This document shows positions 1 through 64,000 of a stretch of DNA of 64,000 nt, piece after piece. How positions within the stretch are numbered: position 1 is the stretch's first letter; every line of letters starts with the position of its first letter. The stretch comes from an uncultured bacterium (GTDB lineage Bacteria > Desulfobacterota > Deferrimicrobia > Deferrimicrobiales > Deferrimicrobiaceae). The notes beneath the pieces were generated by a model. The model did not search any database. It worked only from the letters and a program-made list of their open reading frames with translations, and was not told where the DNA came from. Made by a program: the position numbers and the translations under genes. Where the stretch lies: positions 211,862-275,861 of the forward strand of contig CAWHIM010000037.1 in the NCBI GenBank assembly GCA_963829245.1, written 5' to 3'.

Positions 1-108
1 GTGGCGGACCACGCGTTCATCCTCGCCGACGGGCGGACGGTAGGCAAAGGCACCGGGGCGGAGCTTCTGGCCAACCCCGAGGTCCGCAAAGCCTACCTGA
101 GCGTCTGA
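1..108 (+). CDS. 3' end of a LivF-like ABC transporter ATP-binding protein (cut by window edge)
   Basis: Frame 1 reads VADHAFILADGRTVGKGTGAELLANPEVRKAYLSV-stop (TGA 106-108). The ...ELL.NPEVR.AYL tail is typical of LivF-type ATPases. Confidence 0.6.
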   Translation: MADHAFILADGRTVGKGTGAELLANPEVRKAYLSV

Positions 109-141
109 CGGGGTAAACATTGCCTGGGGAGGAGAAAGCTT

Positions 142-846
142 ATGGAATGCTTTAATTGCGCAAAATGCCCGAGCAACGACAAGGCATGCCGTTCCCCGGC
201 GGGGAAAGGGCCGGGATGGTGCCCTACGACGACGGAGCCGGAGGTCGTCGCCGCCAGCATGGAGAACTACCAGGAGCCGGACGTGATGGAATTTGCGCGC
301 TCCGCATCGATCCAGGAAGCCGAATGCTATGCCGGCAGGGAGGAGCGGCCCTACGTCCTCCACCCCGTCAAGCCCCGGCTGGAGGAGTTGATCGAATTTT
401 CGCGAAGGATGGGGTACAAGCGTCTCGGGATGGCGTTCTGCGCGGGGCTCGCGCACGAAGCCGCGGTCCTCGCGGGGATCCTTGAGGCGCAGGGGTTCGA
501 GATGGTCTCGGTGATCTGCAAGGCCGGCGGGGTGCCGAAGGAGGAGATCGGGATCCGGGACGAAGAGAAGATCCGGATCGGAGAGTTCGAGTCGATGTGC
601 AACCCCATCGCCCAGGCCTTATTCCTGAACCGCGCCAAGACCGATTTCAACATCATGCTGGGGCTGTGCATCGGCCACGACTCGCTCTTCCTCCGCAATA
701 TCGAGGGACTGACGACGGTCTTCGCGGTCAAGGACCGGGTGACGGGGCACAACCCGCTGGCGGCCCTCTACACGTCCAGGTCGTATTATCAAAGGCTGGC
801 GAAGCCGCGTCCAGGGGGTCCCGCGCCCAGGGAAGAAGGCAAGTAG
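142..846 (+). CDS. DUF1847-like Cys-rich metal-binding protein
   Basis: 234-aa ORF. N-terminal CxxC/C cluster (MECFNCAKCPSNDKAC), then AFCAGLAHEA and MLGLCIGHDSLF motifs that I associate with the DUF1847 family. Confidence 0.6.
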   Translation: MECFNCAKCPSNDKACRSPAGKGPGWCPTTTEPEVVAASMENYQEPDVMEFARSASIQEAECYAGREERPYVLHPVKPRLEELIEFSRRMGYKRLGMAFCAGLAHEAAVLAGILEAQGFEMVSVICKAGGVPKEEIGIRDEEKIRIGEFESMCNPIAQALFLNRAKTDFNIMLGLCIGHDSLFLRNIEGLTTVFAVKDRVTGHNPLAALYTSRSYYQRLAKPRPGGPAPREEGK

Positions 847-894
847 AGGCATCTTGGTTCGCGGCGGCAACCGGCAAGCACCGAAGGTGGACCA

Positions 895-2112
895 GTGGGA
901 ATCTCCCTGAAGACGGCAGCGGAGAAAACGGGATCCGGCGTCGTCTTTCCACTGGCCGTTACGCTTGCGGTCCAGGTACTGATTGCGATGGCCTCGATCA
1001 CGGTTCCCGTCCTCGCGCCCGTGGCATCCGCGGATACGGGGATTCCCCTCGCATACCTCGGGGTCTTCATGTCGTTCTTCTACGTAGGAGGCATGGTATC
1101 CACCCTCGTCAGCGGCGATTTCATCCTGAGGTACGGACCCATCCGGATCAGCCAGTGCTGCCTGGTCCTCTGCTGCCTCGGGTTGGCCGCGACGGCGGCG
1201 GGATCCGTCCCGCTCATGATCCTCGGCGCATTGCTGATCGGGGCCGGGTACGGGCCGGTGACGCCCGCGAGTTCCCATATACTGGCCCGGACCGCTCCGC
1301 CCGGCCGCTTGTCCCTTACGTTCTCCCTGAAGCAGACCGGCGTTCCGCTGGGGGGAGCGATGGCCGGGGCCCTTGTTCCTCCCCTGGTCCTGTTCTACGG
1401 CTGGAAGGGGGCGGCGATCGCCGTCGGCGCGGTCTGCGTCCTCCTGGCGTTCCTCTCAGAGCTGTCCCGGGCGAGCCTCGACATCGACCGGGAAAAGGGC
1501 CGGCCGATAAGTTTCAAGGGGGTTACGGGCCCGCTGAAAATGGTGCTCTCCCTTCCTCCGCTCCGGGAACTGGCCATGACGTCGTTTTTTTTCGCTTCCA
1601 TGCAGTTCTGCCTGAGCACCTACCTTGTGTCCTTCCTGACGACGAGCCTGGGTATTCCGCTGGTCCGCGCGGGGCTGGCGTTGACCGTCGCCCTGGGCGC
1701 GGGAGTCGTTGGACGCATCGTCTGGGGCGGCATCGCGGATCGGTTGATCATTCCGCGCCGGATGCTCGGGACGCTGGGCCTCGTCATGTCTCTATCGGCG
1801 GCGACGACCTGCTTCATCTCCCTTTCCTGGCCGTACGCCGCCATCGTCATCCTCGGGGCCCTGTTCGGCGCCTCCGCCGTCGGCTGGAACGGCGTGTACC
1901 TTGCCCAGGTCGCCCGCAAGGCGCCTTCCGGCATGGCGGGCGTGGCTACGGGGGGGACCCTGTTTTTCACTTACTTCGGGGGGGTGATCGCCCCTCCGCT
2001 CTTCGGCGGGATCGCGGGCGCCGGACACCGATACTCGATTGCCTACTTCCTGTTCGCCGTTCCCGTGTTCCTGTTCAGCCTGATGCTCTTCCGCGGACGG
2101 GGAAGCCGGTGA
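895..2112 (+). CDS. MFS transporter
   Basis: 405-aa ORF with about 12 hydrophobic segments and MFS-like loops; GTG start. Confidence 0.8.
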   Translation: MGISLKTAAEKTGSGVVFPLAVTLAVQVLIAMASITVPVLAPVASADTGIPLAYLGVFMSFFYVGGMVSTLVSGDFILRYGPIRISQCCLVLCCLGLAATAAGSVPLMILGALLIGAGYGPVTPASSHILARTAPPGRLSLTFSLKQTGVPLGGAMAGALVPPLVLFYGWKGAAIAVGAVCVLLAFLSELSRASLDIDREKGRPISFKGVTGPLKMVLSLPPLRELAMTSFFFASMQFCLSTYLVSFLTTSLGIPLVRAGLALTVALGAGVVGRIVWGGIADRLIIPRRMLGTLGLVMSLSAATTCFISLSWPYAAIVILGALFGASAVGWNGVYLAQVARKAPSGMAGVATGGTLFFTYFGGVIAPPLFGGIAGAGHRYSIAYFLFAVPVFLFSLMLFRGRGSR

Positions 2113-2166
2113 CCCCCCCATGACGTTCCCGGATCCTGCCCGCGGTTTTCGAAGGAGGGCTTTCGA

Positions 2167-2994
2167 ATGACCGAACGGTCCTTGCTGTTCGTACCCGGCA
2201 TCCGGCCCGACCGGTTCGACAAGGCATGGAACTCCGGGGCCGATGGAGTGATCCTCGATCTGGAGGATGCCGTTCCCGCCGACCGGAAGGCGGCGGCCCG
2301 TCAGGCCGTTATGTCGTGGATGTCGCCGAACCGGCCGGTGTTCGTCAGGATCAACGGCGCGGGAACCGACGAGTTCGGCGACGACGTGGCCGCCATCGCG
2401 CGCCCCGGCCTTGCCGGCGTGCTGCTGCCGAAGGCGGAAAGGGTCGAGGAGATCGTGGCGCTTTCCGGCACACTGGCGGGGACGGCCCGTATCATCCCCA
2501 TCGTGGAAACGGCCGCCGGATTGTGGAACGTCATGGCGATCGCCTCGGCCCCCCGGGTCCATCGGCTCGCCTTCGGGTCCCTGGATTTCCAGCTCGACGT
2601 GGGGATCGAGGGCGAGGACATCGAACTGCTGTACGCCCGGTCGCGGATCGTCCTTGCGTCGCGGGCCGCCGGTATCTATCGCCCTCTGGACGGGGTGACC
2701 ACCTCGATGGAGGACGATGCCCGGCTTGCGGCCGACGTGCACCGTGCGCGGCGCCTCGGGTTCGGCGGGAAGCTCTGCATCCATCCCCGGCAGGTCAAGG
2801 CGGTCAACGAGGGGTTTCAGCCGACCGTGGGAGAGGTCTCATGGGCCAGGGGGGTTGTGGAGGCATGCGATGCGAGTGCGGGCGAGGCGGTGAGGTTCGA
2901 GGGCAGCATGGTCGATCGCCCCGTGCTCGAACGCGCGAGAAGGATCCTGGAACAGGCATCCCGGGGCGGTACAGATCCCGCAAAGCGGACGTGA
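2167..2994 (+). CDS. HpcH/HpaI aldolase / CitE-like acyl-CoA lyase (citramalyl- or malyl-CoA lyase type)
   Basis: 275 aa. LLFVPGIRPDRFDKAWNSGADGVILDLEDAV and IPIVETAAG motifs are typical of citrate lyase beta / CitE-like lyases. Confidence 0.85.
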   Translation: MTERSLLFVPGIRPDRFDKAWNSGADGVILDLEDAVPADRKAAARQAVMSWMSPNRPVFVRINGAGTDEFGDDVAAIARPGLAGVLLPKAERVEEIVALSGTLAGTARIIPIVETAAGLWNVMAIASAPRVHRLAFGSLDFQLDVGIEGEDIELLYARSRIVLASRAAGIYRPLDGVTTSMEDDARLAADVHRARRLGFGGKLCIHPRQVKAVNEGFQPTVGEVSWARGVVEACDASAGEAVRFEGSMVDRPVLERARRILEQASRGGTDPAKRT

Positions 2995-3052
2995 TATCCC
3001 CCTTGGCCTCCCGTCAGGCGGAGGGACCAACCGGAACGAGGAGAGCGTCGAG

Positions 3053-4210
3053 ATGACCTTCAAGGAGAGTTACGAGGAGATACGACACGCCGTGCACGAT
3101 CTGTGCAGCCGGTTCCCGGATGCCTACTGGCGCAAGGTCGATGATTCCCGCGGGTACCCGGAAGAGTTCGTCAAGGCGCTTACGGACGCCGGGTGGCTTG
3201 CGGCCCTGATTCCCGAGGAGTACGGCGGTTCGGGACTGGGGGTGACCGAGGCTTCCGTCATCCTGGAGGAGGTGAACCGCTCGGGTGGCAATTCCGGGGC
3301 CTGCCATGCGCAGATGTACATCATGGGCACCCTGCTTCGGCACGGGTCGGAGGAGCAGAAGCGGGCCTACCTCCCGAAGATCGCATCCGGGGAACTGAGG
3401 CTCCAATCCTTCGGCGTCACCGAGCCGAACACCGGCACCGACACCACCAGCCTGAAGACCACCGCGGTGCGCAGGGGAGACCGGTACGTGGTGAACGGGC
3501 AGAAGGTTTTCATCTCCCGGGTGCAGCATTCCGACCTGATGACCCTCCTGGTCCGCACCACCCCGCAAAGCCAGGTGAAAAAGAAATCGGACGGGATGTC
3601 GGTTCTCCTTGTGGACCTGCGGGAGGCGATCGGTCACGGCATCACGGTCCGGCCCATCCAGACCATGATGAACCATGAGACCAACGAGCTGTTCATCGAC
3701 GACCTGGAGGTGCCCGTCGACAACCTGATCGGCGAGGAGGGGAAAGGGTTCCGGTATATCCTCGACGGGATGAACGCGGAGCGCATCTTGATCGCGGCGG
3801 AGTGCGTCGGCGACGGGTACTGGTTCGTGGACCGGGCCACCGCCTACGCGAAAGACAGGGTGGTCTTCGGCCGCCCGATCGGCCAGAACCAGGGGGTCCA
3901 GTTCCCCATCGCACGCGCTTACGTGAACATCGAAGCGGCGAACCTGATGCGGTTCCACGCGGCGGAGTTGTTCGATCACGGGAAACCGTGCGGCGCCGAG
4001 GCGAACATGTCCAAGCTCCTGGCGGCCGACGCCTCTTGGGAGGCGGCCAACGCGGCGATCCAGACCCACGGCGGATTCGGGTTCGCCTCCGAATACGACG
4101 TCGAGCGGAAATTCCGGGAGACGCGGCTGTACCAGGTGGCTCCCATCTCCACCAACCTGATCCTCTCCTACGTCGCCGAGCACGTCCTCGGACTTCCGAG
4201 ATCCTACTGA
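3053..4210 (+). CDS. acyl-CoA dehydrogenase
   Basis: 385 aa. GVTEPNTGTDTTSLKTTA, AAECVG and QTHGGFGFASEYDVERKFRETRLYQVAP are classic ACAD signatures. Confidence 0.9.
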   Translation: MTFKESYEEIRHAVHDLCSRFPDAYWRKVDDSRGYPEEFVKALTDAGWLAALIPEEYGGSGLGVTEASVILEEVNRSGGNSGACHAQMYIMGTLLRHGSEEQKRAYLPKIASGELRLQSFGVTEPNTGTDTTSLKTTAVRRGDRYVVNGQKVFISRVQHSDLMTLLVRTTPQSQVKKKSDGMSVLLVDLREAIGHGITVRPIQTMMNHETNELFIDDLEVPVDNLIGEEGKGFRYILDGMNAERILIAAECVGDGYWFVDRATAYAKDRVVFGRPIGQNQGVQFPIARAYVNIEAANLMRFHAAELFDHGKPCGAEANMSKLLAADASWEAANAAIQTHGGFGFASEYDVERKFRETRLYQVAPISTNLILSYVAEHVLGLPRSY

Positions 4211-5388
4211 TGCTGCCGCTTTCCGGAATCACGGTCGTCGCCCTGGAGCACGCCGTCGCCGCCCCGTTCGCGACGCGCCAGCTGGCCGACCTCGGCGCAA
4301 GGGTCATCAAGGTGGAGCGTCCTCTCGCCGGGGATTTCGCCCGCTCCTACGACGGGACCGCGCGCGGGATGTCCTCCCACTTCGTCTGGCTCAACCGCTC
4401 GAAGGAGAGCATGACGCTCGACCTGAAAGCTCCACAGGCCCGCGATGTCATGGCCCGTCTCGTCGACCGGGCGGATGTATTCGTGCAGAACCTGGCCCCG
4501 GGAGCCGCGGAGCGCCTCGGGCTTTCCGCGGATCGGTTGCGAAAGGACCACCCGCGGCTGATCGTGTGCGATATCTCCGGCTACGGGCCCGACGGTCCGT
4601 ATTGCGAAAAGAAGGCGTACGATCTCCTGATCCAGAGCGAGGCCGGGCTGCTCTCCATCACCGGGACGGAGGAGGTCCCCTCGAAAGCGGGCATTTCCAT
4701 CGCCGACATCGGCGCCGGGATGTACGCCTTCACTGGGGTCCTGACGGAGCTCTTCCGGAGGGAGAAGACCGGCGAGGGAGGGCACGTCGAGGTTTCCATG
4801 TTCGAAGCCTTGGGGGAGTGGATGGGGTACCCGCTGTACTATTTCGGCTTCGGAGGCTCGCCCCCGCACCGTACGGGAGCACGGCACGCCACTATTGCCC
4901 CATACGGTCCCTTCGAAGCGGGCGACGGCGGGACCGTGATGGTCGGCCTCCAGAACGAACGCGAATGGGCCGCCTTCTGCGAGCAGGTTCTGATGAGGCC
5001 GGAACTGGTTTGCGACCCGCGTTTCGACACCAACCCGAGGCGGGTGGCGAACCGGGAACCCCTGGAAGAGGCGATCCGCGAAATCTTCGACGGGATGACG
5101 GCCGGGGAGGTTGCGTCCCGCCTGGACCGGGCGCAGATCGCCAACGCCCGGATGAACTCCATGGAGGATGTTTGGCGGCATCCGCAGTTTACGTCGCGCC
5201 GCCGCTGGCGGGAGGTCGACTCTCCTGTCGGGATGCTCCCGATGCTCCTCCCCCCGTGCAACCACGGAGGGTTTGAGGCCCGCATGGACCCGATCCCCGC
5301 CCTCGGGGAACACACGGAGAAGGTCCTCGCGGAGCTCGGTTTCCCCGAAGATGCGGTGCAACGGTTACGCGCGGACGGGGTTGTCTGA
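4210..5388 (+). CDS. family III CoA-transferase (CaiB/BaiF type)
   Basis: ATG at 4210 overlaps the upstream stop (ATGA). MLPLSGITVVALEHAVAAPFATRQLADLGARVIKVERP... and DLLIQSEAGL match family III CoA-transferases. The track ORF begins further upstream, but that stretch lies inside the ACAD gene. Confidence 0.9.
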   Translation: MLPLSGITVVALEHAVAAPFATRQLADLGARVIKVERPLAGDFARSYDGTARGMSSHFVWLNRSKESMTLDLKAPQARDVMARLVDRADVFVQNLAPGAAERLGLSADRLRKDHPRLIVCDISGYGPDGPYCEKKAYDLLIQSEAGLLSITGTEEVPSKAGISIADIGAGMYAFTGVLTELFRREKTGEGGHVEVSMFEALGEWMGYPLYYFGFGGSPPHRTGARHATIAPYGPFEAGDGGTVMVGLQNEREWAAFCEQVLMRPELVCDPRFDTNPRRVANREPLEEAIREIFDGMTAGEVASRLDRAQIANARMNSMEDVWRHPQFTSRRRWREVDSPVGMLPMLLPPCNHGGFEARMDPIPALGEHTEKVLAELGFPEDAVQRLRADGVV

Positions 5389-5453
5389 CGCGCATGCGCC
5401 CGGCGAAGCGAAGGAACGGAACGAGTACGGAAACCAACAGGAGGGACGTTGTC

Positions 5454-5960
5454 ATGGCCACCAAGGAAGGATGGAAGGGACGCTTTTACGAGGACTTCGA
5501 AGTCGGCGACGTGTACCAGCACCCGCTCGGGCGCACGGTGACCACCACCGACAACATCTGGTTCACCCTGCTGACGCAGAACACGGCGCCGATCCATTTC
5601 GATCACCATTACGCGGCGCAGACCGAATTCGGCAAGCCGCTGGTGGACTCCACGTTCACGCTGGCCCTCGTCACCGGGCAGAGCGTCACCGACATCTCGC
5701 AGAACGTGATGGCCAACCTCGGCTGGGACACCGTCGTGCTTCCCCTTCCGGTGTTCGAGGGCGACACGATCTACTCCCAGTCCGAAGTGCTGGAGAAGAG
5801 GGAGTCCAAGTCCCGCCCGAACGTGGGGATCGTGAAGGTGAAGACCCTCGGCTACAACCAGGACGGCAAGGTGGTGATCAGCTTTACCCGGACGGTCATG
5901 GTCTACCGGAAGGGGCACGCTCCCAAGATCGGCCGGCTGGCGCCGGAGCAGGCGAAGTGA
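5454..5960 (+). CDS. MaoC-like (R)-specific enoyl-CoA hydratase (itaconyl/mesaconyl-CoA hydratase type)
   Basis: ATG 5454 is preceded by AGGAGG. FYEDFEVGDVYQHPLGRTVTTTDNIWFTLLTQNTAPIHFD is a hot-dog/MaoC dehydratase signature. Confidence 0.85.
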   Translation: MATKEGWKGRFYEDFEVGDVYQHPLGRTVTTTDNIWFTLLTQNTAPIHFDHHYAAQTEFGKPLVDSTFTLALVTGQSVTDISQNVMANLGWDTVVLPLPVFEGDTIYSQSEVLEKRESKSRPNVGIVKVKTLGYNQDGKVVISFTRTVMVYRKGHAPKIGRLAPEQAK

Positions 5961-7345
5961 CCCCGGGGGTCGGACACCTTACCGGGACCCTCGCCGGCTT
6001 CCTCGCGGGACTCCGTTTCGAGGACCTTCCGGCCTCCGTCGTCCTGCGCACCGAGGACCTCTTCCTCGACTGGCTGGGTTGTGCCCTGGCGGGCAAGGAC
6101 GCCAGGCCGGTCCGGATCCTCGAGGGATTCGCCGCCGCCATGGGGCCCTCCGGTGGCCCTAGCGAAATCCTCGTCTCCCGGAAACGCACCTCCCCGTTCT
6201 TCGCCGCTCTCGTGAACGGCGGCGCGTCCCACGTCGCAGAGCAGGACGACGTGCACAACGGGTCGGTATTCCACCCCGGGACGGTTGTCTTCCCCGCGGT
6301 GGTGGCGATTGCCCAGCAAACCGGTGCATCGGGGAAGGAGGTCATCGCGGCGGCGGTGGCCGGTTACGAAGCCGGAATCCGCGTGGGGGAGTACCTGGGA
6401 CGATCGCACTACAAGGTATTCCACACCACGGGAACCGCGGGCACGGTCGCCGCGGCGGTGGCGGCAGCCCGCTTGCTGCGGTTGGATCCCGGGAAGATGA
6501 GGGACGCCATCGGCAACGCCGGCACCCAGGCGGCGGGGTTGTGGGAGTTCCTCCGGGATGCGGCGGACTCCAAACAGCTCCACGCGGCAAAGGCCGCCTC
6601 GGACGGGTTGTTGTCGGCCTGCCTTGCCCGCGACGGGTTCACCGGGGCGTCGCGCGTACTGGAAGGGGAGCAGGGGATGGCCGCCGGCATGTCACGGGAT
6701 GCAGATCCTGGGCGGCTGACGGACGGGCTGGGAACCCGGTGGGCGATCGCGGAAACCTCCTTCAAGTTCCACGCCTGCTGCCGGCACATCCACCCCTCCG
6801 CGGACGCCTTGCTTACGCTTGTGCGCCGGCACCGGATTTCCGCCGGGGACATCGTGCAGGTGCGCGCCCATGTCCACCAGGCGGCCCTCGACGTCCTGGG
6901 GCCGGTCACAGACCCGCAAACCGTCCACCAATCGAAATTTTCGATGGGTTTCGCCCTGGCCTTGATCGCCCTTTACGGGCGCGCGGGGCTTGGAGAGTTC
7001 ACCGAGGCGGCGTTGCGGGAGCCCTCTGTCCGGGAATTCCTCCCGAGGGTGACGATGGTGCGGGACGAGGAGATCGACCGGGCATACCCTCTCCGCTGGA
7101 AGGGGCGGGTAGAGGTCACGACTCGGGACGGACTCCGTCTCGAGGAGCGGGTCGAGGTCCCGAAGGGAGACCCGGAGAACACCCTTTCCCGCAGCGAGCT
7201 CGAGGAGAAGGCGCTGCGGCTTGCCGCGTACCGCGGGGGGGCTACGGAGAAGGAGATGCGGGGTATCGTCGCCCGTGCGTGGCGGCTGCGGGAGGAGCCG
7301 GATCTGAAGTGCATCTTCGTGCCGTCCCCGGGTGGCGTCGCCTGA
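5957..7345 (+). CDS. MmgE/PrpD family protein
   Basis: GTG 5957 overlaps the MaoC stop. About 462 aa, with LRFEDLPASVVLRTEDLFLDWLGCALAG and the SFKFHACCRH motif typical of the 2-methylcitrate dehydratase family. Confidence 0.85.
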   Translation: MTPGVGHLTGTLAGFLAGLRFEDLPASVVLRTEDLFLDWLGCALAGKDARPVRILEGFAAAMGPSGGPSEILVSRKRTSPFFAALVNGGASHVAEQDDVHNGSVFHPGTVVFPAVVAIAQQTGASGKEVIAAAVAGYEAGIRVGEYLGRSHYKVFHTTGTAGTVAAAVAAARLLRLDPGKMRDAIGNAGTQAAGLWEFLRDAADSKQLHAAKAASDGLLSACLARDGFTGASRVLEGEQGMAAGMSRDADPGRLTDGLGTRWAIAETSFKFHACCRHIHPSADALLTLVRRHRISAGDIVQVRAHVHQAALDVLGPVTDPQTVHQSKFSMGFALALIALYGRAGLGEFTEAALREPSVREFLPRVTMVRDEEIDRAYPLRWKGRVEVTTRDGLRLEERVEVPKGDPENTLSRSELEEKALRLAAYRGGATEKEMRGIVARAWRLREEPDLKCIFVPSPGGVA

Positions 7346-7401
7346 GCCGGGGGGCGCTGGCAGCGTCGGATGCCGGCTTTGGCGGGAGGCCTTGCCGCGT
7401 G

Positions 7402-8046
7402 TCAGACCCTCCGACGGTTGTCGTCCGGGAAGGTATATTCCATGTGCCGTGCGGTAGCTCGTGCGACAGCTTCACCGTGATACCGCAGGACCACCCGGAG
7501 CGCCATGTCGATCCCGGCCGAGATCCCCGCGGAGGTGAAGATTCTCCCTTCCTCGACCACGTGCAGTTTGTCCTCCACGGTCACGTCGGGGAAGGAGTCG
7601 CGCATCCATCCGAGGGATCGCCAATGGGTCGTGGCCCGGTGGCCGTCCAGCAGGCCCGCCCGACCGAGCAGCATCGCCCCGGTGCAGACGGAGGTGAGCG
7701 TCTCCGCCGACCGGCCCCGGTCGGCGATCCACCGTATGAGGTTCCCGTTGTCGATCTCCTTGCGGGTTCCCCACCCCCCGGGGACGACGAGGACGTCCAA
7801 GGGGGGGCAGGTCGAGATCGTCGCATCGGGAAGGACCCGAAGGCCCCCTGACGCCCCGACCGGTTCGTCCCTTTCGGCCACCAGCAGGACTTCGAAGGGG
7901 GAAGGCTCCTCGCGCCGGCGGTCTTCGTTCAGGCGGACGACGGAGAAGACCTCGTAAGGTCCGCAGAAGTCGAGAACTTCCACGTTCGGGAAGATCAGGA
8001 TACCTACGCGCTTGCGATGAGACACGGAAGCCGCCCCCTGGATCAT
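7402..8046 (-). CDS. DJ-1/PfpI family protein (isocyanide-hydratase / GATase1-like)
   Basis: 214 aa. VGILIFPNVEVLDFCGPYEVF and the nucleophile elbow SVCTGAMLLGRAGLLDGHRATTHW. Confidence 0.8.
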   Translation of the reverse strand: MIQGAASVSHRKRVGILIFPNVEVLDFCGPYEVFSVVRLNEDRRREEPSPFEVLLVAERDEPVGASGGLRVLPDATISTCPPLDVLVVPGGWGTRKEIDNGNLIRWIADRGRSAETLTSVCTGAMLLGRAGLLDGHRATTHWRSLGWMRDSFPDVTVEDKLHVVEEGRIFTSAGISAGIDMALRVVLRYHGEAVARATARHMEYTFPDDNRRRV

Positions 8047-8179
8047 CTCCTGCAGACCTTATCATTGTCGCATGAATGCATCGTCCCCGACATGGAGGCC
8101 GGATGCCCCGGACTGGTGCATGATTTTTTTGAAAAGCCCCAATCCTCGGCATGGAAGGTCCCCGGTCCGGGGCGCGGGG

Positions 8180-8731
8180 TCACTTCCCCAACCAGGTCGC
8201 GACCACCCGGGGAAGCGCCTCCTCGGCCCGCCCCTGGATTTCCTCCTCGGTCAGGGTGCTGAGCGGGTGCCGGATCACCACGGGATTCAACCCCTCCATG
8301 CCCAACGCGGCGCGTTGCACGTGGGCCTCGTGGAGGAACTCGGATGTCACGATCACCGCCGTGGGAACGCCAAGCGATTCCAGGCCGATACTGTCATGCA
8401 TACAGCATGACGTGCACGAACCTCAATCGCCGATCGCGGTCAGGGCGACGTCGCTCCCCGCCGCGATCCGCCGGATCAGTTCATCGTCGGCAAACCGGGA
8501 GAAGCTCTCCTTGCAGTAATAGTTGACTTCCGCAAATGCGAATTTCTGCTGGAGCAGGTCCCGGGTTCGCCGGAGGAGCTTGTTGGCGTTCCACTTCGTA
8601 TTGTCCAGGATCCCAAGCCGCAATCCGTTCAGGTCCCTCACTCGCGGCGCGACGGGCCTGGATTCCACCTCCACTACCCCCCGAGGGTCGTAGACCGGTA
8701 TGTGTTTTCCGCCTGTATTTCCCTGCTGCAT
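8180..8731 (-). CDS. UGSC-family selenoprotein (183 aa, Sec at codon 103 encoded by in-frame TGA 8425..8423)
   Basis: ORFs 8731->8423 and 8401->8180 share one frame and are separated only by TGA. Read-through gives ...DVALTAIGD-U-GSCTSCCMHDSIGLESLGVPT... A SECIS-like hairpin starts 11 nt downstream. Confidence 0.7.
8393..8411 (-). promoter_or_regulatory. putative bacterial SECIS hairpin for the UGSC gene
   Basis: On the mRNA: UGA + 11 nt spacer + GUCAUGC-UGUAU-GCAUGAC. This is a perfect 7-bp stem with a 5-nt loop containing GU. Confidence 0.5.
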
Positions 8732-8776
8732 GGGATCCTCCTTTCCGAAGCCGGATGATCGAACGATTCCAATTCT

Positions 8777-9874
8777 TTAGAGCAGACAGGTGCCGTCGGC
8801 GCAGCCGGGACCCTGCTGCGTTCCCGGACCGCCCGCGGGGGCTTCGACGAGGCGCAGTACCGGAGTGGACATGTGTCCCCACCCGGGGATGAAGGCGGAA
8901 AAACGTCCCGCACCGCCTCCCGCCACGAAAAGGTGGATGTTCTCCGGACTCGGGACGATGGGTATGCGTGCGTCGGGATCCCGCCTGTACCAGCGGGGAA
9001 GGTTGCGATTGTACACCTTCCCGTACCGGTGTTGGAAGGCGAGTTCCCCGAAGGCGTTTCCCGAATACATCCACAGGTACGACTTGACGTCGTTGCGGTT
9101 CCACCCGCACTTGGCGATGGTGGCCGCGTGCTCCGGGCCCAACACGACGACGCAGTGCCCCTGGCTCACCGCCGTATTGTGGGCGATAGTACTCATCGCG
9201 GAGCACATGCTGTCCAGGATGCCCTCCGGGTCGTTGGAGACGTGGTTCACGACGCAGTGGGGCGCCTCGGCGGCGAACACGAACACCGTGGAGTCTTCGG
9301 CCCGGTATCCCTTCTCGACGTGGTAAGGGGCGAAGGGGCTCACCTCCTCGTTCTCGGCGATGGCGTACGTGTATTTCCCCGGGTGTCCGAGGGTGCTCTT
9401 GTCGAGATCTCCCGGCCAGCCGCCTCCGACGTTCAGCATGACGAGGCGGATGGCCCTGCCGATGGTCGCGTTGGCGCGGTTTCCCGATCCGAAGACGTTG
9501 CAGCCCGCGTTCATCCCGATCCGTTTCGCGACCGGCCCGTTCACGACGAGAAGGGGACAGGCGACGTGCGTCGTCGCCTGCACCCCGTTCAGGTTGAACG
9601 CGGTCTCGCACAGCGCGAGCAGCGCCGCACGGACTACGGAGCCATACTCGGGCCTGCATCCCGCCATGACCATGTTCACCGCCAGCACCTGCCGGGTCAA
9701 GCCTCCCCACCGCGGGGGCACCCGGCATTCGAGGTGCGCCGGGTCGCCTCCCAGCGCATCGACCGCGGCGTCGATCTTCTCCTGCGTCGGAGGCATGACC
9801 GGCAAACCGTCGGTGTACCCCTGCTCGAAATACCACTCGACCAGATCGGTCCCTTCGGGGACTTGTGCGTCCAT
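8777..9874 (-). CDS. conserved hypothetical protein (365 aa), co-oriented with the UGSC gene
   Basis: Long ORF with coding-like composition and a tight 45-nt spacing to the UGSC gene. I recognise no family motif (contains YTDGLPVMPPT, NLNGVQATTH, GSGNRANATIGRA). Confidence 0.65.
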   Translation of the reverse strand: MDAQVPEGTDLVEWYFEQGYTDGLPVMPPTQEKIDAAVDALGGDPAHLECRVPPRWGGLTRQVLAVNMVMAGCRPEYGSVVRAALLALCETAFNLNGVQATTHVACPLLVVNGPVAKRIGMNAGCNVFGSGNRANATIGRAIRLVMLNVGGGWPGDLDKSTLGHPGKYTYAIAENEEVSPFAPYHVEKGYRAEDSTVFVFAAEAPHCVVNHVSNDPEGILDSMCSAMSTIAHNTAVSQGHCVVVLGPEHAATIAKCGWNRNDVKSYLWMYSGNAFGELAFQHRYGKVYNRNLPRWYRRDPDARIPIVPSPENIHLFVAGGGAGRFSAFIPGWGHMSTPVLRLVEAPAGGPGTQQGPGCADGTCLL

Positions 9875-9894
9875 CGTTTCTCCTCTTTACACGG

Positions 9895-10818
9895 TCAGAG
9901 GGATTCCGACATGATCTCTTCGAGATAGCGGATGACCTCGGTGTGATCGCTGGACGGCCCCAGTCTGCTTTCCGCCTTCCTCCATACCTCCATGCAGCGC
10001 TGGCCGAGCGGAGTGGGGGTTCCGGCCGCATCGGCCGTTTCCATGGCGATCCCGATATCCTTTGCCATCAGTCCCAGGCTGAAGCCGGACGCGAAGGTTC
10101 TCGAAAGGATGAACTGGTTGAACTTGTTTTCGGTGCTGTTGTTCCTGCCGCTGGAGGCGTTGAGGATGCTTATGACGACTCCAGGCTCGAGACCGAAACG
10201 CTTCCCCGCCAACAGCGCCTCGGACGCCGCCAGCAGTCCCGCCGCGGAGACGTAATTATTGAGGGCTTTCATGGCGTGCCCCGAGCCGAGAGCGCCGGTC
10301 AGGAAGATCTGCCGTCCCATCGCCGACAACATGCCCCGGCAACGCTCGATGACCGCGGGGTCTCCGCCCGCCATGATCGCCAGCGTCCCTTCTTCCGCCT
10401 TGCGCACCCCGCCCGATACCGGCGCGTCGACCATCGGAATTCCACGTTCCGAGAGTTGTCTTCCAAGTTCGCGCGTGCCCACCGGGGACGAAGAGCTCAT
10501 GTCCACCAGAATGCTTCCCCGGGCAAGGCCGGGCAGCAGCGCGCTTCCTCCGCCACCCGCCTTCCCGAGCACCACTTCCCGGACCACATTGCCGTTCGGC
10601 AACATGGTAATGGCCACTTCGCATTGCCGTGCGAGATCCTCAAGGGAACCGGATGCCTCCGCCTTGTTCGTTGTCAGGAACCGGTCGATCCGGGATCGAT
10701 CCGAGTCGAACACATGGACGGAAAAACCGGCATCGACAAGCCGCCGCGCCATCGGATCTCCCATCTTCCCAAGGCCGATGAAACCAACTTTCCCGATCGG
10801 AAGACTCTGCCCTTCCAT
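9895..10818 (-). CDS. NAD(P)-dependent beta-hydroxyacid dehydrogenase (3-hydroxyisobutyrate dehydrogenase family)
   Basis: 307 aa. N-terminal Rossmann motif VGFIGLGKMGDPMARRL, plus AGGDPAV and GSGHAMKALNN motifs. Confidence 0.85.
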   Translation of the reverse strand: MEGQSLPIGKVGFIGLGKMGDPMARRLVDAGFSVHVFDSDRSRIDRFLTTNKAEASGSLEDLARQCEVAITMLPNGNVVREVVLGKAGGGGSALLPGLARGSILVDMSSSSPVGTRELGRQLSERGIPMVDAPVSGGVRKAEEGTLAIMAGGDPAVIERCRGMLSAMGRQIFLTGALGSGHAMKALNNYVSAAGLLAASEALLAGKRFGLEPGVVISILNASSGRNNSTENKFNQFILSRTFASGFSLGLMAKDIGIAMETADAAGTPTPLGQRCMEVWRKAESRLGPSSDHTEVIRYLEEIMSESL

Positions 10819-10827
10819 GGAGGACCT

Positions 10828-11238
10828 TCAGACTTTCAGTTCCGCGAAGACCTTTTTCGCCGTGCGGAAGCTGTCGATGGCTGCGGGGACGCCGCAGTAG
10901 ATCGCCGTCTGGAGAAACACCTCGCGGATTTCGTCCTTGGTGAGCCCGTTGTTGAGGGCCGCCCGGACGTGGATCTCGATCTCGTGCGGACGGTTCAGGG
11001 CGGTAAGCATGGCGAGGTTGATGAAGCTGCGGGTTTTCCGGGTCAAGCCCGGCCTCGCCCAGACCGTTCCCCAGCAGTACGTGGTGGTGAGCTCCTGCAT
11101 GGGGCGAGTGAAATCGTCCGCTTCCTTGAACGAACGGTCCACGTACTCTGCTCCGAGCACCTCGCGGCGGATCGCCAGGCCTTTCTTGAAAACGTCCCGA
11201 CCGGATCCGATTCCCTTTTTCGTTTTCCCCGCTGCCAT
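10828..11238 (-). CDS. carboxymuconolactone decarboxylase (CMD/AhpD-like) family protein
   Basis: 136 aa. WARPGLTRKTRSFINLAMLTALNRPHEIEIHVRAALNNGLTKDEIREVFLQTAIYCGVPAA matches the gamma-CMD family. Confidence 0.85.
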   Translation of the reverse strand: MAAGKTKKGIGSGRDVFKKGLAIRREVLGAEYVDRSFKEADDFTRPMQELTTTYCWGTVWARPGLTRKTRSFINLAMLTALNRPHEIEIHVRAALNNGLTKDEIREVFLQTAIYCGVPAAIDSFRTAKKVFAELKV

Positions 11239-12053
11239 CTTCCGCCTCCTTTTGGGTTATGGGTTCGCGACGCGGACCGATCCCCGCGATCGGTCCACCT
11301 GTATCTTAGTGTAAATATCTTCCGAACGTCTTTACGTAATTCGGATGGGGGGGCCGGATTGTAAACCCCGTGCGAACAACGGCCTTTTCCCGGGGGAAAT
11401 AGGGGTATGCCGAGATGCCGTCGACGGGGGAAACCTCTTGTGCTGTCGGAGAGGTTCCTGGGAAGCAGGTCGCCACAAACCACAATCAATAGCGCCTGAA
11501 TAACTGTTGAATAATGAATACTTGCGTGCCTGCATCGGGGTAGCCATGGTTTAAAAAAATCACTTGACGGATGTTGATGGATCGAAAATAATCAATGCCG
11601 TAAACCCTGCACCTCTTTCTTCCTTCTGAGGAGGGTTACGTCAACCGGTAATCCGTCCGCCTGACCGTCGCGGAGAGTGGCGATGAAGCGGGACCTGGAC
11701 AAGTGGACCGGTGCGAGGGAAAGGATTCTTCTTCCCTTCTCGAGGCGATACCCCGTTCTCTCTCCCCAATTCGATCCATTCAACTCTTCGAAGGCAATCG
11801 CTTTGGGACCGTAGAGGCCTGCCTTCGTGGAAGGCGGCAGAGTTTTCCGGAAAGGAGGTGAAGAAGTTTCCGAGATCACAAAAGGAGGGGGTGATTTGCG
11901 TACAGGCCTGCGGCATGGAAGGAAGCGAAGTCGATGCAAACACCTGTGAAGTGAAAAGAATCACGAAAAGAATGAAAGGGGGCAGAAAAGTCGGCGGCAT
12001 GAGGGAAACCAGACCTGCCGTTAACGTTTCAAGAAACCAGATAGGGGGGAACC

Positions 12054-14049
12054 ATGAGAAGCAAGAGTACCTGCGCATTGTGGTTTGTTGCAAGTTGTCT
12101 GTTGGTCCTTGCTCTAAGTATTGGCCCTTCGCCAGCGCAGGCGGCCGGCCCATCGCCGAATCCCTTTGGAAAGCCAACTGCGACTATATACTGGAACCCG
12201 GGGAATAACATCAAAACGGTCCCCGGTACCCGACCCACAGGGTGGCAGGACCAGACCCACTCGGAAATCCTGGCCCGCAATGGCGTCGTTGCCACCAGCG
12301 AACCTCAGGCTGCACAGGCCGGGCTGAAGATCCTGCAGGACGGCGGGAACGCCGTGGACGCGGCCGTTGCGGCGATGGCCATGATAGGTCTCCAGGAGTC
12401 GAACAGCACCGGTCTCGGGGCAGATATGTTCGTCACCATCTGGGACGCGAAGACCAAGAAGCTGTACCAGATCTCCGCGAACGGGATTTCGCCGAAAAAT
12501 TTCACCCGCGAACTCTTTGCATTAAACGGTTTCAACGTCGAATCAACCGGTACTTCTCCTTCTGGGCCCGTGTACGGCGGGCCGGGAACCACCGGCATCT
12601 GATGCCGCCATGGTCCCCGGCTCGGTAGACGGGTGGGACAAGATGCTCAAGCGGTTCGGCACCATGACCTTCAAGGAAGTGCTCGAACCCGCTCGCAAGA
12701 GCGCCATGGAAGGGTTCCCGGTGCATGAGATCATGGCGAGCAGTTTTCACGGTAGCAAAAGCAGCCTGTGTGATTCTGCTCGCGATCCCGACACCCCCAA
12801 GGTTTTCTGCAAGGGTGGAGATGTGCCGGGCTTGTACAGCATCTTCCGCAATCCGGACCTGGGGCACGCGTTCGAAGTGCTCCAGAAAAAGGGCCGTGAC
12901 GCCTTTTACAAGGGAGAGATCGCCCAGGCAATCGTGAATAAGGCGAATTCCTTGGGAGTCAAAGTTCCCGGAGGTGGGAGCAAGTTCTGGACCATGGATG
13001 ACCTGAAAAATTATCAGGCGAAATGGGTGGAGCCGCTCTCGACCAGGTACCACGGGTATGACATCTACGAGACGCCGCCCTCCAAGTCAAGGGTGGGCCG
13101 CCCTGGAGATGCTCAACATCCTCGAGGTGTGCGCCGAGAAAAAACCGTTTGATCTCGCCGCTATCGGGAAAGAGGACCCTTTGTTCACCCACATAGAGGT
13201 CGAGGCGAAAAAACTGGCCTACTCAGACCTCCTTCGGTATAACGCCGACCCGAGATTTCTTCACCGAGTTGTATGATTAAATTGAATCATTACTTCCACA
13301 ACAAAACGTATGCAGCAGGTCTCTGCGATAAACTCCAAATCAATCCTCCCCAAGCGAGACCTGCCGATGTAAAGGGAAATCTTCAGGGCGGGACGATCTA
13401 CGGTACCAGTGCGGACCGTTGGGGAAACATGGTCTCGTTTGTATACAGCGTCTATACCTCCTGGGGGACCGGGGTTACGATCCCGGGCTATGGATTCCAG
13501 CTCTCCAGCCGGGGAGGGATGTTCACGTTTGATCCCAACCATCCCAACACGATTGCAGGGCACAAGGAGCCCTTCATCACCATCATCGCCGGCTTCATCA
13601 TGAAGGACGGGCAGCCTGTGATGGCGTTCGGGAACATGGGCGGAGCCACGCAGCCCCTGGGGCACGTCCAGCACATCGTCAACATGATCGACCTCGGCTA
13701 TAACGTCCAGGCCACCAGCGACGCAGCCCGCTGGGACCACAGCCAAAGCGCAACCGGCGACACTTTAAGTCTGGATGTATACCTGTACGATGAAATCGGC
13801 CCAACTTTGGCATCGTGGGGACATAAATTTAGCAGTAGTAGTTATAAAGGCAGTCGCGGTCTCGGTGGCGGCTACCAGGGGATCCTGTTCGAACGGGATT
13901 ACAGCTTGCCGGTGCCAAAACTTCATTACGATGGTCACCGTTGGGACAAAGACAGAGACCGGGATCAAGATAAACTGCAACCTATTAACGGGGTCTACCG
14001 CGCGGGGACGGACTCCTTCAGAAAGGACGGTGCTGCGGTCGGGTGGTGA
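12054..14049 (+). pseudogene. ggt: gamma-glutamyltransferase, disrupted by three frameshifts
   Basis: GGT-like translation is spread over four ORFs: 12054-12602, 12610-13152, 13058-13276 and 13273-14049. It starts with a signal peptide and continues GVVATSEPQAAQAGLKILQDGGNAVDAAVA. The piece PPSQGWAALEMLNILE follows, and the Thr-nucleophile region reads GGTIYGTSADRWGNMVSF. Frames run 0, +1, +2, +1. Confidence 0.8.
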
Positions 14050-14091
14050 TCAATAAAGAAGGCTTGTTTCCAACCTGATGAATCAAGAAAA

Positions 14092-14123
14092 GGACGGGGC
14101 CGAAAGGCTCCGTCCTTCTTTTT
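14092..14123 (+). terminator. rho-independent terminator after ggt
   Basis: GGACGGGGCC-GAAA-GGCTCCGTCC: a 10-bp stem with one G-T pair and a GAAA loop, followed by TTCTTTTT. Confidence 0.6.
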
Positions 14124-14336
14124 CGGTCTCCCGTCAAGGGATATCTGGCCCACGGCCCTCGGAGGATTTTCCTGCGGGGGCTTCCATTGGGGTTGAACCC
14201 CCTGATTCATTTGGAGAGGCTTACGGGGGGCAGGTCACCCAAAGATGTATAATTCCTTGTGTACCGCTATCGTCGCGATCGCGGGTAGAGGGGGCGGGCG
14301 GCCTTGCGGCCCGCACGCTCAACGTGGGGGGCCACC

Positions 14337-15339
14337 ATGGAATACCGACGACTCGGCAACACCGGTCTCACCGTCTCTCGAATCTGCCTCGGTTGCATGA
14401 GCTACGGCGATCCCGCCGCGACATTGGCGGGATCGCCTCTGCGCTGGGAGTGGGCGCTGAGAGAGGACGAGGCGCGGCCGTTCTTCAAGCGCGCCTTCGA
14501 GCTTGGCATCAACTTCTTCGACACGGCCAACGTGTACTGCTTCGGGGCAAGCGAGGAGATCACCGGCCGCGCGCTTCGCGAGTTCGCCCGCCGCGAAGAG
14601 GTCGTCATCGCCACGAAGGTCTGGGGGGTGATGCGCCCCGGTCCAAACGGCGGAGGTCTCTCGCGCAAGGCGATCCTCCACGAAATCGACGCGAGCCTGA
14701 AGCGACTCGGGACGGACTACGTCGACCTCTACCAGATTCATCGCTGGGACAACGCGACGCCGATCGAAGAGACGATGGAGGCGCTTCACGACGTCGTCCG
14801 CATGGGCAAGGCGCGGTACCTGGGCGCGTCGTCCATGCATGCCTGGCAATTCGCCAAGGCGCAGCACGTGGCCGAGAGACACGGCTGGACACGCTTCGTG
14901 TCGATGCAGAACCACTACAACCTCCTCTACCGCGAGGAGGAGCGTGAGATGGTGCCCCTCTGCCGCGACCAGGGCGTCAGGTTTGATCCCGTGGAGTCCT
15001 CTCGCGCGAGGTTACCTGGCGCGTGCGCCGGAGACGAAGGGGACGAAGCGGTCGGAGACGGATCGCTTTGGCAAGACGCTTTATTCGTCGATGGCCGAGG
15101 CGGACCAGCGAGTGCTCGCCGGGGTCGACAAGTTGGCGAAGACGCGCGGTCTCCCTCACGCCCAGATTGCCCTGGCCTGGCTGCTCCAGAAGGAAGCCGT
15201 GACGGCCCCCATCGTGGGCGCGACGAAGATGGAGCACCTGGAGACGGCGGTGGGGGCGCTCGGCGTTCAACTGTCCGGAGAGGAAGTCACGGCGCTGGAG
15301 GCGCCGTACGTGGCGCATCCCATCGCGGGCTTCAGCTAA
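14337..15339 (+). pseudogene. aldo/keto reductase with one frameshift near 14970-14985
   Basis: The N-terminal part reads MEYRRLGNTGLTVSRICLGCMSYG...DLYQIHRWD...LCRDQGV in one frame. The C-terminal part reads GLIPWSPLARGYL...IVGATKMEHLETAV in the neighbouring frame. Together they form a full-length AKR. Confidence 0.8.
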
Positions 15340-15387
15340 GGCAGCGAACGTCGAACGTAGGGCCACCCCATGCGGGTTAAGATAATA

Positions 15388-15424
15388 CCCACCGGGAATT
15401 TCACCCCGGTGGGTGTTTTATTTC
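15388..15424 (+). terminator. rho-independent terminator after the AKR gene
   Basis: CCCACCGGG-AATTTCAC-CCCGGTGGG: a perfect 9-bp stem followed by TGTTTTATTTC. Confidence 0.7.
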
Positions 15425-15455
15425 TGTAAAAACAGCAAGGCGGGAGAGATGGATA

Positions 15456-15599
15456 TTGATCAAGGTGACACTCTCCCTTGAACCGGGCAGATACGAGTAC
15501 CGTTTTATTGCCGATGGCAACTGGGAGAACGATCCTTCATGTTCTTGCTGTGTCACTAATGAATTCGGAGGCGAGAACTGCGTCAGGATTGTCGCGTGA
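15456..15599 (+). pseudogene. remnant of a CBM48/AMPK-beta-type glycogen-binding domain gene (C-terminal half only)
   Basis: The frame reads ...IKVTLSLEPGRYEYRFIADGNWENDPSCSCCVTNEFGGENCVRIVA-stop. This resembles the GxYEYKFxVDGxWxxDP...NxFGxxN motif. There is no ATG and no N-terminal half. Confidence 0.35.
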
Positions 15600-15683
15600 G
15601 GGGTGACCGAGCTTGTTGCGTATCCCGGTTCGGCATTCGGTCGTGGATACTGTCAACTTGTTCCTGGCAGGCAAAGCGAAACG

Positions 15684-15711
15684 GAGAGACCAACCTTTTG
15701 GTTGGCCTCTC
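15684..15711 (-). terminator. possible terminator hairpin downstream of the ABM-domain gene
   Basis: GAGAGACCAACC-TTTT-GGTTGGCCTCTC: a 12-bp stem with one mismatch, 25 nt past the minus-strand stop. The U-tract is only weak. Confidence 0.4.
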
Positions 15712-15735
15712 GTCCCGCAGACGTATGATTTTCTA

Positions 15736-16071
15736 TTATGCCGCCTTCCGGTTTCGGGATGCCGCTCCCGGGGCAGGGAGCTTCGACGCCAGGACATCTA
15801 CATTCTCGATCACCGGAGGTGCGGCGAGGAGGTCAGGGGCTTTTGCCATCAACGCCGTCGCGACCCTGCCGGCAAGATGAGCCTGGCGCCCCGCCTCGCC
15901 CGGAAACGCATCGAAAATGCCGAACGTCGACGGGCCAAGGCGGATTGCAAACCACGCAACGGTTGCCGGTTCCTCCTGGACGATCGATAGGCCGGAGCGC
16001 AGGAAGCTCTCGACTTCCGCCTCCTTTCCGTGCTTCGCCTCCAGGCGCACGAATAGACCTTTATTGACCAT
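15736..16071 (-). CDS. antibiotic-biosynthesis-monooxygenase (ABM/Dabb) domain protein
   Basis: ATG at 16071 with AGGAGG upstream. MVNKGLFVRLEAKHGKEAEVESFLRSGLSIVQEEPATVAWFAIRLGPSTFGIFDAF is typical of small ABM/quinol-monooxygenase-like proteins. Confidence 0.7.
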   Translation of the reverse strand: MVNKGLFVRLEAKHGKEAEVESFLRSGLSIVQEEPATVAWFAIRLGPSTFGIFDAFPGEAGRQAHLAGRVATALMAKAPDLLAAPPVIENVDVLASKLPAPGAASRNRKAA

Positions 16072-16308
16072 ATGCGTCCTCCTTTCCGCCATCTGTAAAC
16101 ATGTTGACGCCTCCTCGTCGTTCCTACCGCAAGATAAGATTCCTATGAGATCGCCAAGGTTCCGGGAGCGGCTGATTCCATGGCGCTTCCCGGTAGTTCC
16201 ATGCATCTAAAGGTTCAAGGGCGTGCCAACCGATCGTGCGAGGCCGCCAAGCGCAAAGGCGAACGCTTGGATCGCCACCTGCGCGAACTGCGAAGGAAGG
16301 AGGGAAAA

Positions 16309-16806
16309 ATGACCGCAAGTCATGGTGCTGCCGCGAAATCGCTACATGTCGAGGACCTCGTCCTAAAGCGCGTCTTCGATGCGCCGCGCGAAGCCGTCTG
16401 GAAAGCATGGACCGACCCCAAGCGCTTCATCCTCTGGTGGGGGCCGAAAGGCTTCATAGCACCCGCCTGCAGGATCGATCTGCGCGTGGGAGGGAAGTAC
16501 CTCGCTTGCATGCGTTCCCCCGAGGGCCAGGACTATTGGAGCACGGGTGTTTATCGTGAGATTGTTCCAGGGGCGAAGCTTGTCTATACGGATAATTTTG
16601 CGGATGCGGATGGGAACGTGGTTCCGGCTTCGCACTACGGCATGCAAGGAAAATGGCAGTCGGAGCTGCTGGTGACCGTGACGTTCGAAGAAGATGACGG
16701 AAGGACGATAATGACCCTGCGGCATGTCGGGATCCCACCCGAGACGATGAACGATTGCGAGGCCGGCTGGAGTGGATCCTTCGATAAATTGGAAGGGATC
16801 CTCTAA
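16309..16806 (+). CDS. SRPBCC/AHSA1-domain protein
   Basis: ATG 16309 follows GGAAGGAGGG. LVLKRVFDAPREAVWKAWTDPKRFILWWGPKGF is the Aha1/SRPBCC signature. Confidence 0.8.
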   Translation: MTASHGAAAKSLHVEDLVLKRVFDAPREAVWKAWTDPKRFILWWGPKGFIAPACRIDLRVGGKYLACMRSPEGQDYWSTGVYREIVPGAKLVYTDNFADADGNVVPASHYGMQGKWQSELLVTVTFEEDDGRTIMTLRHVGIPPETMNDCEAGWSGSFDKLEGIL

Positions 16807-16824
16807 CTTCAGGAGGTGAGGAGC

Positions 16825-17193
16825 ATGCTGGATTTCAATTCCATCCTGGTTTTTTCCGAGGATCCAAAAAAACTCGCCGATTTCTACAAAAAGGTTTTTC
16901 AGAAAGATCCCGACTGGTCGGAAGGCGGTTATTACGGGTTCATGGCCGGCAAGGGATTCATTTCGTTTGGCCCGCATGACAAAATCCGGGGAAAGAACGC
17001 GAACCCCGAAAGGATCATGTTCAATTTTGAGACCAAGGATGTAAAGGGAGAATTCGAAAGAATCAAGAAGCTCGGGGCCGCGGTAGTCGCGGAGCCTTAC
17101 AATCCGGGGGAAGATCCGAAAGGGATGATCGCGACCTTCGCCGATCCGGATAATAATTATTTTCAGCTTTTGACGCCTTGGGAGAATAAATGA
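16825..17193 (+). CDS. VOC (glyoxalase/bleomycin-resistance) family protein
   Basis: ATG 16825 lies 9 nt after AGGAGG. About 122 aa, ending with ...GMIATFADPDNNYFQLL, which is typical of VOC proteins. Confidence 0.75.
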   Translation: MLDFNSILVFSEDPKKLADFYKKVFQKDPDWSEGGYYGFMAGKGFISFGPHDKIRGKNANPERIMFNFETKDVKGEFERIKKLGAAVVAEPYNPGEDPKGMIATFADPDNNYFQLLTPWENK

Positions 17194-17239
17194 TCGTCAA
17201 GATCGGGGGAGATTGAACCCGGGGAGTATCTCGATCGAA

Positions 17240-17275
17240 GGGGAATTTGGCCTCACGCCAAGTTCCCCTTTTTTT
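17240..17275 (+). terminator. rho-independent terminator
   Basis: GGGGAATTTGGC-CTCAC-GCCAAGTTCCCC: a 12-bp stem with one G-T pair, followed by TTTTTTT. Confidence 0.8.
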
Positions 17276-17373
17276 GTATTATTGGCCCGGGGGATTCGAA
17301 TGCGGCTCTCGTCAGGTACGATGCCGGGAGCGGATTTACCCATGACATCCGGGAAGAGGCAACGGGGAAAAGA

Positions 17374-18873
17374 ATGTACCTCCGTCCATGTCTGCCGCTC
17401 CTGATTGGAGCCGCCACAATATTGCTATGGGCCATGCCGGCGGCCGCTCAAACCGCCCCATCGGATCCGCCCGTACCTGCTGTACCGGCACCACATCGCG
17501 ACACGGTGGCAGGGGAGCCAGGAGCAGGAGTGCCCGCAGCAGCGTCCTCGACCGCGGGACCTCCCGGCATATGGGAGCGCGCAAATCTTCTGGGTGACAT
17601 CGGAGGCCTGCGGACATTTCTCGGGAACTACGGGATCTCCATCGGTCTCTCGGAGACCAGCGAAGTGCTCGGGAACGTCACGGGCGGAATCCGCCGCGGG
17701 GCAACCTACGATGGCTTGACGACGATGAACGTGGGTTTGGATACCGCCAAGGCGTTCCATTGGTCCGGCGGCACCTTCAACGTCAGCGCCCTGCAGATCC
17801 ACGGCCGCAGCCTCAGCGCCTCCAACCTCTACAATCTCCAGACGGCGAGCAATATCGAAGCCGACCGGGCGACGCGTCTCTGGGAACTTTGGTATGAGCA
17901 AGTGTTCTTGGACGGAACGGCGGCCCTGAGGATCGGCCAGCAAAGCATCGACCAGGAATTTATCGTCAGCCAATTCGCCTGTCTATACCTGAACGCGGCG
18001 ATGGGTTGGCCCATGCTGCCTTCGGCCGATCTCTACGCCGGCGGCCCGGCCTATCCGTTATCCTCGCCGGGCATGCGTCTCCGTGTGCAACCGATCGATC
18101 CGCTGACACTGCTGGGAGGCGTGTTCAACGACAATCCGCCGGGCGGTCCCTTCATCGACGATTCACCGGTACGTGGCAGGGAAGCGTCCGGCACACGCTT
18201 CAACCTGAACACCGGCACCCTTTTTATCGGCGAGCTTCAATATGCGGCCAACCGTTCCAATGCCGGGAAAATGAACTGCGATAACGTTTTTTGCGGTCTA
18301 CCCGGCACGTACAAGCTGGGCAGCTGGTATGACACCGCCGGCTTCCCCGATCAACGGTTCGACGCGGCAGGTGTGTCGCTCGCAGATCCGGCCAGCAGCG
18401 GCAACGCGCGAATGCACCGGGGTAATTTCAGCGTTTATGGCGTTGTCGATCAGATGGTGTGGCGTCAGCCGGACGGACCGCGTTCCGTCGGCGTCTTTGC
18501 CGGGATCATGGGGGCTCCCGCTGATCGTAATTTGGTCGATTGGAGCTTCGACGCAGGTGTGAACGTGAAAGCGCCGCTGCCGGGGCGCGTCGATGACACC
18601 TTCGGCATCGGTTACGGCTGGGCCCACATCAGCGCGCGCGCAGGGGACCTCGACAAGGATCGCGCAACGTTCTCCGGGTCCGCCATCCCGGTCCGCTCCA
18701 GCGAGACCTTCATCGAGCTGACATACCAGGCGCGGGTCTTGCCGTGGTGGACCGTGCAGCCCGATCTTCAATATCTGCGAAACCCCGGAGGACGCCTCCA
18801 GAATCCGGTAGACCCTACCAAGCGCATCGGCAATGAGCTGATTCTCGGTCTACGCACAACGGTCACATTCTGA
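17374..18873 (+). CDS. OprB-family carbohydrate-selective porin
   Basis: 499 aa with a signal peptide ending AAAQ. LLGDIGGLRTFLGNYGISIG...LWELWYEQVFLDGTAALRIGQQ matches the OprB family. Confidence 0.85.
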   Translation: MYLRPCLPLLIGAATILLWAMPAAAQTAPSDPPVPAVPAPHRDTVAGEPGAGVPAAASSTAGPPGIWERANLLGDIGGLRTFLGNYGISIGLSETSEVLGNVTGGIRRGATYDGLTTMNVGLDTAKAFHWSGGTFNVSALQIHGRSLSASNLYNLQTASNIEADRATRLWELWYEQVFLDGTAALRIGQQSIDQEFIVSQFACLYLNAAMGWPMLPSADLYAGGPAYPLSSPGMRLRVQPIDPLTLLGGVFNDNPPGGPFIDDSPVRGREASGTRFNLNTGTLFIGELQYAANRSNAGKMNCDNVFCGLPGTYKLGSWYDTAGFPDQRFDAAGVSLADPASSGNARMHRGNFSVYGVVDQMVWRQPDGPRSVGVFAGIMGAPADRNLVDWSFDAGVNVKAPLPGRVDDTFGIGYGWAHISARAGDLDKDRATFSGSAIPVRSSETFIELTYQARVLPWWTVQPDLQYLRNPGGRLQNPVDPTKRIGNELILGLRTTVTF

Positions 18874-18885
18874 ACAGTGGGAGGT

Positions 18886-19311
18886 TTACGAGTTATTATA
18901 TTTATTTCGGATGTCCTCTGGAATGAACATTGCGCAATACGGACATTCTATTGAATTTGACGGGATAGATTGTCGGCAATAAGGACATAAAATAGTAGAT
19001 TCCTTTGATGTATTTACAGATGGAACGAAATTGCATCCACAGTTCTTGCAAGCCCGCTCTCCTTTTGGGATAACCCCCTTGCATTTAGGGCAAACATATT
19101 GTGTATTTGGCGTTATTTTTTGCTTTACACCTACTATTAAATAAAGGATAATGCCGATTATTGGTAAAAATGTCACTGCAAGAATCCATTTAATATGATT
19201 ATTTCCGCTGAATTTGCTTTTTAATATATCTGCAATACACCAAATTGAAAGACTTAACGATACCAGAATTAATGGAATCGTTGGTGCCTCTTGAGATCCC
19301 ACGCGGAACAT
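18886..19311 (-). CDS. small membrane protein: PLD-nuclease-N-terminal-like TM domain plus two zinc ribbons
   Basis: 141 aa in AT-rich DNA. TM pair with KWILAVTFLPIIGIILYLIVG, then CPKCKGVIPKGERACKNCGC and CPYCRQSIPSNSIECPYC. Confidence 0.6.
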   Translation of the reverse strand: MFRVGSQEAPTIPLILVSLSLSIWCIADILKSKFSGNNHIKWILAVTFLPIIGIILYLIVGVKQKITPNTQYVCPKCKGVIPKGERACKNCGCNFVPSVNTSKESTILCPYCRQSIPSNSIECPYCAMFIPEDIRNKYNNS

Positions 19312-19340
19312 CTCCTTTCTCCTGCATACAATTCCGTCTT

Positions 19341-19808
19341 TTACCGCTCTTGTCTCTCCGAATGCTCCAGGTGCTCCTTGAAGGAGTTGAACGAGCCGGT
19401 GATAACTCCCGCCTGGTCGATGACCATGATTTTGTTGTCCGCGATAGCGTGTTTCGCATCGATGAATGTGGGGATGCCGTCGTTCGCAACGAACGGGACT
19501 GAAGTGTAATGCGCGATTCGTTGGCTCCCGTCAAGGAGAACGGTCACCTTTACCCCACGCTTGTGCGCGTCCACCAGAGCATTCGCGATCGGCGCGGAGG
19601 TGAAGGTGTATGCCTGGACCAGGATCTCCGTCTTCGCGTTCCCCAGTTCACGGACGACGGCTTCCGTTGCACCGCCATCGGGGGAGAAGAAAACTTGGAC
19701 GACCTCTGCAGCCAGTGGGCCGGCGGAGACCGGTGGCGCAGGAGAAGAGCTGGTATAGAGGAGGGGAAGAAACAGGCACCAGAACAGTCGAGGGCACTTG
19801 GCAGCCAT
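19341..19808 (-). CDS. Nuc-like phospholipase D family endonuclease, apparently degenerate
   Basis: 155 aa with a signal peptide. The FSPDGGATEAVVRELGNAKTEILVQAYTFTS...KIMVIDQAGVITGSFN layout matches PLD/Nuc. The expected HxK reads D-N-K, and the region after GSFN is much shorter than I expect for Nuc. Confidence 0.55.
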   Translation of the reverse strand: MAAKCPRLFWCLFLPLLYTSSSPAPPVSAGPLAAEVVQVFFSPDGGATEAVVRELGNAKTEILVQAYTFTSAPIANALVDAHKRGVKVTVLLDGSQRIAHYTSVPFVANDGIPTFIDAKHAIADNKIMVIDQAGVITGSFNSFKEHLEHSERQER

Positions 19809-19839
19809 GAAGGAAGTCTACACGGAATTTGCGAGGAGG

Positions 19840-20010
19840 AAAATCGCTCTGGACTGCATTCGTCCGGGGAAGCCGATCGAGAACGCCTACATAGAGAGCT
19901 TCAACGGTCGGCTCCGGCAGTGGCGGATGGGCTGCAACGAGCACCGGCCGCACACGTCTTGGGCAACCAGACGCCCGAGCAATTCGAGGCGGAATGGCAA
20001 CTATCCAGGG
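19840..20010 (+). mobile_element. IS3-family transposase (OrfB integrase core) C-terminal remnant, frameshifted
   Basis: DCIRPGKPIENAYIESFNGRLRQ ... EHRPHTS is in one frame and LGNQTPEQFEAEW in the next. Both are the conserved DDE-transposase tail. No N-terminal part and no inverted repeats seen. Confidence 0.6.
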
Positions 20011-20264
20011 CCGCGAAGGAGGGGATTGTTTTCAACTTCGGGTTGGACCAAAGAAGGGGGGAGGCTCACCTTGAGTCACCTCTTGTCGCGGTGCGCCGCA
20101 ATCCGGGGGACTCTGCCAAGTCGTGAGGAAAGGCATCAGGCCCTGGCCCTTTTCCTTTATTATTCCCTGTAGCAGAATAAAGCAATCGACCTGTTGTCCG
20201 GTCTTTCGGGTCGTTCGGAAGAGGAAAACCTCCTCGGGAGAGTCACCACAAGAAAGGAGAAGTT

Positions 20265-21368
20265 ATGGGCGGGAAAGGATTCCGGATCCTCTGCCTCACG
20301 GTCGTCGTCTGTTGCCTCGCCTCCGGGGTAGTCCTGTCGGCGGGAAACCCCGCCGGGCCCGGAACGGCCGCTTCCGTGGTGGCTGCCGCGCAAAAGGAAG
20401 GGAAGCTGATCGTCTACTCCACCACCGATGCCACCTCGGCGGAGCCGCTCCTGAAGGACTTCCGGTCCCTCTATCCCGGGATCCAGTTGGAGTACAGCGA
20501 CCTGAACAGCACGGAGCTGTACAACCGCTTCATCAGTGAAGCGGCCGCGGGGGTGGGCTCCGGGGACTTCCTCTGGAGCTCGGCGATGGACCTGCAGATC
20601 AAGCTCGCCAACGACGGCTACGCGATGGAGTACAACACCCCCGAAGCCGCGAAGCTCCCCTCGTGGTCGATCTGGAGGAACGAGGCGTTCGGTACCACCT
20701 TCGAGCCGATCGTATTCGTGTACAACAAGCGGCTCCTGGCGGCGAAGGAAATCCCCCGGACCCACGCGGACCTCGTGCGGTTGCTTGCCGCCGACCCGAA
20801 ACGTTTCCAGGGCAAGCTGACCTCCTACGACCCGGAGCGCAGCGGGGTCGGTTTCAACTACATCACCCAGGATGCCGCCATCGATCCCGGCTTCTGGAAC
20901 ATGGTGAAGACCTTCGGCCGCGTCGGCATAAAGCTGTACACCAGCACGGGAGCGATGATGGAGCGCATCCAGTCCGGGGAGCACCTGATCGGGTACAACA
21001 TGATCGGCTCCTACGCCCTGAAGCGCATGAAGAAGGATGCCTCCCTGGGCCTGGTCTACCCGAACGACTACACCCTCGTCATGTCGCGCATCGCCATCAT
21101 CCCGAAGGCGGCGAAGCACCCCAACGCCGCGAAGTTGTTCCTCGACTACCTACTCTCCGCTCGCGGGCAGGACATCCTGGCGAACCAGTCCCTGCTCTTC
21201 GCCATCCGCTCGGGCATCACGGGGGAAGCGACGGAGACGAGCCTTACGAAGATCCTCGGGAAGAGCCTGAAGCCGATCCACGTCGGTCCGGAGCTGCTGA
21301 CGTACCTCGACCAGGCAAAGCGGCTTGACTTCCTGAAGAAGTGGGAGCTTGCGGTGACCGGCAAGTGA
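20265..21368 (+). CDS. ABC transporter substrate-binding protein (Fe3+/family-1 solute-binding type)
   Basis: 367 aa with a signal peptide. KLIVYSTTDATSAEPLLKDFRSLYPGIQLEY is typical of FbpA/AfuA-like binding proteins. Confidence 0.85.
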   Translation: MGGKGFRILCLTVVVCCLASGVVLSAGNPAGPGTAASVVAAAQKEGKLIVYSTTDATSAEPLLKDFRSLYPGIQLEYSDLNSTELYNRFISEAAAGVGSGDFLWSSAMDLQIKLANDGYAMEYNTPEAAKLPSWSIWRNEAFGTTFEPIVFVYNKRLLAAKEIPRTHADLVRLLAADPKRFQGKLTSYDPERSGVGFNYITQDAAIDPGFWNMVKTFGRVGIKLYTSTGAMMERIQSGEHLIGYNMIGSYALKRMKKDASLGLVYPNDYTLVMSRIAIIPKAAKHPNAAKLFLDYLLSARGQDILANQSLLFAIRSGITGEATETSLTKILGKSLKPIHVGPELLTYLDQAKRLDFLKKWELAVTGK

Positions 21369-21370
21369 CC

Positions 21371-23047
21371 ATGCGGACCCCCACCCCTTGGAGGCGGATC
21401 ACCGTTGTGATCGCCACGGGGTGCGCGGTCCTGATGCCGCTTGGGATCATCCTCTACCAGAGTTTTCTGGACGCCCCGTTCTTTATGCCCGCGGCCAGGC
21501 CGTCGCTGTCGGCGTACCGCTACGTCCTCTGGGATGGGGACTTCCATCGCGCTTTCCTCACGTCCCTGGCCATCGCCCTGGGAATGGCCGGGATCTCGGT
21601 TCCCCTCGGGAGCCTGCTGGCATTCCTGCTGGTGCGCACCGATCTCCCGGGGCGCGGCTGGCTGGAGCCGGTCGTCCTCATCCCGATCTTCGTTTCACCG
21701 GTGGTTCTCGCCTTCGGGTACGTCGTATCCGTGGGGCCTGTCGGATTCTTCTCCCTCTGGTTCCGTCAACTGGCAGGAACGATCCCGTGGAACCTGTATT
21801 CGCTTTCCAGCCTTATCCTCATCGCAGGGTTGACCCATATTCCGCACGTCTACCTCTATACTTCCTCGACTCTCCGCAGCCTGGCATCGGACCTCGAAGA
21901 GGCGGCCCGGATCTCGGGGGCAAGCCCATGGAACGTGGCGCTGCACGTCAGCCTCCCGATGGTGTGGCCGTCCATCCTGTTCAGCGGCGTCCTCGTCTTC
22001 TTCCTCGGCTTCGAGCTCTTCGGGCTGCCGCTGATCCTGGGGGACCCCGAGGGGCTCCTTGTGCTGACCACGTATCTCTACAAGCTGACCAACCGGCTCG
22101 GAGTCCCTTCCTACCAGCTCATGGCGGTGGTGGCCGTCTCCATCGTGGCCATCTCTTTCCCGCTGGTGTACCTGCAGCGCCGCCTGCTGGGGATCTCGAA
22201 CCGTTACGTCTCCGTTCGCGGGAAAGGGATGTCGCAGCGTCCCCTTCCACTCGGTGCGTGGCGCTGGGTAGGGTTCGGGGCGATCATGCTCTGGCTGGCG
22301 GTGACGGTCGTCCTTCCGCTTTCCGGCATCTTCCTGCGATCGGTGGTCAGCTCGTGGGGCGAGGGGGTGATGCTCCGGGAGTCGCTCACCCTGGTCCATT
22401 TCCGGGATCTCCTGGAGGAACCTTCCCTGATCCGGGCCGTCCTCAACACCCTCGGAGTCGGTGTGATCGGGGGGGCGCTCGCGGTGGCATGTTACACGGC
22501 GATCGGGTTGGCGTTGCACCGGTGGAAGCATTTCTGGGCGAAGGTCCTCGATTACATGGTGATGGTTCCCCGGGGCATGCCCGGCCTCGTCGCGGGCCTG
22601 GCTTTCCTCTGGGTGTTCCTCTTCTACAAGCCCCTGGTCCCGCTTCGGAGCACGATGTTCAGCATCTGGCTGGCGTACAGTGTCGTGTGGCTGGCATATG
22701 GAATCCGCCTGATCTCCAGCGCTCTTTTCCAGGTCGGCCCCGAACTCGAGGAGGCCGCCCGCAGCGCGGGAGCCACCCCGAGCCAGGTGATACGCCATGT
22801 CACGCTCCCCCTCGTGCGGTTCGGGCTCATCGGCAGCTGGGTCCTGATCTTCATGATCTTCGTGAGGGAATACTCCACGGCGGTGTACCTCCTTGGTCCC
22901 GGTACAGAGGTCATCGGTTCGATGATCGTCTCGCTGTGGGGAACAGGTGCCGTGGATGTGGTGGCCGCGCTCTCGGCGATCAACATTCTTCTCGTTGCCG
23001 CCGGGCTGGTGATCGCCCTGCGCCTGGGGGTGCGTCTCCATGCCTGA
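21371..23047 (+). CDS. ABC transporter permease, duplicated (FbpB-like two-domain)
   Basis: About 558 aa with 12 predicted TM segments. Two EAA-like loops: EEAARISGASPWNV and EEAARSAGATPSQV. Confidence 0.85.
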   Translation: MRTPTPWRRITVVIATGCAVLMPLGIILYQSFLDAPFFMPAARPSLSAYRYVLWDGDFHRAFLTSLAIALGMAGISVPLGSLLAFLLVRTDLPGRGWLEPVVLIPIFVSPVVLAFGYVVSVGPVGFFSLWFRQLAGTIPWNLYSLSSLILIAGLTHIPHVYLYTSSTLRSLASDLEEAARISGASPWNVALHVSLPMVWPSILFSGVLVFFLGFELFGLPLILGDPEGLLVLTTYLYKLTNRLGVPSYQLMAVVAVSIVAISFPLVYLQRRLLGISNRYVSVRGKGMSQRPLPLGAWRWVGFGAIMLWLAVTVVLPLSGIFLRSVVSSWGEGVMLRESLTLVHFRDLLEEPSLIRAVLNTLGVGVIGGALAVACYTAIGLALHRWKHFWAKVLDYMVMVPRGMPGLVAGLAFLWVFLFYKPLVPLRSTMFSIWLAYSVVWLAYGIRLISSALFQVGPELEEAARSAGATPSQVIRHVTLPLVRFGLIGSWVLIFMIFVREYSTAVYLLGPGTEVIGSMIVSLWGTGAVDVVAALSAINILLVAAGLVIALRLGVRLHA

Positions 23048-24095
23048 CCTGTCCGTCTCGGAAGTCTGCAAGCGCCTCGGGGGGAACGTGATCCTGAAGG
23101 GCGTTTCCTTCGAAATGGCCCGCGGGGAAGTGATTGCGTTGCTGGGGCCGTCAGGCAGCGGGAAGACGACGCTCCTGCGCGCCATCGCCGGACTGGACCA
23201 TCCGGACACGGGCCGGATCACGCTCGGAGACCAGGTGCTCTTCGACTCCGATACGGGGCAGTTGGTCCCTGCCGAGAAACGGAATCTCGGGTTGGTTTTC
23301 CAGTCCTATGCCCTGTGGCCGCACCGCACGGTGTACGAAAACGTGGCGTACGGGCTCAAGCTCCGCAAGATACCCCCGGCGGAAATCCGCGAGCGGGTGT
23401 TCACCGTACTCGGACAGATCGGCCTGGAGGGACTCTCGGAGCGGCACCCGCACCAGCTTTCCGGCGGCCAGCAGCAGCGCGTGGCCCTCGCGCGCGCCCT
23501 GGTCTACAACCCCCGGGTGATCCTTCTGGACGAGCCGCTGTCCAATCTGGACACCAAACTGCGGGAGGAAGCCCGCGCCTGGCTCAGGGAGTTCATCGAC
23601 CGCCTCAACATCGGAGCGGTCTGCGTGACCCACGACCAGACCGAGGCGCTGGCGATCGCGGATCGCATCCTCCTTCTGTCGTCCGGCCGCATCGAGCAGG
23701 AAGGGACGCCGGAAGCAATTTACGGCGAACCGGATACCCTTTTTTCCGCGGAGTTCATGGGGAACAACAACCGATTCCCCGGGAAGATCGCAGAGATCCG
23801 GGGAGATCTGGCGAAGGTGGAGGGAGAGGGGTGGTCGCTCTGGGGGCGTCTCCGGGCGCAACACAGCCCCGGAGATCCTGCCACGGGGGTCATCCGGGTG
23901 GAGAAGACCTGCATCGTGGAAGCAGCGGGGGAGAATACGCTGCCCGCCCGGCTGGAGACCGCCATGTTTCTCGGGGAACAGTGGGAGTGCCTGTTCAGGG
24001 TCGGTGACCTGCGAATCCGCGTGTGGGCGGACGATGCTCCCGACCGGAAGCCTTCCTACCTTTCCTTCCCCTCCGGGATGCTCTGGGTGTTCTGA
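23040..24095 (+). CDS. ABC transporter ATP-binding protein (FbpC/PotA type)
   Basis: Walker [10 protein letters not shown], signature [15 protein letters not shown], Walker B ILLDEPLS, and a C-terminal TOBE-like domain. Confidence 0.9.
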
Positions 24096-24337
24096 CTCTT
24101 CTCCACTGAACTCTTGTTAAGCGATCATTCGATCGTACCGTTGGGCGAAAAACGGTGAGCAGGCCAAAGCTACGGGGAGAATTTAAAACGGGGCAACGTC
24201 GATGGGCGTTTCAGAAATTTGCGGTATTTTTTTGTTGCCATTGCCATGCGGATAATATTATATTAACAAGATAGACTCTTCTTTAACCACCTCAGTGGCG
24301 TTTTGCTACCAAATTCCAACCTCTGGAGGGGCACACA

Positions 24338-24742
24338 ATGGAAACCGTAGGGAATAACATTGACCTCATGGCGAAAGAGATTAAGGATACACTTACCGAT
24401 TTCATGCTAAACCACTCAAGGATTGAACCTCGGAGGCCATACGTTGATGAAGTTTGTTGTTTAACCCCGGAAGGAGATCGTTGTTTTGATTTCCTGGATG
24501 ATGCGGGGCGCAAGGTACAGTCCTCTTTGTCAAAAAGTTATGGCCTATTTTACTCTACGTTACATACGTTATTAAAGGATCAACCCGATGACGTGTTGTT
24601 AAAAATGTCGAAGCTTAACGAAGTGATTATTAGAACAATAGATCATAGGATTACTTTTTGTGAAAATACTAAACAAGCGTTACATCGTGGAATTGCGGCA
24701 CTTGATGACCAAATGAATTTGTTAAAATCTGTATCCGAATAG
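24338..24742 (+). CDS. hypothetical protein in AT-rich DNA (orphan)
   Basis: 134-aa ORF with GGAGG upstream of the ATG. No recognisable motif. Confidence 0.4.
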   Translation: METVGNNIDLMAKEIKDTLTDFMLNHSRIEPRRPYVDEVCCLTPEGDRCFDFLDDAGRKVQSSLSKSYGLFYSTLHTLLKDQPDDVLLKMSKLNEVIIRTIDHRITFCENTKQALHRGIAALDDQMNLLKSVSE

Positions 24743-25407
24743 AAAAGACGGAAAGAGTAACGCTAAGATTAAAGAATGGTAACGCATGGACAACATAATA
24801 GATATCGCCAAGTTAATAAAATATAAGGCTGATGTAGTATCAATTTGACTCTTGACGATGGCATGTGCCCGTATTCTGTCGTCTGTCCGAAACACTGCGT
24901 GCGTAAAAATCCTGAAATTCCCACGTTCAGTTGGTTTACTGCAGGAGGCAGGTTGCCCTGCAGCGGGTTTTCCCTGCGATCTCATGTTTGTCGATAAAAA
25001 CAGGAAATACTCAAGAGGCATGAAAATTGCCGTTCCACCCCCATCGCGTAAATCGGGGGTTATTTCGAAGAATGTGTTGCAGGATTGTAATATCCTCGTT
25101 CAATAATTTCATTTTTCGCGTTATTCCTGCGTTCCACTTCTTCCCGTTGCTTGTCTCGGCCCTCTCCATGCACCGAATCCGTTGCGCATGTTCCCGGAAA
25201 GAGTCCTGCGACAAGATCTGCAAGCGGATGTCCACGCTGGCGACCTGGTGCAGGAAACTCGCCGGGATCCCGCTGCTCCACTCCCTTCCCATACACCGTT
25301 TCTTTCATCACGGGAACCGTGCTGACGATCCACGGCCAACCGCCGTGCCCTCGCACTAGCCGATAGCGGGTTTTCCTTCAACGAACGAAAGAACAAGGAG
25401 ATCTTTC

Positions 25408-26775
25408 ATGAAAACATGCGGGACACGTGTTCCTTTCATCCTTTCTTCCGTCCTCCTGGGAGTCCTTCTGCTGACCGGTTGTGGAGGCGGCGGCGAAGGC
25501 CAGTCCAGTTCTTCGGAAAGCGGAACTGCCGGGCAACTTGCGGCGGTCCGCGCAACTTCCAAAGCGTCCTATCTGGTGGTGGCGTGGAACGACCTCGGCA
25601 TGCACTGCCTGAACCCGGAGTACGACACGGCAGTGATCCTTCCTCCCTATAACACGCTCTGGGCGCAGGTCATCCAGCGCAGCAACCCACCGAAACTGGT
25701 GACCTCCGGGATCACCGTGGAGTACCGGGTCGTGAACAACACTTACTCTTACGGGAAGCGATCCTATGGCGGCTTCTGGAATTACGCCCTGAAGCTGTTC
25801 GGGGTCAGCCTCCAGCGCGACACGGGTCTGAACCTGGACGATCCTCAGGTGCAAAACGGCCTTTCCGGGACGATGCTCGCCAAAGGGGACCATTTCCAGG
25901 CCAGCGGCATCCCCGTGACCCCGGTGTCGGACAACAACAGCTGGAACCCATACCAGGTGGCGGAGATCACGGTGAAGGACCGAACGGGGAATGTCGTGGC
26001 GAAGACGCGGACGACGATCCCCACCTCCGATGAGATCAACTGCGCGAAGTGCCACGGCTCCACCCCATTCCAGGACATCCTCGCCAAGCACGACGCCATG
26101 CACGGCACTTCGCTTGTCAACCAGAAGCCGGTCCTGTGCGCGAGTTGCCACGGGAGCCCCGTCCTCGGCCAAGCGGGTGCCGGCTCCTCGGGGAAGTATC
26201 TCTCCCAGGCGATCCACGGTTCGCACGCTTCGCGGGGGGCGACCTGCTACGATTGCCATCCCGGCAACAACACGCAGTGCAGCAGAAGCCTGGCTCACAC
26301 GGCGCCGGACGGGAACTGCCGGAAGTGCCACGGGACGATGGCGGACGTGGCGTCCTCGGTCTCCACGGGTGCGCGTACGCCATGGCTGGGAGAGCCGGCA
26401 TGCTCCACCTGCCACACCGGCGTGGCCGGAGTGAGCACGGGGACGGCGCTCTATCGTGCTTCCGCGGGGCACGGCGGGATCTATTGCGAGGGTTGCCATG
26501 GAAGCCCGCACGCCATGATCCCTTCCCGCGAGGACTCCGACAATTACCAGGCGATCCAGTACCAGGGCGCGGCGAAAACCCTGGCAAGCTGCGGCGCCTG
26601 CCACTCCGGGTCCCGCGGGGAGCGGGGAAACTTCTTGGAGGAGCATGGTAACGGCAAGACCCCTTCGGCATGCAACGTCTGCCACACGGGGTTCACCAAC
26701 CCTTCACAGGACCGTTGGCCCCACGCGTTCCAGTGGAAGGACCGCAAGGGGGCCGGCACGGTGAGGAACGACTGA
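25408..26775 (+). CDS. octahaem c-type cytochrome lipoprotein
   Basis: Lipobox LLLTGC. Eight CxxCH motifs in the C-terminal 270 aa: CAKCH, CASCH, CYDCH, CRKCH, CSTCH, CEGCH, CGACH, CNVCH. A haem-free N-terminal domain of about 190 aa precedes them. Confidence 0.85.
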   Translation: MKTCGTRVPFILSSVLLGVLLLTGCGGGGEGQSSSSESGTAGQLAAVRATSKASYLVVAWNDLGMHCLNPEYDTAVILPPYNTLWAQVIQRSNPPKLVTSGITVEYRVVNNTYSYGKRSYGGFWNYALKLFGVSLQRDTGLNLDDPQVQNGLSGTMLAKGDHFQASGIPVTPVSDNNSWNPYQVAEITVKDRTGNVVAKTRTTIPTSDEINCAKCHGSTPFQDILAKHDAMHGTSLVNQKPVLCASCHGSPVLGQAGAGSSGKYLSQAIHGSHASRGATCYDCHPGNNTQCSRSLAHTAPDGNCRKCHGTMADVASSVSTGARTPWLGEPACSTCHTGVAGVSTGTALYRASAGHGGIYCEGCHGSPHAMIPSREDSDNYQAIQYQGAAKTLASCGACHSGSRGERGNFLEEHGNGKTPSACNVCHTGFTNPSQDRWPHAFQWKDRKGAGTVRND

Positions 26776-26794
26776 CGTTCTCCGTACGCGAGGC

Positions 26795-26823
26795 GGGGGG
26801 ATACGGTGCCACCGTATCCCCCC
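26795..26823 (+). terminator. strong hairpin after the cytochrome gene (no U-tract)
   Basis: GGGGGGATACGGT-GCC-ACCGTATCCCCCC: a perfect 13-bp stem. Confidence 0.45.
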
Positions 26824-27044
26824 GAATCTCCCCCAGGAACCTTTCAATCGTCAGGTTCTTTATTGTATTTTTCAATGCAGCATAACGGTCGGTTTCAGCC
26901 GCGTTGCCGAGCGCAGCGGAGCAACGACGGCTGAACCCCGTTATCAGGCGTCGGAATTTCTGACGCGCCCATAGGTCAGTGAAATGAAATGTCGGCGCCG
27001 ATGATGCCTCTGCTTTCGGGTTGCTACGCTCGAAGGAAAACGCC

Positions 27045-27176
27045 ATGCTTGATCTCATTGAAAATGGGAGGACGGAGGCGTCCATGGAAGTGGGGCGGAT
27101 CGTCAACGAAGACACCGCGGAGGCGCTGCTCGCCGATACCAAGGTCCGGGACGCGTACTTGGGGGGCGGGCGGTAG
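27045..27176 (+). pseudogene. possible remnant of a LivF-type ABC ATPase C-terminus
   Basis: MLDLIENGRTEASMEVGRIVNEDTAEALLADTKVRDAYLGGGR-stop resembles the ...ENGRIV.EG.A.ELLAD..VR.AYLGG tail. There is no upstream ATPase body. Confidence 0.3.
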
Positions 27177-28033
27177 TGCCGGTTCTCTCCGCCGATCCCG
27201 AGCGGAAAAAGGCGATCCTCTTTCTCGTCTTCGCGGCACTCGGGTGGAGCCTCGGCGGCCTCCTCATCAAGGGGATCCACTGGAACCCGATGGCCATCTC
27301 GGGGATGCGCAGCCTGATCGGCGCGCTCTTCATGAGCGTCTTCTTCCGGAACATGAAGTTCACCGGGTCGTTCCATCAGGTCATGGGCGCCCTGGCCTAT
27401 GCGGGAACGGTCATTCTGTTCGTTTTGGCGAACAAGATGACTACCGCCGCGAACGCCATCCTCCTCCAGTACACCGCCCCCGTCTACGTCGCGCTCTTTT
27501 CTCCCTGGTTTCTCGGGGAGCGGTCGCGGCGCAGCGACTGGGTGGCCATCGCCGTGGTTCTCGGCGGCATGACGCTCTTCTTCCTGGACGACCTGTCGGC
27601 AACCGCCTATTGGGGGAATTGCGTCGCGCTCGGAAGCGGATTCTGTTTCGGCTGGCTCACCCTGTTCCTGAGAAAGCAGCGTGGAGGGTCGAACATCGAA
27701 TCGCTCTTCCTCGGAAACCTGCTCGCCGCCGCCATCGGCATTCCCTTCATGTTCTCCGGGCCGTCACCCGGCGCCGCGGGCTGGACGGGCCTTCTTCTCC
27801 TCGGGGTGTTCCAACTGGGGATCCCGTACGTCCTCTACTCGCTGGCGATCCGCCACGTCACCGCGGTCACCGCCATCCTCGTCTCCATGATCGAACCGGT
27901 TCTCAACCCGATCTGGGTGCTGATCGCGATGGGGGAACGCCCGGGCCCAATGGCGATCCTGGGTGGGGCGATCGTCCTCGTTTCCGTCACGCTTCGCAGT
28001 CTCATCCCCGCTCTGCGCAGCCGGGTCGCCTGA
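27176..28033 (+). CDS. EamA/DMT-family transporter
   Basis: 285 aa with 10 hydrophobic segments in two repeats; GTG start. Confidence 0.85.
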   Translation: MPVLSADPERKKAILFLVFAALGWSLGGLLIKGIHWNPMAISGMRSLIGALFMSVFFRNMKFTGSFHQVMGALAYAGTVILFVLANKMTTAANAILLQYTAPVYVALFSPWFLGERSRRSDWVAIAVVLGGMTLFFLDDLSATAYWGNCVALGSGFCFGWLTLFLRKQRGGSNIESLFLGNLLAAAIGIPFMFSGPSPGAAGWTGLLLLGVFQLGIPYVLYSLAIRHVTAVTAILVSMIEPVLNPIWVLIAMGERPGPMAILGGAIVLVSVTLRSLIPALRSRVA

Positions 28034-28108
28034 CCCGGTTTTCCACGGTTCGACCTCGATCTCTGCCGGACCTGGTAACGGCTTGCCGCAGGAATCCTCT
28101 TCCCGCCG

Positions 28109-29041
28109 TCAGGGAGGGCAGGCTCCGCAAGTGGACCGGAACAGGGAGGTGCTCAGGTATCGGTCCCCCCGGTCCGGTAACAACGCTACGATTGTTCCGG
28201 ACGAAAGACGCCTCGCCAGCTGGATGGCGCCCGCCACAGCCGCGCCGCTCGACATCCCGACGAAAAGCCCTTCCTCAACCGCAAGGCGCCGAGCGGTATC
28301 AAACGCGGGGTCGTCGTCGACGATCAATTTCTCGTCGAGGTTCTCTTCCCGGTAGATCGCAGGGACGATGGCCTCCTTCATGCTTTTGAGTCCCTGGATC
28401 TTGTGGCCCGGTTTGGGTTCTACCCCGACGATTCGGATATCCCTTCTTCTGCTGCGCAGGTACGCACCCGTACCCATGAGCGTTCCCCCCGTTCCCATCC
28501 CCGCCACGAAGTAGTCGATCTCCCCATCCGTCTGTTGATAAATCTCGGGACCCGTGGTTTCGAAATGGGCTCGGACGTTGTCCGGGTTGGCGTACTGGTT
28601 CGGCATGTAATACTCCTCCGGCGAATCCTCGAGGATGCGGTGAGCAAGCCGGATCGCACCATCGGTACCCTCATTGAAGGGGGATAGGACGAGTTCCGCG
28701 CCGAAGGCCGACAGGACCGCACGGCGCTCCATGCTCACACAGGCGGGCATCACCAGTTTGATCCGATACCCCCTCGCCGCTCCCAGCATCGCGATGGCGA
28801 TTCCCGTGTTTCCGGAGGTCGGCTCCAGGATGGTCTTACCGGGCGTCAAATCCCCCCGTTTCTCCGCTCCCTCGATCATGAATAGCGCCGGACGGTCCTT
28901 GACCGAACCGCCCGGGTTGTTTCCTTCCAGCTTTGCAAGAAGCCGAACCGCCGGGTTGGGATTCAGCTTGCGAAGCTCGATAACGGGAGTGAAGCCGATT
29001 GCGGATCGGAGATCATGGGAATTCATGATTGCGACAGGCAT
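28109..29041 (-). CDS. PLP-dependent cysteine synthase (CysK/CysM family)
   Basis: LEGNNPGGSVKDRPALFMI contains the PLP lysine. TSGNTGIAIA and GMGTGGTLMG are further signatures of this family. Confidence 0.85.
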   Translation of the reverse strand: MPVAIMNSHDLRSAIGFTPVIELRKLNPNPAVRLLAKLEGNNPGGSVKDRPALFMIEGAEKRGDLTPGKTILEPTSGNTGIAIAMLGAARGYRIKLVMPACVSMERRAVLSAFGAELVLSPFNEGTDGAIRLAHRILEDSPEEYYMPNQYANPDNVRAHFETTGPEIYQQTDGEIDYFVAGMGTGGTLMGTGAYLRSRRRDIRIVGVEPKPGHKIQGLKSMKEAIVPAIYREENLDEKLIVDDDPAFDTARRLAVEEGLFVGMSSGAAVAGAIQLARRLSSGTIVALLPDRGDRYLSTSLFRSTCGACPP

Positions 29042-29184
29042 TTTTCGCTCCTTGCGAGAATTTCGGTGTATCTAATAATGCACAAAATTAATTCTGCAGT
29101 CTACAGAGGGGAGAGATACGATTCATAAGCGGGATCTGTGACAATCTTGTGATTGGAGTACCGGTTTCCTTGTCGGAGCGATGG

Positions 29185-29418
29185 ATGAAGGTCCGCGTTG
29201 TCTGCTACGAAGGGTACAGGGCGGAAGAGACGCCCCGGGCTTTCCTGCTAGGGGAGCGCCGGGTCGAAGTGGTACGCATCCTGGACCGGTGGCGGGGGGA
29301 GGATCACGAGTACGTAAAGCTCGACGGCTCCGACGGCGCCCGCTATATCCTGCGGTATGACCGCTCTCGAGATGAGTGGGAGATCCAGATGATGGAATCG
29401 CCGCCGCCCACGGGTTGA
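29185..29418 (+). CDS. small conserved hypothetical protein
   Basis: MKVRVVCYEGYRAEETPRAFLLGERRVEVVRILDRWRGEDHEYVKLDGSDGARYILRYD... has coding-like composition. Function unknown. Confidence 0.45.
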   Translation: MKVRVVCYEGYRAEETPRAFLLGERRVEVVRILDRWRGEDHEYVKLDGSDGARYILRYDRSRDEWEIQMMESPPPTG

Positions 29419-29543
29419 TCATCCAGCCGATCGGGCAATCAAAAGGAGCTTCTCCGAGGCGGGATGATCCTGATCCACTTCTCCGCGTTCGGGAAATAAC
29501 CGGAAGGAAACAGGGGGGTGGGTCGTGATATCGGCCCACTCCC

Positions 29544-32329
29544 TTGCGATTCGGCAATACAATAAGGCCCATTCGATACGGGGGCGAAACGCTGGCTGAT
29601 ATCCTCCATTTCCTTCTGGTCCCTGACAAGTCTTCCGGAAGGAAGGTTCGCCGGGCGCTTGCATCCGATGGCGCCCGCTGCGGTGTCGTCGTCGGAACAT
29701 TCGGCGAGTTGGTGGATCAGTCGTGCAAAGCCTACCTCCTGAAACCCACCGAAACGGATTGGATGGAACGATTGGGCGAGGCGTCCCGAAAAGTAACGGA
29801 CGCTTTTTGGTCGGATAGCCTGAAGGCGGACCCGGACGGGTCCGTGGCGGTTCTCGACCGGGAGCTGCTACGGCTCCTTGCGGCCTTGGGGCCGGGGCGG
29901 GATCTCGCGCCGGTCGGAGAAATCCCGACTGTCCGACCGCGGGAAGCGGCACCTGGCGGATCTGTCGCGGCTTCACAAGGCGATGGGCCGCGATCTTCCC
30001 GATGGCCTCATGACGATCCGAAACTTGCTCGCGGCGGACGGGATCGAGGCCCTTCGGATCGTCAAGGTCTATCGTAAGGCCGGCTTTCCCTCTCTCTCCC
30101 CTTGGCAGGAAGCACTTCTCGGAAAACTCGCGACCGATGCCACGGGAGCGGGCGATCCGGAGCTTGAAACGATTCTCGCCGGTTGCCTGCTCCCTGGTCC
30201 CGCGGGAAAGGCAAAATCTGCCCTCAGACACCTCCAGGAAAACCTGTTTCGAACCGGTCCCTCGAAAGTCGCACTGGACGATTCCGTCACCTGCCTCGGC
30301 ATTAGGGATCTCCTCGAAGCGGCGGAGATCGCGGCGGGGATGATCCAAAGGGCGCTCGATGGCGACTCCCGGCTGGCAACATCGGAGATCGGCCTGCTTC
30401 TTCCGGGCGACGGATCCTGCGAAGATGCGGTGCGGGAAGTCTTCTCGAGGGCGGGGCTGCCGGTTTCCGGCCTGGAGGGGTCCCCCCGGCTTCGGAACCT
30501 CGGGGGCGAAGCGGTGTTCCTCTTCCTGGCCACCCGGCGACGGCCTGCTCCGGCGATGGCGCTTGCCGCCCTCTACTCCTCACCGCTGATGCCTTGGGAC
30601 GCTGCGACAGGGAACCGGCTCGCGATGCGGATCATGGACGGAAAATATCGTCCGGAAGCGCCGGCCGAAATGCCCGCCGAAGGGCGGCGGATGATGGATC
30701 TCCTGCGGGAAGAGCATGAGGCGCCAAGGTCCCTGGCGGAAGCGCTGAAGACCTTCGGATCCCTCCTGGCCGGTTCCGCTCCGATGGCTCGGCATGCCGA
30801 GGCGGCACGCGCCGCCCTCGAATCCCTCGGGGAAGCGATCCGGCGGATCAAGGGAAAAGATGTCCCTTGGGAGGAGCTCACCTCCCTCGTTCCGCAGGCG
30901 CCAGTCCCTTCCGGCGCGGGCCTCGAGCTGACCCGGGAAGGTGTGGCGCTCTTCCTCGAAAATGAGGAGCCTTGGCGGCCCGTCCGGATCCTCTTCGTCC
31001 TCGGTTTTTCGGGGGGACGATACCCGACAGGACCGGATCGTTCCCCGGTCTTCGATCCACCGGACACGGCCGCCCTGAAAGCGGATCACGGATACGCCCT
31101 CGAAACGCCGGAGGAGGGGATGGCGCGGCGGCGGGATCTTTTCCTCCGACAGTTGGGCGTGGTCAGCGATCGCGTCGTATTCCTTTCCCCGTTGCGGGAC
31201 GCGATGGGGGAGGATCTCGCTCCATCGGGGACCATCACCTTCATGTCCCGTCTCTATAAGGGGATCCAGTCGCCCGAAGATCTCTTGCTGATCCTGGAGC
31301 GGGAGTCGCACCGGTCGAGGGTCAAAGGTCTTGCGGAATGCTCCCCCGGCGGATCCTGTTCTCACCGGGGTTCTTGAGGTCCGGGATCCGGATCTGAAAA
31401 TCGACCTGCTGGTCGACGGGAGCGGGAAGCTCAGGCCGCTCTCGGCTTCCGGCTTCGATACCCTGATGGTTTCCCCCCTGGCCTGGTTCCTCCAACGGGA
31501 AAACATCGTCCCCCTGCGTTGGGCGCCGGAGGAACTCGACCCGATGACGAAGGGGACGCTCGCCCACGAGGTGTTCGAGAACCTGTTCCGCGCCGGGACT
31601 CCTCTGCCGACCGCGGCGAAGATCAAGTCCGCGGCCGGGAAACTTCTCAACGAAGCGATTCTGCGTCACGCACCGTTCCTGACGGGGTCCGAGTGGTACG
31701 TGGAGCGCCGAAACCTGCTGAACGACGTGGAAACGGCCGCGCTCCGCTGGAGGGACCTCCTTGATCGCAGCGGTGCGAACATTCTCGGCGTTGAAACCAG
31801 TCTCACCGGCGTGTTCGAGGGCGTGCCGATCCGAGGCCGGGCGGACCTTCTCCTGTCCCTCCCCTCGGGGCGCCTCTTCGTTGTCGACTACAAAAAGTCG
31901 ACGAGCCGGAGCCGCCGGAAGTGCATGGAGGAAGGATACGACCTCCAGGCCTCCCTCTATCGGCGGATGCTCCGCTTCGGCAAGGTGGCCGATGGGGGTG
32001 TGGAGGCGCTGGCCCGGGCGCTCAATGAAGGAGGAGAGATCGGGGTCCTTTATTACATGATGGACGACCAGCGGGCGCTGACCGACACGTCGGGCTGGAT
32101 CCCGCGCAGCGTCTCCGGGGTGCAGGAGCTGGGGAGCGAGATCTCGCGTAACGGCGAGGTCCTCGTTCGCGAGCGGATCCGGGCGCTCCGATCGGGCAAG
32201 ATCCCCCTCAACCGGGAGGATGACGCTGAAACCTTCGATAAGATCGGTGTGAAGACATACGCGCTGGAAGACAGCCCGCTGGTGATGCGGTTCGCCCACC
32301 CCGCGCCGGAAAAAGAGGACGTGGAATGA
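29544..32329 (+). pseudogene. AddB-like PD-(D/E)XK nuclease subunit, read in three frames (two apparent frameshifts or a split gene)
   Basis: ORFs 29544-30077, 29878-31377 and 31331-32329 step frames 0, +1, +2. The last part carries a RecB-type nuclease core (GVPIRGRADLLLSLPSGRLFVVDYKKS ... QASLY). Its stop overlaps the start of the downstream helicase (ATGA). Confidence 0.55.
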
Positions 32330-35300
32330 CGATCCCCCGGCTCACCGTCATCCCCGCCGGTGCAGGGTCCGGGAAGACGTACCGGATCCAGACGCAGCTT
32401 GCGGACTGGGTGGTCAACGGACTGGTAGCCCCCGAGCGCATTCTTGCGGTGACGTTCACGGAGGCCGCCGCGTCGGAGCTGAAGGAACGAATCCGGTTCG
32501 AGCTCGTGAAGCGCGACCGGATCGAGGATGCGCTGAAGCTCGAGGAGTCGTACATCTCCACGATCCACGGGTTCGGTTTGCGGCTTCTCACCGAGTTCGC
32601 CTTCGAGGGGGGGATCTCACCGTCCCCTCGACTCCTCAATGACGACGAACAGGGGTTCCTCATCCGACGGACGCTGGCGAAGACGGGGAAGGCGGATGCC
32701 GTCGCGATCAACCTGCGGAAGTTCGGATACCGATACGACCCGGTGAACAAGACGAGCGCCGAGGATGTCTTCCTCGATACGCTCCTGTCGTTGATCGACC
32801 GGCTCCGTTCGCTGGGCCGGAAAGGGGAAGATCCCGCGTTGGTCTCCGGGGCCGTGGATACGCTCCGACGGATCTACGGCCCGGTGGGAAACGCCGACGC
32901 ATTGAATCGTGCGCTCCACGGGTCCGTTGCACGCCTGCTGGAGCGATTCCCGGGAGACCTCTCCCCGGGGTTCGAGGGGAACGCCTCCGCGAGCGGGGAT
33001 TTCCGGGAGAACTTCCGGAGTTTGCGCCGAGCCGAGGATTTGGAAGAGGTGGCTTCCGATTGGAGCCTGTGGCTATCCCTGCGGAAGTTGCGCGTTTCGG
33101 GAAGAGGGGGAAAGGTCCCGCCGGGGTACGAGGATCTTGCGGGTGAGGTAATGTCCGCGGCAGGGGCGCTTCAAAAACACCCGGGGCCGCTGGCCGACGC
33201 GGAGTTGCACGTTTCGGCCCTCCTGGGGGCGAGCCAGGATTGCCTGGGAACCTACGGGGAGGAGAAGCGAAAGGCGAGTCTGGTCGATTTTCCGGACATG
33301 CTGGCGGGCGCCCACGAGATCCTCGCGAATCGTCCCGACGTCCTTGCGATCCTGAAAGGCCGTGTCGACTGCCTGGTGATCGACGAGTTCCAGGACACCA
33401 ACCCCCTCCAATTCTCTCTCCTGTGGAAGATCCGGGAGGCCGGGGTCCCTGCGCTGGTCGTCGGTGACGTCAAGCAGTCGATCATGGGGTTCCAGAATGC
33501 AGACCCACGCCTGTTCGAGCAGCTCGAGAAACAGTACCCGAAGGCCCGCGAGCCGCTGACCTTCAACTGGCGGGCTTCGGGGCCGCTGATGGAATGGGTC
33601 AACGCGGTGGGAGAAGGGCTGTTCGGGGCGGCGTACACGCGTCTGACGCCGAAGGCGGATTTCAAGAGCACGCTGGAATCCGCTCGAGGTCGTCGATGCC
33701 CCGAAATATATCCGTTCCGGTAGAAAGCGAGCCTCGTGGACGGCGGTGCGGATCAAGGCACTCCTGGAGGACGGGAAAAGCAAGGTCTGGGATAAGTACG
33801 CCAAAGTCTCGCGTCCCATTCGCGGAGGCGATCTCGCGCTCTTATGCCCCACTCGCAAACTGGTCGACCTGTATGCGGAGGTCTTGCGGGCGCTCGGGAT
33901 ACGCACTCGGATCGAACAGGACGGCTGGTACGGGTCCGGGGAGGTTCGGATTCTCCTTCACGCTCTCGAATACATCGCGGACGCCGACGACCGGCATGCC
34001 GCGCTCTACCTGGCGGTAACGGAACTCGGGAACCAAACCCTCGAGGCCGCGCTTGCTTCCCTCCGGCGCGGCGAGTCTTTGAAGGACCCGCTGCTGGAGA
34101 CGCTGGATCCGGTGAGGGCCGCGGCCGCGGACAAGACCATCGAGATATTGGTCTCCGAGGTGATCGTCGCGCTGGACCTCTACGGGAAGGCGGCCCTTTG
34201 GCCCGATGCCGCCCAGGCGCGTGCCAACATTCTTCGGTTTGAAGCGGAGGCGCGGGAGTTCCGGGAGGTGAACCGCCAGGTGCTCCTTTCGGGTGGATAT
34301 TACGGAACCGGGATCAAGACGTTCCTGTCATGGCTTGCCGCCAGGGTGGAGGAAAACGATGCGCAGCCGGATCCGCGGGTCGTGGACGAGGACGCGGTGA
34401 CGGTCACGACGTGGCACAGTTCCAAGGGGCTCGAATGGCCGGTCGTCGCGGTCTGTGGCATGCACCGGCAGATCAAGCCGCGCCTTCCCGACGTCTCGGT
34501 CACCTACGACGACTTCGATGATCTGGCGAATATCCTCCGGAAGGCCCGGGTCGAGATCGTCCCCGGCTTTGCGGCGGAGGAGACGACTGCGGCCTTTCTC
34601 GGACACCTCCAACCCGCCATGGAAGAGGAGGCGAGGCGGCTGCTCTACGTGGCCCTGACCCGCGCCCGGGAGAAGGTGATCGTCGAATGGCCGAGCCATC
34701 TCGCGGGGAAGGAGAAGTCGAATTACTGGTCCCTGCTCGTCGGGGCGGCGGGAATGGTCCTGGAGAAAGGCGGGATGCGGGTGAACGGAAAGGCGTTCCC
34801 TTCCGTCGTGAACCTGGCGGAAACGGACCTTGCCCCCTCGGTAGCCGCGTCCGAAGGGGAGCCGATCGCGCCGCTTTCCACGATCGGCCGGCGAGCGATC
34901 GCATATCGCTCTCTCCCGGTGAACCTGACGCCGGAGACGGTCACCCCCTCGCTGCTGCACGGGGATCCGGGGGAAGCTTCGCTCGCGGGACTTCTGCAGG
35001 AGGAAACGTACGGATCACCTTTCGAGACCGACCTGGAGGTCGTAGGGGCAGACCGCGGGCTGTTGCTGCATAAAAATTTCGAAATCCTGGGTGGCCGGCC
35101 CGGGCGCGTGGATCTCCTGGAAAGGGCAACCGGAGTGACGATCGACAAGAAGGGGTGCAGCCGGCTCGAAAGCGCGGTGGCCGATTTCGAGCGATGGTTG
35201 GTGGGGCGCTTTCAGCCGATCTCTGTTCGGCGTGAACTGCCTCTTCTGGGAGTGGACCGGCATGGGAGCGTGGTATCCGGCGTGGCCGACCTTCTCGTGG

Positions 35301-35506
35301 AAACGGAGGAAGGATACTGGATCCTCGACCATAAGTCCGACATCACGGACGACCGCGCCGCGCGCTTCGAGGCGTATCTCCCGCAGCTTCGTTGTTACGC
35401 CGGCCTCATTGATAAAGCGTTCCCCGGAAAGCCGGTGCTGGGGGTCGCGATCCATTGGATCACATATGGGAAGGTCAGCCTGCTTTCGGGGGAGAGGTCC
35501 GCATGA
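32326..35506 (+). pseudogene. AddA-like UvrD/REP helicase with C-terminal PD-(D/E)XK nuclease, one frameshift near 33672-33690
   Basis: Walker A AGAGSGKT, motif II LVIDEFQDTNP, VVGDVKQSIMGFQNA, and NWRASG. The frame breaks after PKADFKSTLE and resumes in +1 as LEVVDAPKYIRSG... The C-terminus has GVADLLVETEEGYWILDHKSD. Confidence 0.8.
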
Positions 35507-35649
35507 GCGGGAAGGTGCAGCCGAAGAAGATCCGGAAGAAGCCGGCTCCGATGAACAAGCCCGCCATGATGGACTGGGCGCTTCGGTTGCTGCGTCTCCT
35601 GAACGAGCGCAAAGTGCTCAACTCCCGGAATCGAGTCGGAGGAGTTTGA
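35503..35649 (+). CDS. possible small basic protein translationally coupled to the helicase gene
   Basis: The ATG overlaps the helicase stop (ATGA). 48 aa: MSGKVQPKKIRKKPAPMNKPAMMDWALRLLRLLNERKVLNSRNRVGGV. No other support. Confidence 0.25.
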   Translation: MSGKVQPKKIRKKPAPMNKPAMMDWALRLLRLLNERKVLNSRNRVGGV

Positions 35650-35758
35650 TGTCAACATCCGCATAGCGCAACGGTACCTCTTAACTATCGGCAGTTCTTC
35701 TGCAAAATAACTACAGAAGCGATAAAGAAAAATATTTCAATAAACGGATGATTCTTCC

Positions 35759-36409
35759 TCATTTCTTTCCGGGAAGGATTTTCTTGCCAAACCCGGAAAT
35801 TGCATCGCCCATGTTTTTAAGGGCCTTGCCGACCTCTTCAGGCACGTAGCTTGTGCCTTCGACAAGCTTGCCGGAGACCTCATGCCCCTCTTTGATGGCC
35901 TTGGCTGCGCCAGCCTTCAATTTTCGTCCTGACCATTCCGCAGCCTGTTCCATATGCTCTGCCGCCGAGTTAAGCGCATGGCCGGTCTCTTTTGTCTCTT
36001 TCCTGGCCCAGGAATCGGTCGCCTTGACATACTCATTATTCGCCATCGCGCGCTCAGCCCTTGAAAATGCATCTTTCAGCTTCTTGTCTGATTTCACAGC
36101 CCCCTTTTCAACGGAATCCGCCAACTTGTCCAGCTCCTCGCCTGAGGCCGTAAGCATCTTCTTCCCTTGAGTACCGGCGGACTCCGCCCCTTTCCTTAGA
36201 TAATCCGCACCCTTTCGTATCTCCGCGGCGGATGCATTAAAATCCTTTTTCAAATAGGACTCATGTGCCTTCTGAAAGTCAGCCCTTGGCTCCACTGTCT
36301 GGTCTTGTGCACCTTGTGCCGTCTGGGAATATGCCACCGGGGTAACAACTGCCTGGTTTAAGAAAAGAAATGAAAACAAGCCTGCCATCAAAAAAATCCG
36401 GCGCATCAT
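35759..36409 (-). CDS. secreted alpha-helical repeat protein (hypothetical)
   Basis: 216 aa in AT-richer DNA, with AGGAGG before the ATG. Signal peptide MMRRIFLMAGLFSFLFLNQAVVTPVAYSQ, then a K/E/A-rich helical sequence. Confidence 0.6.
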   Translation of the reverse strand: MMRRIFLMAGLFSFLFLNQAVVTPVAYSQTAQGAQDQTVEPRADFQKAHESYLKKDFNASAAEIRKGADYLRKGAESAGTQGKKMLTASGEELDKLADSVEKGAVKSDKKLKDAFSRAERAMANNEYVKATDSWARKETKETGHALNSAAEHMEQAAEWSGRKLKAGAAKAIKEGHEVSGKLVEGTSYVPEEVGKALKNMGDAISGFGKKILPGKK

Positions 36410-36977
36410 ATCGCTACCTCCTATTGTTGGTTACCGTTTCATTAAAACTAGATGTTGGCGGACTTTCCCTGGTTTCGTAGTCACCGTTGTATTCGCCGTT
36501 CGGGCTGGTATGATCGGTACTACGACACGCTCCTTGACAGCAGGATCCCTTCCATGGATCAGGCCGGCACTTACGGTAGGAATCCACACCACGGCATGGT
36601 TTCCAACACTTGATGGAGGACGCCACGATGGGGACAACGGCAACGGAAGCACGCGACAATGTCTGCCTGCTGGTTCTGGTGAATCCCAACGAAAACCCGT
36701 ATGAAAGATGCCGCCCTGAGGAGTGCAGCGTATGGTCGTGGGAGGACTGCTGCAACGCGAGCGGAAACCGGCTCGGCCACTGCGTCCTGGTGGACGAGAC
36801 TGTGCTGCCCGCCCAACAAAAATAAAAAATCAGCGAGAGCTTCGGAGGAAGCAGGGCACCCGCCCGCGCTACACCGGCGAGTGCCCTCTGGACAAGTTGC
36901 GTGCTCCTCGCCGCATCCGCGATCATAATCTCCAGTCTTCGAAGCGGACTTGTGAAAATGCCTGGGGGCTCTCACCG

Positions 36978-37781
36978 ATGATCGATAAACGCCGATCCCG
37001 CCTCCCGATCCCCCTTTTGACAGTCTTACTCGGAGTCTCGTGTATCGGCAAGGCTTTGCCTGTCGCGCATGCAACGACCATTGCAGGAATACGCACGCCG
37101 GCACAGGTGGTCATCGCGGCCGACAGCTTGGGGACGGCACGGGGATATCGGATCGAATCGACGCAGCCCGTCTGTAAGATATTTGCGGTGAAAGATTCCG
37201 CCTTCGCTATCGCCGGACTTGTAAGAGACCCCGTATGGAATTTCGATGCGGAGAACCTGACCGCGGACATTCTCCGGCGGAAAAACCGAGTAACGGAGAC
37301 CGCAAACGATCTTACGGAGCGGCTGGAGGCCATGCTCGGTTCCTACCTGGAGCGCCTGAAGAAGGGGAACCCTTACCTCTATGGGAAGTTGCTCGAAGAG
37401 CAGGGCGGGACCGTCACCTCTATTCTGCTTGCTGCTTACGAGGGGGATCAGCCCGTTGCGATTGGGATCTCATTTCGTGCATCGGAAGAAATGGGCGGTC
37501 GCGTCAAGATTACCGCAACGCGGGTAGCCTGTCCGGGGGATTGTCCGGACGGGGTGATGTATTTCTTTCTGGGCGAACGGCGCCCGATCGACCGATACAT
37601 TGCGGAACATGGCAGGGATCGCTTGGGGCCGGCGGATTCCGCCGCCCCCTTCCTGGTTCAGTTGGTCATTGATGGAGGGTCGAAGCTTGTCGGTCCTCCC
37701 ATCGACGTGATCGTTATCGACAGGCAGGGAGTATCTTGGCTTGCCCGGAAAGAAGGATGCGGAGGCGCGCCTTCCCCATAA
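36978..37781 (+). CDS. signal-peptide-bearing Ntn hydrolase resembling proteasome beta / HslV
   Basis: MIDKRRSRLPIPLLTVLLGVSCIGKALPVAHA followed by TTIAGIRTPAQVVIAADSLGT...CKIF...AIAGL. The TTI.G...VV.AAD block, the Asp at +17 and the Lys near +33/35 mirror the Thr1/Asp17/Lys33 proteasome pattern. Confidence 0.6.
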   Translation: MIDKRRSRLPIPLLTVLLGVSCIGKALPVAHATTIAGIRTPAQVVIAADSLGTARGYRIESTQPVCKIFAVKDSAFAIAGLVRDPVWNFDAENLTADILRRKNRVTETANDLTERLEAMLGSYLERLKKGNPYLYGKLLEEQGGTVTSILLAAYEGDQPVAIGISFRASEEMGGRVKITATRVACPGDCPDGVMYFFLGERRPIDRYIAEHGRDRLGPADSAAPFLVQLVIDGGSKLVGPPIDVIVIDRQGVSWLARKEGCGGAPSP

Positions 37782-37894
37782 ACCAAAGGCCCCGGGCAAC
37801 CCGCTCGGATGGTCATCTTCCCGATGTTGTCGTTGAGGAAAGAGTACCCGGCGTGCCCCGCGCCCGGCCGAGAGGGGAATGTGACATGCGTAGG

Positions 37895-37919
37895 GGAGTG
37901 GAGTGGAGTGGAGTGGAGC
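37895..37919. repeat. pentanucleotide tandem repeat (GGAGT) x4 plus one imperfect copy
   Basis: The sequence ggagtggagtggagtggagtggagc, read directly from an intergenic region. Confidence 0.9.
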
Positions 37920-37962
37920 ATCGGGTACACCGGGGAAGGGAAACCGGGATGCTGCTTCCCCT

Positions 37963-38349
37963 TCACAGCACCTCCTTCTCCTTCAAAGCCTGGGCGCATT
38001 TGCTCGTGCGAGGCTTCACAATGGCGAGGGCGATCTCGTCAATGTGCTTCACGATTACCTTGTCCCCGATTTCCAGTCCATTGAGCTGCTCCTTTACCTT
38101 TTCGTGAGCCTCGAATCTCCTCTCCCCCTTCGGTCCCTTCAGAGTCAATGTTCCCGCTTCTTCGTCCAGCTCTTCGATCGTCCCCGTGAACAGTTTCGCG
38201 CGGGGCTTCGGGACAATTTTCTTGCCGGTTTCCGCAGCCTCCTTCTTCACAGGTTGGGCCTGGGGGGGGGATTTATCCTTGGCACACCCACCCCCGGCCA
38301 TCGAGAGGGCGAACGCTGCAGTTGCGAGCACGGTGAACAGTTTTCTCAT
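37963..38349 (-). CDS. lipoprotein, hypothetical
   Basis: 128 aa. Signal peptide with lipobox MAGGGC, then a K/E-rich region. Confidence 0.6.
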   Translation of the reverse strand: MRKLFTVLATAAFALSMAGGGCAKDKSPPQAQPVKKEAAETGKKIVPKPRAKLFTGTIEELDEEAGTLTLKGPKGERRFEAHEKVKEQLNGLEIGDKVIVKHIDEIALAIVKPRTSKCAQALKEKEVL

Positions 38350-38375
38350 TTACATCCTCAAGGAGAAGTAAAGTA

Positions 38376-38402
38376 GGGCAGGGGGATCGTGTCCCCCTGC
38401 CC
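38376..38402 (-). terminator. hairpin terminator between the two small minus-strand genes
   Basis: GGGCAGGGGGA-TCGTG-TCCCCCTGCCC: a perfect 11-bp stem, 49 nt downstream of the stop at 38451. Confidence 0.5.
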
Positions 38403-38450
38403 ACCCGCTCGGGAAGCTCCTGAGAGGTTGGTACGTTTTCCAGAGATCGG

Positions 38451-38696
38451 TTACTTCTTCTCCGCAGGCGCTGCCGCAGGCGCTGCCTCGGGGGCCTTCT
38501 CCATCTTCTCCGCCTTCTTCTTCGCCGCCTTCTTCTTTGCCGCCTTCTTTGCCGCCTTCTTCTTCGTCACCTTCTTCTCCGCCTTCTCGCTCTTCTCCGC
38601 CTTCGGCGGCATCACGGCGTTGTCGGCCGCGAACGCGAAGCCGGTGACCGACATGGCGAAAGCAACGGCGAACAGTACTGACAGCAGTTTCTTCAT
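38451..38696 (-). CDS. small secreted Lys/Ala-rich (histone-H1-like low-complexity) protein
   Basis: MKKLLSVLFAVAFAMSVTGFAFA signal peptide, then KAEKSEKAEKKVTKKKAAKKAAKKKAAKKKAEKMEKAPEAAPAAAPAEKK. Confidence 0.55.
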   Translation of the reverse strand: MKKLLSVLFAVAFAMSVTGFAFAADNAVMPPKAEKSEKAEKKVTKKKAAKKAAKKKAAKKKAEKMEKAPEAAPAAAPAEKK

Positions 38697-38931
38697 TTCT
38701 TTCCCTCCGGGGAGATTTGGAATCACGAATTGTCCTTCAAGGACAGTGCCAAACCGATAAGGTAGTTCAACTAATTAATAATACATATCTATTCCATGTA
38801 ACCGGAAATCGCATATTGCGGCGGGTTCCCCAAAAGAGGTACCACTTCCTCTTTTGGGTGCTATGGATGATCCTGACGCATGGGGCGGACGATATTGTTC
38901 GCCCTCCAGTTCATGAAAATATCCGTGTCGG

Positions 38932-39735
38932 CTATTTCATGGCTTTTCCCTTGAAAAAAGTATAAATAAAAGTGCCGTCCTCCTCCGCAGTCCTGTACAA
39001 GTCCCTTATCCCTTTGTTCCAATCTGCCTCTTCCATCATGCCCGAACGTATCGCCTGCTCCTTGACGCCTTCGACCATTGCAATAAATGTTTTTTTCGTA
39101 AATCCCTCGACCAGATCCGGCTTGCTTGAATCAACGTAGATCGTTCGGGGAGATACGCTGATGTCGTCGAAGTTTGAATATTTTAATAATGGGTAAAGCT
39201 GTCTCCCGATCAGTGGATTTCCTCCCATCCCTGCCTGGATGTCGTCCAGGCACCGGATCACCTTTCTCGCGTCTCGACTTTCGGGATGAAAGTACGTGGA
39301 ACCTTGATCGCCTTCGATCACGGTGATCGTTCCCCCCCGTTTCAATACCCTTCGAAGATAGAGCAATGCTTCCAGCGGGTTCGGAAGATGTTCCAGGACG
39401 AAGCAGAGGAATAAATGGTCGAAGCTGTCATCCTCATACGGCAGATGGAAGATGTCGCTTTGACGAAACGTAACGTTCGTGATGCCTTGCGATGAGACAC
39501 GCTCTTTTGCGGCGCGAAGAGATTCCTCCGATACATCGACCGCGGTAAAATTCGCGTTGGGGCTATTACGCGCCAGAATAATCGTTTGCGCTCCAACGCC
39601 GCACCCCGCTTCCAGCACATTGCTTCCTGCCGGATACACTGTATCGGAGTGCAGGATGCCTGCCAGCGTGGTTGCCTGGTCAACCAGTCTAACGCTTTCC
39701 CTTGCCGAGTAACCGTGCACGTAGTTCTTGTTCAT
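38932..39735 (-). CDS. class I SAM-dependent methyltransferase
   Basis: ATG at 39735, in AT-rich DNA. Motif I VLEAGCGVGAQT, plus DHLFLCFVLEHLPNP and LKRGGTITVIE. Confidence 0.85.
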   Translation of the reverse strand: MNKNYVHGYSARESVRLVDQATTLAGILHSDTVYPAGSNVLEAGCGVGAQTIILARNSPNANFTAVDVSEESLRAAKERVSSQGITNVTFRQSDIFHLPYEDDSFDHLFLCFVLEHLPNPLEALLYLRRVLKRGGTITVIEGDQGSTYFHPESRDARKVIRCLDDIQAGMGGNPLIGRQLYPLLKYSNFDDISVSPRTIYVDSSKPDLVEGFTKKTFIAMVEGVKEQAIRSGMMEEADWNKGIRDLYRTAEEDGTFIYTFFKGKAMK

Positions 39736-39764
39736 CGAAAGATCGCTTTCTCCATCACGGCCCG

Positions 39765-40586
39765 CTACCGGTTCAGCAGGGAGGTCATCCGTTCCAGGTG
39801 TTTCCGTTCTTCCCGGGAGAGCGCCAGGAAAACCTCTCTGGACCGTTCGTCCGCGACGGCCCTCCCCATCTTGATATAACGGTCCAGGGCGTTCGCCTCC
39901 ATCGCGATGGAGAGTTCGAGGATCTCCTCCAGCGTCTTTCCTTTGGCCCACGCCAGCGTCTCTTTCAGCGGAGCTCCTCCCTCCAGAAATTCACCTGCCT
40001 CCATCCCTTCCAGGTGCGCGGGGTTTCCGCCCTTTCCGGAGACCCGGGCGTGAAGTTCACGGAGGGTTTCCTTGTGCCGCTCCTCCGCCTGGCCCATCGA
40101 CCGGAAGATCGAAGCGGCTTCCTCCTCTTTCAGGTCCTGGGAAATGCGCTCATAGAAGACGCGGTTCCCCTCCTCGAGAGCGAAGGATAGCGAAACCAGC
40201 TCTTCGGCCCGTGACGCCCGGGAGAAGTACGCAAGGCCTGCTTCATAAATCCCTTCCGCCACGACGCCGTTCCAGGCATCTATCCCTCCCGCCATGCTGT
40301 GTACCTGCGAAAAGCCGGCCTCCGAAAGCGTTGCCGCAGCGGCACGGCTGCGGACCCCGGCCTTTCAATAGGTGATGGTCGGCTTGGACCGGTCGAGGTC
40401 GCCGAGGCGATCCGTCAGCTCCGCCATCGGAATGAGCCGGGCTCCCGGAAGATGCCCGCTTTCGTACTCTCCCGGTTGTCGCACATCGACGAGATTGTAG
40501 GATTCGGCACTCTTTTCCCGAAGGAAAGCGCGGACCTCCCCGGCGGTCCATGTGGAAACGGGTTTGAAATAGTCGAAGATTCCCAA
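39765..40586 (-). CDS. selenocysteine-containing rhodanese fused to a ferritin/rubrerythrin-like di-iron domain (273 aa, Sec at codon 74, TGA 40367..40365)
   Basis: ORFs 40586->40365 and 40295->39765 are in frame. Read-through gives ...SKPTITY-U-KAGVRSRAAAATLSEAGFSQVHSMAGGIDAW, so the rhodanese active-site loop C-[RK]-x-G-x-R-[ST] has Cys replaced by TGA. The C-terminal domain has E...EERH...E...EERKH ligand spacing. Confidence 0.7.
40334..40353 (-). promoter_or_regulatory. putative bacterial SECIS hairpin for the rhodanese gene
   Basis: UGA + 11 nt + CCGCAGC-CGUGCC-GCUGCGG: a perfect 7-bp stem with a 6-nt loop containing GU. Confidence 0.5.
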
Positions 40587-40613
40587 GGCAAGCCCTCCTT
40601 CCTCCGGTTTCGT

Positions 40614-41748
40614 TCATTCCTCCCGCGATTCGCGGAGTTCTCCGGATACCTGGAATTTTCGCATGAATCTCAAGTCGAGGTAGTTCTTCAAGCGGAAGGC
40701 AAGCCGACCGCTCCAGACGATCTCTTTCCGCCGGAAAAGGCCCCTGCGATCTCCCAGGTTCAAGATCAGGAGATAGTCGCCCCCGGGATCGAATCGTTGA
40801 AGAGGCCTCCCGTCGAGAAACGCCGAAAGGTTTTGGTGGAGGGGGCGGTTCTGGCGCACGGCATAGACGCCGACCCGGGCCAGGGGGGATCCCGCCAGGG
40901 AGATGCAATCGCCGCCCCCGAACAGTTCAGGGTGGTCCACGCACTGCAGGTAATCGTTGACCAGCAGCCCCCCGTCCTCTCCCGTTGGAAGGCCCGAATT
41001 CCGAAAGAGCGGTGACGGGCTGATCCCGGTCGCGACGAACACCATGTCTCCCTCGAGAATCGCGCCGTTTTCCAACCGGATCCCTCCGTTGGCAATCGAT
41101 TCCGCGGAAACCCCCTCGATCGATTCGACCCCCCACCGGGCGAGGGCTCCTCGTGCCAGCGTACGCGCCTTCTCGGGGAAATCGCCAAGCACGTTCGACC
41201 GGGATACGAGAGTGATCCTTCCGATCCTGTCCGTTTCCTTCGCAAGATGCCCCAGATTTGCGGCAATTTCGACGGCCGCGGATCCTCCGCCCAGCACGAT
41301 GACGCGGATCCTCTTTCCGGCGTGGGCTTCCAGTATCTTCCTTCGCGCGGCAAGGATGTTCTCGATCGGCTTGACGGGAAAAACGTTATCGCCGGAGGGA
41401 TGGAGGAGATCCAATGGGACCGCGCTCCCCGTGTTGAAGGAGGCGGCATCGTACCGGACCTCGGATCCCGAACCGAGAACCAGGGCGCGCCGGACGGGAT
41501 CCACCAGGACCACGCGATCCTCGATGAACGTTGCCCCCCGGTCTTGCGCCATCTTTTTCACGTGGAAGCGGGCCTCGGCGGGCCGGTATATGCCCGGAGA
41601 GCAGGCCGGGACCCATTCCCGAATAGTAGTGATACGGGGAAGGGCCGATCAACGTGACGCGGTGCCCGGCCCGCACGGTATCCCGCAGGTTTGTCAGCGC
41701 CGTAAGGTGGGCGTGGCCGCCGCCCACGAATACCAAGTGCTTCGGCAT
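40614..41748 (-). pseudogene. FAD-dependent pyridine-nucleotide-disulfide oxidoreductase with one frameshift near 41585-41596
   Basis: The N-terminal part reads MPKHLVFVGGGHAHLTAL...RVTLIGPSPYHYYSGMGPGLLSGH in one frame. The continuation YRPAEARFHVKKMAQDRGATFIEDRVVLVD...VIVLGGGSAAVEIA...GGGDC is in another. Confidence 0.75.
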
Positions 41749-41970
41749 CTTCCCCTTTCCCGGTTCGAGGCCCCGTTGTTCTTACGGGTGACCCCCGAAA
41801 GGCGAATCCTGCAAGCTATCCTGGCTGAAAAATTTCGAGACGACTTTCTTCGCCCGCGGCGCCGGCGTTTCCATCAGCGATAAGAAACGCGAACAGTGGG
41901 CGACATTGGTAAACGGTTCCGGTGCTGATGGCACCCGAATTCCACCTCTCGAGTGGAACGGATGACCATG

Positions 41971-43077
41971 TCAACGATGTCGATGTGGCGCGAAAGCCTC
42001 CGGCACCTTGATCCGGGAAATCGTATATGTGCGGACATCCTCCTCGGGTTCGTCCCCCACAGTGGATGTCAGCGGAAGAGCGAGATTCGTCACGAACGCG
42101 CTGCCTTTTGAAAAAACGATGCTTGCCGGAAAGAGGAGTCCCCGGGGCGCACCATTTTCCCGGATGCCGAGGAAGTCGCCGAGGATTGCGACCACCCGCC
42201 CATTCCCGTTCAGCACCACGATTTCGTCAGCCTGGTTCGCAGCGACCCAGAGGTGTCCCGAAGTGTCGAAGGCGATTCCGTCAGCCCCGTTGATGCTTTC
42301 GGCGAAAACATCCACTTTTTTCGTCCCGAGATCCATCCGGAGTATCCGGTCGTCCCCGGTGTTGGCGATGAAAAGGCTCTTCTCGTCGGAGCTGAAAGCG
42401 ATCCCGTTTGCCCCAAAGGGGGGGAATCCCGTTGTCGCCAACAGCGCGTCGTGCGCGAACGTGGTGACGGGACAACTCACCGAGCAAATGTCGACGTGCT
42501 CGATCTGAAAGATCGCTCCCTGGAACGAATCGGAGACGAACAAGGAGCCATTGCTGTCGAAAGCCATTCCGTTCGGTGCGGAGGCATTGTTGCCGAAGTG
42601 GATCCCATCCTGGCTTCCATCCGGGTTGTCCACGGTCCGGTCCGGCGGGGCGCCGATGTGCGGAAGGAGGGCCACGTCCTCGATCGGGGTACCTTCATGA
42701 AAATCTGCGGGGATGCGCTGGATCTTCGATTGGGAACCCACCAGGTCCCCCGTGTTGCAGATGTACACCTTGCCGTCCGCCAGGTTGAATGCAAGACCCA
42801 GTAACGGTGTCCCCCCGAAATCCTTTTGCGAGACCAGCTTTCCGTTCGCCTTGAATCGAAGGAGCTTGTTGTTCCCATTGGAATCGAACGTGGCCACGAA
42901 GATTTCCCCGGTATCGGGATTGACTGCTATCCCTTCGGGGAACCGTATGCCATCGGGAAGCTGCACGAACTCCTTGGCGGCTAACCGGTCCACGATGAGC
43001 CCGCTGTCACCCCAGGCAACGATTGCCGATGCCGATAGCACAATGGATACCACCAGGCAAGATATCGTTTTTCGCAT
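41971..43077 (-). CDS. secreted beta-propeller protein (SMP-30/gluconolactonase/LRE-like)
   Basis: 368 aa with a signal peptide. Repeated PEGIAV / PNGMAFD / ANGIAFS / ADGIAFD blade motifs. Confidence 0.65.
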   Translation of the reverse strand: MRKTISCLVVSIVLSASAIVAWGDSGLIVDRLAAKEFVQLPDGIRFPEGIAVNPDTGEIFVATFDSNGNNKLLRFKANGKLVSQKDFGGTPLLGLAFNLADGKVYICNTGDLVGSQSKIQRIPADFHEGTPIEDVALLPHIGAPPDRTVDNPDGSQDGIHFGNNASAPNGMAFDSNGSLFVSDSFQGAIFQIEHVDICSVSCPVTTFAHDALLATTGFPPFGANGIAFSSDEKSLFIANTGDDRILRMDLGTKKVDVFAESINGADGIAFDTSGHLWVAANQADEIVVLNGNGRVVAILGDFLGIRENGAPRGLLFPASIVFSKGSAFVTNLALPLTSTVGDEPEEDVRTYTISRIKVPEAFAPHRHR

Positions 43078-43329
43078 GTTCTCCCCCCGATCGGATAAAA
43101 ATGTTCACCCACGTCAGACCATTCGACGCGCCGCCCCGAAGGTTGGTTTCTTGAAGTTGTCTTATTTGAAAGAGGATTCGATCCATATGCTCGATCTGTG
43201 ACTGTCTTGTGACCGGATTTCCTGCTTCCCCGTTGGACGAGCGGGAGATCCGGAGGATGGAATCGTCGCCACCCGCGGGGTGGTCTTCCTCCCGGTCCCC
43301 TTCGATCAGGCGCCTTGCGATGATCGGTT

Positions 43330-45054
43330 TTACGGAGACGAGGAACACCCCGGGGTCGAGGAACCCGCGGGATGGGTGGGGCGGGCCGCCTGTTCCGGCA
43401 CCGCCGTCTTCACGGGGTTGAACTGCTTCCACGTCGTGTAGCCGCCGCTCAGGTTCCATGCGCGGAACCCTCGCTGCCTCAGGATCCGTTCCGCGATATA
43501 TCCCCGGATGCCGACGGCGCAGTAGACGACGATGTCGCGGTCCCGCGGGAGCTCGGAGAGGCGCTCACGGATCTTCCCCAGCGGCATGAGCCTGGAGCCG
43601 GGAAGCGCGCCTGCTTTATGTTCCGCCGGCTCGCGGACATCGAGCAACAGGGAGTCCTGTGGAAGAGCGTCCGCATGGACCACCTGAGTTTCGCCGCGCA
43701 GAACGTTGGACGCCACGAACCCGGCGAAGTTGATCGGATCCTTGGCGGAACCGTACGGGGGAGCGTAGGCAAGTTCCAATTCCTGAAGGTCGTACACGGT
43801 CAACCCGGCCTGCATTGCGGTGGCGAGCACGTCGATCCGCTTGTCCACGCCGTCACGCCCGACGATCTGGGCGCCGAGGATCCGCCCTTCCCGCGTGAAC
43901 AGCAGCTTGAGATGCATCATCCGCGCGCCCGGATAATAAGTGGCGTGCGAATATGGATGGAGGTATGCCTTTACGTGCGCCACGCCCGCCTTCCGGAGAG
44001 CCTTTTCCGTCGCGCCGGTGCAGGCTGCCGTCATATCGAACACCTTGACCACAGAGGTGCCGAACGTGGTTTTGTACTCCCGCTCCGCGCCGAAGACGTT
44101 GTCGGCCGAGATTCGCCCCTGGCGGTTCGCCGGGCCGGCAAGAGGGATTTGGGACGAAAGGCCGAGAGCGTCCGTAACCTGGATGGCGTCGCCGATCGCG
44201 TAAATATCCGGGTGGCTTGTCTGCAGGCGGGTGTTGACGACGATTCCTCCCCGCTCTCCGATCGCAAGGCCGGCCGATTTCGCCAGGGACGTGTTCGGCC
44301 GGACGCCGATGGCAAAAACGACGAGATCCGCGGGGAGTTCCCTCCCGTCGCCAAGTCCGACGACGACCTCCGGAGTTCCGGAACCGTCCCGTTCCGCGAG
44401 GCGGCGAACGGCCGTCACCGTGCTCCCGAGCAGCACCTTGACGCCGTTTCGCTCCAGCTCCGCGATCAAAGGTTGCGCCATCTCGGGGTCCAGCGGAGGC
44501 ATGACCTGCGGCAGCATCTCCACCAGTGTCACTTCGACATTGCGCAGGCGAAGGTTCTCGGCCAGCTCCAGCCCCAGAAACCCGCCCCCCACCACGACGG
44601 CGCGTTGTATGCCGGCATCCACCCGCGCCTTGATCCGGTCCATGTCCGGCATCGTCCATAACATCATGACCGCCGGGTCGTCCGCCCCCGGGACATCGGG
44701 TCGGATCGGGCTTGCGCCAGTGGAGAGGATCAGCTTGTCGTAGCTTTCCGTGTACGTATTGCCTGTCGCCCGGTCCAGGATGGAGAGCGTGTGGGCCGCG
44801 GGCTCTACGGCTGTGACCTCGTGGCGTGTGCGCACATCCACGCCGGTTCGCGCATTGAACCGTTCCGGTGTCATGACCAGCAGGCTGTTGCGCCTTGGAA
44901 TGGCCCCACCCACGTGATACGGCAGGCCGCAGTTGGCAAACGATACGTACTCGCCCCGCTCGAACAGGACGATCTCCGCGGTTTCGTCCAGACGGCGCGC
45001 TCTTGCCGCAGCGCTGGCTCCCCCCGCCACTCCGCCGATGATGGCAACTTTCAT
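43330..45054 (-). CDS. CoA-disulfide reductase / NADH-dependent persulfide reductase with C-terminal rhodanese domain
   Basis: ATG 45054. MKVAIIGGVAGGASAAARARRL, redox Cys in SFANCGLPY, a second Rossmann motif VVVGGGFLGLELA, and a C-terminal rhodanese loop VVYCAVGIRG. Confidence 0.85.
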   Translation of the reverse strand: MKVAIIGGVAGGASAAARARRLDETAEIVLFERGEYVSFANCGLPYHVGGAIPRRNSLLVMTPERFNARTGVDVRTRHEVTAVEPAAHTLSILDRATGNTYTESYDKLILSTGASPIRPDVPGADDPAVMMLWTMPDMDRIKARVDAGIQRAVVVGGGFLGLELAENLRLRNVEVTLVEMLPQVMPPLDPEMAQPLIAELERNGVKVLLGSTVTAVRRLAERDGSGTPEVVVGLGDGRELPADLVVFAIGVRPNTSLAKSAGLAIGERGGIVVNTRLQTSHPDIYAIGDAIQVTDALGLSSQIPLAGPANRQGRISADNVFGAEREYKTTFGTSVVKVFDMTAACTGATEKALRKAGVAHVKAYLHPYSHATYYPGARMMHLKLLFTREGRILGAQIVGRDGVDKRIDVLATAMQAGLTVYDLQELELAYAPPYGSAKDPINFAGFVASNVLRGETQVVHADALPQDSLLLDVREPAEHKAGALPGSRLMPLGKIRERLSELPRDRDIVVYCAVGIRGYIAERILRQRGFRAWNLSGGYTTWKQFNPVKTAVPEQAARPTHPAGSSTPGCSSSP

Positions 45055-45563
45055 GGTGCCCCTCTTTCTATTGTGATTCGCCGGTGGTGTTTCAGGCATT
45101 CGAACGCGCCCCCAGTATATCCGTCCCGGCGGAAGGCGTGGGATGATAGGAGGGTGCATCCCACTGCCGCATGCGGCAAAGGAGATCTCCTCCGCCTCCG
45201 ACCCGTCTTTTCGTTTGGCGGGAGGCGATGACTGAAATTCGGGTTGTACCGGCAGGCCCCGGGCCGCTGAAGACGGAGGGGAGTGGCTCCAAAGGAGGTG
45301 ATGATAATCTCGACGTACTGTTGAAATTTTAAACTGATAATCTTCAAGAGATTCAACGCGTGGCAGGTAGCCTCCAAGAAGTGTAGAGAATATACACACA
45401 TTTCGGTTTTCCATCCCCCCTGGGATATGGTTGGTCATTTGCTATGGTTTCCCTTAATTAACAATATGTTATCTAATGTATGCGGGGGGTGGATCGAGAC
45501 TGGCATGGCTGATGCTGTAGATATTGATGCGGGAAGTGGGCTTCGCAGAGGGAGGTGGGAACG

Positions 45564-45644
45564 ATGGGGTACCTGGTGATCGGAATCGCGTACATCGTTC
45601 TGGCGGTGGCCGCCGTGGTGAAACCGCGGGCAGGGCATGCGTAA
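45564..45644 (+). CDS. possible 26-aa hydrophobic peptide upstream of the GcvH-like genes
   Basis: GGAGGTGGGAACG-ATG, then MGYLVIGIAYIVLAVAAVVKPRAGHA-TAA. Good SD spacing and a single TM-like helix. Too short to validate by eye. Confidence 0.3.
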   Translation: MGYLVIGIAYIVLAVAAVVKPRAGHA

Positions 45645-45701
45645 AACGTTCCGGGGAGTCGAGCGGATGAAACGAACCATTAGAGAAGAAGGGGTGCAGA
45701 G

Positions 45702-46412
45702 ATGAAAGAGACAAGGTGCCCTTTTCTGGAAACGAAAACCGTGACGTTCTGCAAGGCGTTCCCGTCGAAGATGATCCCGGTGAACCGGCTGTCCTCCTCG
45801 GGAGGCCTCTGCAACTCCTGCAACTTCGAGGAGTGCTCCCTGTACTGCGAGGTCCGGGGTGGCGGCATGGGGATGGAGCACGTTCGCGGATTCCATCTCA
45901 AGTCCGAGTACTACTACCACCCCAAGCACTTGTGGGTCGCCCCGTACGACGGAGAAGAGGGCGAGGCCCGGGTGGGGATCGACGACTTTTCGTCCCGGCT
46001 GATCGGAAGGGTCGACCGCGCATCGGTGCCCGCCGTCGGCGTGGCGGTGAAAGAGAACCACGTCTGCTTCCTCCTCCACTCCGGCCCGCGGACCGTCCAC
46101 CTGGTTTCACCCGCCGACGGGGTCATCAAGGCCGTCAACCCGAAGGTTGCCGCGGATCCCTCCATCCTCAACGACGATCCGTACTCCGAAGGCTGGATCT
46201 TCTCCATGCGGCTCAAAGGGGACGCGGTGAAGGGGTTGTACCACGAGAACGTCGCCCGGAAGTGGTTCGAAAGCGAGGTCGAACGGTTGCAGCGGGTCTT
46301 CTCTTCCGATTTGGGGATGCTGGCGACGGACGGGGGGGAGGCGCTCACGGATATCAGCAGCCGGTTGAACGACGCGCAATGGGGAAAGATCGTCAGTCAA
46401 TTTCTAGGGTAA
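45702..46412 (+). CDS. GcvH-like (glycine-cleavage H-fold) protein with Cys-rich N-terminus, no lipoyl-lysine
   Basis: N-terminus CPFLETKTVTFC...LCNSCNFEECSLYC. H-fold block HLWV...ARVGIDDFSSRLIGRVDRASVPAVG...VSPADGVIKAVNPKV..DP..NDDPYSEGWIF. The position of the ESVK lysine reads HSGP. Confidence 0.7.
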   Translation: MKETRCPFLETKTVTFCKAFPSKMIPVNRLSSSGGLCNSCNFEECSLYCEVRGGGMGMEHVRGFHLKSEYYYHPKHLWVAPYDGEEGEARVGIDDFSSRLIGRVDRASVPAVGVAVKENHVCFLLHSGPRTVHLVSPADGVIKAVNPKVAADPSILNDDPYSEGWIFSMRLKGDAVKGLYHENVARKWFESEVERLQRVFSSDLGMLATDGGEALTDISSRLNDAQWGKIVSQFLG

Positions 46413-46428
46413 GAGCAGGAGGTGCGCC

Positions 46429-47106
46429 ATGGTAGTCCTTCTCGTCGCAATCACGGTTCTCGCATGCATCGGGGTGGATCTGGCGCTCCGGCGGAGGGAA
46501 AAGGCGGCGGCGGAAGCCCGGTCCGTCGTCCGGGAGCCGGCCGCGCTGTTCCCTTCCCATGCGGCCCAGGAACTTCCCGGCGGCCTGTTCGTCCACGGCG
46601 GCCACACCTGGGCGAAGCTCGATTCCTCCGGCTCCGTACAGGTGGGCCTGGACGGTTTCGCGCAGGGAATCCTCGGAAGGGTCGACCGGTTCGAGCTTCC
46701 CGCGGACGGGGCGACGCTTCGCCAGGGCGAGCCGGCGTTCGCCGCCCTCCAGTCGGGCAAGCGGATCGAGTTCGTGTCCCCCGTCGACGGCGTCGTTTGC
46801 GCGGTGAATGAACGGATCAACGTCGACCCGGCGGCGGCGCGGAAGGAGCCCTACGAGAAGGGATGGGCGTTCATGCTCCGGCCGTCCAACCTCTCCCGGG
46901 ACCTGAAGAAGCTCCGGATCGGCGCGGAAGCCGCGGCGTGGCTGGAAAGGGAAGCCAGGAGTTTCACCGAGTTCCTCTCCCTGCACCGGGCGGTGCCCGC
47001 GGAAGTGGGGGCCACCCTGGCGGACGGAGGGATTCATGCCGAGGGAATCATGGAGACGATGGACGGAGAGATCCTGCAGATCGCGATCCGGAAATATTTT
47101 CGCTGA
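46429..47106 (+). CDS. membrane-anchored GcvH-like protein (paralog 2)
   Basis: AGGAGG before the ATG. N-terminal TM helix MVVLLVAITVLACIGV. H-fold block GHTWAKL...VQVGLDGFAQGILGRVDRFELPADG...VSPVDGVVCAVNERI...EPYEKGWAF. Confidence 0.7.
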   Translation: MVVLLVAITVLACIGVDLALRRREKAAAEARSVVREPAALFPSHAAQELPGGLFVHGGHTWAKLDSSGSVQVGLDGFAQGILGRVDRFELPADGATLRQGEPAFAALQSGKRIEFVSPVDGVVCAVNERINVDPAAARKEPYEKGWAFMLRPSNLSRDLKKLRIGAEAAAWLEREARSFTEFLSLHRAVPAEVGATLADGGIHAEGIMETMDGEILQIAIRKYFR

Positions 47107-47181
47107 CGTCGGATGCCCGTGTTCGGCGAGGCGCATGAGGGTCGTAGAGGAAGAAACGGCGGAAGACGCGGAGGTAGTGAG

Positions 47182-47892
47182 ATGGAAGGATTCAGCCTCG
47201 TAGACATCTATTCGACGAAGGGGATCGAATACCTGATCGCCACGGTATTCTTCTTCGGGTTCCTGGCCCTGCAGCGGTACATCCTGACGTCCGCTCCAGG
47301 GCGGGGAAAGAACCGGGATTGGCATGCCGGGCTTCCGTCCTGGTTCCGCGTTCCCGAGGGGTACGGCTTTCACCAGGGGCATACCTGGATGAAGGTGGAC
47401 CTTCTGAGCCCCGGCCGCCGGAGGTTGGTGAAGGTCGGGCTGGACGACTTCGCGCAGAAGCTCATCGGCAAGGTGGATGCCGTCGTGCTCCCCGCCGTCG
47501 GCTCCCGCCTGACGCAGGGGGACAAGGGGTGGAGCCTCATGGTCGATTCCGAGGCCATCCCGATGCTGTCGCCGGTGGATGGCGAGGTCGTGGCGGTGAA
47601 CCAGGCGGTTCTCCGGTCCCCCGGGATCCTGAGTCGGGATCCGTACGGGGAGGGCTGGCTGCTCAAGGTGAAATCCGACAGGATCGCGGCGGACAGCCGG
47701 AACCTGTTATCGGGGAAGGTGGCCCGGGCCTGGATGGAGACCTCGCTGGAAAACCTCCACCCGACCCGCCACGAAACCCTGGGGCCGGTGATGCAGGACG
47801 GCGGTCTGCCGCTGGAAGGGATCGCGCGGATCCTTGGCGGCGACCAATGGGCGGATCTGGCGAAGACGCATCTGCTGACGGACGTGGAGTAA
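47182..47892 (+). CDS. membrane-anchored GcvH-like protein (paralog 3)
   Basis: GGAGGT before ATG 47182. TM helix IEYLIATVFFFGFLAL. H-fold block GHTWMKV...VKVGLDDFAQKLIGKVDAVVLPAVG...LSPVDGEVVAVNQAV...DPYGEGWLLKV. The lysine position reads DS. Confidence 0.7.
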   Translation: MEGFSLVDIYSTKGIEYLIATVFFFGFLALQRYILTSAPGRGKNRDWHAGLPSWFRVPEGYGFHQGHTWMKVDLLSPGRRRLVKVGLDDFAQKLIGKVDAVVLPAVGSRLTQGDKGWSLMVDSEAIPMLSPVDGEVVAVNQAVLRSPGILSRDPYGEGWLLKVKSDRIAADSRNLLSGKVARAWMETSLENLHPTRHETLGPVMQDGGLPLEGIARILGGDQWADLAKTHLLTDVE

Positions 47893-48054
47893 CGCGGACC
47901 GGGGGGCGCTGCCGTAGTTTGTGCGGAGGGTGCCCCCCCGAACTTCCTCCATCGGCACGAAGGGAATCCCGCCGGTAGCCGAACGTACCGCAAATCCCGT
48001 GCAATCAGCCGCCTTGAAATGGAAATGACCTTGCCTCCGAATCGCGATCGGTGC

Positions 48055-49254
48055 TCATTTCCTCGAGGAAAGGTATTCCTGGAGCCGGTCCAGCGCCGTG
48101 TCGATATTTTCGATCGAGTTCGCGTAAGAGAAGCGGAGATACCCCTGCGCACCCTCGCCGAAGTCGATTCCGGGGGTGACGGCCACCCCCGTAGCCTCGA
48201 GGATCTCCATCGCGAGCCTCAGCGAATCCGGTTGGATGGAACGTGCGTCGGCCAGCACGTAGAATGCCCCCTGGGGGATTCTGCGAACGCCCAGGCCCAG
48301 CGCGCGAAGCCGTTCGACGATGTGACGGCGCCGCCGGTCGTAGGCGGCCCGCATGATTTCCACGTCCCGTCGCCCTTCCTTCAGGACGGCGATTCCGGCC
48401 CGCTGGACGAAATGATTCGCGCTGATCATGAAATTCTGGTGCAGGCTCTGCAGAACCCGCACGCTGGACCGGGGGACGATCAGATATCCCAGCCGCCATC
48501 CCGTCATGGCGAAGGTCTTGGAGAATCCCCCGAAGACAAAGGCGTCCGGATCGAACTCGAGGGCGCTGCGTTCCTCTCCCTCGTAGGTCAGGCCATGGTA
48601 CACCTCGTCGGAGATCAAGGGGATCGGCAGGGAAGCCAGCTCTTCGAGCCAGGCGGAGGGCAGAACCGAGCCGGCGGGGTTGGAAGGGGAGTTGACGAGA
48701 ACCCCGCGCGTCCGCGGCGTGATCCGACGGCGGACTTCCTCGGGGCGCGGCTGGAACCCGTCCTCCTCCCGGGTCCGGAGAAAGCAGGGGGTGCCTCCCG
48801 GGAAGCGGATGAAGTTGGGGTAGCAGGAGTAGCAAGGGTCGGAAAGGATGATCTCGTCGCCTTTGTCGAGCAGTGCCGAGAAGAGAAGGAACATGAGCGG
48901 GCTGGTGCCGGAGGAGACGATGATCCGCCCGGAGTCGACAGCGATGCCGTATCTCCGGGCATAATGCTCCGCGATCGCCTCACGCAGCTCCGGCAGACCG
49001 AGGGAATGGGTATAGGTGGTCTCCCCTTGCCGAATCGCTCGGATCGCGGCCTCGGAAGCCACCGCCGGCGTCGGGAAATCGGGCTCCCCTACGCACAGGT
49101 AAACGATGTCTCTCCCCCCGGCTTCCAGCTCCTTGGCCCGCTCGAGAACCTCCATCGCGAGGAATGGGGTAACCGCCTCGGCGCGGCGGGAGAAGCGCGG
49201 GTTCGTCTTGACGTTCTTCATTCGCCACAAGATAGCATAGTCCGGATTGGGCAC
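48055..49254 (-). CDS. class I/II pyridoxal-phosphate aminotransferase (aspartate/aromatic type)
   Basis: GEPDFPTP, SNPAGSV, and FSKTFAMTGWRLGY with the PLP lysine. The start may instead be the internal MKNVK at 49221. Confidence 0.9.
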   Translation of the reverse strand: MPNPDYAILWRMKNVKTNPRFSRRAEAVTPFLAMEVLERAKELEAGGRDIVYLCVGEPDFPTPAVASEAAIRAIRQGETTYTHSLGLPELREAIAEHYARRYGIAVDSGRIIVSSGTSPLMFLLFSALLDKGDEIILSDPCYSCYPNFIRFPGGTPCFLRTREEDGFQPRPEEVRRRITPRTRGVLVNSPSNPAGSVLPSAWLEELASLPIPLISDEVYHGLTYEGEERSALEFDPDAFVFGGFSKTFAMTGWRLGYLIVPRSSVRVLQSLHQNFMISANHFVQRAGIAVLKEGRRDVEIMRAAYDRRRRHIVERLRALGLGVRRIPQGAFYVLADARSIQPDSLRLAMEILEATGVAVTPGIDFGEGAQGYLRFSYANSIENIDTALDRLQEYLSSRK

Positions 49255-49368
49255 CCGCTGCGGATCGGATATTTCGCAGTAGACGCCGGCTTCCCGCCCG
49301 GGTCGCAGGAGGGGATTCCCGCACCTCGGGTTGGACCGATGACGGGGTGGGGCTCAGAGAGATTTTGT

Positions 49369-49417
49369 TTGACATCGGACCACCGAACATAATATTTTCT
49401 TGGCATTTCCTGAAATG
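49369..49417 (+). promoter_or_regulatory. candidate sigma70-like promoter plus palindromic operator upstream of the IclR gene
   Basis: TTGACA at 49369-49374, an AT-rich TAATAT/AATATT element 15-16 nt later, then the perfect palindrome CATTTC-CT-GAAATG at 49404-49417. A further GAAATG lies 14 nt downstream. Confidence 0.35.
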
Positions 49418-49445
49418 TCGTTTCACATAGCGAAATGAGACCCAA

Positions 49446-50240
49446 TTGAAGGCATCGACCATCGTGATCAAATCGGCTCAAGATGCCTTATCGGTACTCA
49501 AGGCCTTTACCCGTATGCCGGTCGAATCCTGCCTCCGCGATATCTCCGCTCATGTGGGTCTGCCAAAGCCGAAAACATACCGGATCCTTTCGACTCTCGT
49601 CGAATCGGGATTCGTCGAGCAAGATCGGGCATCCCGGAAATACCGCCTTCATTACGGGATCCTCGATCTCGCCGACGCACTGCTTTCGAATCAGGATGTC
49701 AGGACGGTCGCCCGTCCGGTCCTCGAGGTCCTTGCGAACGAGATCGGGGAAGGAATTACGTTGGCGGTTCCCGCCGGCGATGAAATCGTGTTCATCGACC
49801 GGATTCATGGGGGTTCCCACGTTCGCTTTTTCTGCGATGTCGGGAAGCGGCTTCCTCTTCACGTGGGTGCTGCGGCCAAGGCGGTACTGTCCAACTTGCC
49901 TCCCACTGGTTTCCGCGCCTATCTGGACTCGATCCCGGCGGGAAAATTAACCTCTTATACGATTACGACGCCCGAACGACTTTGCAGAGAGAGGACGGAA
50001 ATTCGCGAGAAAGGGTACTCCTTCAGCGACCAGGAGGTCGACGAGGGAATTTCCGCCGTCGGCGCAGCGATTCTCGATCGTTGCGGAAACCCCGTGGCCG
50101 GGGTTGCCATTGCTTCCCTTTCCATAAAGATGAACCCCGCCCGCGTGAGGGTATTGGGCGAAAAACTGGGGCAGGCAGTCCAGGAAATTTCCACGACGAT
50201 GGGGTATCGAAGGGAACTTCATGCGGCTCGATCGGGTTGA
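49446..50240 (+). CDS. IclR-family transcriptional regulator
   Basis: 264 aa. N-terminal wHTH (ALSVLKAF...RDISAHVGLPKPKTYRILSTL) and a C-terminal IclR effector domain (SFSDQEVDEGISAVGAAI). TTG start. Confidence 0.85.
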   Translation: MKASTIVIKSAQDALSVLKAFTRMPVESCLRDISAHVGLPKPKTYRILSTLVESGFVEQDRASRKYRLHYGILDLADALLSNQDVRTVARPVLEVLANEIGEGITLAVPAGDEIVFIDRIHGGSHVRFFCDVGKRLPLHVGAAAKAVLSNLPPTGFRAYLDSIPAGKLTSYTITTPERLCRERTEIREKGYSFSDQEVDEGISAVGAAILDRCGNPVAGVAIASLSIKMNPARVRVLGEKLGQAVQEISTTMGYRRELHAARSG

Positions 50241-51096
50241 GGAAAACATCTGTTACCTCTTCTCCCCGGAACAGTCCCCGGTAGCAAGGATCGGATCGGG
50301 AGAAACGATCACGGTGGAGACACGTGATGCCTCCAACGGGCAGATCCGGCCGGGAGGGGAGGGTCTTGTCGATCGTTCCAGGCTGTTGCCTGTGACCGGG
50401 CCGATCGCCGTAACCGGCGCGGAACCGGGCGACTCCATCGCAATCACAATTGAGTCCATCCGATTCGTGCCGGTAGGATACGCGTGGATCCGCGAGGGAA
50501 ATGGCCTACGGCCGGTTCGACTGGAGACGCCATACCATGTCCAGGCGATCCCGGTCGGCGAGCGCGTCATGCTGCCGGGCGGTCTGTCGATTCCTTTGCG
50601 GCCGATGCTTGGGATCGTAGGTGTATCTCCGGTGCAGCCGGTCTCGACCCGCGTCCCTGGCAGTCATGGGGGAAATCTGGATTGTCCTCAAGTTGGACCT
50701 GGGAACACGCTCTGGCTGCCGGTGTTCGTCCCGGGAGCCAACGTGTCGATCGGAGACGCCCATGCCGCCATGGGGGACGGGGAGACCAGTGGCACCGGGG
50801 TGGAAACCGAGGCATCCGCGGATTTGACGGTGACTCTCCACAAAGGACGTCTCCTTGATGGCCCCGTCGTCACGACACCTGCAAAGACCGTATTCCTCTC
50901 CTCCGGCCCTACGCTCGAGGGAGCGATCCGCAGGGCTCTCGATCGTGCGGTCGAGGCCATCGCCCTCCACCGGCATCTCTGCGAGAAAGACGCGTATATC
51001 GTTGCAAGCGTCTCGGGAAACGCCCGGATCTGCCAGGTCGTCAACGGGGACGTCACCGTTGGGTACGAGGTTCCGAGGGAGGTGTTGCCGTGGTGA
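50221..51096 (+). CDS. acetamidase/formamidase family protein
   Basis: FSPEQSPVARIGSGETITVETRDASNGQI, GPIAVTGAEPGD, HGGNLD, and SIGDAHAAMGDGE are typical of FmdA/AmdA. Confidence 0.8.
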   Translation: MRLDRVEENICYLFSPEQSPVARIGSGETITVETRDASNGQIRPGGEGLVDRSRLLPVTGPIAVTGAEPGDSIAITIESIRFVPVGYAWIREGNGLRPVRLETPYHVQAIPVGERVMLPGGLSIPLRPMLGIVGVSPVQPVSTRVPGSHGGNLDCPQVGPGNTLWLPVFVPGANVSIGDAHAAMGDGETSGTGVETEASADLTVTLHKGRLLDGPVVTTPAKTVFLSSGPTLEGAIRRALDRAVEAIALHRHLCEKDAYIVASVSGNARICQVVNGDVTVGYEVPREVLPW

Positions 51097-51911
51097 GAAT
51101 CGCCGCTTTGCAGATCGACATCGCCTTGGGAAACCCGGAACACAACAGGAGCGTCATCGTTGGGCTGGCCGCGTCTACCGATGCGGACCTCGTAGTGTTC
51201 CCCGAATGTGCCCTTTCCGGGTACGCCTTCGACGGCGCCGAAGAGGCAAGGGCGCATGCGGAGTCGATCCCCGGGCCTACGACCGAGGCGCTGCTTTCGG
51301 TGGCGGTTTCCAGGCGTCGTTGCATCGTCGTCGGGATGCTCGAACGTGAAGGGGACCGGATGTGGAATTCCGCTGTTCTTGTGACCCCCGACGGGAAGAT
51401 CGCGAAGTACCGGAAAACCCATCTTCCCTGTCTCGGGGTGGACCGGTTCGTCGTTCCCGGTGATCGTCTTTCGGTCTTCGACACCCCGGTCGGTCGACTG
51501 GGGATCCAGATTTGCTATGACCTGCGATTCCCCGAGAGCGCGCGCTGTCTCGCGCTGGAAGGTGCCGAGATCCTGGTCGTTCCGACGAACTGGCCCCGAG
51601 GCGCCGAGGCCATCCCGGAAATCCTGCTTCCGGCAAGGGCCGTGGAGAACGGCGTGTTCGTCGTGGCGACAAACCGGGTCGGCACCGAGAACGGGACCGA
51701 ATACATCGGGCAGTCGGCGATTATCGACCCACGGGGAAAAACACTGGCCAACATGGAAAAAGGCGAAGGGTCAGTCATCGCCGAGGTCAATCCCGCAAAG
51801 GCCCGTGAGAAACACATCGTCCGAAAGCCTGGAGAATACGAAATCGACCTCGTCGCCGACCGGCGACCCGATCTGTACGGGCCGCTCGTGCGGACGGATG
51901 GAAATGTCTGA
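51090..51911 (+). CDS. carbon-nitrogen hydrolase (nitrilase superfamily amidohydrolase)
   Basis: The catalytic triad context is present: VFPECALSGY (Glu), KYRKTHL (Lys) and LGIQICYDLRFPE (Cys). Confidence 0.85.
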   Translation: MVRIAALQIDIALGNPEHNRSVIVGLAASTDADLVVFPECALSGYAFDGAEEARAHAESIPGPTTEALLSVAVSRRRCIVVGMLEREGDRMWNSAVLVTPDGKIAKYRKTHLPCLGVDRFVVPGDRLSVFDTPVGRLGIQICYDLRFPESARCLALEGAEILVVPTNWPRGAEAIPEILLPARAVENGVFVVATNRVGTENGTEYIGQSAIIDPRGKTLANMEKGEGSVIAEVNPAKAREKHIVRKPGEYEIDLVADRRPDLYGPLVRTDGNV

Positions 51912-52788
51912 ACTGATCGTTCAGCAGATCGTCAACGGGATCGTCCTGGGGAGCATCTATACGCTCGTTGCGTTGGGACTGACGCTCATCTACGGGATCC
52001 TGGAGGTCGTCAACTTCGCCCACGGGGAGTTCTACATGTTCGGGGCCTTCGTGGCCTTCCTCGGTGTCAGCCGGCTGGGCATGCCCTATCTGCCCGCGAT
52101 TGCGGTGGCCGCCGCCGTGAGCGCGGTTTTCGGCTTCGTCGTCGAGCGTCTCCTGATCCGCCCCCTCATTCGCCGCGGGGCACCTCCCATCAACGGCGTC
52201 CTTATGACCGTCAGTTTATCGACGTTCCTGATCGGGTCCTTCGGGTATCTCTTCGGCGCCGACCTGCGGCAAATCCCCTCTCCTTACATGAAAAAGGTTA
52301 TCCATGTCGCGGGCGCGTTTCTTACGGTGCAGCGCCTCCTTGTCCTCGTCGTGGCGGTCTTCCTCATTGTCCTCCTCGCCGCCATCGTCAAGTACACCTT
52401 GCTCGGGAAGCAGATGCGCGCGACGGCCCAGAATATCGAGGCGGCCCGGGTCGTGGGTATTCCGATCGACCGCGTATTTTCGATCACGTTCATGATCGGC
52501 GCAGCGCTCGCGGGAATCGCGGGGTCTCTCGTGGGGGCCATGTTCGTAGTGGAGCCGACGATGGGCCTTCAAATCGTGGTGAAAGCCTTCATCGTGGTGA
52601 TCGTTGGCGGGATCGGCAGCATCGAAGGGTCGATCATTGCCGGATTCGGCTTGGCGCTGATCGAGACGCTGGCAGGTGCGCTGCTCCCGGCGGAGTTCAT
52701 CGACATCGTGGGTTTTTCGGTCATGATCGTCGTCCTGCTTACAAAACCGACCGGATTTTTCGGTGTCAAAGCGGTGCGCCGTGCATAA
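51904..52788 (+). CDS. LivH-type ABC permease
   Basis: MSELIVQQIVNGIVLGSIYTLVALGLTLIYGILEVVNFAHGEFYMFGAF is the canonical LivH N-terminus. The ATG overlaps the upstream stop. Confidence 0.9.
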   Translation: MSELIVQQIVNGIVLGSIYTLVALGLTLIYGILEVVNFAHGEFYMFGAFVAFLGVSRLGMPYLPAIAVAAAVSAVFGFVVERLLIRPLIRRGAPPINGVLMTVSLSTFLIGSFGYLFGADLRQIPSPYMKKVIHVAGAFLTVQRLLVLVVAVFLIVLLAAIVKYTLLGKQMRATAQNIEAARVVGIPIDRVFSITFMIGAALAGIAGSLVGAMFVVEPTMGLQIVVKAFIVVIVGGIGSIEGSIIAGFGLALIETLAGALLPAEFIDIVGFSVMIVVLLTKPTGFFGVKAVRRA

Positions 52789-53770
52789 GGCGGGGATCGT
52801 CGGGGTCGTTTCGGCCACTGTCCTTGCCGTGCTCCTTCCGCTGGGCCTGACGCAACCGTATCTTCAGCACCTCCTCGTGGCATCCGTGATCAACGGCATC
52901 CTGGCCGTCAGCCTCGGGATCGTGGTCGGGTTCCTCGGGGAGCTTTCCTTGGCGCACGGGGCGTTCTACGGGATCGGGGCCTATACCTCAGCCCTGCTGG
53001 CGAAGAACTTTGGGGTGCCCCTTTTCCTCGCCCTTCCCGCGGCCACCCTTGGGGCGGCCTTGACGGGGTTTCTCATCGGCATCCCCGCCCTGCGGTTGAG
53101 CGGCCACTATTTCGCGATCGCCACCCTGGGGTTCCAGGGGATTGTGATCCTTCTGATCACCAACCTCGTCGAGATCACACGGGGGCCCATGGGACTTTCC
53201 GGCATCCCGGCCCCTGGGGGGATCCACCTGTTCGGGGTCGGGATCTCGTTCCAGACCAAGACGGGATTCTACTACCTCTCCCTAGCCGTCCTGTTGGTCA
53301 CGCTGTGGTTCACGTACAATCTCATGCGTTCCAAGTTCGGCCAGGGGTTCATCGCGATTCGCGAGGACCCTCTGCTCGCAGCGTCCGTCGGTATCCGGAC
53401 GAGGAGGTATCGACTCCTGGCGTTCTGCGTCAGCGCCGGCATTGCGGGCGCCGCCGGCAGCCTCTACGCCCACTACACGTTGTTTATCAGCCCGGACTCT
53501 TTCAACCTCGGCGAGTCCGTCTACATCGCCACCATGGTGATCATCGGGGGCATGGGAACCATTTCGGGCCCGCTGGTGGGCGCCGTCCTTCTCACGATCC
53601 TACCCGAGATGCTGAGAGTGGCCGGCGGGTTACAGTTCGTCCTGTACGGTCTGATCGCCATGGTCGTGATCATCTTCATGCCCAAGGGGATCGTCGGCAT
53701 GGCCGCAACGTATCTGTGGGGGCAGCGGGACGCGCGGATCGCGGCGCCCGGAACAACGACCGGGGAGTGA
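52763..53770 (+). CDS. LivM-type ABC permease
   Basis: LSLAHGAFYGIGAYTSALL and LRLSGHYFAIATLGF motifs. The start is uncertain: GTG 52763 or GTG 52781. Confidence 0.85.
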   Translation: MSKRCAVHKAGIVGVVSATVLAVLLPLGLTQPYLQHLLVASVINGILAVSLGIVVGFLGELSLAHGAFYGIGAYTSALLAKNFGVPLFLALPAATLGAALTGFLIGIPALRLSGHYFAIATLGFQGIVILLITNLVEITRGPMGLSGIPAPGGIHLFGVGISFQTKTGFYYLSLAVLLVTLWFTYNLMRSKFGQGFIAIREDPLLAASVGIRTRRYRLLAFCVSAGIAGAAGSLYAHYTLFISPDSFNLGESVYIATMVIIGGMGTISGPLVGAVLLTILPEMLRVAGGLQFVLYGLIAMVVIIFMPKGIVGMAATYLWGQRDARIAAPGTTTGE

Positions 53771-53774
53771 GGAC

Positions 53775-54542
53775 ATGGATCTTCTGGCCGTCTCCAACGT
53801 GTCGAAATATTACGGCGGTCTCGCGGCGAACAGCGATGTGTCGTGCCGCATCCGGGAAGGGGAGATCGTCAGCTTTATCGGCCCGAACGGAGCCGGGAAG
53901 ACGACCCTCTTCAACCTGATCTCCGGTGTTGAGAAGGCCGATCACGGCACGATCGAGTATGCAGGCAGGGACATCGGCGGAATGGAGCCCCCGGAGATTG
54001 CCCGCATGGGACTTGTAAGGACGTTCCAGCAGACGAAAATCTTCCGCGACGTGAAGGTGAAGGAGGCGGTGATGATCGGTCGACACATCCACGACCGGAC
54101 ACGCTTCCTTGGCGCCCTGCTGGCGAGCCGAAGCGCGCGCGCGGAGCGCGGACGCAGCATCGAGGAGGTATCCGGGATCCTCGCCTTCCTGGGGTTGTCT
54201 TCTCGTGCGGAATCGGTTGCGGGCAATCTCGCCTACGGCGATCAGAAGTTGCTGGGGATCGCGATCTCCCTCGCGGTGGGGCCGAAGCTCCTGTTGCTCG
54301 ATGAGCCCGCCGCAGGCTTGAACATCCAGGAGTCGGTCCGGCTGATGGAGATTATCCGGAGGATCCGGGAAAGGGGGATCACCATCGGCCTGGTAGAGCA
54401 CAACATGAAACTCGTTATGAATATATCCGACCGCGTCCTGGTGTTGAACTACGGGGAACTCATCAGCGAGGGTACCCCGGGAGAGGTGCGAAAGGACCCG
54501 GGTGTCATCGAAGCCTACCTGGGTAAATCCGCAAATGCTTGA
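53775..54542 (+). CDS. LivG-type ABC ATP-binding protein
   Basis: Walker A GPNGAGKTT, LAYGDQKLLGIAISL, Walker B LLLDEPAAG, and the tail VIEAYLG. Confidence 0.9.
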   Translation: MDLLAVSNVSKYYGGLAANSDVSCRIREGEIVSFIGPNGAGKTTLFNLISGVEKADHGTIEYAGRDIGGMEPPEIARMGLVRTFQQTKIFRDVKVKEAVMIGRHIHDRTRFLGALLASRSARAERGRSIEEVSGILAFLGLSSRAESVAGNLAYGDQKLLGIAISLAVGPKLLLLDEPAAGLNIQESVRLMEIIRRIRERGITIGLVEHNMKLVMNISDRVLVLNYGELISEGTPGEVRKDPGVIEAYLGKSANA

Positions 54543-55239
54543 GCTCAGAGACGTCCACGTCAGCTACGGTTCCGTTCCGGCGCTGAGGGGAGTGTCCGTG
54601 CATGTCGGGAAAGGGGAGATCGTCGCCCTGATCGGTGCCAACGGCGCGGGGAAAACGACCACCCTCCGCTCCATCCAGGGACTGGTCCGGCCGAGTGCTG
54701 GAAGCATCTGGATGGACGGCGGGGAGATCACCCGCACGGTTCCGCACAGGATCGTCGCCGGCGGGATTTCCCATTGCCCTGAAGGACGCCAGGTGTTTCC
54801 CTCCATGACGGTCCTCGAGAACCTCGAGCTTGGCGCGGTCGCCCTTGCGGAACGGACCGGGTTCGAGGCGCAACTGCAAACCGTATTCGACCTTTTCCCG
54901 CGTCTCCACGAACGCAGGCGCCAGCTCGCCGGGAGTTTGTCCGGGGGGGAGCAGCAGATGCTTGCCATCGGCAGGGCGGTGATGGCCCAACCGCGGGTAC
55001 TGCTTCTTGACGAGCCCTCCATGGGGCTGGCCCCGATCGTGGTCGAGAACATTTTCGACATGATCAGGATGATCAACAGCCGGGGGGTTTCCATTCTTCT
55101 GGTGGAGCAGAACGCTGTCCTTGCATTAGAGATTGCCTCGCGAGGGTACGTCCTTGAAACCGGGCGGGTCGCCCTCGAGGGGCCCGCGGGGGAGCTTACC
55201 CGGAACAAGCACGTCCAGGAGGCGTACCTGGGTGTTTAG
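54535..55239 (+). CDS. LivF-type ABC ATP-binding protein
   Basis: MLELRDVHVSYGSVPALRG, Walker A GANGAGKTT, LSGGEQQMLAIGRAV, and the tail HVQEAYLGV. Confidence 0.9.
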   Translation: MLELRDVHVSYGSVPALRGVSVHVGKGEIVALIGANGAGKTTTLRSIQGLVRPSAGSIWMDGGEITRTVPHRIVAGGISHCPEGRQVFPSMTVLENLELGAVALAERTGFEAQLQTVFDLFPRLHERRRQLAGSLSGGEQQMLAIGRAVMAQPRVLLLDEPSMGLAPIVVENIFDMIRMINSRGVSILLVEQNAVLALEIASRGYVLETGRVALEGPAGELTRNKHVQEAYLGV

Positions 55240-55711
55240 GCGGAATGCAGGCATCGCGGTACTCGCCGCACTCCTGGCCGGTTTTTCCGGAATCGCACGC
55301 GGGGACGACGCTCCCACGCGGTGCGGGGAATGTGCAAGGGCCTGCGACCTGGTTCGTGGGTTCGGGCAGGGGGAAGGGGGGCGAGCCGACATCGGTTTTC
55401 TCGTTGATCTGAACATGCGCGGGTGGAAGCCCCAGTCGACCCGGGGGATCGAGATTCTCGGGTGGAGCGCGGTTCCGCAGAAGGAATCGCAGTGCCTGGT
55501 CTATTACACGTACAGGGAGCGGGAGGAGATCTCCCTGGTTTGGCGGGTGGATATCCGCAGCGGGGACCTCACCCCGCTGACATCGTTGACCGAACGCATT
55601 CAAAAAATGGCGGAGTATTACCGGGAAACGACAACAAGAAGCAAGGAATCGTCGGAAGACGATCGGAGTGAACCAAACAGATGGAGGAGGGTATCGCCAT
55701 GCGGAAAGTAG
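55232..55711 (+). CDS. hypothetical secreted protein embedded in the ABC operon
   Basis: GTG 55232 overlaps the LivF stop. Signal-like VFRRNAGIAVLAALLAGFSGIARG, then a CxxCxxxC motif (CGECARAC). No family recognised. Confidence 0.4.
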   Translation: MFRRNAGIAVLAALLAGFSGIARGDDAPTRCGECARACDLVRGFGQGEGGRADIGFLVDLNMRGWKPQSTRGIEILGWSAVPQKESQCLVYYTYREREEISLVWRVDIRSGDLTPLTSLTERIQKMAEYYRETTTRSKESSEDDRSEPNRWRRVSPCGK

Positions 55712-56859
55712 GTTTGTACGCGTTCCTGCTCATCCTTTGTTTCGCCGTCGCGGCCGGGGCTGCCGAACCTGTCAAGATCGGGGTCGTCCTTCCGTTTACC
55801 GGACCGGTGGCCTCCGACGGGGGAAGGACATTCAACGGCATCCAGCTTGCCGTGTCGGAGATCAATGCCAAGGGAGGCGTAACGATCGGAGGCAAGAAGA
55901 GCCCCATTGAGATCATCAAGGAGGACAGCACGTGCAATCCGCGGCTCTCTGTCGCCGCCACGGAAAAACTGATGACGCGCGACATGGTATCGGCCGTCAT
56001 CGGTGATTTCTGCAGCACGTCGACCTTGGCCGACGCCGAGGTGGCGAAACGGAGCGAGGTGTCCTTGATTACCCCGATATCGATCGCTCCTTCGATCACC
56101 AAACAAGGGAACATCTGGGTTTTCCGGACGGCGGACAGCTCCGACATGATGGCCCTCGCATTCGTGGACTACGCGGTGAAGAGCCTCGGAATCAAGCGCT
56201 GGGCATTCCTGGCGCGCAACGACGACTACGGGCGGGGGAGCGTGGAGTCGATGAGCCCGCTGATAAAGAAAGCGGGCGGATCCGTAGCGGCCGTAGAGTA
56301 CCACCCGCAGGGGGCGACGGACTACTACACGCTACTGACCAAGATCCGGAGCACCAAGCCCGACGGCATAGCGCTTATCGCCAACTCCGCGGAGCACTCG
56401 GTGGCCGTCAACCAGATGGCGGAACTGGGGATGACCAGGGAGGTCAAACTGCTCGATCCTACCAGCGCCTACTTTAATCCCGACTTTCTCCGGCTCACGG
56501 GAAAAAACTCCGACGGGATGGTAGGGCCAACGCGGTACGTTGACGTAATCGACACCCCGGCGAACAAGAAGTTCGTCAAGGAATACCAGGCGGCCCACAA
56601 GGAGAACCCGGACAAGTTTGCACAGAGCGGCTACGAGACCGTCCACATCCTCGCGCAGGCGATCGCGCGGGCCAACGGGACCACCCCAAAGGCAGTCAGG
56701 GATGCGTTGACCAAGACGAAATACAAGGGAATCCAGGGACGGGAGTATCATTTCGATGCCACCAACCAGTTGGTCATCGATGAGTACATCGTCCAGGTAA
56801 AGGGTGGCGTCTACAATGTCCTCGGCAAGGTGTCAGGCGAGGCTGTCACCGGTCAATAA
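55699..56859 (+). CDS. LivK/LivJ-type periplasmic substrate-binding protein
   Basis: MRKVGLYAFLLILCFAVAAGAAEPVKIGVVLPFTGPVASDGG... is typical of type-1 periplasmic binding proteins. An alternative start lies at 55681. Confidence 0.85.
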   Translation: MRKVGLYAFLLILCFAVAAGAAEPVKIGVVLPFTGPVASDGGRTFNGIQLAVSEINAKGGVTIGGKKSPIEIIKEDSTCNPRLSVAATEKLMTRDMVSAVIGDFCSTSTLADAEVAKRSEVSLITPISIAPSITKQGNIWVFRTADSSDMMALAFVDYAVKSLGIKRWAFLARNDDYGRGSVESMSPLIKKAGGSVAAVEYHPQGATDYYTLLTKIRSTKPDGIALIANSAEHSVAVNQMAELGMTREVKLLDPTSAYFNPDFLRLTGKNSDGMVGPTRYVDVIDTPANKKFVKEYQAAHKENPDKFAQSGYETVHILAQAIARANGTTPKAVRDALTKTKYKGIQGREYHFDATNQLVIDEYIVQVKGGVYNVLGKVSGEAVTGQ

Positions 56860-56960
56860 TCGCTCCAAGGATCCGGGCACATCGAAAGGGGTGCCCGGAT
56901 CCGCTCCTTGAACTCCGCCGTCCCGCGGTCATGGGAGGGATCTTCCTTTCGCCTTCCTCG

Positions 56961-58016
56961 CTATTCTTTCGGCAAGGACGCCAAGTCGATGACGAAGCGG
57001 TATTTGACGTCGCTCCGGAGCATCCGCTCATATGCCTCATTGATCTTCTGGATCGGGATCTGCTCGATGTCGGACACGATGCCGCGCTCCCCGCAGAAAT
57101 CGAGCATCTCCTGCGTCTCCCGGATCCCGCCGATCAGCGAACCGGCAAGCTGCCGACGCCCGAAGATCAGGCTGCCGACGTTGGGCGACGGGTGCGGCAG
57201 TGCGGGGACGCCGAGCATGCACATCGTGCCGTCGCGCCGGAGCAGGTTGAGGAACGCGTCGAGATCGTGCGGCGCGGCCACCGTGTTCAGGAGGAAGTCG
57301 AACCGGTTCGCCTGCTTCCTCATCTCGTCGGAGTTCTTCGATATGACCACTTCGTGGGCCCCCAGCCGCTTCGCGTCGTCGGCCTTGCCCGGAGAGGTCG
57401 TGAACAGCACCACGTTCGCACCGAACGCGTTGGCAAGCTTGACCGCCATGTGCCCCAGCCCCCCGAGGCCGACCACCCCAACCGTGTCTCCCTTCCCGAC
57501 CTTCCAGTGCCGCAGCGGGGAGTACGTCGTGATGCCCGCGCACAGGAGCGGGGCAACCGCGGGGAGATCGAGGTTCGTCGGCACCCGCAGGACGAACCTC
57601 TCGTCGACGACGATGCAGCCCGAGTAGCCGCCGTAGGTCATCCCGCCCGTGTGGCGGTCGGGGCTGTTGTAGGTGAAGATGATCTCGTTGCGGCAGTACT
57701 GTTCTTCCCCTTCCATGCAGTCGGGACAGCGCCGGCACGAGTCGACCATGCAGCCGACCGCGGCCAGGTCGCCACGCATGAACCCTTTCACCCCGGAGCC
57801 CACCTGCGACACCCGCCCGACGATCTCGTGGCCCGGCACGACGGGGTAGGTCGTTCCCTTCCACTCGTTCCGCGCGATATGCAGGTCGGAGTGGCATACT
57901 CCGCAGTGGAGAATCTCGATCCGGACGTCGTTCTCCCCCGGTTCCCTGCGTTCGAAACGGAAGGGGTCCAGCGGTGCCGTCGCGCCTTTGGCGGCGTATC
58001 CCACCGTCTTGGTCAT
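56961..58016 (-). CDS. zinc-dependent NAD(P) alcohol dehydrogenase (cinnamyl-ADH/MDR family)
   Basis: GVCHSDLH zinc site, structural zinc CRRCPDCMEGEEQYC, and Rossmann motif VGVVGLGGLGH. Confidence 0.9.
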   Translation of the reverse strand: MTKTVGYAAKGATAPLDPFRFERREPGENDVRIEILHCGVCHSDLHIARNEWKGTTYPVVPGHEIVGRVSQVGSGVKGFMRGDLAAVGCMVDSCRRCPDCMEGEEQYCRNEIIFTYNSPDRHTGGMTYGGYSGCIVVDERFVLRVPTNLDLPAVAPLLCAGITTYSPLRHWKVGKGDTVGVVGLGGLGHMAVKLANAFGANVVLFTTSPGKADDAKRLGAHEVVISKNSDEMRKQANRFDFLLNTVAAPHDLDAFLNLLRRDGTMCMLGVPALPHPSPNVGSLIFGRRQLAGSLIGGIRETQEMLDFCGERGIVSDIEQIPIQKINEAYERMLRSDVKYRFVIDLASLPKE

Positions 58017-58126
58017 TGCCGTTCCCCCTCCCTCTCGCGGATGATTCAATATCGATGCTCCGCCGGCGGGAACCGTTTCAGGGAGCTCCACATGCTACGA
58101 GCGCCTTTATATCCTATTGGAACCAT

Positions 58127-58621
58127 TCAGCCTTTTTTTAGTTTGGCGACGGCTCCTTCCACGCCTTTTTTCAATTCGTCGAGGGCCGCTTCCGCGCCGC
58201 TCCGAAGATCCTCCCATGCTTCCCCGCCCGTCCTCTTCAGTTCCTCCAGTTTTATCCTTGCCGTTTCCTGGCTGGCGCGCAGGCCTTCGATCTGCTCCAG
58301 GTATTTTCCCTTGGCATCCGCGCCCAACTTGTCGGCCTTCTTTCGGATCTTTTCGATCTCTTCACCCCATCCGTTGAGCGTGGATTCGATCTGCTCCAGG
58401 TAATGTTCCCTGGATCCGGTCACGGGCTCCTCGTATGCCAACACCCGGATCAGGCCGATCGTTTCCCCCGAGTTCCCCGTCGTGGAAGAATCGCTGATGG
58501 AGATTACTTTCCTGATCCCCCGGGATGCGATGAAGTCGCTGATCTCTTTGTCCAGTTCGTCCAATTCATGACGGGTATGAAAGATCTGAAGTTGGGTGGT
58601 AAAGGATTTCACCTTGATCAT
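58127..58621 (-). CDS. hypothetical protein (Cse60-like N-terminal domain plus coiled-coil)
   Basis: 164 aa. MIKVKSFTTQLQIFHTRHELDELDKEISDFI..., then a K/E-rich helical region. Confidence 0.5.
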   Translation of the reverse strand: MIKVKSFTTQLQIFHTRHELDELDKEISDFIASRGIRKVISISDSSTTGNSGETIGLIRVLAYEEPVTGSREHYLEQIESTLNGWGEEIEKIRKKADKLGADAKGKYLEQIEGLRASQETARIKLEELKRTGGEAWEDLRSGAEAALDELKKGVEGAVAKLKKG

Positions 58622-58918
58622 GGCGGAAGGTTCCCCCTTTCCCTCGTTGCAGCCCTCATGGTTCGAAGCCGGTGTGCGGGGAAAAGTTTCGGTCAGGAGG
58701 ACCGGGGCATTACCCCTGCCGGCGGGTCGTCAGCAGCCTGCGGCAACCTGCGTCCTTTCCAATACATCAAAACACGTACCGAAACGGCGGTGCCGCCGGG
58801 CGCGGGAGGAGGGGGCGCACGATGATCGGCTTGCCATGCAAACCCCTTGTGCGCAGGAAGATGCGCCGCCCCGTCCACGGCGGGAAGGCGGCATAAAAGG
58901 GAAGAGCGGGGAGGACGC

Positions 58919-61834
58919 ATGGGGACGGATTCCGGCCAGGATGTTGTAAAAGCAAAGGGGCAGGAGATCTTCCGGCTCATGGGGGAGGCAAGGCCGGCCC
59001 TCTTCGACAGGGGGTGGTGGGCGGGCCGGATGATGGAACGGGTGATGCGGGACACGTCGCTCAAGGTCCCGCTGTTCCGTTTCGTGGACGTCCTCCCCGC
59101 CTTGAACGATCGCCACCAGATCGCGAGGCACGCAAGGGAATATTTCGCGGACGGAACGTCGCCGCTCCCATGGTTCGTGAATTTCCTTCCGTCCTACCTG
59201 GTGAAGATGGGCGTTACCCGTTTTTCCAGGATCTTCATCGCCGGGGAGACCCCCCGGTCGGCCCTTAAAAGCCTCCGGCGACTGCGCGACGAGGGGAAAC
59301 CTTTCACCGCCGACATCCTGGGGGAGGCGGTGGTCTCCGAAGCGGAGGCGGAACGGTACAGGGACCTTTACCTGCTGCTGGTGGACACGCTCTCCAGGGA
59401 GGTATCCGGCTGGCCCCCGATCGACCCGCATTTGGAGCCGTCCTTCCCGCGCCTGCACATTTCGGTGAAGATCAGCTCCCTGTATTCCCGCATCGGACCG
59501 GCCAATCACGAGGACAGCGTCCGGGAGGTTCGTCGGAGGCTGCTGCCCATCCTCGCCAAGGTCCGGGAAGCGGACGGGTTCGTGAACCTCGACATGGAAA
59601 CATACGACCTGAAGGAGATCACGCTCGACGTCCTGAAGGAGACCCTGGACGATTCCGGGTTCCGCGGATGGGACCACGCCGGGGTCGCCCTCCAGGCGTA
59701 TCTGAAATGTGCGGAGCGGGATCTGCGGCGGCTGATCGGCTGGGCGAAGGAGGGAAACCGGCGCATCACGGTCCGCCTGGTGAAGGGGGCCTACCGGGAA
59801 TACGAAACCATTGTGGCTCGGCAAAAAGGGCGGGAGAACCCCGTGTTCCCCCGGAAAGCGCACACCGACGCGAATTTCGAGCGGTGCGTGGAGATCGCCC
59901 TGGAAAACCACGAGCACGTGACGCTTGCCGTCGGCTCGCACAATGTGCGGTCGATCGCCAAGGCGCTGGCGACGGCGGAGAGGCTCAAGGTTCCTCGAGA
60001 GCGGTACGAGTTCCAGATGCTCTACGGCATGGGGGAACCGATCAAGCGCGCGCTCATGACGATGGGGTTTCCGGTACGCGAATACGCCCCGATCGGGGAG
60101 CTTCTGCCCGGAATGGCGTACCTGGTGCGGCGCCTGCTGGAAAACGCCTCGAACGAAGGGTTCCTCCAGAGGGCGTTTCATGGCCATGTTCCTCCGGAAG
60201 ACCTCCTCGCGGAGCCGGAACGCTTTGCGGAAGCGCCGCGCGACAGGGAGGCGGAAGAGGTAAAGCCGTTTTCCAACGAGCCGGTCGCCGATTTCACGAT
60301 CAGGGAATCCCGTACAGCCTTCCGCGATTCCCTCACGGAGGCGGGAAACCGGATGCGGGAAAGTTATCCCGCTGTCATCGGCGGAAAGGAGTACCGGCAG
60401 GGGGAACCGATCGTCTCCGTCGACCCGGCCCGCCCGCGGGAAGTCGTGGGGACAGTCTGCGGCATTACGCGGGAGCTCGTCGATCACGCGGTGCGGGCCG
60501 CCCGCGAGGCGCAAAAAGGATGGTCGCGACGTTCCCCCGGGGACCGGGCGGCGGTCCTGTTCCGTGCCGCTTCCGCGGCGCGCCGGCGGAGAGGGGAGCT
60601 CGCGGCATGGCAGGTGCGCGAAGTCGGGAAGAGCTGGCTGGAGGCGGACGCCGACGTGGCCGAAGCCATCGACTACCTGGAATACTACGGCCGGGAGATG
60701 ATCCGCCTGGGCAAGGGCGCACGGTTGGGCGACTGCCCCGGGGAAGAGAATATCTACCTGTACCGTCCGCGGGGCGTGGGCCTCGTCATCGCGCCGTGGA
60801 ATTTCCCCCTCGCCATTTCGGTCGGGATGGCCTCCGCGGCGCTGGTCACCGGGAACGCCGTCCTCTACAAGCCATCGAGCCTCTCTCCCGTCAACGGCTG
60901 GCTCGCGTTCTCCCTGCTGCGGGAAGGCGGGGCGCCCGACGGCGCTCTGAATTTCATCCCCGGAAAGGGTGACTCCATGGGGGATCGCCTCGTCGGCCAT
61001 CCGGAGGTCGATTTCATCCTCTTCACCGGGTCCCGGGCCGTGGGCCTGCGGATCGTGGAGAAGGCTGGACGGACCCGGGGGGGACAGAAGTCGGTCAAGC
61101 GGGCCGTCGTGGAGATGGGGGGCAAGAACGCGATCCTGATCGATGCCGATGCCGACCTGGATCAGGCGATTCCGGCGGTCATCTCCTCCGCGTTCGGGTA
61201 CCAGGGACAGAAATGCTCCGCCTGCTCCAGGGTGATCGTCCACGCGGATTGCTACGACCGCTTCCTGGCCCGGCTGTGCGAGGCGGTCAATGGGCTGACG
61301 GTCGGACCGCCGGAGGACCCCTCCAACGGGATCGGGCCCGTAATCGACGCCGCCGCGAAGGAGAGGATCCAGGCGATCATCGAACTCGGGAGGCGGGAGG
61401 GGAAGGTGGCCGCGGAAATCCCGGTCCCCGGCGAAGGGTATTACGTATCCCCGACGGTCCTCACGGATCTTCCCCCGGATTCGAAGATCTTGAGGGAGGA
61501 AATTTTCGGACCGGTGCTCGCCGTCATCCGTGCCGGAGATATCGAGGAGGCCGTAGGCCTGGCGAACTCCTCCGACTATGCATTGACGGGAGGCCTTTTC
61601 TCCAGGAGTCCGGCGACGATCCGGCGCGTCGGGGAGACGTTCGATGTCGGCAACCTTTACATCAACCGTGGAATCACGGGCGCGGTCGTGGGCCGACAGC
61701 CGTTTGGAGGATTCCGGATGTCGGGCGTCGGCTCCAAGGCGGGTGGGCCCGATTATCTCCTGCAGTTCATGGAACCGAGGGTCATCACGGAAAACACGAT
61801 GCGAAGGGGGTTTTCCCCCGACGTCCTGCCTTGA
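58919..61834 (+). CDS. putA: bifunctional proline dehydrogenase / L-glutamate-gamma-semialdehyde dehydrogenase
   Basis: About 971 aa. The PRODH barrel ends with YEFQMLYGMGEP...YAPIGELLPGMAYLVRRLLEN. The ALDH domain has EMGGKNA and GQKCSACSRV with the catalytic Cys. Confidence 0.9.
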   Translation: MGTDSGQDVVKAKGQEIFRLMGEARPALFDRGWWAGRMMERVMRDTSLKVPLFRFVDVLPALNDRHQIARHAREYFADGTSPLPWFVNFLPSYLVKMGVTRFSRIFIAGETPRSALKSLRRLRDEGKPFTADILGEAVVSEAEAERYRDLYLLLVDTLSREVSGWPPIDPHLEPSFPRLHISVKISSLYSRIGPANHEDSVREVRRRLLPILAKVREADGFVNLDMETYDLKEITLDVLKETLDDSGFRGWDHAGVALQAYLKCAERDLRRLIGWAKEGNRRITVRLVKGAYREYETIVARQKGRENPVFPRKAHTDANFERCVEIALENHEHVTLAVGSHNVRSIAKALATAERLKVPRERYEFQMLYGMGEPIKRALMTMGFPVREYAPIGELLPGMAYLVRRLLENASNEGFLQRAFHGHVPPEDLLAEPERFAEAPRDREAEEVKPFSNEPVADFTIRESRTAFRDSLTEAGNRMRESYPAVIGGKEYRQGEPIVSVDPARPREVVGTVCGITRELVDHAVRAAREAQKGWSRRSPGDRAAVLFRAASAARRRRGELAAWQVREVGKSWLEADADVAEAIDYLEYYGREMIRLGKGARLGDCPGEENIYLYRPRGVGLVIAPWNFPLAISVGMASAALVTGNAVLYKPSSLSPVNGWLAFSLLREGGAPDGALNFIPGKGDSMGDRLVGHPEVDFILFTGSRAVGLRIVEKAGRTRGGQKSVKRAVVEMGGKNAILIDADADLDQAIPAVISSAFGYQGQKCSACSRVIVHADCYDRFLARLCEAVNGLTVGPPEDPSNGIGPVIDAAAKERIQAIIELGRREGKVAAEIPVPGEGYYVSPTVLTDLPPDSKILREEIFGPVLAVIRAGDIEEAVGLANSSDYALTGGLFSRSPATIRRVGETFDVGNLYINRGITGAVVGRQPFGGFRMSGVGSKAGGPDYLLQFMEPRVITENTMRRGFSPDVLP

Positions 61835-62737
61835 TCAGCGTTCGAGATCAAGATGCGCCCGGATCGCCTCGATCGTAGGGATCGCGGCACGTCCCCCCAT
61901 TCCGCGGCAGGAGAGGCCGGCGGCGGTGTTGGCGAAGGCGAGGATCTCCCGGAAGGGAAGACCTTCGAGGAGTGCGTACAGGAAGCCGGCGTGGAAGACG
62001 TCCCCGGCACCCGTGGTGTCCACCGCCTCTATGCGGATGGAAGGCGAGAAGATCTCATCCCGGCCGGCGCATCCGAACGCCCCGCGGGGGCCGAGCGTCA
62101 CCGTGGAGGTCCTGGGTGCATAACGGCGCCGGATTTCCCTGGCGCCATCTTCCGCGGAGACCCCGGGTAGGAGCAAGCCCGGGAAGTGTCCGGCGGCCAC
62201 GATGTGATCGCACAGGGACAGAAGTTCCAGCGTCCCGTCCTGCACCTTTTCCGCGTCGAGAACGACCGGGACGCCCGCGGTCCGGGCGGTCCTCGCAGCG
62301 ATAATCGCCGGGGGGACGTCGTGACCGTCGAGAAGGAGCGCCCGTGCCCGCCGGATGTCGTCAAGCGGCAGGTCATCCGGTGTTACCCGGATCCGCGGAT
62401 CCCGGTCCCACAGGATGGTCCGCTCGCCCGTTTCCTTTTCCACGAGAATCACCGCGAACTGGGAAGAGGCGCCGGGAACCGTCCGGACGTGGGAGAGGTC
62501 GACTCCCTCCCGCGAAAGGAGCAGGGATGAAAGCCGTCCGTGCTCGTCGTCTCCCACATTCCCGACATATTTGCACCGGCACCCCCAACGGGATAGCGCC
62601 ACCAGGGCGGTTGCCACCTGGCCTCCTCCCTCTCGCGCGAATGCGGACATCCGCAACTTCTCGCCCGGCACCGGGAACCTCGGCAGACCCACGAGGTAAT
62701 CGACCGCGTTGAGTCCGATCCCGACGACGTCGAACAT
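61835..62737 (-). CDS. PfkB-family sugar/nucleoside kinase
   Basis: MFDVVGIGLNAVDYLV..., GGGQVATA, and the C-terminal DTTGAGDVFHAGF motif. Confidence 0.8.
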   Translation of the reverse strand: MFDVVGIGLNAVDYLVGLPRFPVPGEKLRMSAFAREGGGQVATALVALSRWGCRCKYVGNVGDDEHGRLSSLLLSREGVDLSHVRTVPGASSQFAVILVEKETGERTILWDRDPRIRVTPDDLPLDDIRRARALLLDGHDVPPAIIAARTARTAGVPVVLDAEKVQDGTLELLSLCDHIVAAGHFPGLLLPGVSAEDGAREIRRRYAPRTSTVTLGPRGAFGCAGRDEIFSPSIRIEAVDTTGAGDVFHAGFLYALLEGLPFREILAFANTAAGLSCRGMGGRAAIPTIEAIRAHLDLER

Positions 62738-62894
62738 CGGTCGCCTCCGTTCCTCCACCCGGATCACCCACCTGCACGGACGAAAACCCCATGCGAGCAA
62801 CCACCATGCCGGTGGGCAGTTCCGTCAACTCCCGGGTCGGCGCATCCGAAGGGAAAGGAGAATTACCGGTATGACATCCTTCTTTTCCACGTCC

Positions 62895-63887
62895 TCAAAC
62901 CGTGACGACGATTTTTCCGTTCTGCTGGTTGGATTCCATGTAGCGGTGGGCATCGACGATGCTTTCGAGCGGGCGGAAGATCCGGTCGATGACCGGCCAG
63001 AGCGCCCCCGACTTCAGCCCGTCGAAGATATATTTCCTCGCCCGTTCCATGCGCTCGGGTACCGACACGATCTCGAACAGGGTGTACCCACGCAGGCTCA
63101 AGCCTTTCTGCATCGCCACGATCAGCGGGAAGGGGGTGGGCTCCATGCTCAGGAGGCCGTACAGGAAGATGGTGGCCTCCCGCGCGGCGGCGGCGGCCAG
63201 GGTCTCCACGGAAGGTCCGGCGACCGCGTCGAAGATCAGGTCGGCCCCGCGTCCTTCCGTGATCTCCATGACTCGCGCCGCGAGGTCCTCTTTTTCGGTG
63301 ATGATCACGTGATCGGCACCGCCCCGTCGCAGCATCTCCGCTTTTTCCGGTTTCCGTGTGGTGGCGATCGAGACGCCCCCGGCGGCGTGGACAACCTGGA
63401 TGGTGGAGTAGCCGACGCTGCTGCTGGCCGCGGTGATCAGCACGTGTTGTCCCTTCCGGAGTCCGCCGTGCTCGATAAGGGCGCCGTAGGCGGTCAGGTA
63501 CGCCACCCAGATGGAGGCCCCTTCCTCGAACGAGAGGTTTCCCGGGAACGACGATACGGCGTCGGACGGGACGACGACGGAATCCCCGTAGACGCCGTAC
63601 TTCCCCATGGAAAAGGCGGGAAGCGTGTTGACCCGGTCCCCGACCTTGAAGCCGGTGACCCCCGCCCCGACGGCCTCGACGGTACCCGCCGCCTCGTACC
63701 CGAGCCGGGAAGGAAAGTTGGGTGCATCGAGATAGATTCCTTGCCGAAAGAGGGATTCCGCCCGGTTCAGCCCGATGGCCTTGACGGCGATCCGGACCTC
63801 GCCTTGCCCGGGCGGCGAAGGCGCCACTTCCTCGATCCGGAGCACCTCGGGCCCGCCGGTCTGGTGAAATCGGACGATCCTCGCCAT
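62895..63887 (-). CDS. NADPH:quinone oxidoreductase (zeta-crystallin-like MDR)
   Basis: 330 aa. RFHQTGGPEVLRIEEV, VRIAVKAIGLNRAE, and AASSSVGYSTIQV. It lacks the zinc ligands of classical ADHs. Confidence 0.85.
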   Translation of the reverse strand: MARIVRFHQTGGPEVLRIEEVAPSPPGQGEVRIAVKAIGLNRAESLFRQGIYLDAPNFPSRLGYEAAGTVEAVGAGVTGFKVGDRVNTLPAFSMGKYGVYGDSVVVPSDAVSSFPGNLSFEEGASIWVAYLTAYGALIEHGGLRKGQHVLITAASSSVGYSTIQVVHAAGGVSIATTRKPEKAEMLRRGGADHVIITEKEDLAARVMEITEGRGADLIFDAVAGPSVETLAAAAAREATIFLYGLLSMEPTPFPLIVAMQKGLSLRGYTLFEIVSVPERMERARKYIFDGLKSGALWPVIDRIFRPLESIVDAHRYMESNQQNGKIVVTV

Positions 63888-64000
63888 CGTTCGCTCCTTT
63901 CCGCGATTTGCGCCACCTGATAGATACCTGTATCAGTTCGAAGCCCGCCGTCGGGTCAAAGTTTCGCGCCGGAGAGGAAGAGGGCTCGTGGAATCGGCCA

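Follow-up and report, generated by a model that had tools for sequence, protein, structure and literature searches.

The locus and its gene product

The window, by which we mean the whole 64,000-nucleotide stretch of DNA analysed, carries on its forward strand a real open reading frame that extends from an ATG at 36978 to a stop codon at 37779-37781 and is translated into 267 amino acids (Table 1). The N-terminus of its product, MIDKRRSRLPIPLLTVLLGVSCIGKALPVAHA/TTIAGIRTPAQVVIAADSLGT...PVCKIF...AFAIAGL (the slash marks the predicted cleavage site here and below), agreed with that quoted in the preliminary description of this locus, where the protein had been read as a proteasome-beta/HslV-like Ntn hydrolase in which a Sec signal peptide may take the place of the propeptide. 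Homologues were mostly 260-275 amino acids in length and began at an equivalent Met, which supports the ATG at 36978 as the start codon; the mechanically derived open reading frame (352 amino acids) and the public gene call P0001 (349 amino acids) are both too long at the upstream end. Codons at key positions were checked by hand and read gca for A32 (37071-37073), acg for T33 (37074-37076), gac for D49 (37122-37124), tgt aag for C66-K67 (37173-37178) and gga for G80 (37215-37217). The surroundings of the gene yielded neither a sigma-70-like promoter nor a terminator, and no RNA runs containing the gene were found.

Table 1. Predicted features of the gene for a putatively exported proteasome-like hydrolase, in window coordinates.
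Feature	Position	Strand	Basis
Complete CDS, 267-aa preprotein plus stop; predicted exported proteasome-like (T1-type) Ntn hydrolase	36978..37781	+	Open reading frame, homologue lengths, family and fold searches
Predicted signal peptide, residues 1-32	36978..37073	+	Sequence, rule-based site scan, family leader statistics, low-pLDDT lone helix
Predicted signal peptidase I scissile bond Ala32/Thr33 (gca/acg), Thr33 becoming the Thr1 nucleophile	37071..37076	+	-1 Ala invariant in close clade; Thr 97% family-wide; alignment to HslV residue 1
Asp49-Ser50 (mature Asp17-Ser18), counterpart of proteasome/HslV Asp17	37122..37127	+	100% and 98% conserved (n=231); alignment to HslV D17
Cys66-Lys67 (mature Cys34-Lys35), Lys the counterpart of catalytic Lys33	37173..37178	+	Lys 100%, Cys 94% conserved; alignment to HslV K33
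Gly80 (mature Gly48), counterpart of oxyanion-hole Gly47 (Gly45 in HslV)	37215..37217	+	97% conserved; 'AGFA' alignment to HslV G45
Extra helix, mature residues 100-112, after H2	37371..37409	+	Model secondary structure against H1/H2 mapping from HslV alignment
C185-P-G-D-C189 motif in loop between two core strands, putative intramotif disulfide	37530..37544	+	C 96%, P 95%, G 89%, C 95%; joint loss in 6 sequences
Cys261 (mature Cys229), C-terminal tail, putative disulfide partner of Cys66	37758..37760	+	99% conserved; lost with C66 in 9 sequences

Fold of the mature domain

AlphaFold2 modelling of the full-length protein gave a pLDDT of 84.7, with the leader at low pLDDT and appearing as a lone helix at residues 11-21, and the mature domain modelled with a pLDDT of 96.5 and a pTM of 0.93. 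Secondary structure elements of the mature-domain model follow the order E,E,E,E,E,E,H,H,(H),E,E,E,E,H,H,E,E, and the model has the alpha-beta-beta-alpha sandwich with S1-S12/H1-H4 topology that characterizes proteasome-like Ntn hydrolases (MEROPS T1/PF00227). The helix in brackets, which follows H2, sits where proteasome-like proteins carry a 'pore-loop' insertion, according to the insertion sites mapped previously (PMC8665760).

Sequence searches pointed in the same direction. The Pfam Proteasome profile (PF00227) matched the window protein with an E-value of 1.2e-4 and 22.2 bits in comparison to a cut-off of 22.4, covering residues 29-84 only, and was matched at E<=0.01 by 30 of 63 diverse family members, the best with an E-value of 8.3e-7. 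A match to the PHROG 'peptidase HslV family' was also obtained (E 1e-5), and the family profile, when compared with PDB sequences, retrieved almost exclusively proteasome alpha/beta subunits, HslV (E 2e-5) and BPH (E 3.5e-5); in these alignments the Thr column fell on mature residue 1. Alignment to HslV by hhalign had a probability of 93.2% (E 3e-7). Foldseek comparison to the PDB returned 20S subunits or Anbu for all of the best 50 matches, each at probability 1.00, with M. tuberculosis PrcB as the best match (E 7e-9, probability 1.00). Based on the Pfam, profile, hhalign and Foldseek results, the resemblance to the proteasome family is far beyond chance, and the proteasome-like fold claimed in the preliminary description was the only one that structure and profile searches assigned. 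TM-scores to beta subunits reached only 0.5-0.64, which suggests that the second shell of the active site and the substrate may differ from those of canonical proteasomes. The single-sequence PDB search produced no more than a chance match to Aca7, and profiles were needed; NCBIfam matches were disregarded because their scores lay far under the respective cut-offs, and PADLOC found nothing when run on the protein.

Active-site residues and conserved cysteines

Alignment of the window protein to HslV by hhalign and profile comparison paired T33 with Thr1, D49 with Asp17, K67 with Lys33 and G80 with Gly45, and T33 likewise aligned with residue 1 of mature BPH and beta2. Among 231 diverse family members, Thr was kept at the nucleophile position in 97%, most of the remainder having Ser, and the residues corresponding to mature Asp17, Lys35 and Gly48 were conserved in 100%, 100% and 97%, respectively. 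The residues noticed in the single sequence as mirroring the proteasome beta/HslV active site were Thr1, Asp17 and a Lys near position 33 (here 35). Among the second-shell residues, which in proteasomes are Ser129, Asp166 and Ser169, the counterpart of Ser129 appears to be variable in the family: the slot that follows the conserved Gly167 (G-S-G, before H3) varies between Y, E, Q, H, K and R in a C-terminal half that the sequence-profile alignments stop short of.

Four further near-invariant positions are occupied by Cys. All four were kept in 132 sequences, and losses occurred pairwise, with C66 and C261 missing together nine times and C185 and C189 six times. This pattern of paired loss fits two extracytoplasmic disulfides, probably Cys34-Cys229, located beside the catalytic Lys, and Cys153-Cys157 within the CPGDC loop (mature numbering). 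A metal site formed by the four Cys was also considered and is disfavoured, because they disappear two at a time and neither one by one nor as a full set.

Leader sequences and the position of the predicted cleavage site

Signal-peptide features were judged by a home-made rule set rather than by SignalP. By these rules the window protein has the layout of a Sec/signal peptidase I signal, with a charged n-region (M1-R8, containing K4, R5, R6 and R8), an h-region from about L9/L12 to I23 and a c-region (G24-A32) that ends in A30-H31-A32 and so has small residues at -3 and -1. The hydrophobic core, LLTVLLGVSCIG, has a 7-residue Kyte-Doolittle mean of 2.67. At nine residues the c-region is rather long and includes Lys25, and the KRR of the n-region is faintly Tat-like. 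The rule-based scan identified AHA/TT as the only canonical -3/-1 signal peptidase I site with a normal c-region; a second, poorer site was found at GKA/LPV (residues 26/27), with a c-region of two residues and Lys at -2. AHA/TT is the A-x-A site directly before the Thr-Thr pair on which the earlier interpretation depended.

A survey of homologues for signal peptides, which had been proposed as a check, gave the same outcome. A hydrophobic core was present in 195 of 201 family leaders and K/R preceded it in 186, the median leader length being 27 amino acids. The -1 position was occupied by Ala in 144 of the 201, Gly in 29 and Ser in 5 (178 in total for these three residues), and -3 was mostly Ala or Ser. 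In 97 of 144 diverse leaders (~70%) a rule-based signal peptidase I site was located exactly before the Thr, so that the match between the -3/-1 site and Thr1 recurs across the family; in another 13 of the 144 the nearest allowed site lay one residue upstream. Identity was 17% among leaders and 50% over the 20 residues with which the mature part begins, which indicates that the physico-chemical pattern of the leader is conserved and its sequence is not. Gln or Asn was found at -1 in 17 of 201 leaders (~8%). In these members signal peptidase would probably cut one residue early, leaving Gln-Thr, which under the Q-rule would be pyroGlu-Thr in Bacteroidota. Self-processing may therefore persist to some degree in the family, or a further trimming step may be required.

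Family distribution and gene context

The family is large, comprising 2,059 clusters (50% identity) at E<=1e-10. Members were found on Ca. Deferrimicrobiota, Acidobacteriota and Bacteroidota-like contigs, a taxonomic spread that is under-sampled, as the contig profile search was made with the tighter alignment A3 and returned 4 loci only. In every source members were either unnamed or annotated as 'hypothetical protein', with the exception of three automatic 'Proteasome subunit' labels; the cluster records of distant members carried neither names nor taxonomy. No AAA+ gene or other recurrent neighbour was found in the window or in 14 loci from relatives, and no alpha-like subunit gene was found near the gene. 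Synteny with close relatives covers the gene itself only, and distant loci each have different neighbours. Same-strand genes upstream in Acidobacteria-like loci (TPR, PEGA and unknown) were rejected as operon partners since they are mutually unrelated.

Relationship to known Thr1 proteases and exported Ntn hydrolases

Proteasome-type Thr1 proteases (20S, HslV, BPH, Anbu and connectase) are regarded as cytoplasmic machines that are activated by autolysis or Met removal and that usually need ring assembly and often ATPases. Enzymes of this type are not known to act outside the cytoplasm.

HslV (ClpQ, MEROPS T1B) was the best sequence-profile match and shares with the window protein the N-terminal motif TTIVxIR...VIAxD...K...AG and a single-gene organization. 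It differs in being a cytoplasmic protein of ~175 amino acids that starts with Met-Thr and has the AAA+ partner HslU encoded adjacent to it, whereas the window protein has a predicted 32-residue secretion leader, a 235-residue mature domain with an extra helix and four conserved Cys, and no AAA+ gene beside it; it therefore falls outside HslV proper. In E. coli HslV, Thr1 is exposed through Met removal (PMC6429459). The best structural matches were 20S beta subunits (e.g. M. tuberculosis PrcB and T. acidophilum beta), which have the S1-S12/H1-H4 arrangement in common with the window protein as well as an N-terminal extension that stops exactly at Thr1. Their propeptide is however removed autocatalytically, typically after Gly-1, within a cytoplasmic alpha/beta ring assembly, while the window protein combines a predicted signal peptide ending in Ala at -1 with disulfide-type Cys, an apparently unconserved Ser129-equivalent and the absence of a nearby alpha gene, and thus falls outside the 20S beta subunits proper. 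BPH and Anbu resemble the window gene as stand-alone proteasome-like genes without an AAA+ partner or known unfoldase; both differ from it in being cytoplasmic and leaderless (PMC8665760; see also PMC5777263, PMC5666114). The C-terminal H5 helix of Anbu is missing from the model of the window protein.

A census of proteasome homologues by Fuchs, Alva and Lupas in 2021 described 22 'novel proteasome homologs', including PHD (Proteasome Homolog of Deltaproteobacteria, OGP72033.1) (PMC8665760). Like the window family, these 22 families are divergent, uncharacterised and prokaryotic, conserve Thr1, Asp17, Lys33 and Gly47 and have no conserved gene context (PMC8665760). The statement in the preliminary description that known bacterial homologues are cytoplasmic is consistent with the census, which makes no mention of signal peptides, periplasm, cysteines or disulfides (PMC8665760). 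As localisation was not considered in the census, the window family fills a gap in it. Deferrimicrobia MAGs were once labelled Deltaproteobacteria, so that PHD could itself be the window family.

Removal of a signal peptide is the means by which Gram-negative penicillin V acylases expose Cys1. Within the proteasome family, a precedent is found in the mitochondrial HslV of Leishmania major, where a targeting peptide lies directly ahead of 'TTI' and is removed upon translocation (PMC6429459), so that, as proposed here for the window protein, a protease that acts on a targeting signal unmasks Thr1. The Leishmania protein differs in that its signal is a mitochondrial presequence and its destination a matrix that is topologically cytoplasm-like and provides ATP and HslU partners, in contrast to the bacterial Sec signal proposed here and its ATP-free destination. 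Penicillin G acylase, gamma-glutamyltranspeptidase and AHL acylases are periplasmic Ntn hydrolases that have signal peptides and act on amide bonds without ATP, but they belong to other Ntn families with other architectures, in which it is an autoproteolytic cut inside the chain, between its alpha and beta parts, that frees the nucleophile, and not the loss of the signal peptide (PMC5474475).

Proposed export and activation

We consider it likely, on the basis of sequence and model, that the window gene encodes an exported proteasome-beta/HslV-type N-terminal-Thr hydrolase that works outside the cytoplasm and whose 267-residue precursor is unmasked by signal peptidase; the preliminary interpretation is supported as a whole by this in silico analysis. 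According to this proposal, a Sec-type signal peptide (residues 1-32) would carry the chain through the inner membrane and signal peptidase I would cut at A30-H31-A32/T33, a single cut that would free both the 235-residue domain and the alpha-amino group of Thr1 on which Ntn catalysis relies. In this way signal peptidase would replace the autocatalytic propeptide removal of 20S beta subunits and the methionine aminopeptidase of HslV. The mature domain would fold to the canonical alpha-beta-beta-alpha sandwich, probably stapled by the two disulfides, and Thr1, Asp17, Lys35 and Gly48 would carry out the hydrolysis of an amide bond (most probably that of a peptide) with no ATPase partner.

Two alternatives retain export by a true signal peptide but differ in route or processing. 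The cut could fall upstream of Thr33, at GKA/LPV or as A/Q-T in other members, with the stub then removed autocatalytically as in 20S beta propeptides, which would mean that activation is still self-processing and that export was merely added to it. The second site at 26/27, the leaders with their nearest site one residue upstream or with Gln/Asn at -1 (one of which comes from a contig of Bacteroidota type, for which a cut before Gln is expected by the Q-rule) and the occurrence at -1 of Gly, which is typical of beta-subunit autolysis, are all compatible with such mixed processing. We nevertheless judge it unlikely, as the best -3/-1 site falls exactly at the Thr in the window protein and in most of the family, the dominance of Ala at -1 is a better fit to signal peptidase than to autolysis, and the GKA/LPV site suffers from its short c-region and the Lys at -2. 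Export through Tat, with the domain folding and perhaps oligomerising in the cytoplasm, crossing in the folded state and losing its leader afterwards, could account for the K-R-R n-region of the window clade, the 32-residue leader and the basic Lys25 in the c-region. It is very unlikely given that RR is followed by S-R-L-P and not by x-hydrophobic-hydrophobic, that RR varies within the clade (KHR, GLR or absent) and that RRx-hydrophobic-hydrophobic occurs in only 5 of 144 family leaders; the strong hydrophobic core and the paired conserved Cys, which fit oxidative folding following Sec export, argue in the same direction.

Other readings deny Thr33 a free N-terminus generated by signal peptidase I. 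A membrane-tethered enzyme, held by an uncleaved signal anchor or by a lipoprotein signal at GVSC (the alternative raised in the preliminary description, where this lipobox was called weak), would leave Thr33 internal unless the protein cleaved itself. Cys22 does lie within the hydrophobic segment after G-V-S, and a helix is predicted at residues 11-21. The chance of tethering nonetheless appears remote: close as well as distant homologues have S, G, A, I, F or other residues in place of Cys22, the segment departs from the lipobox [LVI][ASTVI][GAS]C with a Gly at -3 that is no lipobox residue, most members have a canonical small-x-small site after the hydrophobic core, and an uncleaved anchor would deprive a strictly conserved Thr of its free amine. 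The leader could instead be an assembly or inhibitory propeptide of a cytoplasmic proteasome homologue, removed autocatalytically as in actinobacterial and eukaryotic beta subunits, whose propeptides also end directly before Thr1 (PMC8665760); the top Foldseek matches of the full-length model include the propeptide-bearing precursors 3mka and 8yiy. This last reading is scarcely tenable against leaders that are tripartite (n/h/c), unconserved in sequence and almost free of acidic residues (0.34 vs 1.77 per 20 residues), with Ala/Ser at -3 and Ala at -1 obeying the signal-peptidase rule, against the pairwise loss of the four Cys that points to disulfides, and against a census in which beta and HslV alone among proteasome homologues have propeptides (PMC8665760).

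If activation by signal peptidase is true, it would constitute a third route to unmasking the Thr nucleophile and would bring the chemistry of the proteasome into a compartment that is oxidising and free of ATP, offering a simple test system for the proteasome fold without an unfoldase or compartment. The family numbers in the thousands in soil bacteria, so that characterising one member biochemically would annotate much sequence. A more far-reaching picture, which we put forward tentatively and hold to be rather improbable in its entirety, makes the window protein the founding case of a branch of the proteasome family that operates outside the cytoplasm. Its members, common in Acidobacteriota, Deferrimicrobiota and Bacteroidota of soil, would be Thr1 proteases that are stabilised by disulfides, do not depend on ATP and have handed zymogen activation to signal peptidase. 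They might assemble in the periplasm into self-compartmentalising rings, as a 'periplasmic proteasome' that controls the quality of envelope proteins or scavenges peptides. The Gln at -1 in Bacteroidota members would in this picture serve as a one-residue pyroglutamyl cap that must be taken off.

Gene start, fold and family

The ORF that the preliminary description assigned to this hydrolase is present in the window, and its translation agrees with the 267 aa reported there, with MIDKRRSRLPIPLLTVLLGVSCIGKALPVAHA immediately N-terminal to TTIAGIRTPAQVVIAADSLGT; key codons were verified by hand against the nucleotide sequence. Two calls are longer at the upstream end, a mechanical ORF of 352 aa from GTG 36723 and a public gene call of 349 aa (P0001). 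ATG 36978 is the supported start, because nearly all homologues have 260–275 aa and begin at an equivalent Met. Both longer calls exceed the 267-aa homologues by ~82–85 N-terminal residues, an over-extension that would mask the signal peptide in automated prediction.

Searched singly, the window protein matched Pfam Proteasome over residues 29–84 only (E 1.2e-4; 22.2 bits vs a cut-off of 22.4) and returned nothing meaningful among PDB sequences. The PDB matches of a 33-sequence homologue profile were almost all proteasome alpha/beta subunits and HslV, and those of a 63-sequence profile were headed by HslV (E 2e-5) and BPH (E 3.5e-5), with the Thr column of the family aligned to residue 1 of the mature PDB chains. 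Comparison by hhalign with E. coli HslV, whose first 114 residues were as printed in the profile alignment, gave a probability of 93.2% (E 3e-7) and paired T33, D49, K67 and G80 with T1, D17, K33 and G45. PF00227 was matched individually by 30 of 63 diverse members, PHROGs returned 'peptidase HslV family' and a viral library search matched phage proteasome/HslV-like proteins.

AlphaFold2 modelled the full-length protein at pLDDT 84.7 with a low-confidence leader, and the mature domain (74 sequences) at pLDDT 96.5 and pTM 0.93. The Foldseek matches listed against the PDB, at probability 1.00, were all 20S subunits except Anbu at rank 47, the best being M. tuberculosis PrcB (E 7e-9), and TM-scores across matches were 0.5–0.64. 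The model has the canonical S1–S12/H1–H4 topology without H5 and with one extra helix (mature residues 100–112) after H2, at the 'pore-loop' insertion site of proteasome-like proteins (PMC8665760). Homologue profiles, hhalign, AlphaFold2 and Foldseek thus bear out the proposed fold: the window protein belongs to the proteasome-like superfamily, and is neither HslV proper nor a 20S beta subunit proper.

A first homologue search returned 77 relatives, the named ones being proteins of Candidatus Deferrimicrobium/Deferrimicrobiaceae MAGs (Candidatus Deferrimicrobiota is a separate phylum in the NCBI taxonomy). An exhaustive profile search across 1.84 billion cluster representatives retrieved 3,584 clusters with E<=1e-3, of which 2,059 reached E<=1e-10 and 371 reached E<=1e-30. 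Further carriers were an Acidobacteriaceae MAG, Candidatus Korobacteraceae, several megabase-scale contigs and one contig with the Bacteroidota-typical set Por_Secre_tail, SprB and CHU_C, and the DNA was found in metagenomes from soil, wetland, peat, groundwater and sludge. Sources that name family members at all call them 'hypothetical protein'; the exceptions are three entries automatically labelled 'Proteasome subunit'. Two megabase contigs of one assembly (sample ERZ25039458, loci L015 and L018) carry the different members P0223 and P0281, which could be paralogues in one Acidobacteria-like genome or belong to two organisms of one metagenome.

Conservation of catalytic residues and cysteines

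Residue conservation was calculated from 231 family members, mostly below 50% identity to the window protein, and is given in mature numbering. The catalytic Thr1, Asp17 and Lys35 originally pointed out were retained at 97%, 100% and 100%, with mostly Ser in the remainder at position 1, alongside Ser18 (98%) and Gly48 (97%). Gly167 (95%), Pro209 (98%) and Trp222 (94%) were also conserved, and the residue following Gly167 is variable where canonical beta subunits have Ser129.

Four cysteines showed similar conservation (Cys34 94%, Cys153 96%, Cys157 95%, Cys229 99%). All four were kept in 132 sequences, C66 and C261 (Cys34 and Cys229) were jointly absent in 9, and C185 and C189 (Cys153 and Cys157) in 6. 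This paired loss argues for two predicted disulfides, Cys34–Cys229 and the CPGDC pair, and disfavours a four-Cys metal site; the predicted disulfides would fit an oxidising extracytoplasmic location.

Leader and predicted signal peptidase site

Basic residues K4, R5, R6 and R8 lie in the n-region of the window protein, followed by LLTVLLGVSCIG as the h-region, with a Kyte-Doolittle mean of 2.67 over 7 residues, and by a c-region ending in A-H-A↓T. Scanning with a home-made -3/-1 rule gave two candidate sites only, AHA↓TT and a poor GKA↓LP. Among 201 family leaders of at least 15 residues (median 27), 195 had a 9-residue hydrophobic core and 186 had K/R N-terminal to it; at position -1, 144 leaders carried Ala, 29 Gly and 5 Ser, and at position -3 most had Ala or Ser. 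Acidic residues were scarce in the leader (0.34 per 20 residues, vs 1.77 over the same length at the start of the mature chain), and ungapped identity anchored on Thr was 17% in the leader vs 50% directly after. Most short or weakly hydrophobic leaders resemble miscalled starts. As the physico-chemical pattern is kept and the sequence is not, the leader carries the signature of a signal peptide rather than of a functional propeptide. The A-x-A site that had been placed directly before Thr was found, and in 97 of 144 leaders the same rule scan put a compliant signal peptidase I site exactly N-terminal to the Thr column.

Two other export signals were considered. The lipobox reading (GVSC, Cys22) was rejected on account of a Cys22 that is not conserved and of Gly at -3. 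A Tat signal is unlikely, since the motif reads RR-S-R-L, members of the clade do not all keep RR, and RRx-hydrophobic-hydrophobic occurs in 5 of 144 leaders only.

Gln or Asn occupied -1 in 17 of the 201 leaders (e.g. ...VSAQ↓TT, ...FGQ↓TS), with Gln in P0111, P0117, P0126, P0153, P0154, P0164, P0165, P0174, P0188, P0192, P0194 and P0210; signal peptidase would probably cut before that residue. The Bacteroidota Q-rule places cleavage before Gln and predicts a pyroglutamyl N-terminus (PMC5837995, PMC10653852). The P0192 contig has T9SS/SprB genes (Bacteroidota), and the Q-rule applied to this member would form pyroglutamate and leave Thr at position 2. The P0165 contig carries TctC and T6SS Tle1-like genes, so the Gln subset may not be purely Bacteroidota. 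As Gln/Asn members would need one residue removed, the family may retain some capacity for self-processing.

Proposed activation and known homologues

With fold, residue conservation and leader features as observations, we infer where the chain is cut and where the enzyme resides, as well as its disulfides, its activity and substrate, and its oligomeric state. The preprotein would be exported by Sec and cleaved by signal peptidase I between Ala32 and Thr33, freeing the domain and the alpha-amine of Thr1; oxidative folding would form the two predicted disulfides, and Thr1/Lys35/Asp17/Gly48 would hydrolyse amide bonds, most likely peptide bonds, in the periplasm independently of ATP. Leader architecture, coincidence of site and Thr, and paired cysteines support in silico the original proposal of export with unmasking of Thr1 by signal peptidase.

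Deferrimicrobia MAGs were formerly labelled Deltaproteobacteria, and the present family may therefore be the same as PHD. PHD, the Proteasome Homolog of Deltaproteobacteria (representative OGP72033.1), comes from the census of proteasome homologues by Fuchs, Alva and Lupas (2021), which restricts propeptides to beta subunits and HslV and is silent on signal peptides, on secretion and the periplasm, and on cysteines and disulfides (PMC8665760). The proposed route differs from that of HslV, where Met removal exposes Thr1 (PMC6429459) and HslU is the working partner, from the self-cleaved propeptide of 20S beta subunits, and from BPH, Anbu and the 22 census families, described without leaders. 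In kinetoplastid mitochondrial HslV a targeting peptide immediately precedes TTI (PMC6429459). Ntn hydrolases from other families that work in the periplasm, penicillin G acylase for example, have a signal peptide and also undergo internal autoproteolysis (PMC5474475). No exported bacterial proteasome homologue was described in the open-access full texts searched, an absence that is not proof. The new element is the proposed localisation and activation logic, which is shared throughout a very large family, as yet uncharacterised, that possibly overlaps a published bioinformatic one.

Gene neighbourhood

Features in the window (precursor numbering for residues)
Feature	Codons	Position	Strand
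PD-(D/E)XK protein		31331-32329	+
UvrD N-terminal helicase ORF		32326-33723	+
UvrD_C + PD-(D/E)XK ORF, different frame		33746-35506	+
216-aa secreted-looking protein		35759-36409	-
Over-extension of gene calls		36723-36977	+
Hydrolase ORF		36978-37781	+
A32	gca	37071-37073	+
T33	acg	37074-37076	+
D49	gac	37122-37124	+
C66-K67	tgt-aag	37173-37178	+
G80	gga	37215-37217	+
C185...C189		37530-37544	+
C261	tgc	37758-37760	+
128-aa lipoprotein-like ORF		37963-38349	-
Terminator-like hairpin		38402-38376	-
91-aa ORF		38451-38726	-
Rubrerythrin-like		39765-40295	-
Short rhodanese		40365-40586	-
Pyridine-nucleotide-disulfide oxidoreductase		40614-41561	-
SGL/NHL beta-propeller protein with signal peptide		41971-43077	-
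Pyr_redox_2 + Pyr_redox_dim + rhodanese fusion, 701 aa		43330-45438	-

Shared gene order with close relatives hardly extends beyond the hydrolase gene itself. Neighbours at distant relatives' loci were unrelated, as were the proteins encoded by same-strand genes immediately upstream where present, and no AAA+ unfoldase recurred near the gene in the window or the relatives' loci examined. This agrees with the census, in which novel proteasome homologues lack informative gene context (PMC8665760).

The window genes on either side of the hydrolase gene lie on the opposite strand and encode small products of secreted or lipoprotein-like type. The divergent 216-aa helical protein (MMRRIFLMAGLFSFLFLNQAVVTPVAYSQ...) had one sub-threshold match, Pfam 'Senescence' (21.1 bits vs a cut-off of 24.6). 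The convergent 128-aa ORF (...ALSMAGGGC↓AKDK) had no Pfam match; a homologue with ~63–69% identity in translated comparison lies at ~3110-3543 of relative locus L002, where ~2.5 kb separate it from the hydrolase gene and the arrangement differs. The 91-aa ORF, also without a Pfam match, has a clear signal peptide, MKKLLSVLFAVAFAMSVTGFAFA↓AD, then a Lys/Ala-rich histone-H1-like low-complexity tail, KKAAKKAAKKKAAKKKAEK, and a strong hairpin just downstream.

Upstream lies an AddAB/RecB-like UvrD/PD-(D/E)XK helicase-nuclease cluster whose helicase is seemingly split by a frame change at ~33723-33746, which could be a frameshift, pseudogene or assembly error. Farther downstream are a methyltransferase gene and a redox/sulfur-related cluster in two parts, whose 701-aa fusion looks like CoA-disulfide reductase.

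In the clade of member P0076, a 92-aa ORF, absent from the window and without a Pfam match, precedes the hydrolase gene by 55 bp and shares its strand; two independent assemblies show this (L006 5668-5946, L007 3597-3875, +). Downstream, a convergent 409-aa gene is present in L006 and L008, and the L007 contig ends inside it; such a neighbour could be a clade-specific partner.

Follow-up and report, generated by a model that had tools for sequence, protein, structure and literature searches.

The gene and its two domains

The minus strand of the window (the whole 64-kb stretch of DNA that was analysed) carries what is most probably, at roughly 85%, one unannotated gene for a 273-residue selenoprotein, in which an internal UGA is read as selenocysteine (Sec). 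This estimate, which draws on sequence analysis, covers the identity and the decoding of the protein, its function not being included. The features of the locus are given in Table 1.

Table 1. Coordinates of the predicted selenoprotein gene, its RNA elements and its upstream neighbor
Feature	Position	Strand	Remarks
Predicted selenoprotein CDS	39765..40586	(-)	273 codons plus stop; single frame, one internal TGA
Start codon	40586..40584	(-)	TTG
Predicted Sec codon	40365..40367	(-)	UGA, codon 74; catalytic position, rhodanese loop U-K-A-G-V-R-S
End of CDS	39767..39765	(-)	TAG
Shine-Dalgarno-like sequence	40593..40605	(-)	GGAGGAAGGAGGG; 5' of the TTG start; read from the sequence
Rhodanese domain	40269..40523	(-)	Residues 22-106; PF00581, E = 2.4e-20
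Rubrerythrin-type (erythrin-like) ferritin-like domain	39768..40208	(-)	Residues 127-273; PF02915, E = 1.8e-12
Predicted minimal bacterial SECIS hairpin	40334..40353	(-)	5' arm 40353..40347, 3' arm 40340..40334
Predicted SECIS apical loop	40346..40341	(-)	CGUGCC; G23 and U24 counted from the U of UGA
Extended stem-loop	40305..40370	(-)	MFE fold; UGA in lower helix, GAAAGG/CUUUC-type pairing
FAD/NAD(P)H flavoprotein, putative upstream partner	40614..41748	(-)	Pyr_redox_2 family; stop 27 nt before the selenoprotein start

Translation of the minus strand from 40625 to 39765 meets a sole internal stop (...DRSKPTITY*KAGVRSRAAAATLSEAGF...). The open reading frames 40586→40365 and 40295→39765, which an earlier note on this DNA had taken to be in frame, are indeed one frame, with the TGA as the one interruption. 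The TTG start aligns with the ATG of two relatives (L001 and L004), and the product is collinear with Cys homologues of 270-283 aa. It contains no Cys at all, leaving Sec74 as its sole thiol or selenol. In the public gene calls examined, every TGA form appears as two genes, a 73-aa "rhodanese" and a 176-204-aa "rubrerythrin."

The N-terminal domain scores 73 bits against PF00581 (cut-off 22), and its active-site loop, U74-K-A-G-V-R-S80, is of the six-residue, single-domain sulfurtransferase type. The TGA lies, as had been claimed, at the catalytic Cys of the rhodanese loop C-x-x-G-x-R-S, where aligned Cys homologues of up to ~88% identity carry Cys; G77, R79, and S80 are invariant in the A1 alignment of 41 homologues. 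Profile matches of the domain in the PDB are 1yt8, 6mxv, and GlpE. The rhodanese domain of an AF2 model, built on the Cys form of 83% identity, fits GlpE, 3iwh, and 3foj with TM scores of 0.75-0.86 on target, Foldseek hits to rhodanese domains lying near 0.85. Its structural neighbors include the corresponding domains of the CoADR-RHD/Npsr persulfide reductases and of persulfide dioxygenase-rhodanese fusions.

Sequence profiles and the structural model make the C-terminal domain a four-helix bundle, in which all the E/ExxH/E/ExxH di-iron ligands are predicted to be present. It scores 48 bits against PF02915 (cut-off 22.8), and the AF2 model has four long helices (residues 127-151, 155-183, 219-243, and 247-274; pLDDT 87). 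The E / EERH / E / EERKH spacing that had been noticed corresponds to E138, E168-x-x-H171, E230, and E260-x-x-H263, and these candidate ligands are invariant or nearly so among the 41 homologues. Also invariant are E202, which forms an E202-G-G motif between helices B and C, and D235 in helix C. A profile search retrieved ferritin-like di-iron carboxylate relatives, the closest solved ones being 1vjx (TM1526; E = 9.5e-13) and 2fzf (E = 6.6e-10); the domain did not come out as a helical bundle of non-metal type. A rubredoxin-like Fe(Cys)4 domain is absent from the full sequence, and because the protein is without any Cys the C-terminal domain is classed as erythrin-like, not as rubrerythrin proper.

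Decoding of the UGA codon

At the catalytic position the family shows a Sec/Cys pair. An 83% identical Cys homologue (P0001) aligns over the TGA site as ...TITYCRSGVRSR..., and a 273-aa protein of Candidatus Deferrimicrobium (P0131; WP_423935130.1) has Cys at the same position. Column 74 of the 41-homologue alignment is Cys throughout, apart from one Trp (P0085). At the nucleotide level, 16 of the 18 related genome loci (MAGs of Deferrimicrobiaceae, Nitrospirae, and Syntrophobacterales; 41-89% identity) have TGA here as their one in-frame stop, and codon 74 is TGA in 37 and TGC/TGT in 21 of 58 metagenome loci. A neighbor-joining tree of the family requires at least nine Sec/Cys switches. The fusion family itself is widespread in anaerobic Desulfobacterota-like and Nitrospirota lineages, where it forms hundreds of 50%-identity clusters, and it is common in metagenomes from soil, sediment, and groundwater.

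Judged from these comparisons, translation continues beyond the TGA. Homologues do not end at the TGA site but run on into the second domain. The pN/pS ratio is 0.31 upstream of the TGA, 0.46 from the TGA to the next ATG, and 0.26 downstream; the 23 codons of the middle segment are thus under purifying selection, with a lowered pS, and they encode the conserved loop G-V-R-S-R. A real stop, produced by nonsense mutation, pseudogene formation, or assembly error and leaving a 73-residue rhodanese fragment beside a separate 176-residue rubrerythrin-like gene, has a negligible chance of being correct. Gene callers do give two ORFs of 73 and 176 aa in all relatives, and one or more probable indel errors of the assembly lie close by. 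However, over 50 independent sequences, reaching ~40% identity at the lowest, share this TGA as their one stop, the 73-aa product would be without the catalytic loop, the stretch from the TGA to the ATG is conserved as protein, and the Cys forms of the fusion are single unbroken ORFs.

The RNA downstream of the UGA has the features of a bacterial SECIS element. The perfect 7-bp hairpin that had been pointed out, CCGCAGC-CGUGCC-GCUGCGG, begins exactly 11 nt past the UGA, and the apical loop lies 18 nt from it, the range cited for bacterial SECIS elements being 16-37 nt (PMC10778597). The geometry is canonical, and the hairpin is selectively kept in TGA forms, even at equal encoded amino acids. 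Counting stems of 5 bp or more in fixed register, 46 of 49 Sec forms and 4 of 23 Cys forms have one (Fisher p = 9e-11, a value inflated because the compared sequences are phylogenetically related). Because the codons within the stem encode a conserved peptide, the stem's conservation is owed in part to the protein; when only sequences encoding the same peptide are compared, the stem is found in 41 of 43 Sec forms vs. 3 of 10 Cys forms. The Cys forms L003, L108, and L120 also have the hairpin. In the 46 Sec-form hairpins G23 is invariant, position 24 is restricted to U or G, and pairing of the core stem is ~100%. Covariation among them is slight, with one compensatory change (at 18-31), and lends weak support because the 5 bp of the core are almost constant; the Sec and Cys forms were therefore compared at synonymous sites instead.

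Such hairpins are infrequent in the window. Among the 1418 TGA triplets on its two strands, six are followed by a perfect 7-bp Watson-Crick stem that starts 9-13 nt downstream and has a G within the first two loop positions, and two of these six are the only in-frame TGAs with coding sequence on both sides, namely that of the present gene and that of a gene of the UGSC selenoprotein family. A 76-nt stretch folds with an MFE of -37.7 kcal/mol (z = -2.9 vs. shuffles), and the MFE fold includes an extended stem-loop, which is less certain than the apical hairpin and whose lower helix is clade-specific. At gathering thresholds, a search of the whole window against Rfam, which holds no matching bacterial SECIS model, returned nothing; at permissive E-values, positions 40280-40400 gave no more than a chance sub-threshold match, between the long hairpin and a microRNA model (20.7 bits vs. 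70).

The organism very probably decodes Sec, since the UGSC gene (161 bits; cut-off 125) has the same hairpin geometry, that is, a UGA followed after 11 nt by a 7-bp stem with G23/U24. No selA, selB, selC, or selD gene was found within the 64-kb window, and a tRNA scan of the window found no tRNA and hence no tRNA-Sec. As elsewhere among bacterial selenoprotein mRNAs, the hairpin downstream of the UGA would bring SelB and its Sec-tRNA(Sec) to the ribosome.

It is very improbable that the UGA is read without selenium, whether a near-cognate tRNA inserts Trp or Cys or the genetic code is a variant one, with the hairpin only stimulating read-through. The Trp (presumably TGG) at position 74 of P0085 and the lack of Sec machinery within the window are compatible with such recoding. 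Against it, TGA ends ordinary genes in the window, including the flavoprotein gene directly upstream, which stops at full profile length, and a variant genetic code was rejected on this ground. The alternation of TGA with TGC/TGT is moreover the signature of Sec/Cys pairs, the hairpin has the spacing and loop features of a SECIS element, and a member of a curated selenoprotein family with the same hairpin geometry is encoded in the window.

The neighboring flavoprotein and possible functions

One extra G, in the run 41595..41593, breaks the frame of the flavoprotein gene in the window. An intact 377-aa orthologue in L001 matches TIGR03169 ("Nterm_to_SelD") with E = 1.4e-76, aligned over 2-365 of 365; at 258 bits, below the cut-off of 310, the flavoprotein is a close relative and no certified member of that family. 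It adjoins the gene in 14 of 17 genome loci; among the 50 metagenome loci whose upstream sequence reaches 400 nt or more, it does so in 18. The flavoprotein is found beside both Sec and Cys forms, so the association need not be selenium-specific.

The shared frame of the flavoprotein (which ends in TGA) and the selenoprotein was set aside as coincidence, the frames being different in L001. A downstream SAM-methyltransferase gene (39735→38932) was rejected as a third member, for instance for selenium methylation, being adjacent in none of ~80 related loci. Loci without the flavoprotein showed only clade-local synteny when searched for further conserved neighbors, and a promoter and terminator scan gave nothing usable to define an operon. 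The window also contains, 3 kb away, a fused flavoprotein-rhodanese gene of the persulfide-reductase type (45054→43330).

We tentatively propose that the protein handles sulfane sulfur or selenium in an NAD(P)H-linked manner. Sec74 would take up sulfane sulfur or selenium as a Se-S(-) or Se-Se(-) adduct, and the atom would then be passed on or reduced. The adjacent NAD(P)H flavoprotein would supply the electrons, and its best family match, a SelD-fused oxidoreductase domain, suggests that it acts in the reduction of Se or S species; the arrangement would resemble a split flavoprotein-rhodanese persulfide reductase. The tethered di-iron centre would serve as redox partner, either reducing O2/H2O2 or exchanging electrons with the bound chalcogen. 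We thus infer, along the lines of the earlier note, that persulfide or perselenide chemistry may be coupled to an oxidant-handling or iron centre. Counting against this proposed function, the flavoprotein is missing beside more than half of the metagenomic family members, and it scores below the TIGR03169 cut-off.

A further proposal, which we regard as unlikely, is that the Sec/Cys-rhodanese-erythrin protein and the SelD-type flavoprotein constitute an unrecognised two-gene redox module, in which the perselenide or persulfide of a lone selenol would be coupled directly to a di-iron centre. If true, the module could mobilise selenium or sulfane sulfur, feeding selenide to SelD or sulfide to biosynthesis; alternatively, it could represent a new class of rubrerythrin-like peroxidase, in which the selenol replaces the rubredoxin iron site.

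Somewhat unlikely, but deserving of consideration, is that the Sec-decoded protein functions as a rubrerythrin-like NAD(P)H peroxidase. In that case, the flavoprotein would act as an NADH:rubredoxin oxidoreductase, the di-iron site would reduce H2O2/O2, and the Sec-rhodanese would either replace the rubredoxin domain as electron relay or act as a peroxidatic selenol. The di-iron relatives all belong to the ferroxidase/peroxidase branch (rubrerythrin, symerythrin, encapsulated ferritin, bacterioferritin, and DPS-like proteins), and the order from redox domain to di-iron bundle, together with the Pyr_redox_2 neighbor, points the same way. Rubrerythrin systems mirror that layout, with a redox domain, a di-iron bundle, and a neighboring Pyr_redox_2 flavoprotein. 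The host lineages are anaerobic, and prokaryotic selenoproteins are mostly redox or antioxidant enzymes (PMC9312934; PMC13188914). On the other hand, a lone selenol without a resolving Cys would relay single electrons poorly to the di-iron site. The loop around Sec74 has the classical six residues of a sulfurtransferase, and no rubredoxin reductase model comes as near to the flavoprotein as the SelD-fused family does.

The combination of a predicted iron-binding ferritin-like domain and a sulfur-carrier domain on one chain, with a reductase gene next door, would also suit a donor of iron and sulfur for the assembly or repair of Fe-S (or Fe-Se) clusters. The ferritin-like domain would give the iron, the rhodanese Sec the sulfane sulfur, and the flavoprotein the reducing equivalents; di-iron proteins that repair Fe-S centres exist. 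Such a role is nonetheless improbable, as it is argued purely from architecture, the domain relatives are catalytic di-iron sites and not storage or delivery proteins, and no isc, suf, or nif genes recur in the neighborhoods examined.

A family model with a Sec exception would mend hundreds of split database records. A single chalcogen nucleophile, Sec74, tethered to a predicted di-iron site is a compact candidate for the handling of sulfane sulfur/selenium or peroxide by anaerobes, and the frequent switching between Sec and Cys offers natural paired variants for the benefit of selenium at a rhodanese active site.

Relation to known systems

The earlier note described Sec-containing rhodaneses as known but rare, in agreement with the literature, and a 2026 review distinguishes forms 1-5 of rhodanese-like selenoproteins (PMC13188914). 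The PF00581 "UxxG" rhodanese-related sulfurtransferases were first reported in 2004-2005, from a Sargasso Sea set (PMC1088965) and from Olavius symbionts (PMC1976440); forms 2 and 4 are represented by MBM9537886.1 and MCY3690685.1, respectively, and further rhodanese-like forms are NF041203 (rhodanese_LYCAU, CxU) and TsoB (NF045694, UxxxxU) (PMC13188914). Like known Sec-rhodaneses, the present protein has Sec in place of the catalytic Cys, a UxxG motif (here U-K-A-G), and Cys homologues with dynamic Sec/Cys switching, and like them it is predicted by bioinformatics only. It differs from NF041203 and TsoB in this motif, and it falls below the cut-offs of these curated models (22 vs. 115 bits and 22.8 vs. 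805 bits, respectively). In the literature searched, none of forms 1-5 is described as joined to a rubrerythrin/ferritin-like domain, and neither a rhodanese-rubrerythrin or rhodanese-ferritin-like fusion nor the flavoprotein partnership is described.

With the rubrerythrin/erythrin family the C-terminal domain shares the four-helix bundle, the E...ExxH...E...ExxH pattern, and a PF02915 score above the cut-off; after TM1526 (1vjx) and 2fzf, its solved relatives are symerythrin, rubrerythrin, and encapsulated ferritins. Unlike rubrerythrin, the protein has a rhodanese as partner domain and no rubredoxin-like Cys4 domain, and unlike the family as a whole it has the additional invariant E202-G-G motif and the invariant D235.

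The flavoprotein and the rhodanese together resemble CoADR-RHD, Npsr, and CoA-persulfide reductase (3icr, 3nt6, 8a56, and 6pfz), which pair a Pyr_redox_2 flavoprotein with a very similar rhodanese. Here, in contrast, the two lie on separate polypeptides, the flavoprotein is of a TIGR03169-like subfamily without the active-site Cys context of CoADR, and the rhodanese has Sec and a di-iron domain. In the Ndh-SelD fusions, an NADH dehydrogenase-like domain is joined to selenophosphate synthetase (TIGR03169; PMC2398784). This oxidoreductase domain is the best full-length family match of the neighboring flavoprotein, which differs in having no SelD domain and in scoring below the family cut-off.

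The persulfide dioxygenase-rhodanese fusions (PRF; 5ve3-5ve5) likewise join an iron enzyme to a rhodanese, and the rhodanese domains are 35-40% identical; in PRF, the persulfide on the rhodanese Cys is the substrate or product of the metal site. PRF differs in its mononuclear iron dioxygenase of the beta-lactamase fold, its aerobic hosts, and its lack of Sec. Sec-rhodaneses, SECIS decoding, and erythrin domains are all already known, and no new principle is involved; what appears to be new is the domain arrangement, in which a predicted Sec-rhodanese joined to a di-iron domain is added to a known class of selenoproteins.

Gene structure and domain architecture

The rhodanese gene occupies one frame on the minus strand, and translation gave a single internal TGA as its sole interruption, as the earlier note had held; all of that note's coordinates and sequence statements for the gene were correct on re-reading. 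The read-through product has 273 residues. Public gene calls split the TGA forms into a "rhodanese" and a "rubrerythrin" in all cases examined. At E ≤ 1e-30, 640 clusters (50% identity) match; in most of the best 150 of these the common Cys form (TGC/TGT at codon 74) has the two-domain architecture at 270-290 aa, and the Sec forms (TGA) among them are fragments of 180-214 aa beginning just past position 74. We judge the gene to be a single one, encoding a genuine selenoprotein.

Features of the window discussed in the text
Feature	Position	Strand	Remarks
Sec-rhodanese gene	40586→39765	−	TGA 40367..40365
Start codon TTG	40586	−	GGAGGAAGGAGGG just 5'; aligned with ATG of close relatives
N-terminal peptide x-x-x-x-D-Y-F-K	40565..40586	−	residues 1-8
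SECIS hairpin	40353..40334	−	eleven nt 3' of UGA
E-G-G motif	39975..39983	−	residues 202-204, invariant; loop between helices B and C, di-iron domain
Methyltransferase	38932..39735	−	UbiE/Methyltransf_11-type SAM
Pyr_redox_2 flavoprotein gene	41748→40614	−	ends 27 nt upstream of selenoprotein gene
G run in flavoprotein frame	41595..41593	−	extra G
CoA-disulfide reductase + C-terminal rhodanese fusion	43330..45054 (ORF to 45438)	−	~3 kb upstream
Three tandem glycine-cleavage-H-like genes	45702..47892	+	PF01597, E ~1e-18
UGSC-family (seleno)protein gene	8731→8180	−	TGA 8425..8423; NF041046, 161 bits vs NCBIfam cut-off 125
UGSC SECIS	~8411..8393	−	UGA, 11 nt, 7-bp stem GUCAUGC/GCAUGAC, loop UGUAU
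365-aa ORF	8777..9874	−	immediately upstream of UGSC gene
DUF1847 Cys-rich protein	142..846	+	
Multihaem cytochrome c	25408..26775	+	MtrC/c7-like repeats

The product has two domains: (i) an N-terminal Pfam Rhodanese domain (residues 22-106, E = 2e-20), whose best solved relatives are the single-domain or fused rhodaneses 1yt8, 6mxv, GlpE, and the CoADR-RHD/Npsr and PRF rhodanese domains; and (ii) a Rubrerythrin domain (E = 2e-12, exceeding the cut-off), whose top solved relative is 1vjx (TM1526, "ferritin-like diiron-carboxylate protein"; 9.5e-13), followed by 2fzf, encapsulated ferritin, symerythrin, and rubrerythrin. An AlphaFold model of an 83%-identical Cys form (pLDDT 87, pTM 0.84) has an α/β rhodanese and then four long helices, and Foldseek confirmed the rhodanese fold. 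Among 41 full-length homologues, E138, E168, E230, E260, and H263 never vary and H171 is nearly invariant, with identical numbering in the window protein; E202 (of the E-G-G motif) and D235 are likewise invariant. By these residues the C-terminal domain is predicted to hold a complete di-iron ligand set, in keeping with the four-helix di-iron carboxylate bundle proposed earlier. The N-terminal D-Y-F-K peptide and the E-G-G loop are both conserved and family-specific, and neither belongs to a standard domain signature; one or the other might form a domain interface or supply an extra metal ligand.

Predicted selenocysteine at the rhodanese catalytic position

Full-length homologues, including P0001 (83% identity) and P0131 (WP_423935130.1, Candidatus Deferrimicrobium sp., 273 aa), have Cys precisely at the TGA position, in the loop C-x-x-G-x-R-S, which bears out the proposal that the TGA stands for the catalytic Cys. 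The homologues do not end there but extend into the second domain. The codon is TGA in 16/18 related genome loci and TGC in 2/18, the sources being Deferrimicrobiaceae/"Deltaproteobacteria" MAGs (70-89% identity) and one MAG each from Nitrospirae (46%) and Syntrophobacterales (41%). Metagenome loci with the motif carry TGA in 37/58, each time as the single in-frame stop, and TGC/TGT in 21/58. A neighbour-joining tree requires at least nine Sec/Cys switches; in it the window sequence falls within a clade of mostly Sec forms, and its nearest neighbour is a Cys form. Between the TGA and the following ATG are 23 codons that specify the conserved catalytic loop; they are under purifying selection (pN/pS = 0.46), with synonymous change depressed. 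TGA is a normal stop in the source genome: the upstream flavoprotein gene, for one, terminates with it at full profile length. The comparative evidence assigns Sec to the rhodanese catalytic position. A full-length metagenomic homologue, P0085, has Trp (…TIVYWAAGVRSR…) at alignment column 74, presumably TGG, one mutation from TGA; an inactive variant, a sequencing error, or a read-through product call could each account for it.

Downstream of the UGA lies the perfect 7-bp hairpin CCGCAGC-CGUGCC-GCUGCGG, at the spacing that the earlier note had described. With the U of UGA as 1, positions 15-21 pair with 28-34 around the loop C22-G23-U24-G25-C26-C27. In its spacer of 11 nt and in loop bases G23/U24 the hairpin matches the minimal E. 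coli fdhF element. The distance from UGA to apical loop, 18 nt, is inside the 16-37 nt range of bacterial SECIS elements (PMC10778597). Only six of the 1418 TGA triplets on both window strands have a perfect 7-bp stem that starts 9-13 nt downstream and a G at one of the first two loop positions, and two of the six, in the rhodanese and UGSC-family genes, are the only in-frame TGAs flanked by coding sequence. An ungapped alignment of 46 distinct Sec-form sequences has an invariant G23, either U or G at nucleotide 24, and pairs 17-21/28-32 formed in essentially every sequence; true covariation is slight, amounting to a single compensatory change at 18-31. More distant Sec forms have GCAGCC-GGUC-GGCUGC or GCGAAGCC-GUGU-GGCUUCGC. 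No Rfam model recognises the element.

Stems of 5 bp or more in the same register are present in 46/49 Sec forms vs 4/23 Cys forms (Fisher p = 9e-11, a value inflated by the relatedness of the sequences). The same contrast holds among sequences with an identical G-x-R-S-R-A/S-A peptide (Sec 41/43, Cys 3/10), and the Ala codon whose third base pairs with A19 is typically GCG/GCC in Cys forms, instead of GCU. Three Cys forms (L003:867-1697, L108:2893-3717, L120:3001-3819) retain the full SECIS-like hairpin, which in L003 is identical to that of the window gene; these are possibly "fossil" SECIS elements, consistent with recent Sec→Cys conversion.

None of selA, selB, selC, and selD lies within the 64-kb window. 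The UGSC-family gene (motif D-U-G-S-C) is a second selenoprotein gene encoded there, with a SECIS that agrees in geometry with that of the rhodanese gene, G23 and U24 included. An unknown conserved domain is sometimes fused to UGSC proteins (GOS paper, PMC2398784); the adjacent 365-aa ORF, which has no Pfam/NCBIfam match, might be this domain as a separate partner.

Genomic partners

The flavoprotein is a frequent partner of the Sec/Cys-rhodanese fusion: its gene is directly upstream in 14/17 related genome loci and in 18/50 metagenome loci whose upstream sequence reaches 400 nt or more (downstream in two more), with Sec and Cys forms alike and in several phyla. There is no other recurring neighbour among the related loci examined. 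The intact 377-aa orthologue at locus L001 matches TIGR03169 ("Nterm_to_SelD") over its full length (E = 1.4e-76; 258 bits, under the cut-off of 310), the family of oxidoreductases that many aquatic bacteria carry as a fusion with SelD (PMC2398784). In the window the frame is split in two by an extra G (GGG vs GG in L001). This is probably an assembly indel, since the orthologue in L008, another long-read-style MAG, is frameshifted at a different place; a true pseudogene is the alternative.

The CoA-disulfide reductase fusion has persulfide-reductase (Npsr/CoADR-RHD) architecture in the Cys form (…SFANCGLPY…), and its family also has Sec members (UGxP). The methyltransferase gene looks co-transcribed, beginning 30 nt past the stop codon of the selenoprotein gene; it adjoins the selenoprotein gene in none of ~80 related loci. 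The three glycine-cleavage-H-like genes differ in their N-terminal extensions, the first being Cys-rich. The DUF1847 protein and the multihaem cytochrome c fit a metal-reducing anaerobe such as Deferrimicrobiaceae.

Proposed function and relation to known rhodanese selenoproteins

We infer, with a probability of about 0.35, that Sec74 is a chalcogen carrier working with the flavoprotein and the di-iron site. Sec74 would carry an atom of either sulfane sulfur or selenium, electrons derived from NAD(P)H would come from the flavoprotein, much as if a flavoprotein-rhodanese persulfide reductase had been split in two, and the tethered di-iron site would serve as redox partner. The window protein is without any cysteine, residue 74 being its only thiol/selenol, and therefore has no rubredoxin-like domain. 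A rather unlikely alternative is a rubrerythrin-like peroxidase with the Sec-rhodanese in place of rubredoxin, and a role in cluster repair as a donor of iron plus sulfur is improbable. The lack of a resolving Cys speaks for transfer chemistry or for an intermolecular partner.

Sec-containing rhodaneses are, as the earlier note stated, a known family, described since 2004-2005 (PMC1088965, PMC1976440, PMC9312934, PMC13188914). The window protein scores under the cut-offs of both curated rhodanese selenoprotein models, and the searchable literature yielded no description of a rhodanese fused to a rubrerythrin/ferritin-like domain. A 2026 review distinguishes five forms of rhodanese selenoproteins, two of which, compared by motif, share the UxxG of the window protein (PMC13188914). 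What appears to be new here relative to the known Sec-rhodaneses is the domain fusion, together with its partner.

Follow-up and report, generated by a model that had tools for sequence, protein, structure and literature searches.

Rhodanese-like selenoproteins with a UxxG motif appear in lists of prokaryotic selenoproteomes as forms 2 and 4 of the "rhodanese-related sulfurtransferase" (PMC13188914, PMC1088965). Like the selenocysteine (Sec)-rhodanese described here, they have a single rhodanese domain in which Sec replaces the catalytic Cys of a U-x-x-G loop, Cys homologues elsewhere, and a function that is only predicted (PMC13188914, PMC1088965); what sets our protein apart is its fusion to a di-iron rubrerythrin/ferritin-like domain and a flavoprotein gene that recurs as its partner. 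That flavoprotein contains the same kind of NDH-2-like domain as the Ndh-SelD fusions and TIGR03169 ("Nterm_to_SelD") (PMC2398784, PMC4561486). TIGR03169 is its best NCBIfam model (4.9e-79), but the score of 266 bits falls short of the 310-bit cutoff, SelD is neither fused to the flavoprotein nor encoded next to it, and its partner is instead the rhodanese::di-iron protein. The CoA-disulfide reductase with a rhodanese domain (CoADR-Rhd) belongs to the Npsr/CoADR-RHD/CoA-persulfide reductase family (PDB codes 3NTA, 3ICR, and 8A56), aligns with it over the full length with both catalytic cysteines, and shows no notable difference from it; it carries a 30-residue Pro/Ser-rich C-terminal tail.

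The GcvH-fold genes have two points of comparison. The first is the Desulfovibrio Hmc (HmcABCDEF) and Nhc (NhcABCD) complexes. The canonical form of the GcvH operon carries NrfCD-type genes, which encode an HmcB-like Fe-S protein exported through TAT and an NrfD membrane protein resembling HmcC, and close relatives of GcvH3 bear an HmcD-like (DVU_0533) N-terminal helix. In contrast to Hmc and Nhc, the Deferrimicrobiaceae operons lack a multihaem cytochrome gene, HmcE, and HmcF and have instead three GcvH-fold proteins and a 26-amino-acid peptide, and the copy studied here lacks HmcB/C altogether. The second is LbpA of sHdr sulfur oxidation, which shares the GcvH fold, multiple paralogues, and an association with redox enzymes (PMC6067878). 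Unlike LbpA, GcvH1 and GcvH3 have no lysine at the hairpin tip, that of GcvH2 is displaced, no sHdr or lipoate-ligase genes lie nearby, and the proteins are extended at the N terminus (Cys4 or transmembrane region) and at the C terminus (helical DGG region).

The genes discussed lie in a 64-kb stretch of Deferrimicrobiaceae DNA (the window):

38932..39735, minus strand: class I SAM-dependent methyltransferase (Pfam Methyltransf_31/11/25 matches), 29 bp downstream of the rhodanese fusion
39765..40586, minus strand: Sec-rhodanese::di-iron fusion, an N-terminal rhodanese and a C-terminal four-helix di-iron (rubrerythrin/ferritin-like) domain, TTG start
40614..41748, minus strand: GGGHAH...YSGMGPG flavoprotein, an NDH-2/FSP1-like FAD protein related to TIGR03169, with a +1 frameshift here
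41971..43077, minus strand: secreted beta-propeller of the six-bladed type, SMP-30/gluconolactonase/NHL family (Pfam SGL/NHL matches)
43330..45054, minus strand: Npsr/CoAPR-type CoA-disulfide/persulfide reductase with a C-terminal rhodanese domain, 574 amino acids
45564..45644, plus strand: 26-amino-acid hydrophobic single-helix peptide, MGYLVIGIAYIVLAVAAVVKPRAGHA, first gene of the GcvH operon
45702..46412, plus strand: GcvH1, soluble, with a GCV_H domain, four invariant Cys in the N-terminal region, and a C-terminal DGG-helical extension
46429..47106, plus strand: GcvH2, with an N-terminal transmembrane helix, GcvH fold (GCV_H domain), and DGG extension
47182..47892, plus strand: GcvH3, with an HmcD-like N-terminal transmembrane helix, GcvH fold (GCV_H domain), and DGG extension
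48055..49254, minus strand: class I/II aminotransferase (block C), a synteny marker near block A in related genomes and outside all modules

The initial annotation had read most of these genes as one candidate sulfur/selenium-relay island of about 8 kb. All of the components that it listed are present at these coordinates, and their colocation in the window is real; it is not reproduced in other genomes. We therefore favor, with a probability of about 0.78, the reading that independent units are juxtaposed along these 8 kb in a lineage-specific way (Deferrimicrobiaceae, candidate phylum MBNT15) and do not form a single relay. The stretch consists of three or four units, which lie side by side in this genome alone: A, the flavoprotein and Sec-rhodanese genes; B, the GcvH operon; C, the CoADR-Rhd gene; and D, the propeller gene.

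Comparison of window positions 36 to 52 kb with the collected loci (L001 to L134) by blastn yielded three separate homology blocks, at 39761-41791 (block A, minus strand, the flavoprotein and Sec-rhodanese::rubrerythrin genes), 45251-48015 (block B), and 48049-49264 (block C), and DNA homology to relatives ends exactly at the block edges. Neither the propeller/CoADR stretch (41792-45250) nor the methyltransferase had a DNA match among these loci. Flanks were compared over at most 10 kb per side, and many fetched loci are short. Within that range, neither CoADR-Rhd nor the propeller occurs at any of 47 loci with the GcvH trio, and none of 66 other loci with the rhodanese::rubrerythrin (Rhd::Rbr) fusion has CoADR-Rhd, the propeller, or the methyltransferase; the trio is near the fusion only in L014.

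A single relay would have all eight or nine genes cooperate, with the rhodaneses taking up sulfane sulfur or selenium, the flavoproteins reducing it, and the GcvH-fold proteins serving as LbpA-like carrier arms. The two rhodanese modules and CoADR fit this by family, and blocks A and B are close together in two genomes (the window and L014). In addition, a 1,391-amino-acid Anaerolineae protein combines three GCV_H domains with a GlcD-like FAD oxidase and HdrD-type CCG domains, so GcvH-fold trios can work with Hdr-type redox enzymes. Against it, the combination is unconserved, the CoADR orthologues stand alone, and the genes conserved alongside the trio have respiratory and regulatory functions. 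Of the three GcvH-fold proteins, two lack the lipoyl lysine and the third has it out of place. No Hdr, lipoate ligase, selD, selA, selB, or ybbB was found among the window ORFs scanned. Because the gene neighborhood is not conserved in related genomes, an outcome that the initial annotation itself had named as refuting its proposal, the integrated relay is already largely refuted, and we regard it as highly improbable. Persulfide or selenium handling survives at the level of family membership for the Sec-rhodanese fusion, its flavoprotein partner, and the Npsr-type CoADR-Rhd, for which a sulfur/selenium chemistry is plausible; what does not survive is their integration.

Some observations run counter to juxtaposition. 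Blocks A and B are less than 5 kb apart in L014, in an order and orientation that differ from those of the window, and lie 52 kb apart on a single contig in a third genome; thus, they are closer together within the clade than expected at random. Separately, selection can produce functional clustering of the type seen here, where 6 kb of one strand hold two rhodanese modules along with two flavoproteins; this also counts against juxtaposition.

A coupling restricted to this genome can also be envisaged, in which the Npsr-type reductase, propeller, flavoprotein, Sec-rhodanese, and methyltransferase form a recently assembled cluster for sulfide, polysulfide, or selenium detoxification (reduction and then methylation), with the GcvH trio unrelated. 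These genes share one strand, gaps of only 27 to 29 bp separate the flavoprotein, fusion, and methyltransferase genes, and the methyltransferase, which is probably cotranscribed with the fusion here, is weakly similar to ArsM-type models. Codon usage is also similar (GC3 of 0.72 to 0.74 in the four of five genes scored). However, UbiE-type models fit the methyltransferase equally well or better, and none of the 80 metagenome loci retrieved with the Rhd::Rbr query carries the gene, homology to relatives ending at 39761. The CoADR, propeller, and flavoprotein genes are set apart by gaps of 222 and 252 bp and by a terminator-like hairpin, a frameshift interrupts the flavoprotein gene, and the arrangement was found in no other genome compared. 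We consider such coupling improbable.

Juxtaposition of independent units is consistent with what the separate genes show. Codon usage sets the GcvH genes (GC3 of 0.83 to 0.85) apart from five minus-strand genes (0.72 to 0.74). Unit C is an ordinary stand-alone NADH-dependent persulfide/CoA-persulfide reductase of the Npsr type: it matches 3NTA over its full length (residues 2 to 544; E = 5.5e-178) and TIGR03385 (NCBIfam; 1.8e-137), has both catalytic cysteines (SFANC... and VVYCAVGIRG), and has three orthologues (90, 87, and 71% identity) that are stand-alone genes in unrelated contexts. A 702-amino-acid ORF was rejected as the extent of this gene, whose real start is at MKVAIIGG. Unit D is the secreted propeller; its signal peptide was read from the sequence, it had no match in any locus up to L134, and no other genome examined links it with the remaining genes.

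Units A and B are conserved but undescribed modules that each merit separate study. The following features define unit A beyond its two genes:

40365..40367, minus strand: in-frame TGA, read as Sec and aligned to the homologue Cys
40310..40365, minus strand: SECIS-like stem-loop directly 3' of the TGA
41593..41595, minus strand: GGG run in the flavoprotein gene (GG in relatives)
41838..41855, minus strand: terminator-like hairpin with a T-run between the propeller and flavoprotein genes, adjoining the block A boundary (41774-41791 by blastn)

The fusion matches the Pfam Rhodanese (2.4e-20) and Rubrerythrin (1.8e-12) families; no NCBIfam model reached its cutoff, and we found no mention of a rhodanese::di-iron rubrerythrin fusion in the literature searched. 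The active-site loop reads Y-U-K-A-G-V-R-S, and the rest of the protein is devoid of cysteine. Among 12 full-length homologues, the TGA column is the invariant Cys of a Y-C-x-x-G-V-R-S loop; the TGA is retained in L001, L002, and L014, and across the family the position is TGA in 35 of 67 loci and Cys in 31. The SECIS-like fold (-29.6 kcal/mol; z = -2.1) has a core hairpin, CCGCAGC-CGUGCC-GCUGCGG, at about 40334-40353, whose loop holds G23 and U24 (numbered from the U of UGA). L001, L002, and L014 share this core without change, and their lower stems show changes that are partly compensatory; no Rfam model matched the stem-loop. The di-iron ligands E138, E168, E230, E260, and H263 are invariant in the homologue alignment, and H171 is nearly so.

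The flavoprotein matches Pyr_redox_2 (Pfam; 7.7e-30), and its closest solved relatives are FSP1/AIFM2, NDH-2, and rubredoxin reductase. Its only invariant Cys lies inside the FGGGDC motif; thus, it has no conserved redox-active Cys pair or CxxxxC motif. In pairwise alignments, the extra G splits the ORF in the window, whereas five relatives (L001, L055, L056, L014, and L058) are intact; the frameshift is either a sequencing error or a real pseudogene. The flavoprotein gene adjoins Rhd::Rbr in 25 of 67 loci (10 of the 27 with at least 1.2 kb on each side), in both gene orders and at identities down to 33%, and clustering of neighboring ORFs at 19 pair loci returned these two as the sole recurrent genes. 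The pair is therefore a conserved two-gene cassette.

By analogy with related families, we infer that electrons would pass from NAD(P)H through the FAD of the flavoprotein to the rhodanese::di-iron partner. There, the lone Sec (Cys in other species) could carry sulfur or selenium as a persulfide or perselenide, or serve as a peroxidatic residue, with the reduced di-iron site presumably placed beside this residue of the rhodanese loop. Overall, NAD(P)H would drive the reduction of a chalcogen or peroxide species. Host lineages of the cassette are anaerobes, in which rubrerythrins are the usual peroxidases, and unit A may tentatively be read as an oxidative-stress NAD(P)H peroxidase: the flavoprotein would act as a rubredoxin reductase, the di-iron domain would reduce H2O2 as in rubrerythrin, and the Sec relay would replace the missing rubredoxin domain. 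The conserved rubrerythrin-type E/ExxH/E/ExxH site and a flavoprotein that lacks a Cys pair and resembles rubredoxin/ferredoxin reductases and NDH-2 point in this direction. We think it rather unlikely, as the six-residue loop of the rhodanese, CxxGxR(S/T), is that of sulfurtransferases, and the closest curated family of the flavoprotein is a SelD-fused domain, pointing to selenium metabolism (PMC2398784, PMC4561486).

Unit B corresponds to block B and begins with a regulatory region:

45251-48015, plus strand: block B, with a sigma-54-type promoter, the 26-amino-acid membrane peptide, and three GcvH-fold genes
45251..45515, plus strand: upstream regulatory region, homologous to the stretch 3' of the sigma-54 regulator gene in canonical loci (blastn edges)
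45501-45515, plus strand: sigma-54-type -24/-12 element, TGGCAT-N5-ATGC, at the end of the upstream region

The canonical operon is sigma-54 dependent and has the order small membrane peptide, GcvH1, GcvH2, HmcB-like, HmcC-like, and GcvH3. Among the 47 genome loci with the trio, 32 have the layout GcvH1-GcvH2-(2.2 kb)-GcvH3, in which the insert codes for a TAT-signal 4Fe-4S protein and an NrfD protein. Among NCBIfam models, HmcB (362 bits) fits the former best and HmcC (430 bits) the latter, both scores being below the curated cutoffs. In about 35 loci, the operon is preceded by genes for a sensor kinase and a sigma-54 regulator. The promoter motif by itself is not significant in the window; 30 of the 46 related loci have it at a conserved spacing of about -200 or -148 relative to the GcvH1 ATG. 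Nearly all of the 46 loci also keep the peptide and its Shine-Dalgarno context, down to 52% GcvH1 identity. The window unit is a stripped paralogous copy of this operon: promoter region, peptide, and the trio of GcvH-fold genes remain, and the HmcB/HmcC-like genes have been lost, as have the neighboring kinase and regulator; homologues of these lost genes were not found in the 64-kb window. Other short copies (L008, L024, and L026) lie in unrelated contexts.

The GcvH-like proteins had been likened to the lipoate-binding carriers of sHdr, and this comparison is not supported, on two counts. The GcvH1 hairpin, C-x-L-L-H-S-G-x-R-T, lacks the lipoyl lysine, that of GcvH3 has no lysine either, and the invariant Lys111 of GcvH2 lies one residue past the hairpin turn, one off the canonical lipoylation position. 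Moreover, the conserved partners of the trio are the sensor kinase, the sigma-54 regulator, and the HmcB/HmcC-like subunits, not Hdr or sulfur genes. GcvH3, whose start was set at MEGFSL following its relatives, is 46% identical over its full length to the protein P0383, which has precomputed matches to PF28260 (DVU_0533, Hmc operon protein 4) and GCV_H. By analogy, the three proteins may belong to an Hmc/Nhc-type membrane complex that interacts with quinones, as membrane-associated subunits or adaptors rather than lipoate carriers. Positive charges that follow the transmembrane helices in GcvH2 and GcvH3 point to a cytoplasmic location. A layout of kinase, M54 peptidase, sigma-54 regulator, and GcvH-like genes is also present in other lineages.

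The open reading frames (ORFs) of the window were listed and translated, and the products were then scanned against Pfam and NCBIfam. The initial annotation had proposed that the genes between 39765 and 47892 (the island) form a single sulfur/selenium-relay system, and every component on its gene list proved to be present by ORF, Pfam, and NCBIfam evidence. The genes of the region are as follows (ORF plus Pfam/NCBIfam, except for the peptide, which comes from the ORF listing).

38932-39735, minus strand: SAM methyltransferase
39765-40586, minus strand: rhodanese::rubrerythrin fusion, with one TGA inside at 40365-40367
40614-41748, minus strand: Pyr_redox_2 flavoprotein
41971-43077, minus strand: secreted SGL/NHL beta-propeller
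43330-45054, minus strand: CoA-disulfide reductase with a C-terminal rhodanese domain (CoADR-Rhd), starting MKVAIIGG
45564-45644, plus strand: hydrophobic peptide of 26 aa
45702-46412, 46429-47106, and 47182-47892, plus strand: three GCV_H-domain proteins (GcvH1, GcvH2, and GcvH3)

A 650-bp gap separates the minus-strand group from the plus-strand group, and the GCV_H genes are followed downstream by an aminotransferase and then an IclR regulator. A 702-aa version of the CoADR ORF was rejected, its 128 N-terminal residues being upstream read-through.

To follow how these genes travel, we compared 36 to 52 kb by blastn with every one of the related loci L001 to L134. The matches delimit three blocks.

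Block A, 39761 to 41774-41791: from just past the fusion stop codon to just upstream of the flavoprotein start
Block B, 45251-45290 to 47898-48015: from the point matching the end of the regulator gene in canonical loci (described below) to just past GcvH3
Block C, 48049 to 49264: the aminotransferase

Neither the propeller and CoADR segment (41792-45250) nor the methyltransferase had a blastn match in L001 to L134. A terminator-like hairpin lies at 41838-41855, and GC3 is 0.83 to 0.85 in the GcvH trio versus 0.72 to 0.74 in the minus-strand genes. A repeat search of 39 to 49.5 kb found short repeats at chance level only, and the block edges bore neither insertion-sequence nor integration scars. 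By tblastn, CoADR-Rhd and the propeller were absent from the 47 loci carrying the GcvH trio (up to 10 kb on each side), and none of CoADR-Rhd, the propeller, the methyltransferase, and the GcvH genes occurs in the 80 metagenome loci retrieved with the fusion. Across neighborhoods of 10 kb on each side per locus, many of the loci being short, the island as a single system is thus not conserved in GcvH, rhodanese, or CoADR loci. The main evidence against pure chance is the proximity of the blocks elsewhere: blocks A, B, and C also lie near one another in L014, in permuted order, and blocks A and C are near each other in L001, where 52 kb separates A from B on the contig shared with L024. Our reading of this proximity is synteny at the regional level, with local rearrangements happening repeatedly, rather than selection for joint function. 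The island as one sulfur/selenium system fails the refutation test set in the initial annotation, a neighborhood not conserved in related genomes, and two undescribed conserved modules emerge in its place, namely, unit A (flavoprotein and fusion) and unit B (sigma-54-type promoter, peptide, and GcvH1 to GcvH3). This result keeps a chance neighborhood from entering the record as a new sulfur/selenium system.

The fusion in unit A joins a rhodanese domain (Pfam Rhodanese, 2.4e-20) to a four-helix di-iron domain (Pfam Rubrerythrin, 1.8e-12). In an alignment of 12 full-length homologs, its TGA codon takes the place of the invariant Cys of the sulfurtransferase-type Y-C-x-x-G-V-R-S loop; this position is TGA in 35, Cys in 31, and Ser in 1 of 67 family loci, and the TGA is retained in three related genomes. 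Gene callers elsewhere have annotated dozens of close relatives as only a 176-aa downstream ORF, which is the signature of an unrecognized Sec codon. From its sequence, the fusion is predicted to be a genuine selenoprotein. Directly 3' of the TGA is a stable hairpin (CCGCAGC-CGUGCC-GCUGCGG), kept in three relatives, that has G23 and U24 in its loop, the same spacing as in the E. coli fdhF SECIS. Because the sequence is also under coding constraint and the z-score is only -2.1, the hairpin is suggestive only as a SECIS element; the Rfam scan of the window at gathering thresholds returned no match. The scanned ORFs of the window included none of selA, selB, selC, and selD, and no tRNA gene turned up in a tRNA scan. 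The di-iron site (E, ExxH, E, ExxH) is kept, with E138, E168, E230, E260, and H263 invariant and H171 nearly so among 13 sequences. Apart from Sec, the protein has zero cysteines; unlike rubrerythrin, it lacks the rubredoxin-like Cys4 Fe domain and carries a rhodanese domain in place of that second domain. Rhodanese selenoproteins with a UxxG motif already appear in selenoproteome surveys (PMC13188914), and our literature search found no paper on a rhodanese selenoprotein fused to a rubrerythrin-type domain. The fusion is a new architecture within a known predicted selenoprotein family, to which a new conserved partner is added.

That partner is the flavoprotein. Homolog look-ups with the fusion were followed by a metagenome scan that yielded 80 more loci. 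A TIGR03169-like flavoprotein directly adjoins the fusion in 25 of 67 fusion loci, or 10 of the 27 that have flanks of 1.2 kb or more on each side; mostly it lies upstream, at times downstream, and the pairing is seen down to 33 to 35% fusion identity. Among the well-flanked loci, which are few and non-independent, the partner is present with 5/7 Sec forms versus 5/19 Cys forms. Flavoprotein and fusion are a conserved gene pair. Clustering of all neighboring ORFs in 19 pair loci gave no third recurrent gene, SelD included, and the window flavoprotein differs from SelD-linked TIGR03169 domains in being neither fused to SelD nor beside it. It is an NDH-2/rubredoxin-reductase-like flavoprotein, and TIGR03169 is by far its best model, at 266.3 bits (below the curated cutoff of 310 bits). 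The window gene lies in two frames: a G-run at 41593-41595 (minus strand) reads GGG, versus GG in five relatives, and the extra G reflects either a sequencing error in the homopolymer or a recent pseudogene.

In a working model of unit A, NAD(P)H would reduce FAD, FAD would in turn reduce the partner protein, and Sec would hold sulfane sulfur or selenium or else react with peroxide. By analogy only, the pair resembles Npsr, in which a flavoprotein is fused to a rhodanese and reduces persulfides, and the Ndh-SelD fusions (PMC2398784, PMC4561486). Persulfide or perselenide reduction and peroxidase activity are both tentative candidate roles, each less likely than not, with the first only slightly favored. 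As a widespread two-gene cassette, unit A could, once assayed, show what the common Ndh-SelD fusions do.

The family chemistry in the initial annotation, with two rhodanese modules and two flavin disulfide reductases, stood in part. It agrees with the Sec-rhodanese loop and with CoADR-Rhd, which aligns to 3NTA with an E value of 5.5e-178 over residues 2 to 544, including both the N-terminal (SFxNC) and the rhodanese Cys. For the flavoprotein, whose single invariant Cys among 22 orthologs lies in the FGGGDC FAD motif, "disulfide" reductase is a family name, and the chemistry is putative. CoADR-Rhd scores 458.7 bits against TIGR03385 (cutoff, 578.8), a model that spans only the CoADR part, and by sequence it is a plain Npsr/CoAPR-type persulfide/CoA-persulfide reductase. 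Its family is very large, and its orthologs in three related genomes (90, 87, and 71% identity) stand alone among transporters, helicases, and the like. For the secreted propeller, kinship to an NHL protein beside canonical GcvH loci was rejected, as tblastn gave no match.

For unit B, an alignment of GcvH1 homologs led to the 47 loci among species-representative genomes. For almost all of them the title names a Deferrimicrobiaceae, Deferrimicrobium, or "Deltaproteobacteria bacterium" metagenome-assembled genome (MAG), and the bin names of four are different or discordant; candidate phylum MBNT15 is the corresponding lineage. In tblastn searches with all window proteins, the GcvH trio was never split up across these loci, and in 32 of them GcvH2 and GcvH3 are parted by a 2.2-kb insert with two genes. 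The first encodes a TAT-signal four-cluster Fe-S protein (best NCBIfam model HmcB, 362 bits against a cutoff of 420; next, HybA), and the second encodes an NrfD-family membrane protein (best HmcC, 430 bits against a cutoff of 550; next, HybB). Upstream of the GcvH genes, about 35 loci have a sensor kinase and a sigma-54 response regulator, with an ORF for an HExxH M54-type peptidase between the two in L040. In 30 of 46 loci, a promoter-like element of the sigma-54 -24/-12 form (TGGCAC-N5-TTGC) keeps the same spacing to the GcvH1 start. Taken by itself, the sigma-54 motif is no commoner in the window than expected (43 matches versus 46) and gains weight only because its position is conserved in related loci; a sigma-70 promoter scan of 38.5 to 48.3 kb found none. 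The small hydrophobic peptide and its ribosome-binding site are conserved in nearly all loci. The canonical order is kinase, (M54 peptidase), sigma-54 regulator, promoter, peptide, GcvH1, GcvH2, HmcB-like, HmcC-like, GcvH3.

Short copies, in which GcvH3 directly follows GcvH2, occur in the window and in L008, L014, L024, and L026, and the whole 64-kb window holds no homolog of HmcB/C, the kinase, or the regulator. The genomes with short copies also hold a canonical copy (for example, L008/L009, L014/L015, and L023 with L024 and L026), and the genes beside the short copies are unrelated ones (CFA synthase, SRAP peptidase, MetE, and Cys/Met PLP enzymes). Since its upstream region is retained, the window trio is probably an orphan copy that is still driven by the same sigma-54 regulator. 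Single Deferrimicrobiaceae genomes (those of L008/L009, L014/L015, and L023/L024/L026) carry two or three copies of the operon with differing gene order, HmcB/C being located between GcvH2 and GcvH3, after GcvH3, upstream on the opposite strand, or missing; this variation in copy number and order indicates repeated duplication and rearrangement.

Compared with Hmc/Nhc complexes, the HmcB-like and HmcC-like subunits are found in the 32 canonical relatives and not in the window, and the Deferrimicrobiaceae operons have no multiheme cytochrome c, whereas the related locus L139 has a cytochrome c3 gene. A literature search returned nothing relevant on GcvH-fold proteins with NrfD, HmcC, HmcD, or NhcD. 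Among membrane modules of the Hmc/Nhc/HybAB type, the GcvH-like/Hmc-like operon stands as a new form, in which the GcvH-fold proteins and the peptide would be cytoplasm-side subunits or adaptors of an HmcB/C-like membrane complex. It places GcvH-fold proteins without a lipoyl lysine beside Hmc-like membrane subunits under sigma-54 control, which would add a new accessory to one of the major classes of anaerobic respiratory complexes.

All three proteins have the H-protein fold. The GcvH1 model aligned to 1ONL with a target TM-score of 0.90, and Foldseek with this model returned H-proteins only; the Cys-rich N terminus, with four invariant Cys, was unmodeled (pLDDT, <50). Against NCBIfam GcvH, GcvH1 to GcvH3 score 65 to 75 bits (cutoffs, 116 to 117). 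For GcvH1 and GcvH3, the suggestion of a lipoate-type carrier is not supported. The residue aligned to the lipoyl Lys of solved H-proteins is Pro in GcvH1, Gly in GcvH2, and Ser in GcvH3. In contrast to the glycine-cleavage H protein and LbpA, whose hairpin (E-S-V-K-A) carries the lipoylated Lys at its tip, GcvH1 and GcvH3 lack this Lys; GcvH1 orthologs retain C-x-L-L-H-S-G-x-R-T instead, and the hairpin of GcvH3 orthologs has no basic residue. GcvH2 orthologs have an invariant Lys111, displaced by one residue past the canonical position; since it is the first residue after the predicted hairpin turn in the model, GcvH2 may be lipoylated there. Neither the window nor the canonical loci contain gcvT/gcvP, sHdr, or lipoate-ligase neighbors. 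Common to GcvH1 to GcvH3 are an HxxHxW motif and a C-terminal helical extension of about 55 residues with an invariant DGG. GcvH2 and GcvH3 start with a transmembrane helix followed by positive charges, so their domains should be on the cytoplasmic side.

A profile search of 1.84 billion representatives gave 429 clusters (50% identity) at an E value of ≤1e-30, and among the best 150 of these, most match from about profile position 50 to 65 through the C-terminal extension. Named members come from Thermodesulfobacteriota, Aminicenantes/Acidobacteriota, candidate division B38, and Anaerolineae. One homolog from an Anaerolineae MAG (P0405, 1391 aa) combines three tandem GCV_H domains with a GlcD-like FAD oxidase, a 4Fe-4S dicluster, and two HdrD-type CCG domains and is a natural fusion tying a GcvH-fold trio to an Hdr-type redox enzyme; another family member is fused to a receiver domain. 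L139 encodes a GcvH-like protein, cytochrome c3, an Fe-S protein, NrfD, a protein with DVU_0533 and GCV_H domains, and a second GcvH-like protein, and its GcvH genes adjoin an M54 peptidase, a sigma-54 regulator, and a kinase. L140 has the canonical gene order, and L141 has the kinase, M54 peptidase, and sigma-54 regulator with a single long GcvH-like gene. Over its full length, the window GcvH3 shares 46% identity with an L139 protein (P0383) that has a precomputed PF28260 (DVU_0533) match at the homologous N terminus; GcvH3 itself had no DVU_0533 match in the Pfam scan. DVU0533 is "Hmc operon protein 4," or HmcD (PMC4265775).

A bolder reading, to which we assign a probability of roughly 0.4, is that GcvH1 to GcvH3 with their DGG extension, together with the peptide, would form a class of subunits or adaptors not described before, non-lipoylated and tethered to the membrane, for NrfD/HmcC-type complexes and, when fused in Anaerolineae, for a GlcD/HdrD-type enzyme. 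The class would be switched on by a dedicated kinase, M54 peptidase, and sigma-54 regulator in several phyla, and the window trio would be an orphan paralog still answering that regulator.

Several further observations were made. The set of kinase, M54 (archaemetzincin-like, HExxH) peptidase, and sigma-54 regulator recurs upstream of GcvH-like genes in several lineages (L040, 6127-9665; L139 to L141). Two CxxCH motifs lie in the presumably periplasmic N-terminal region of the L040 kinase, and the L141 kinase has an Fe-hydrogenase-like sensory domain. Within the window, a gene at 25408-26775 (plus strand) encodes a multiheme cytochrome c with cytochrome c7/c3 and MtrC/MtrF-like domain matches and adjoins a 2-kb stretch of low G+C content (0.51 at 24 to 26 kb versus about 0.62 elsewhere). 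Four successive ORFs at 29878-35506 (plus strand) with PD-(D/E)XK nuclease and UvrD helicase domains resemble a fragmented AddAB-type helicase-nuclease, whose splits may be more frameshifts in the assembly. Finally, a small secreted protein with a long Lys/Ala-rich tail (KKAAKKAAKKKAAKKKAEK) is encoded at 38451-38726 (minus strand), between the methyltransferase and further small secreted proteins.
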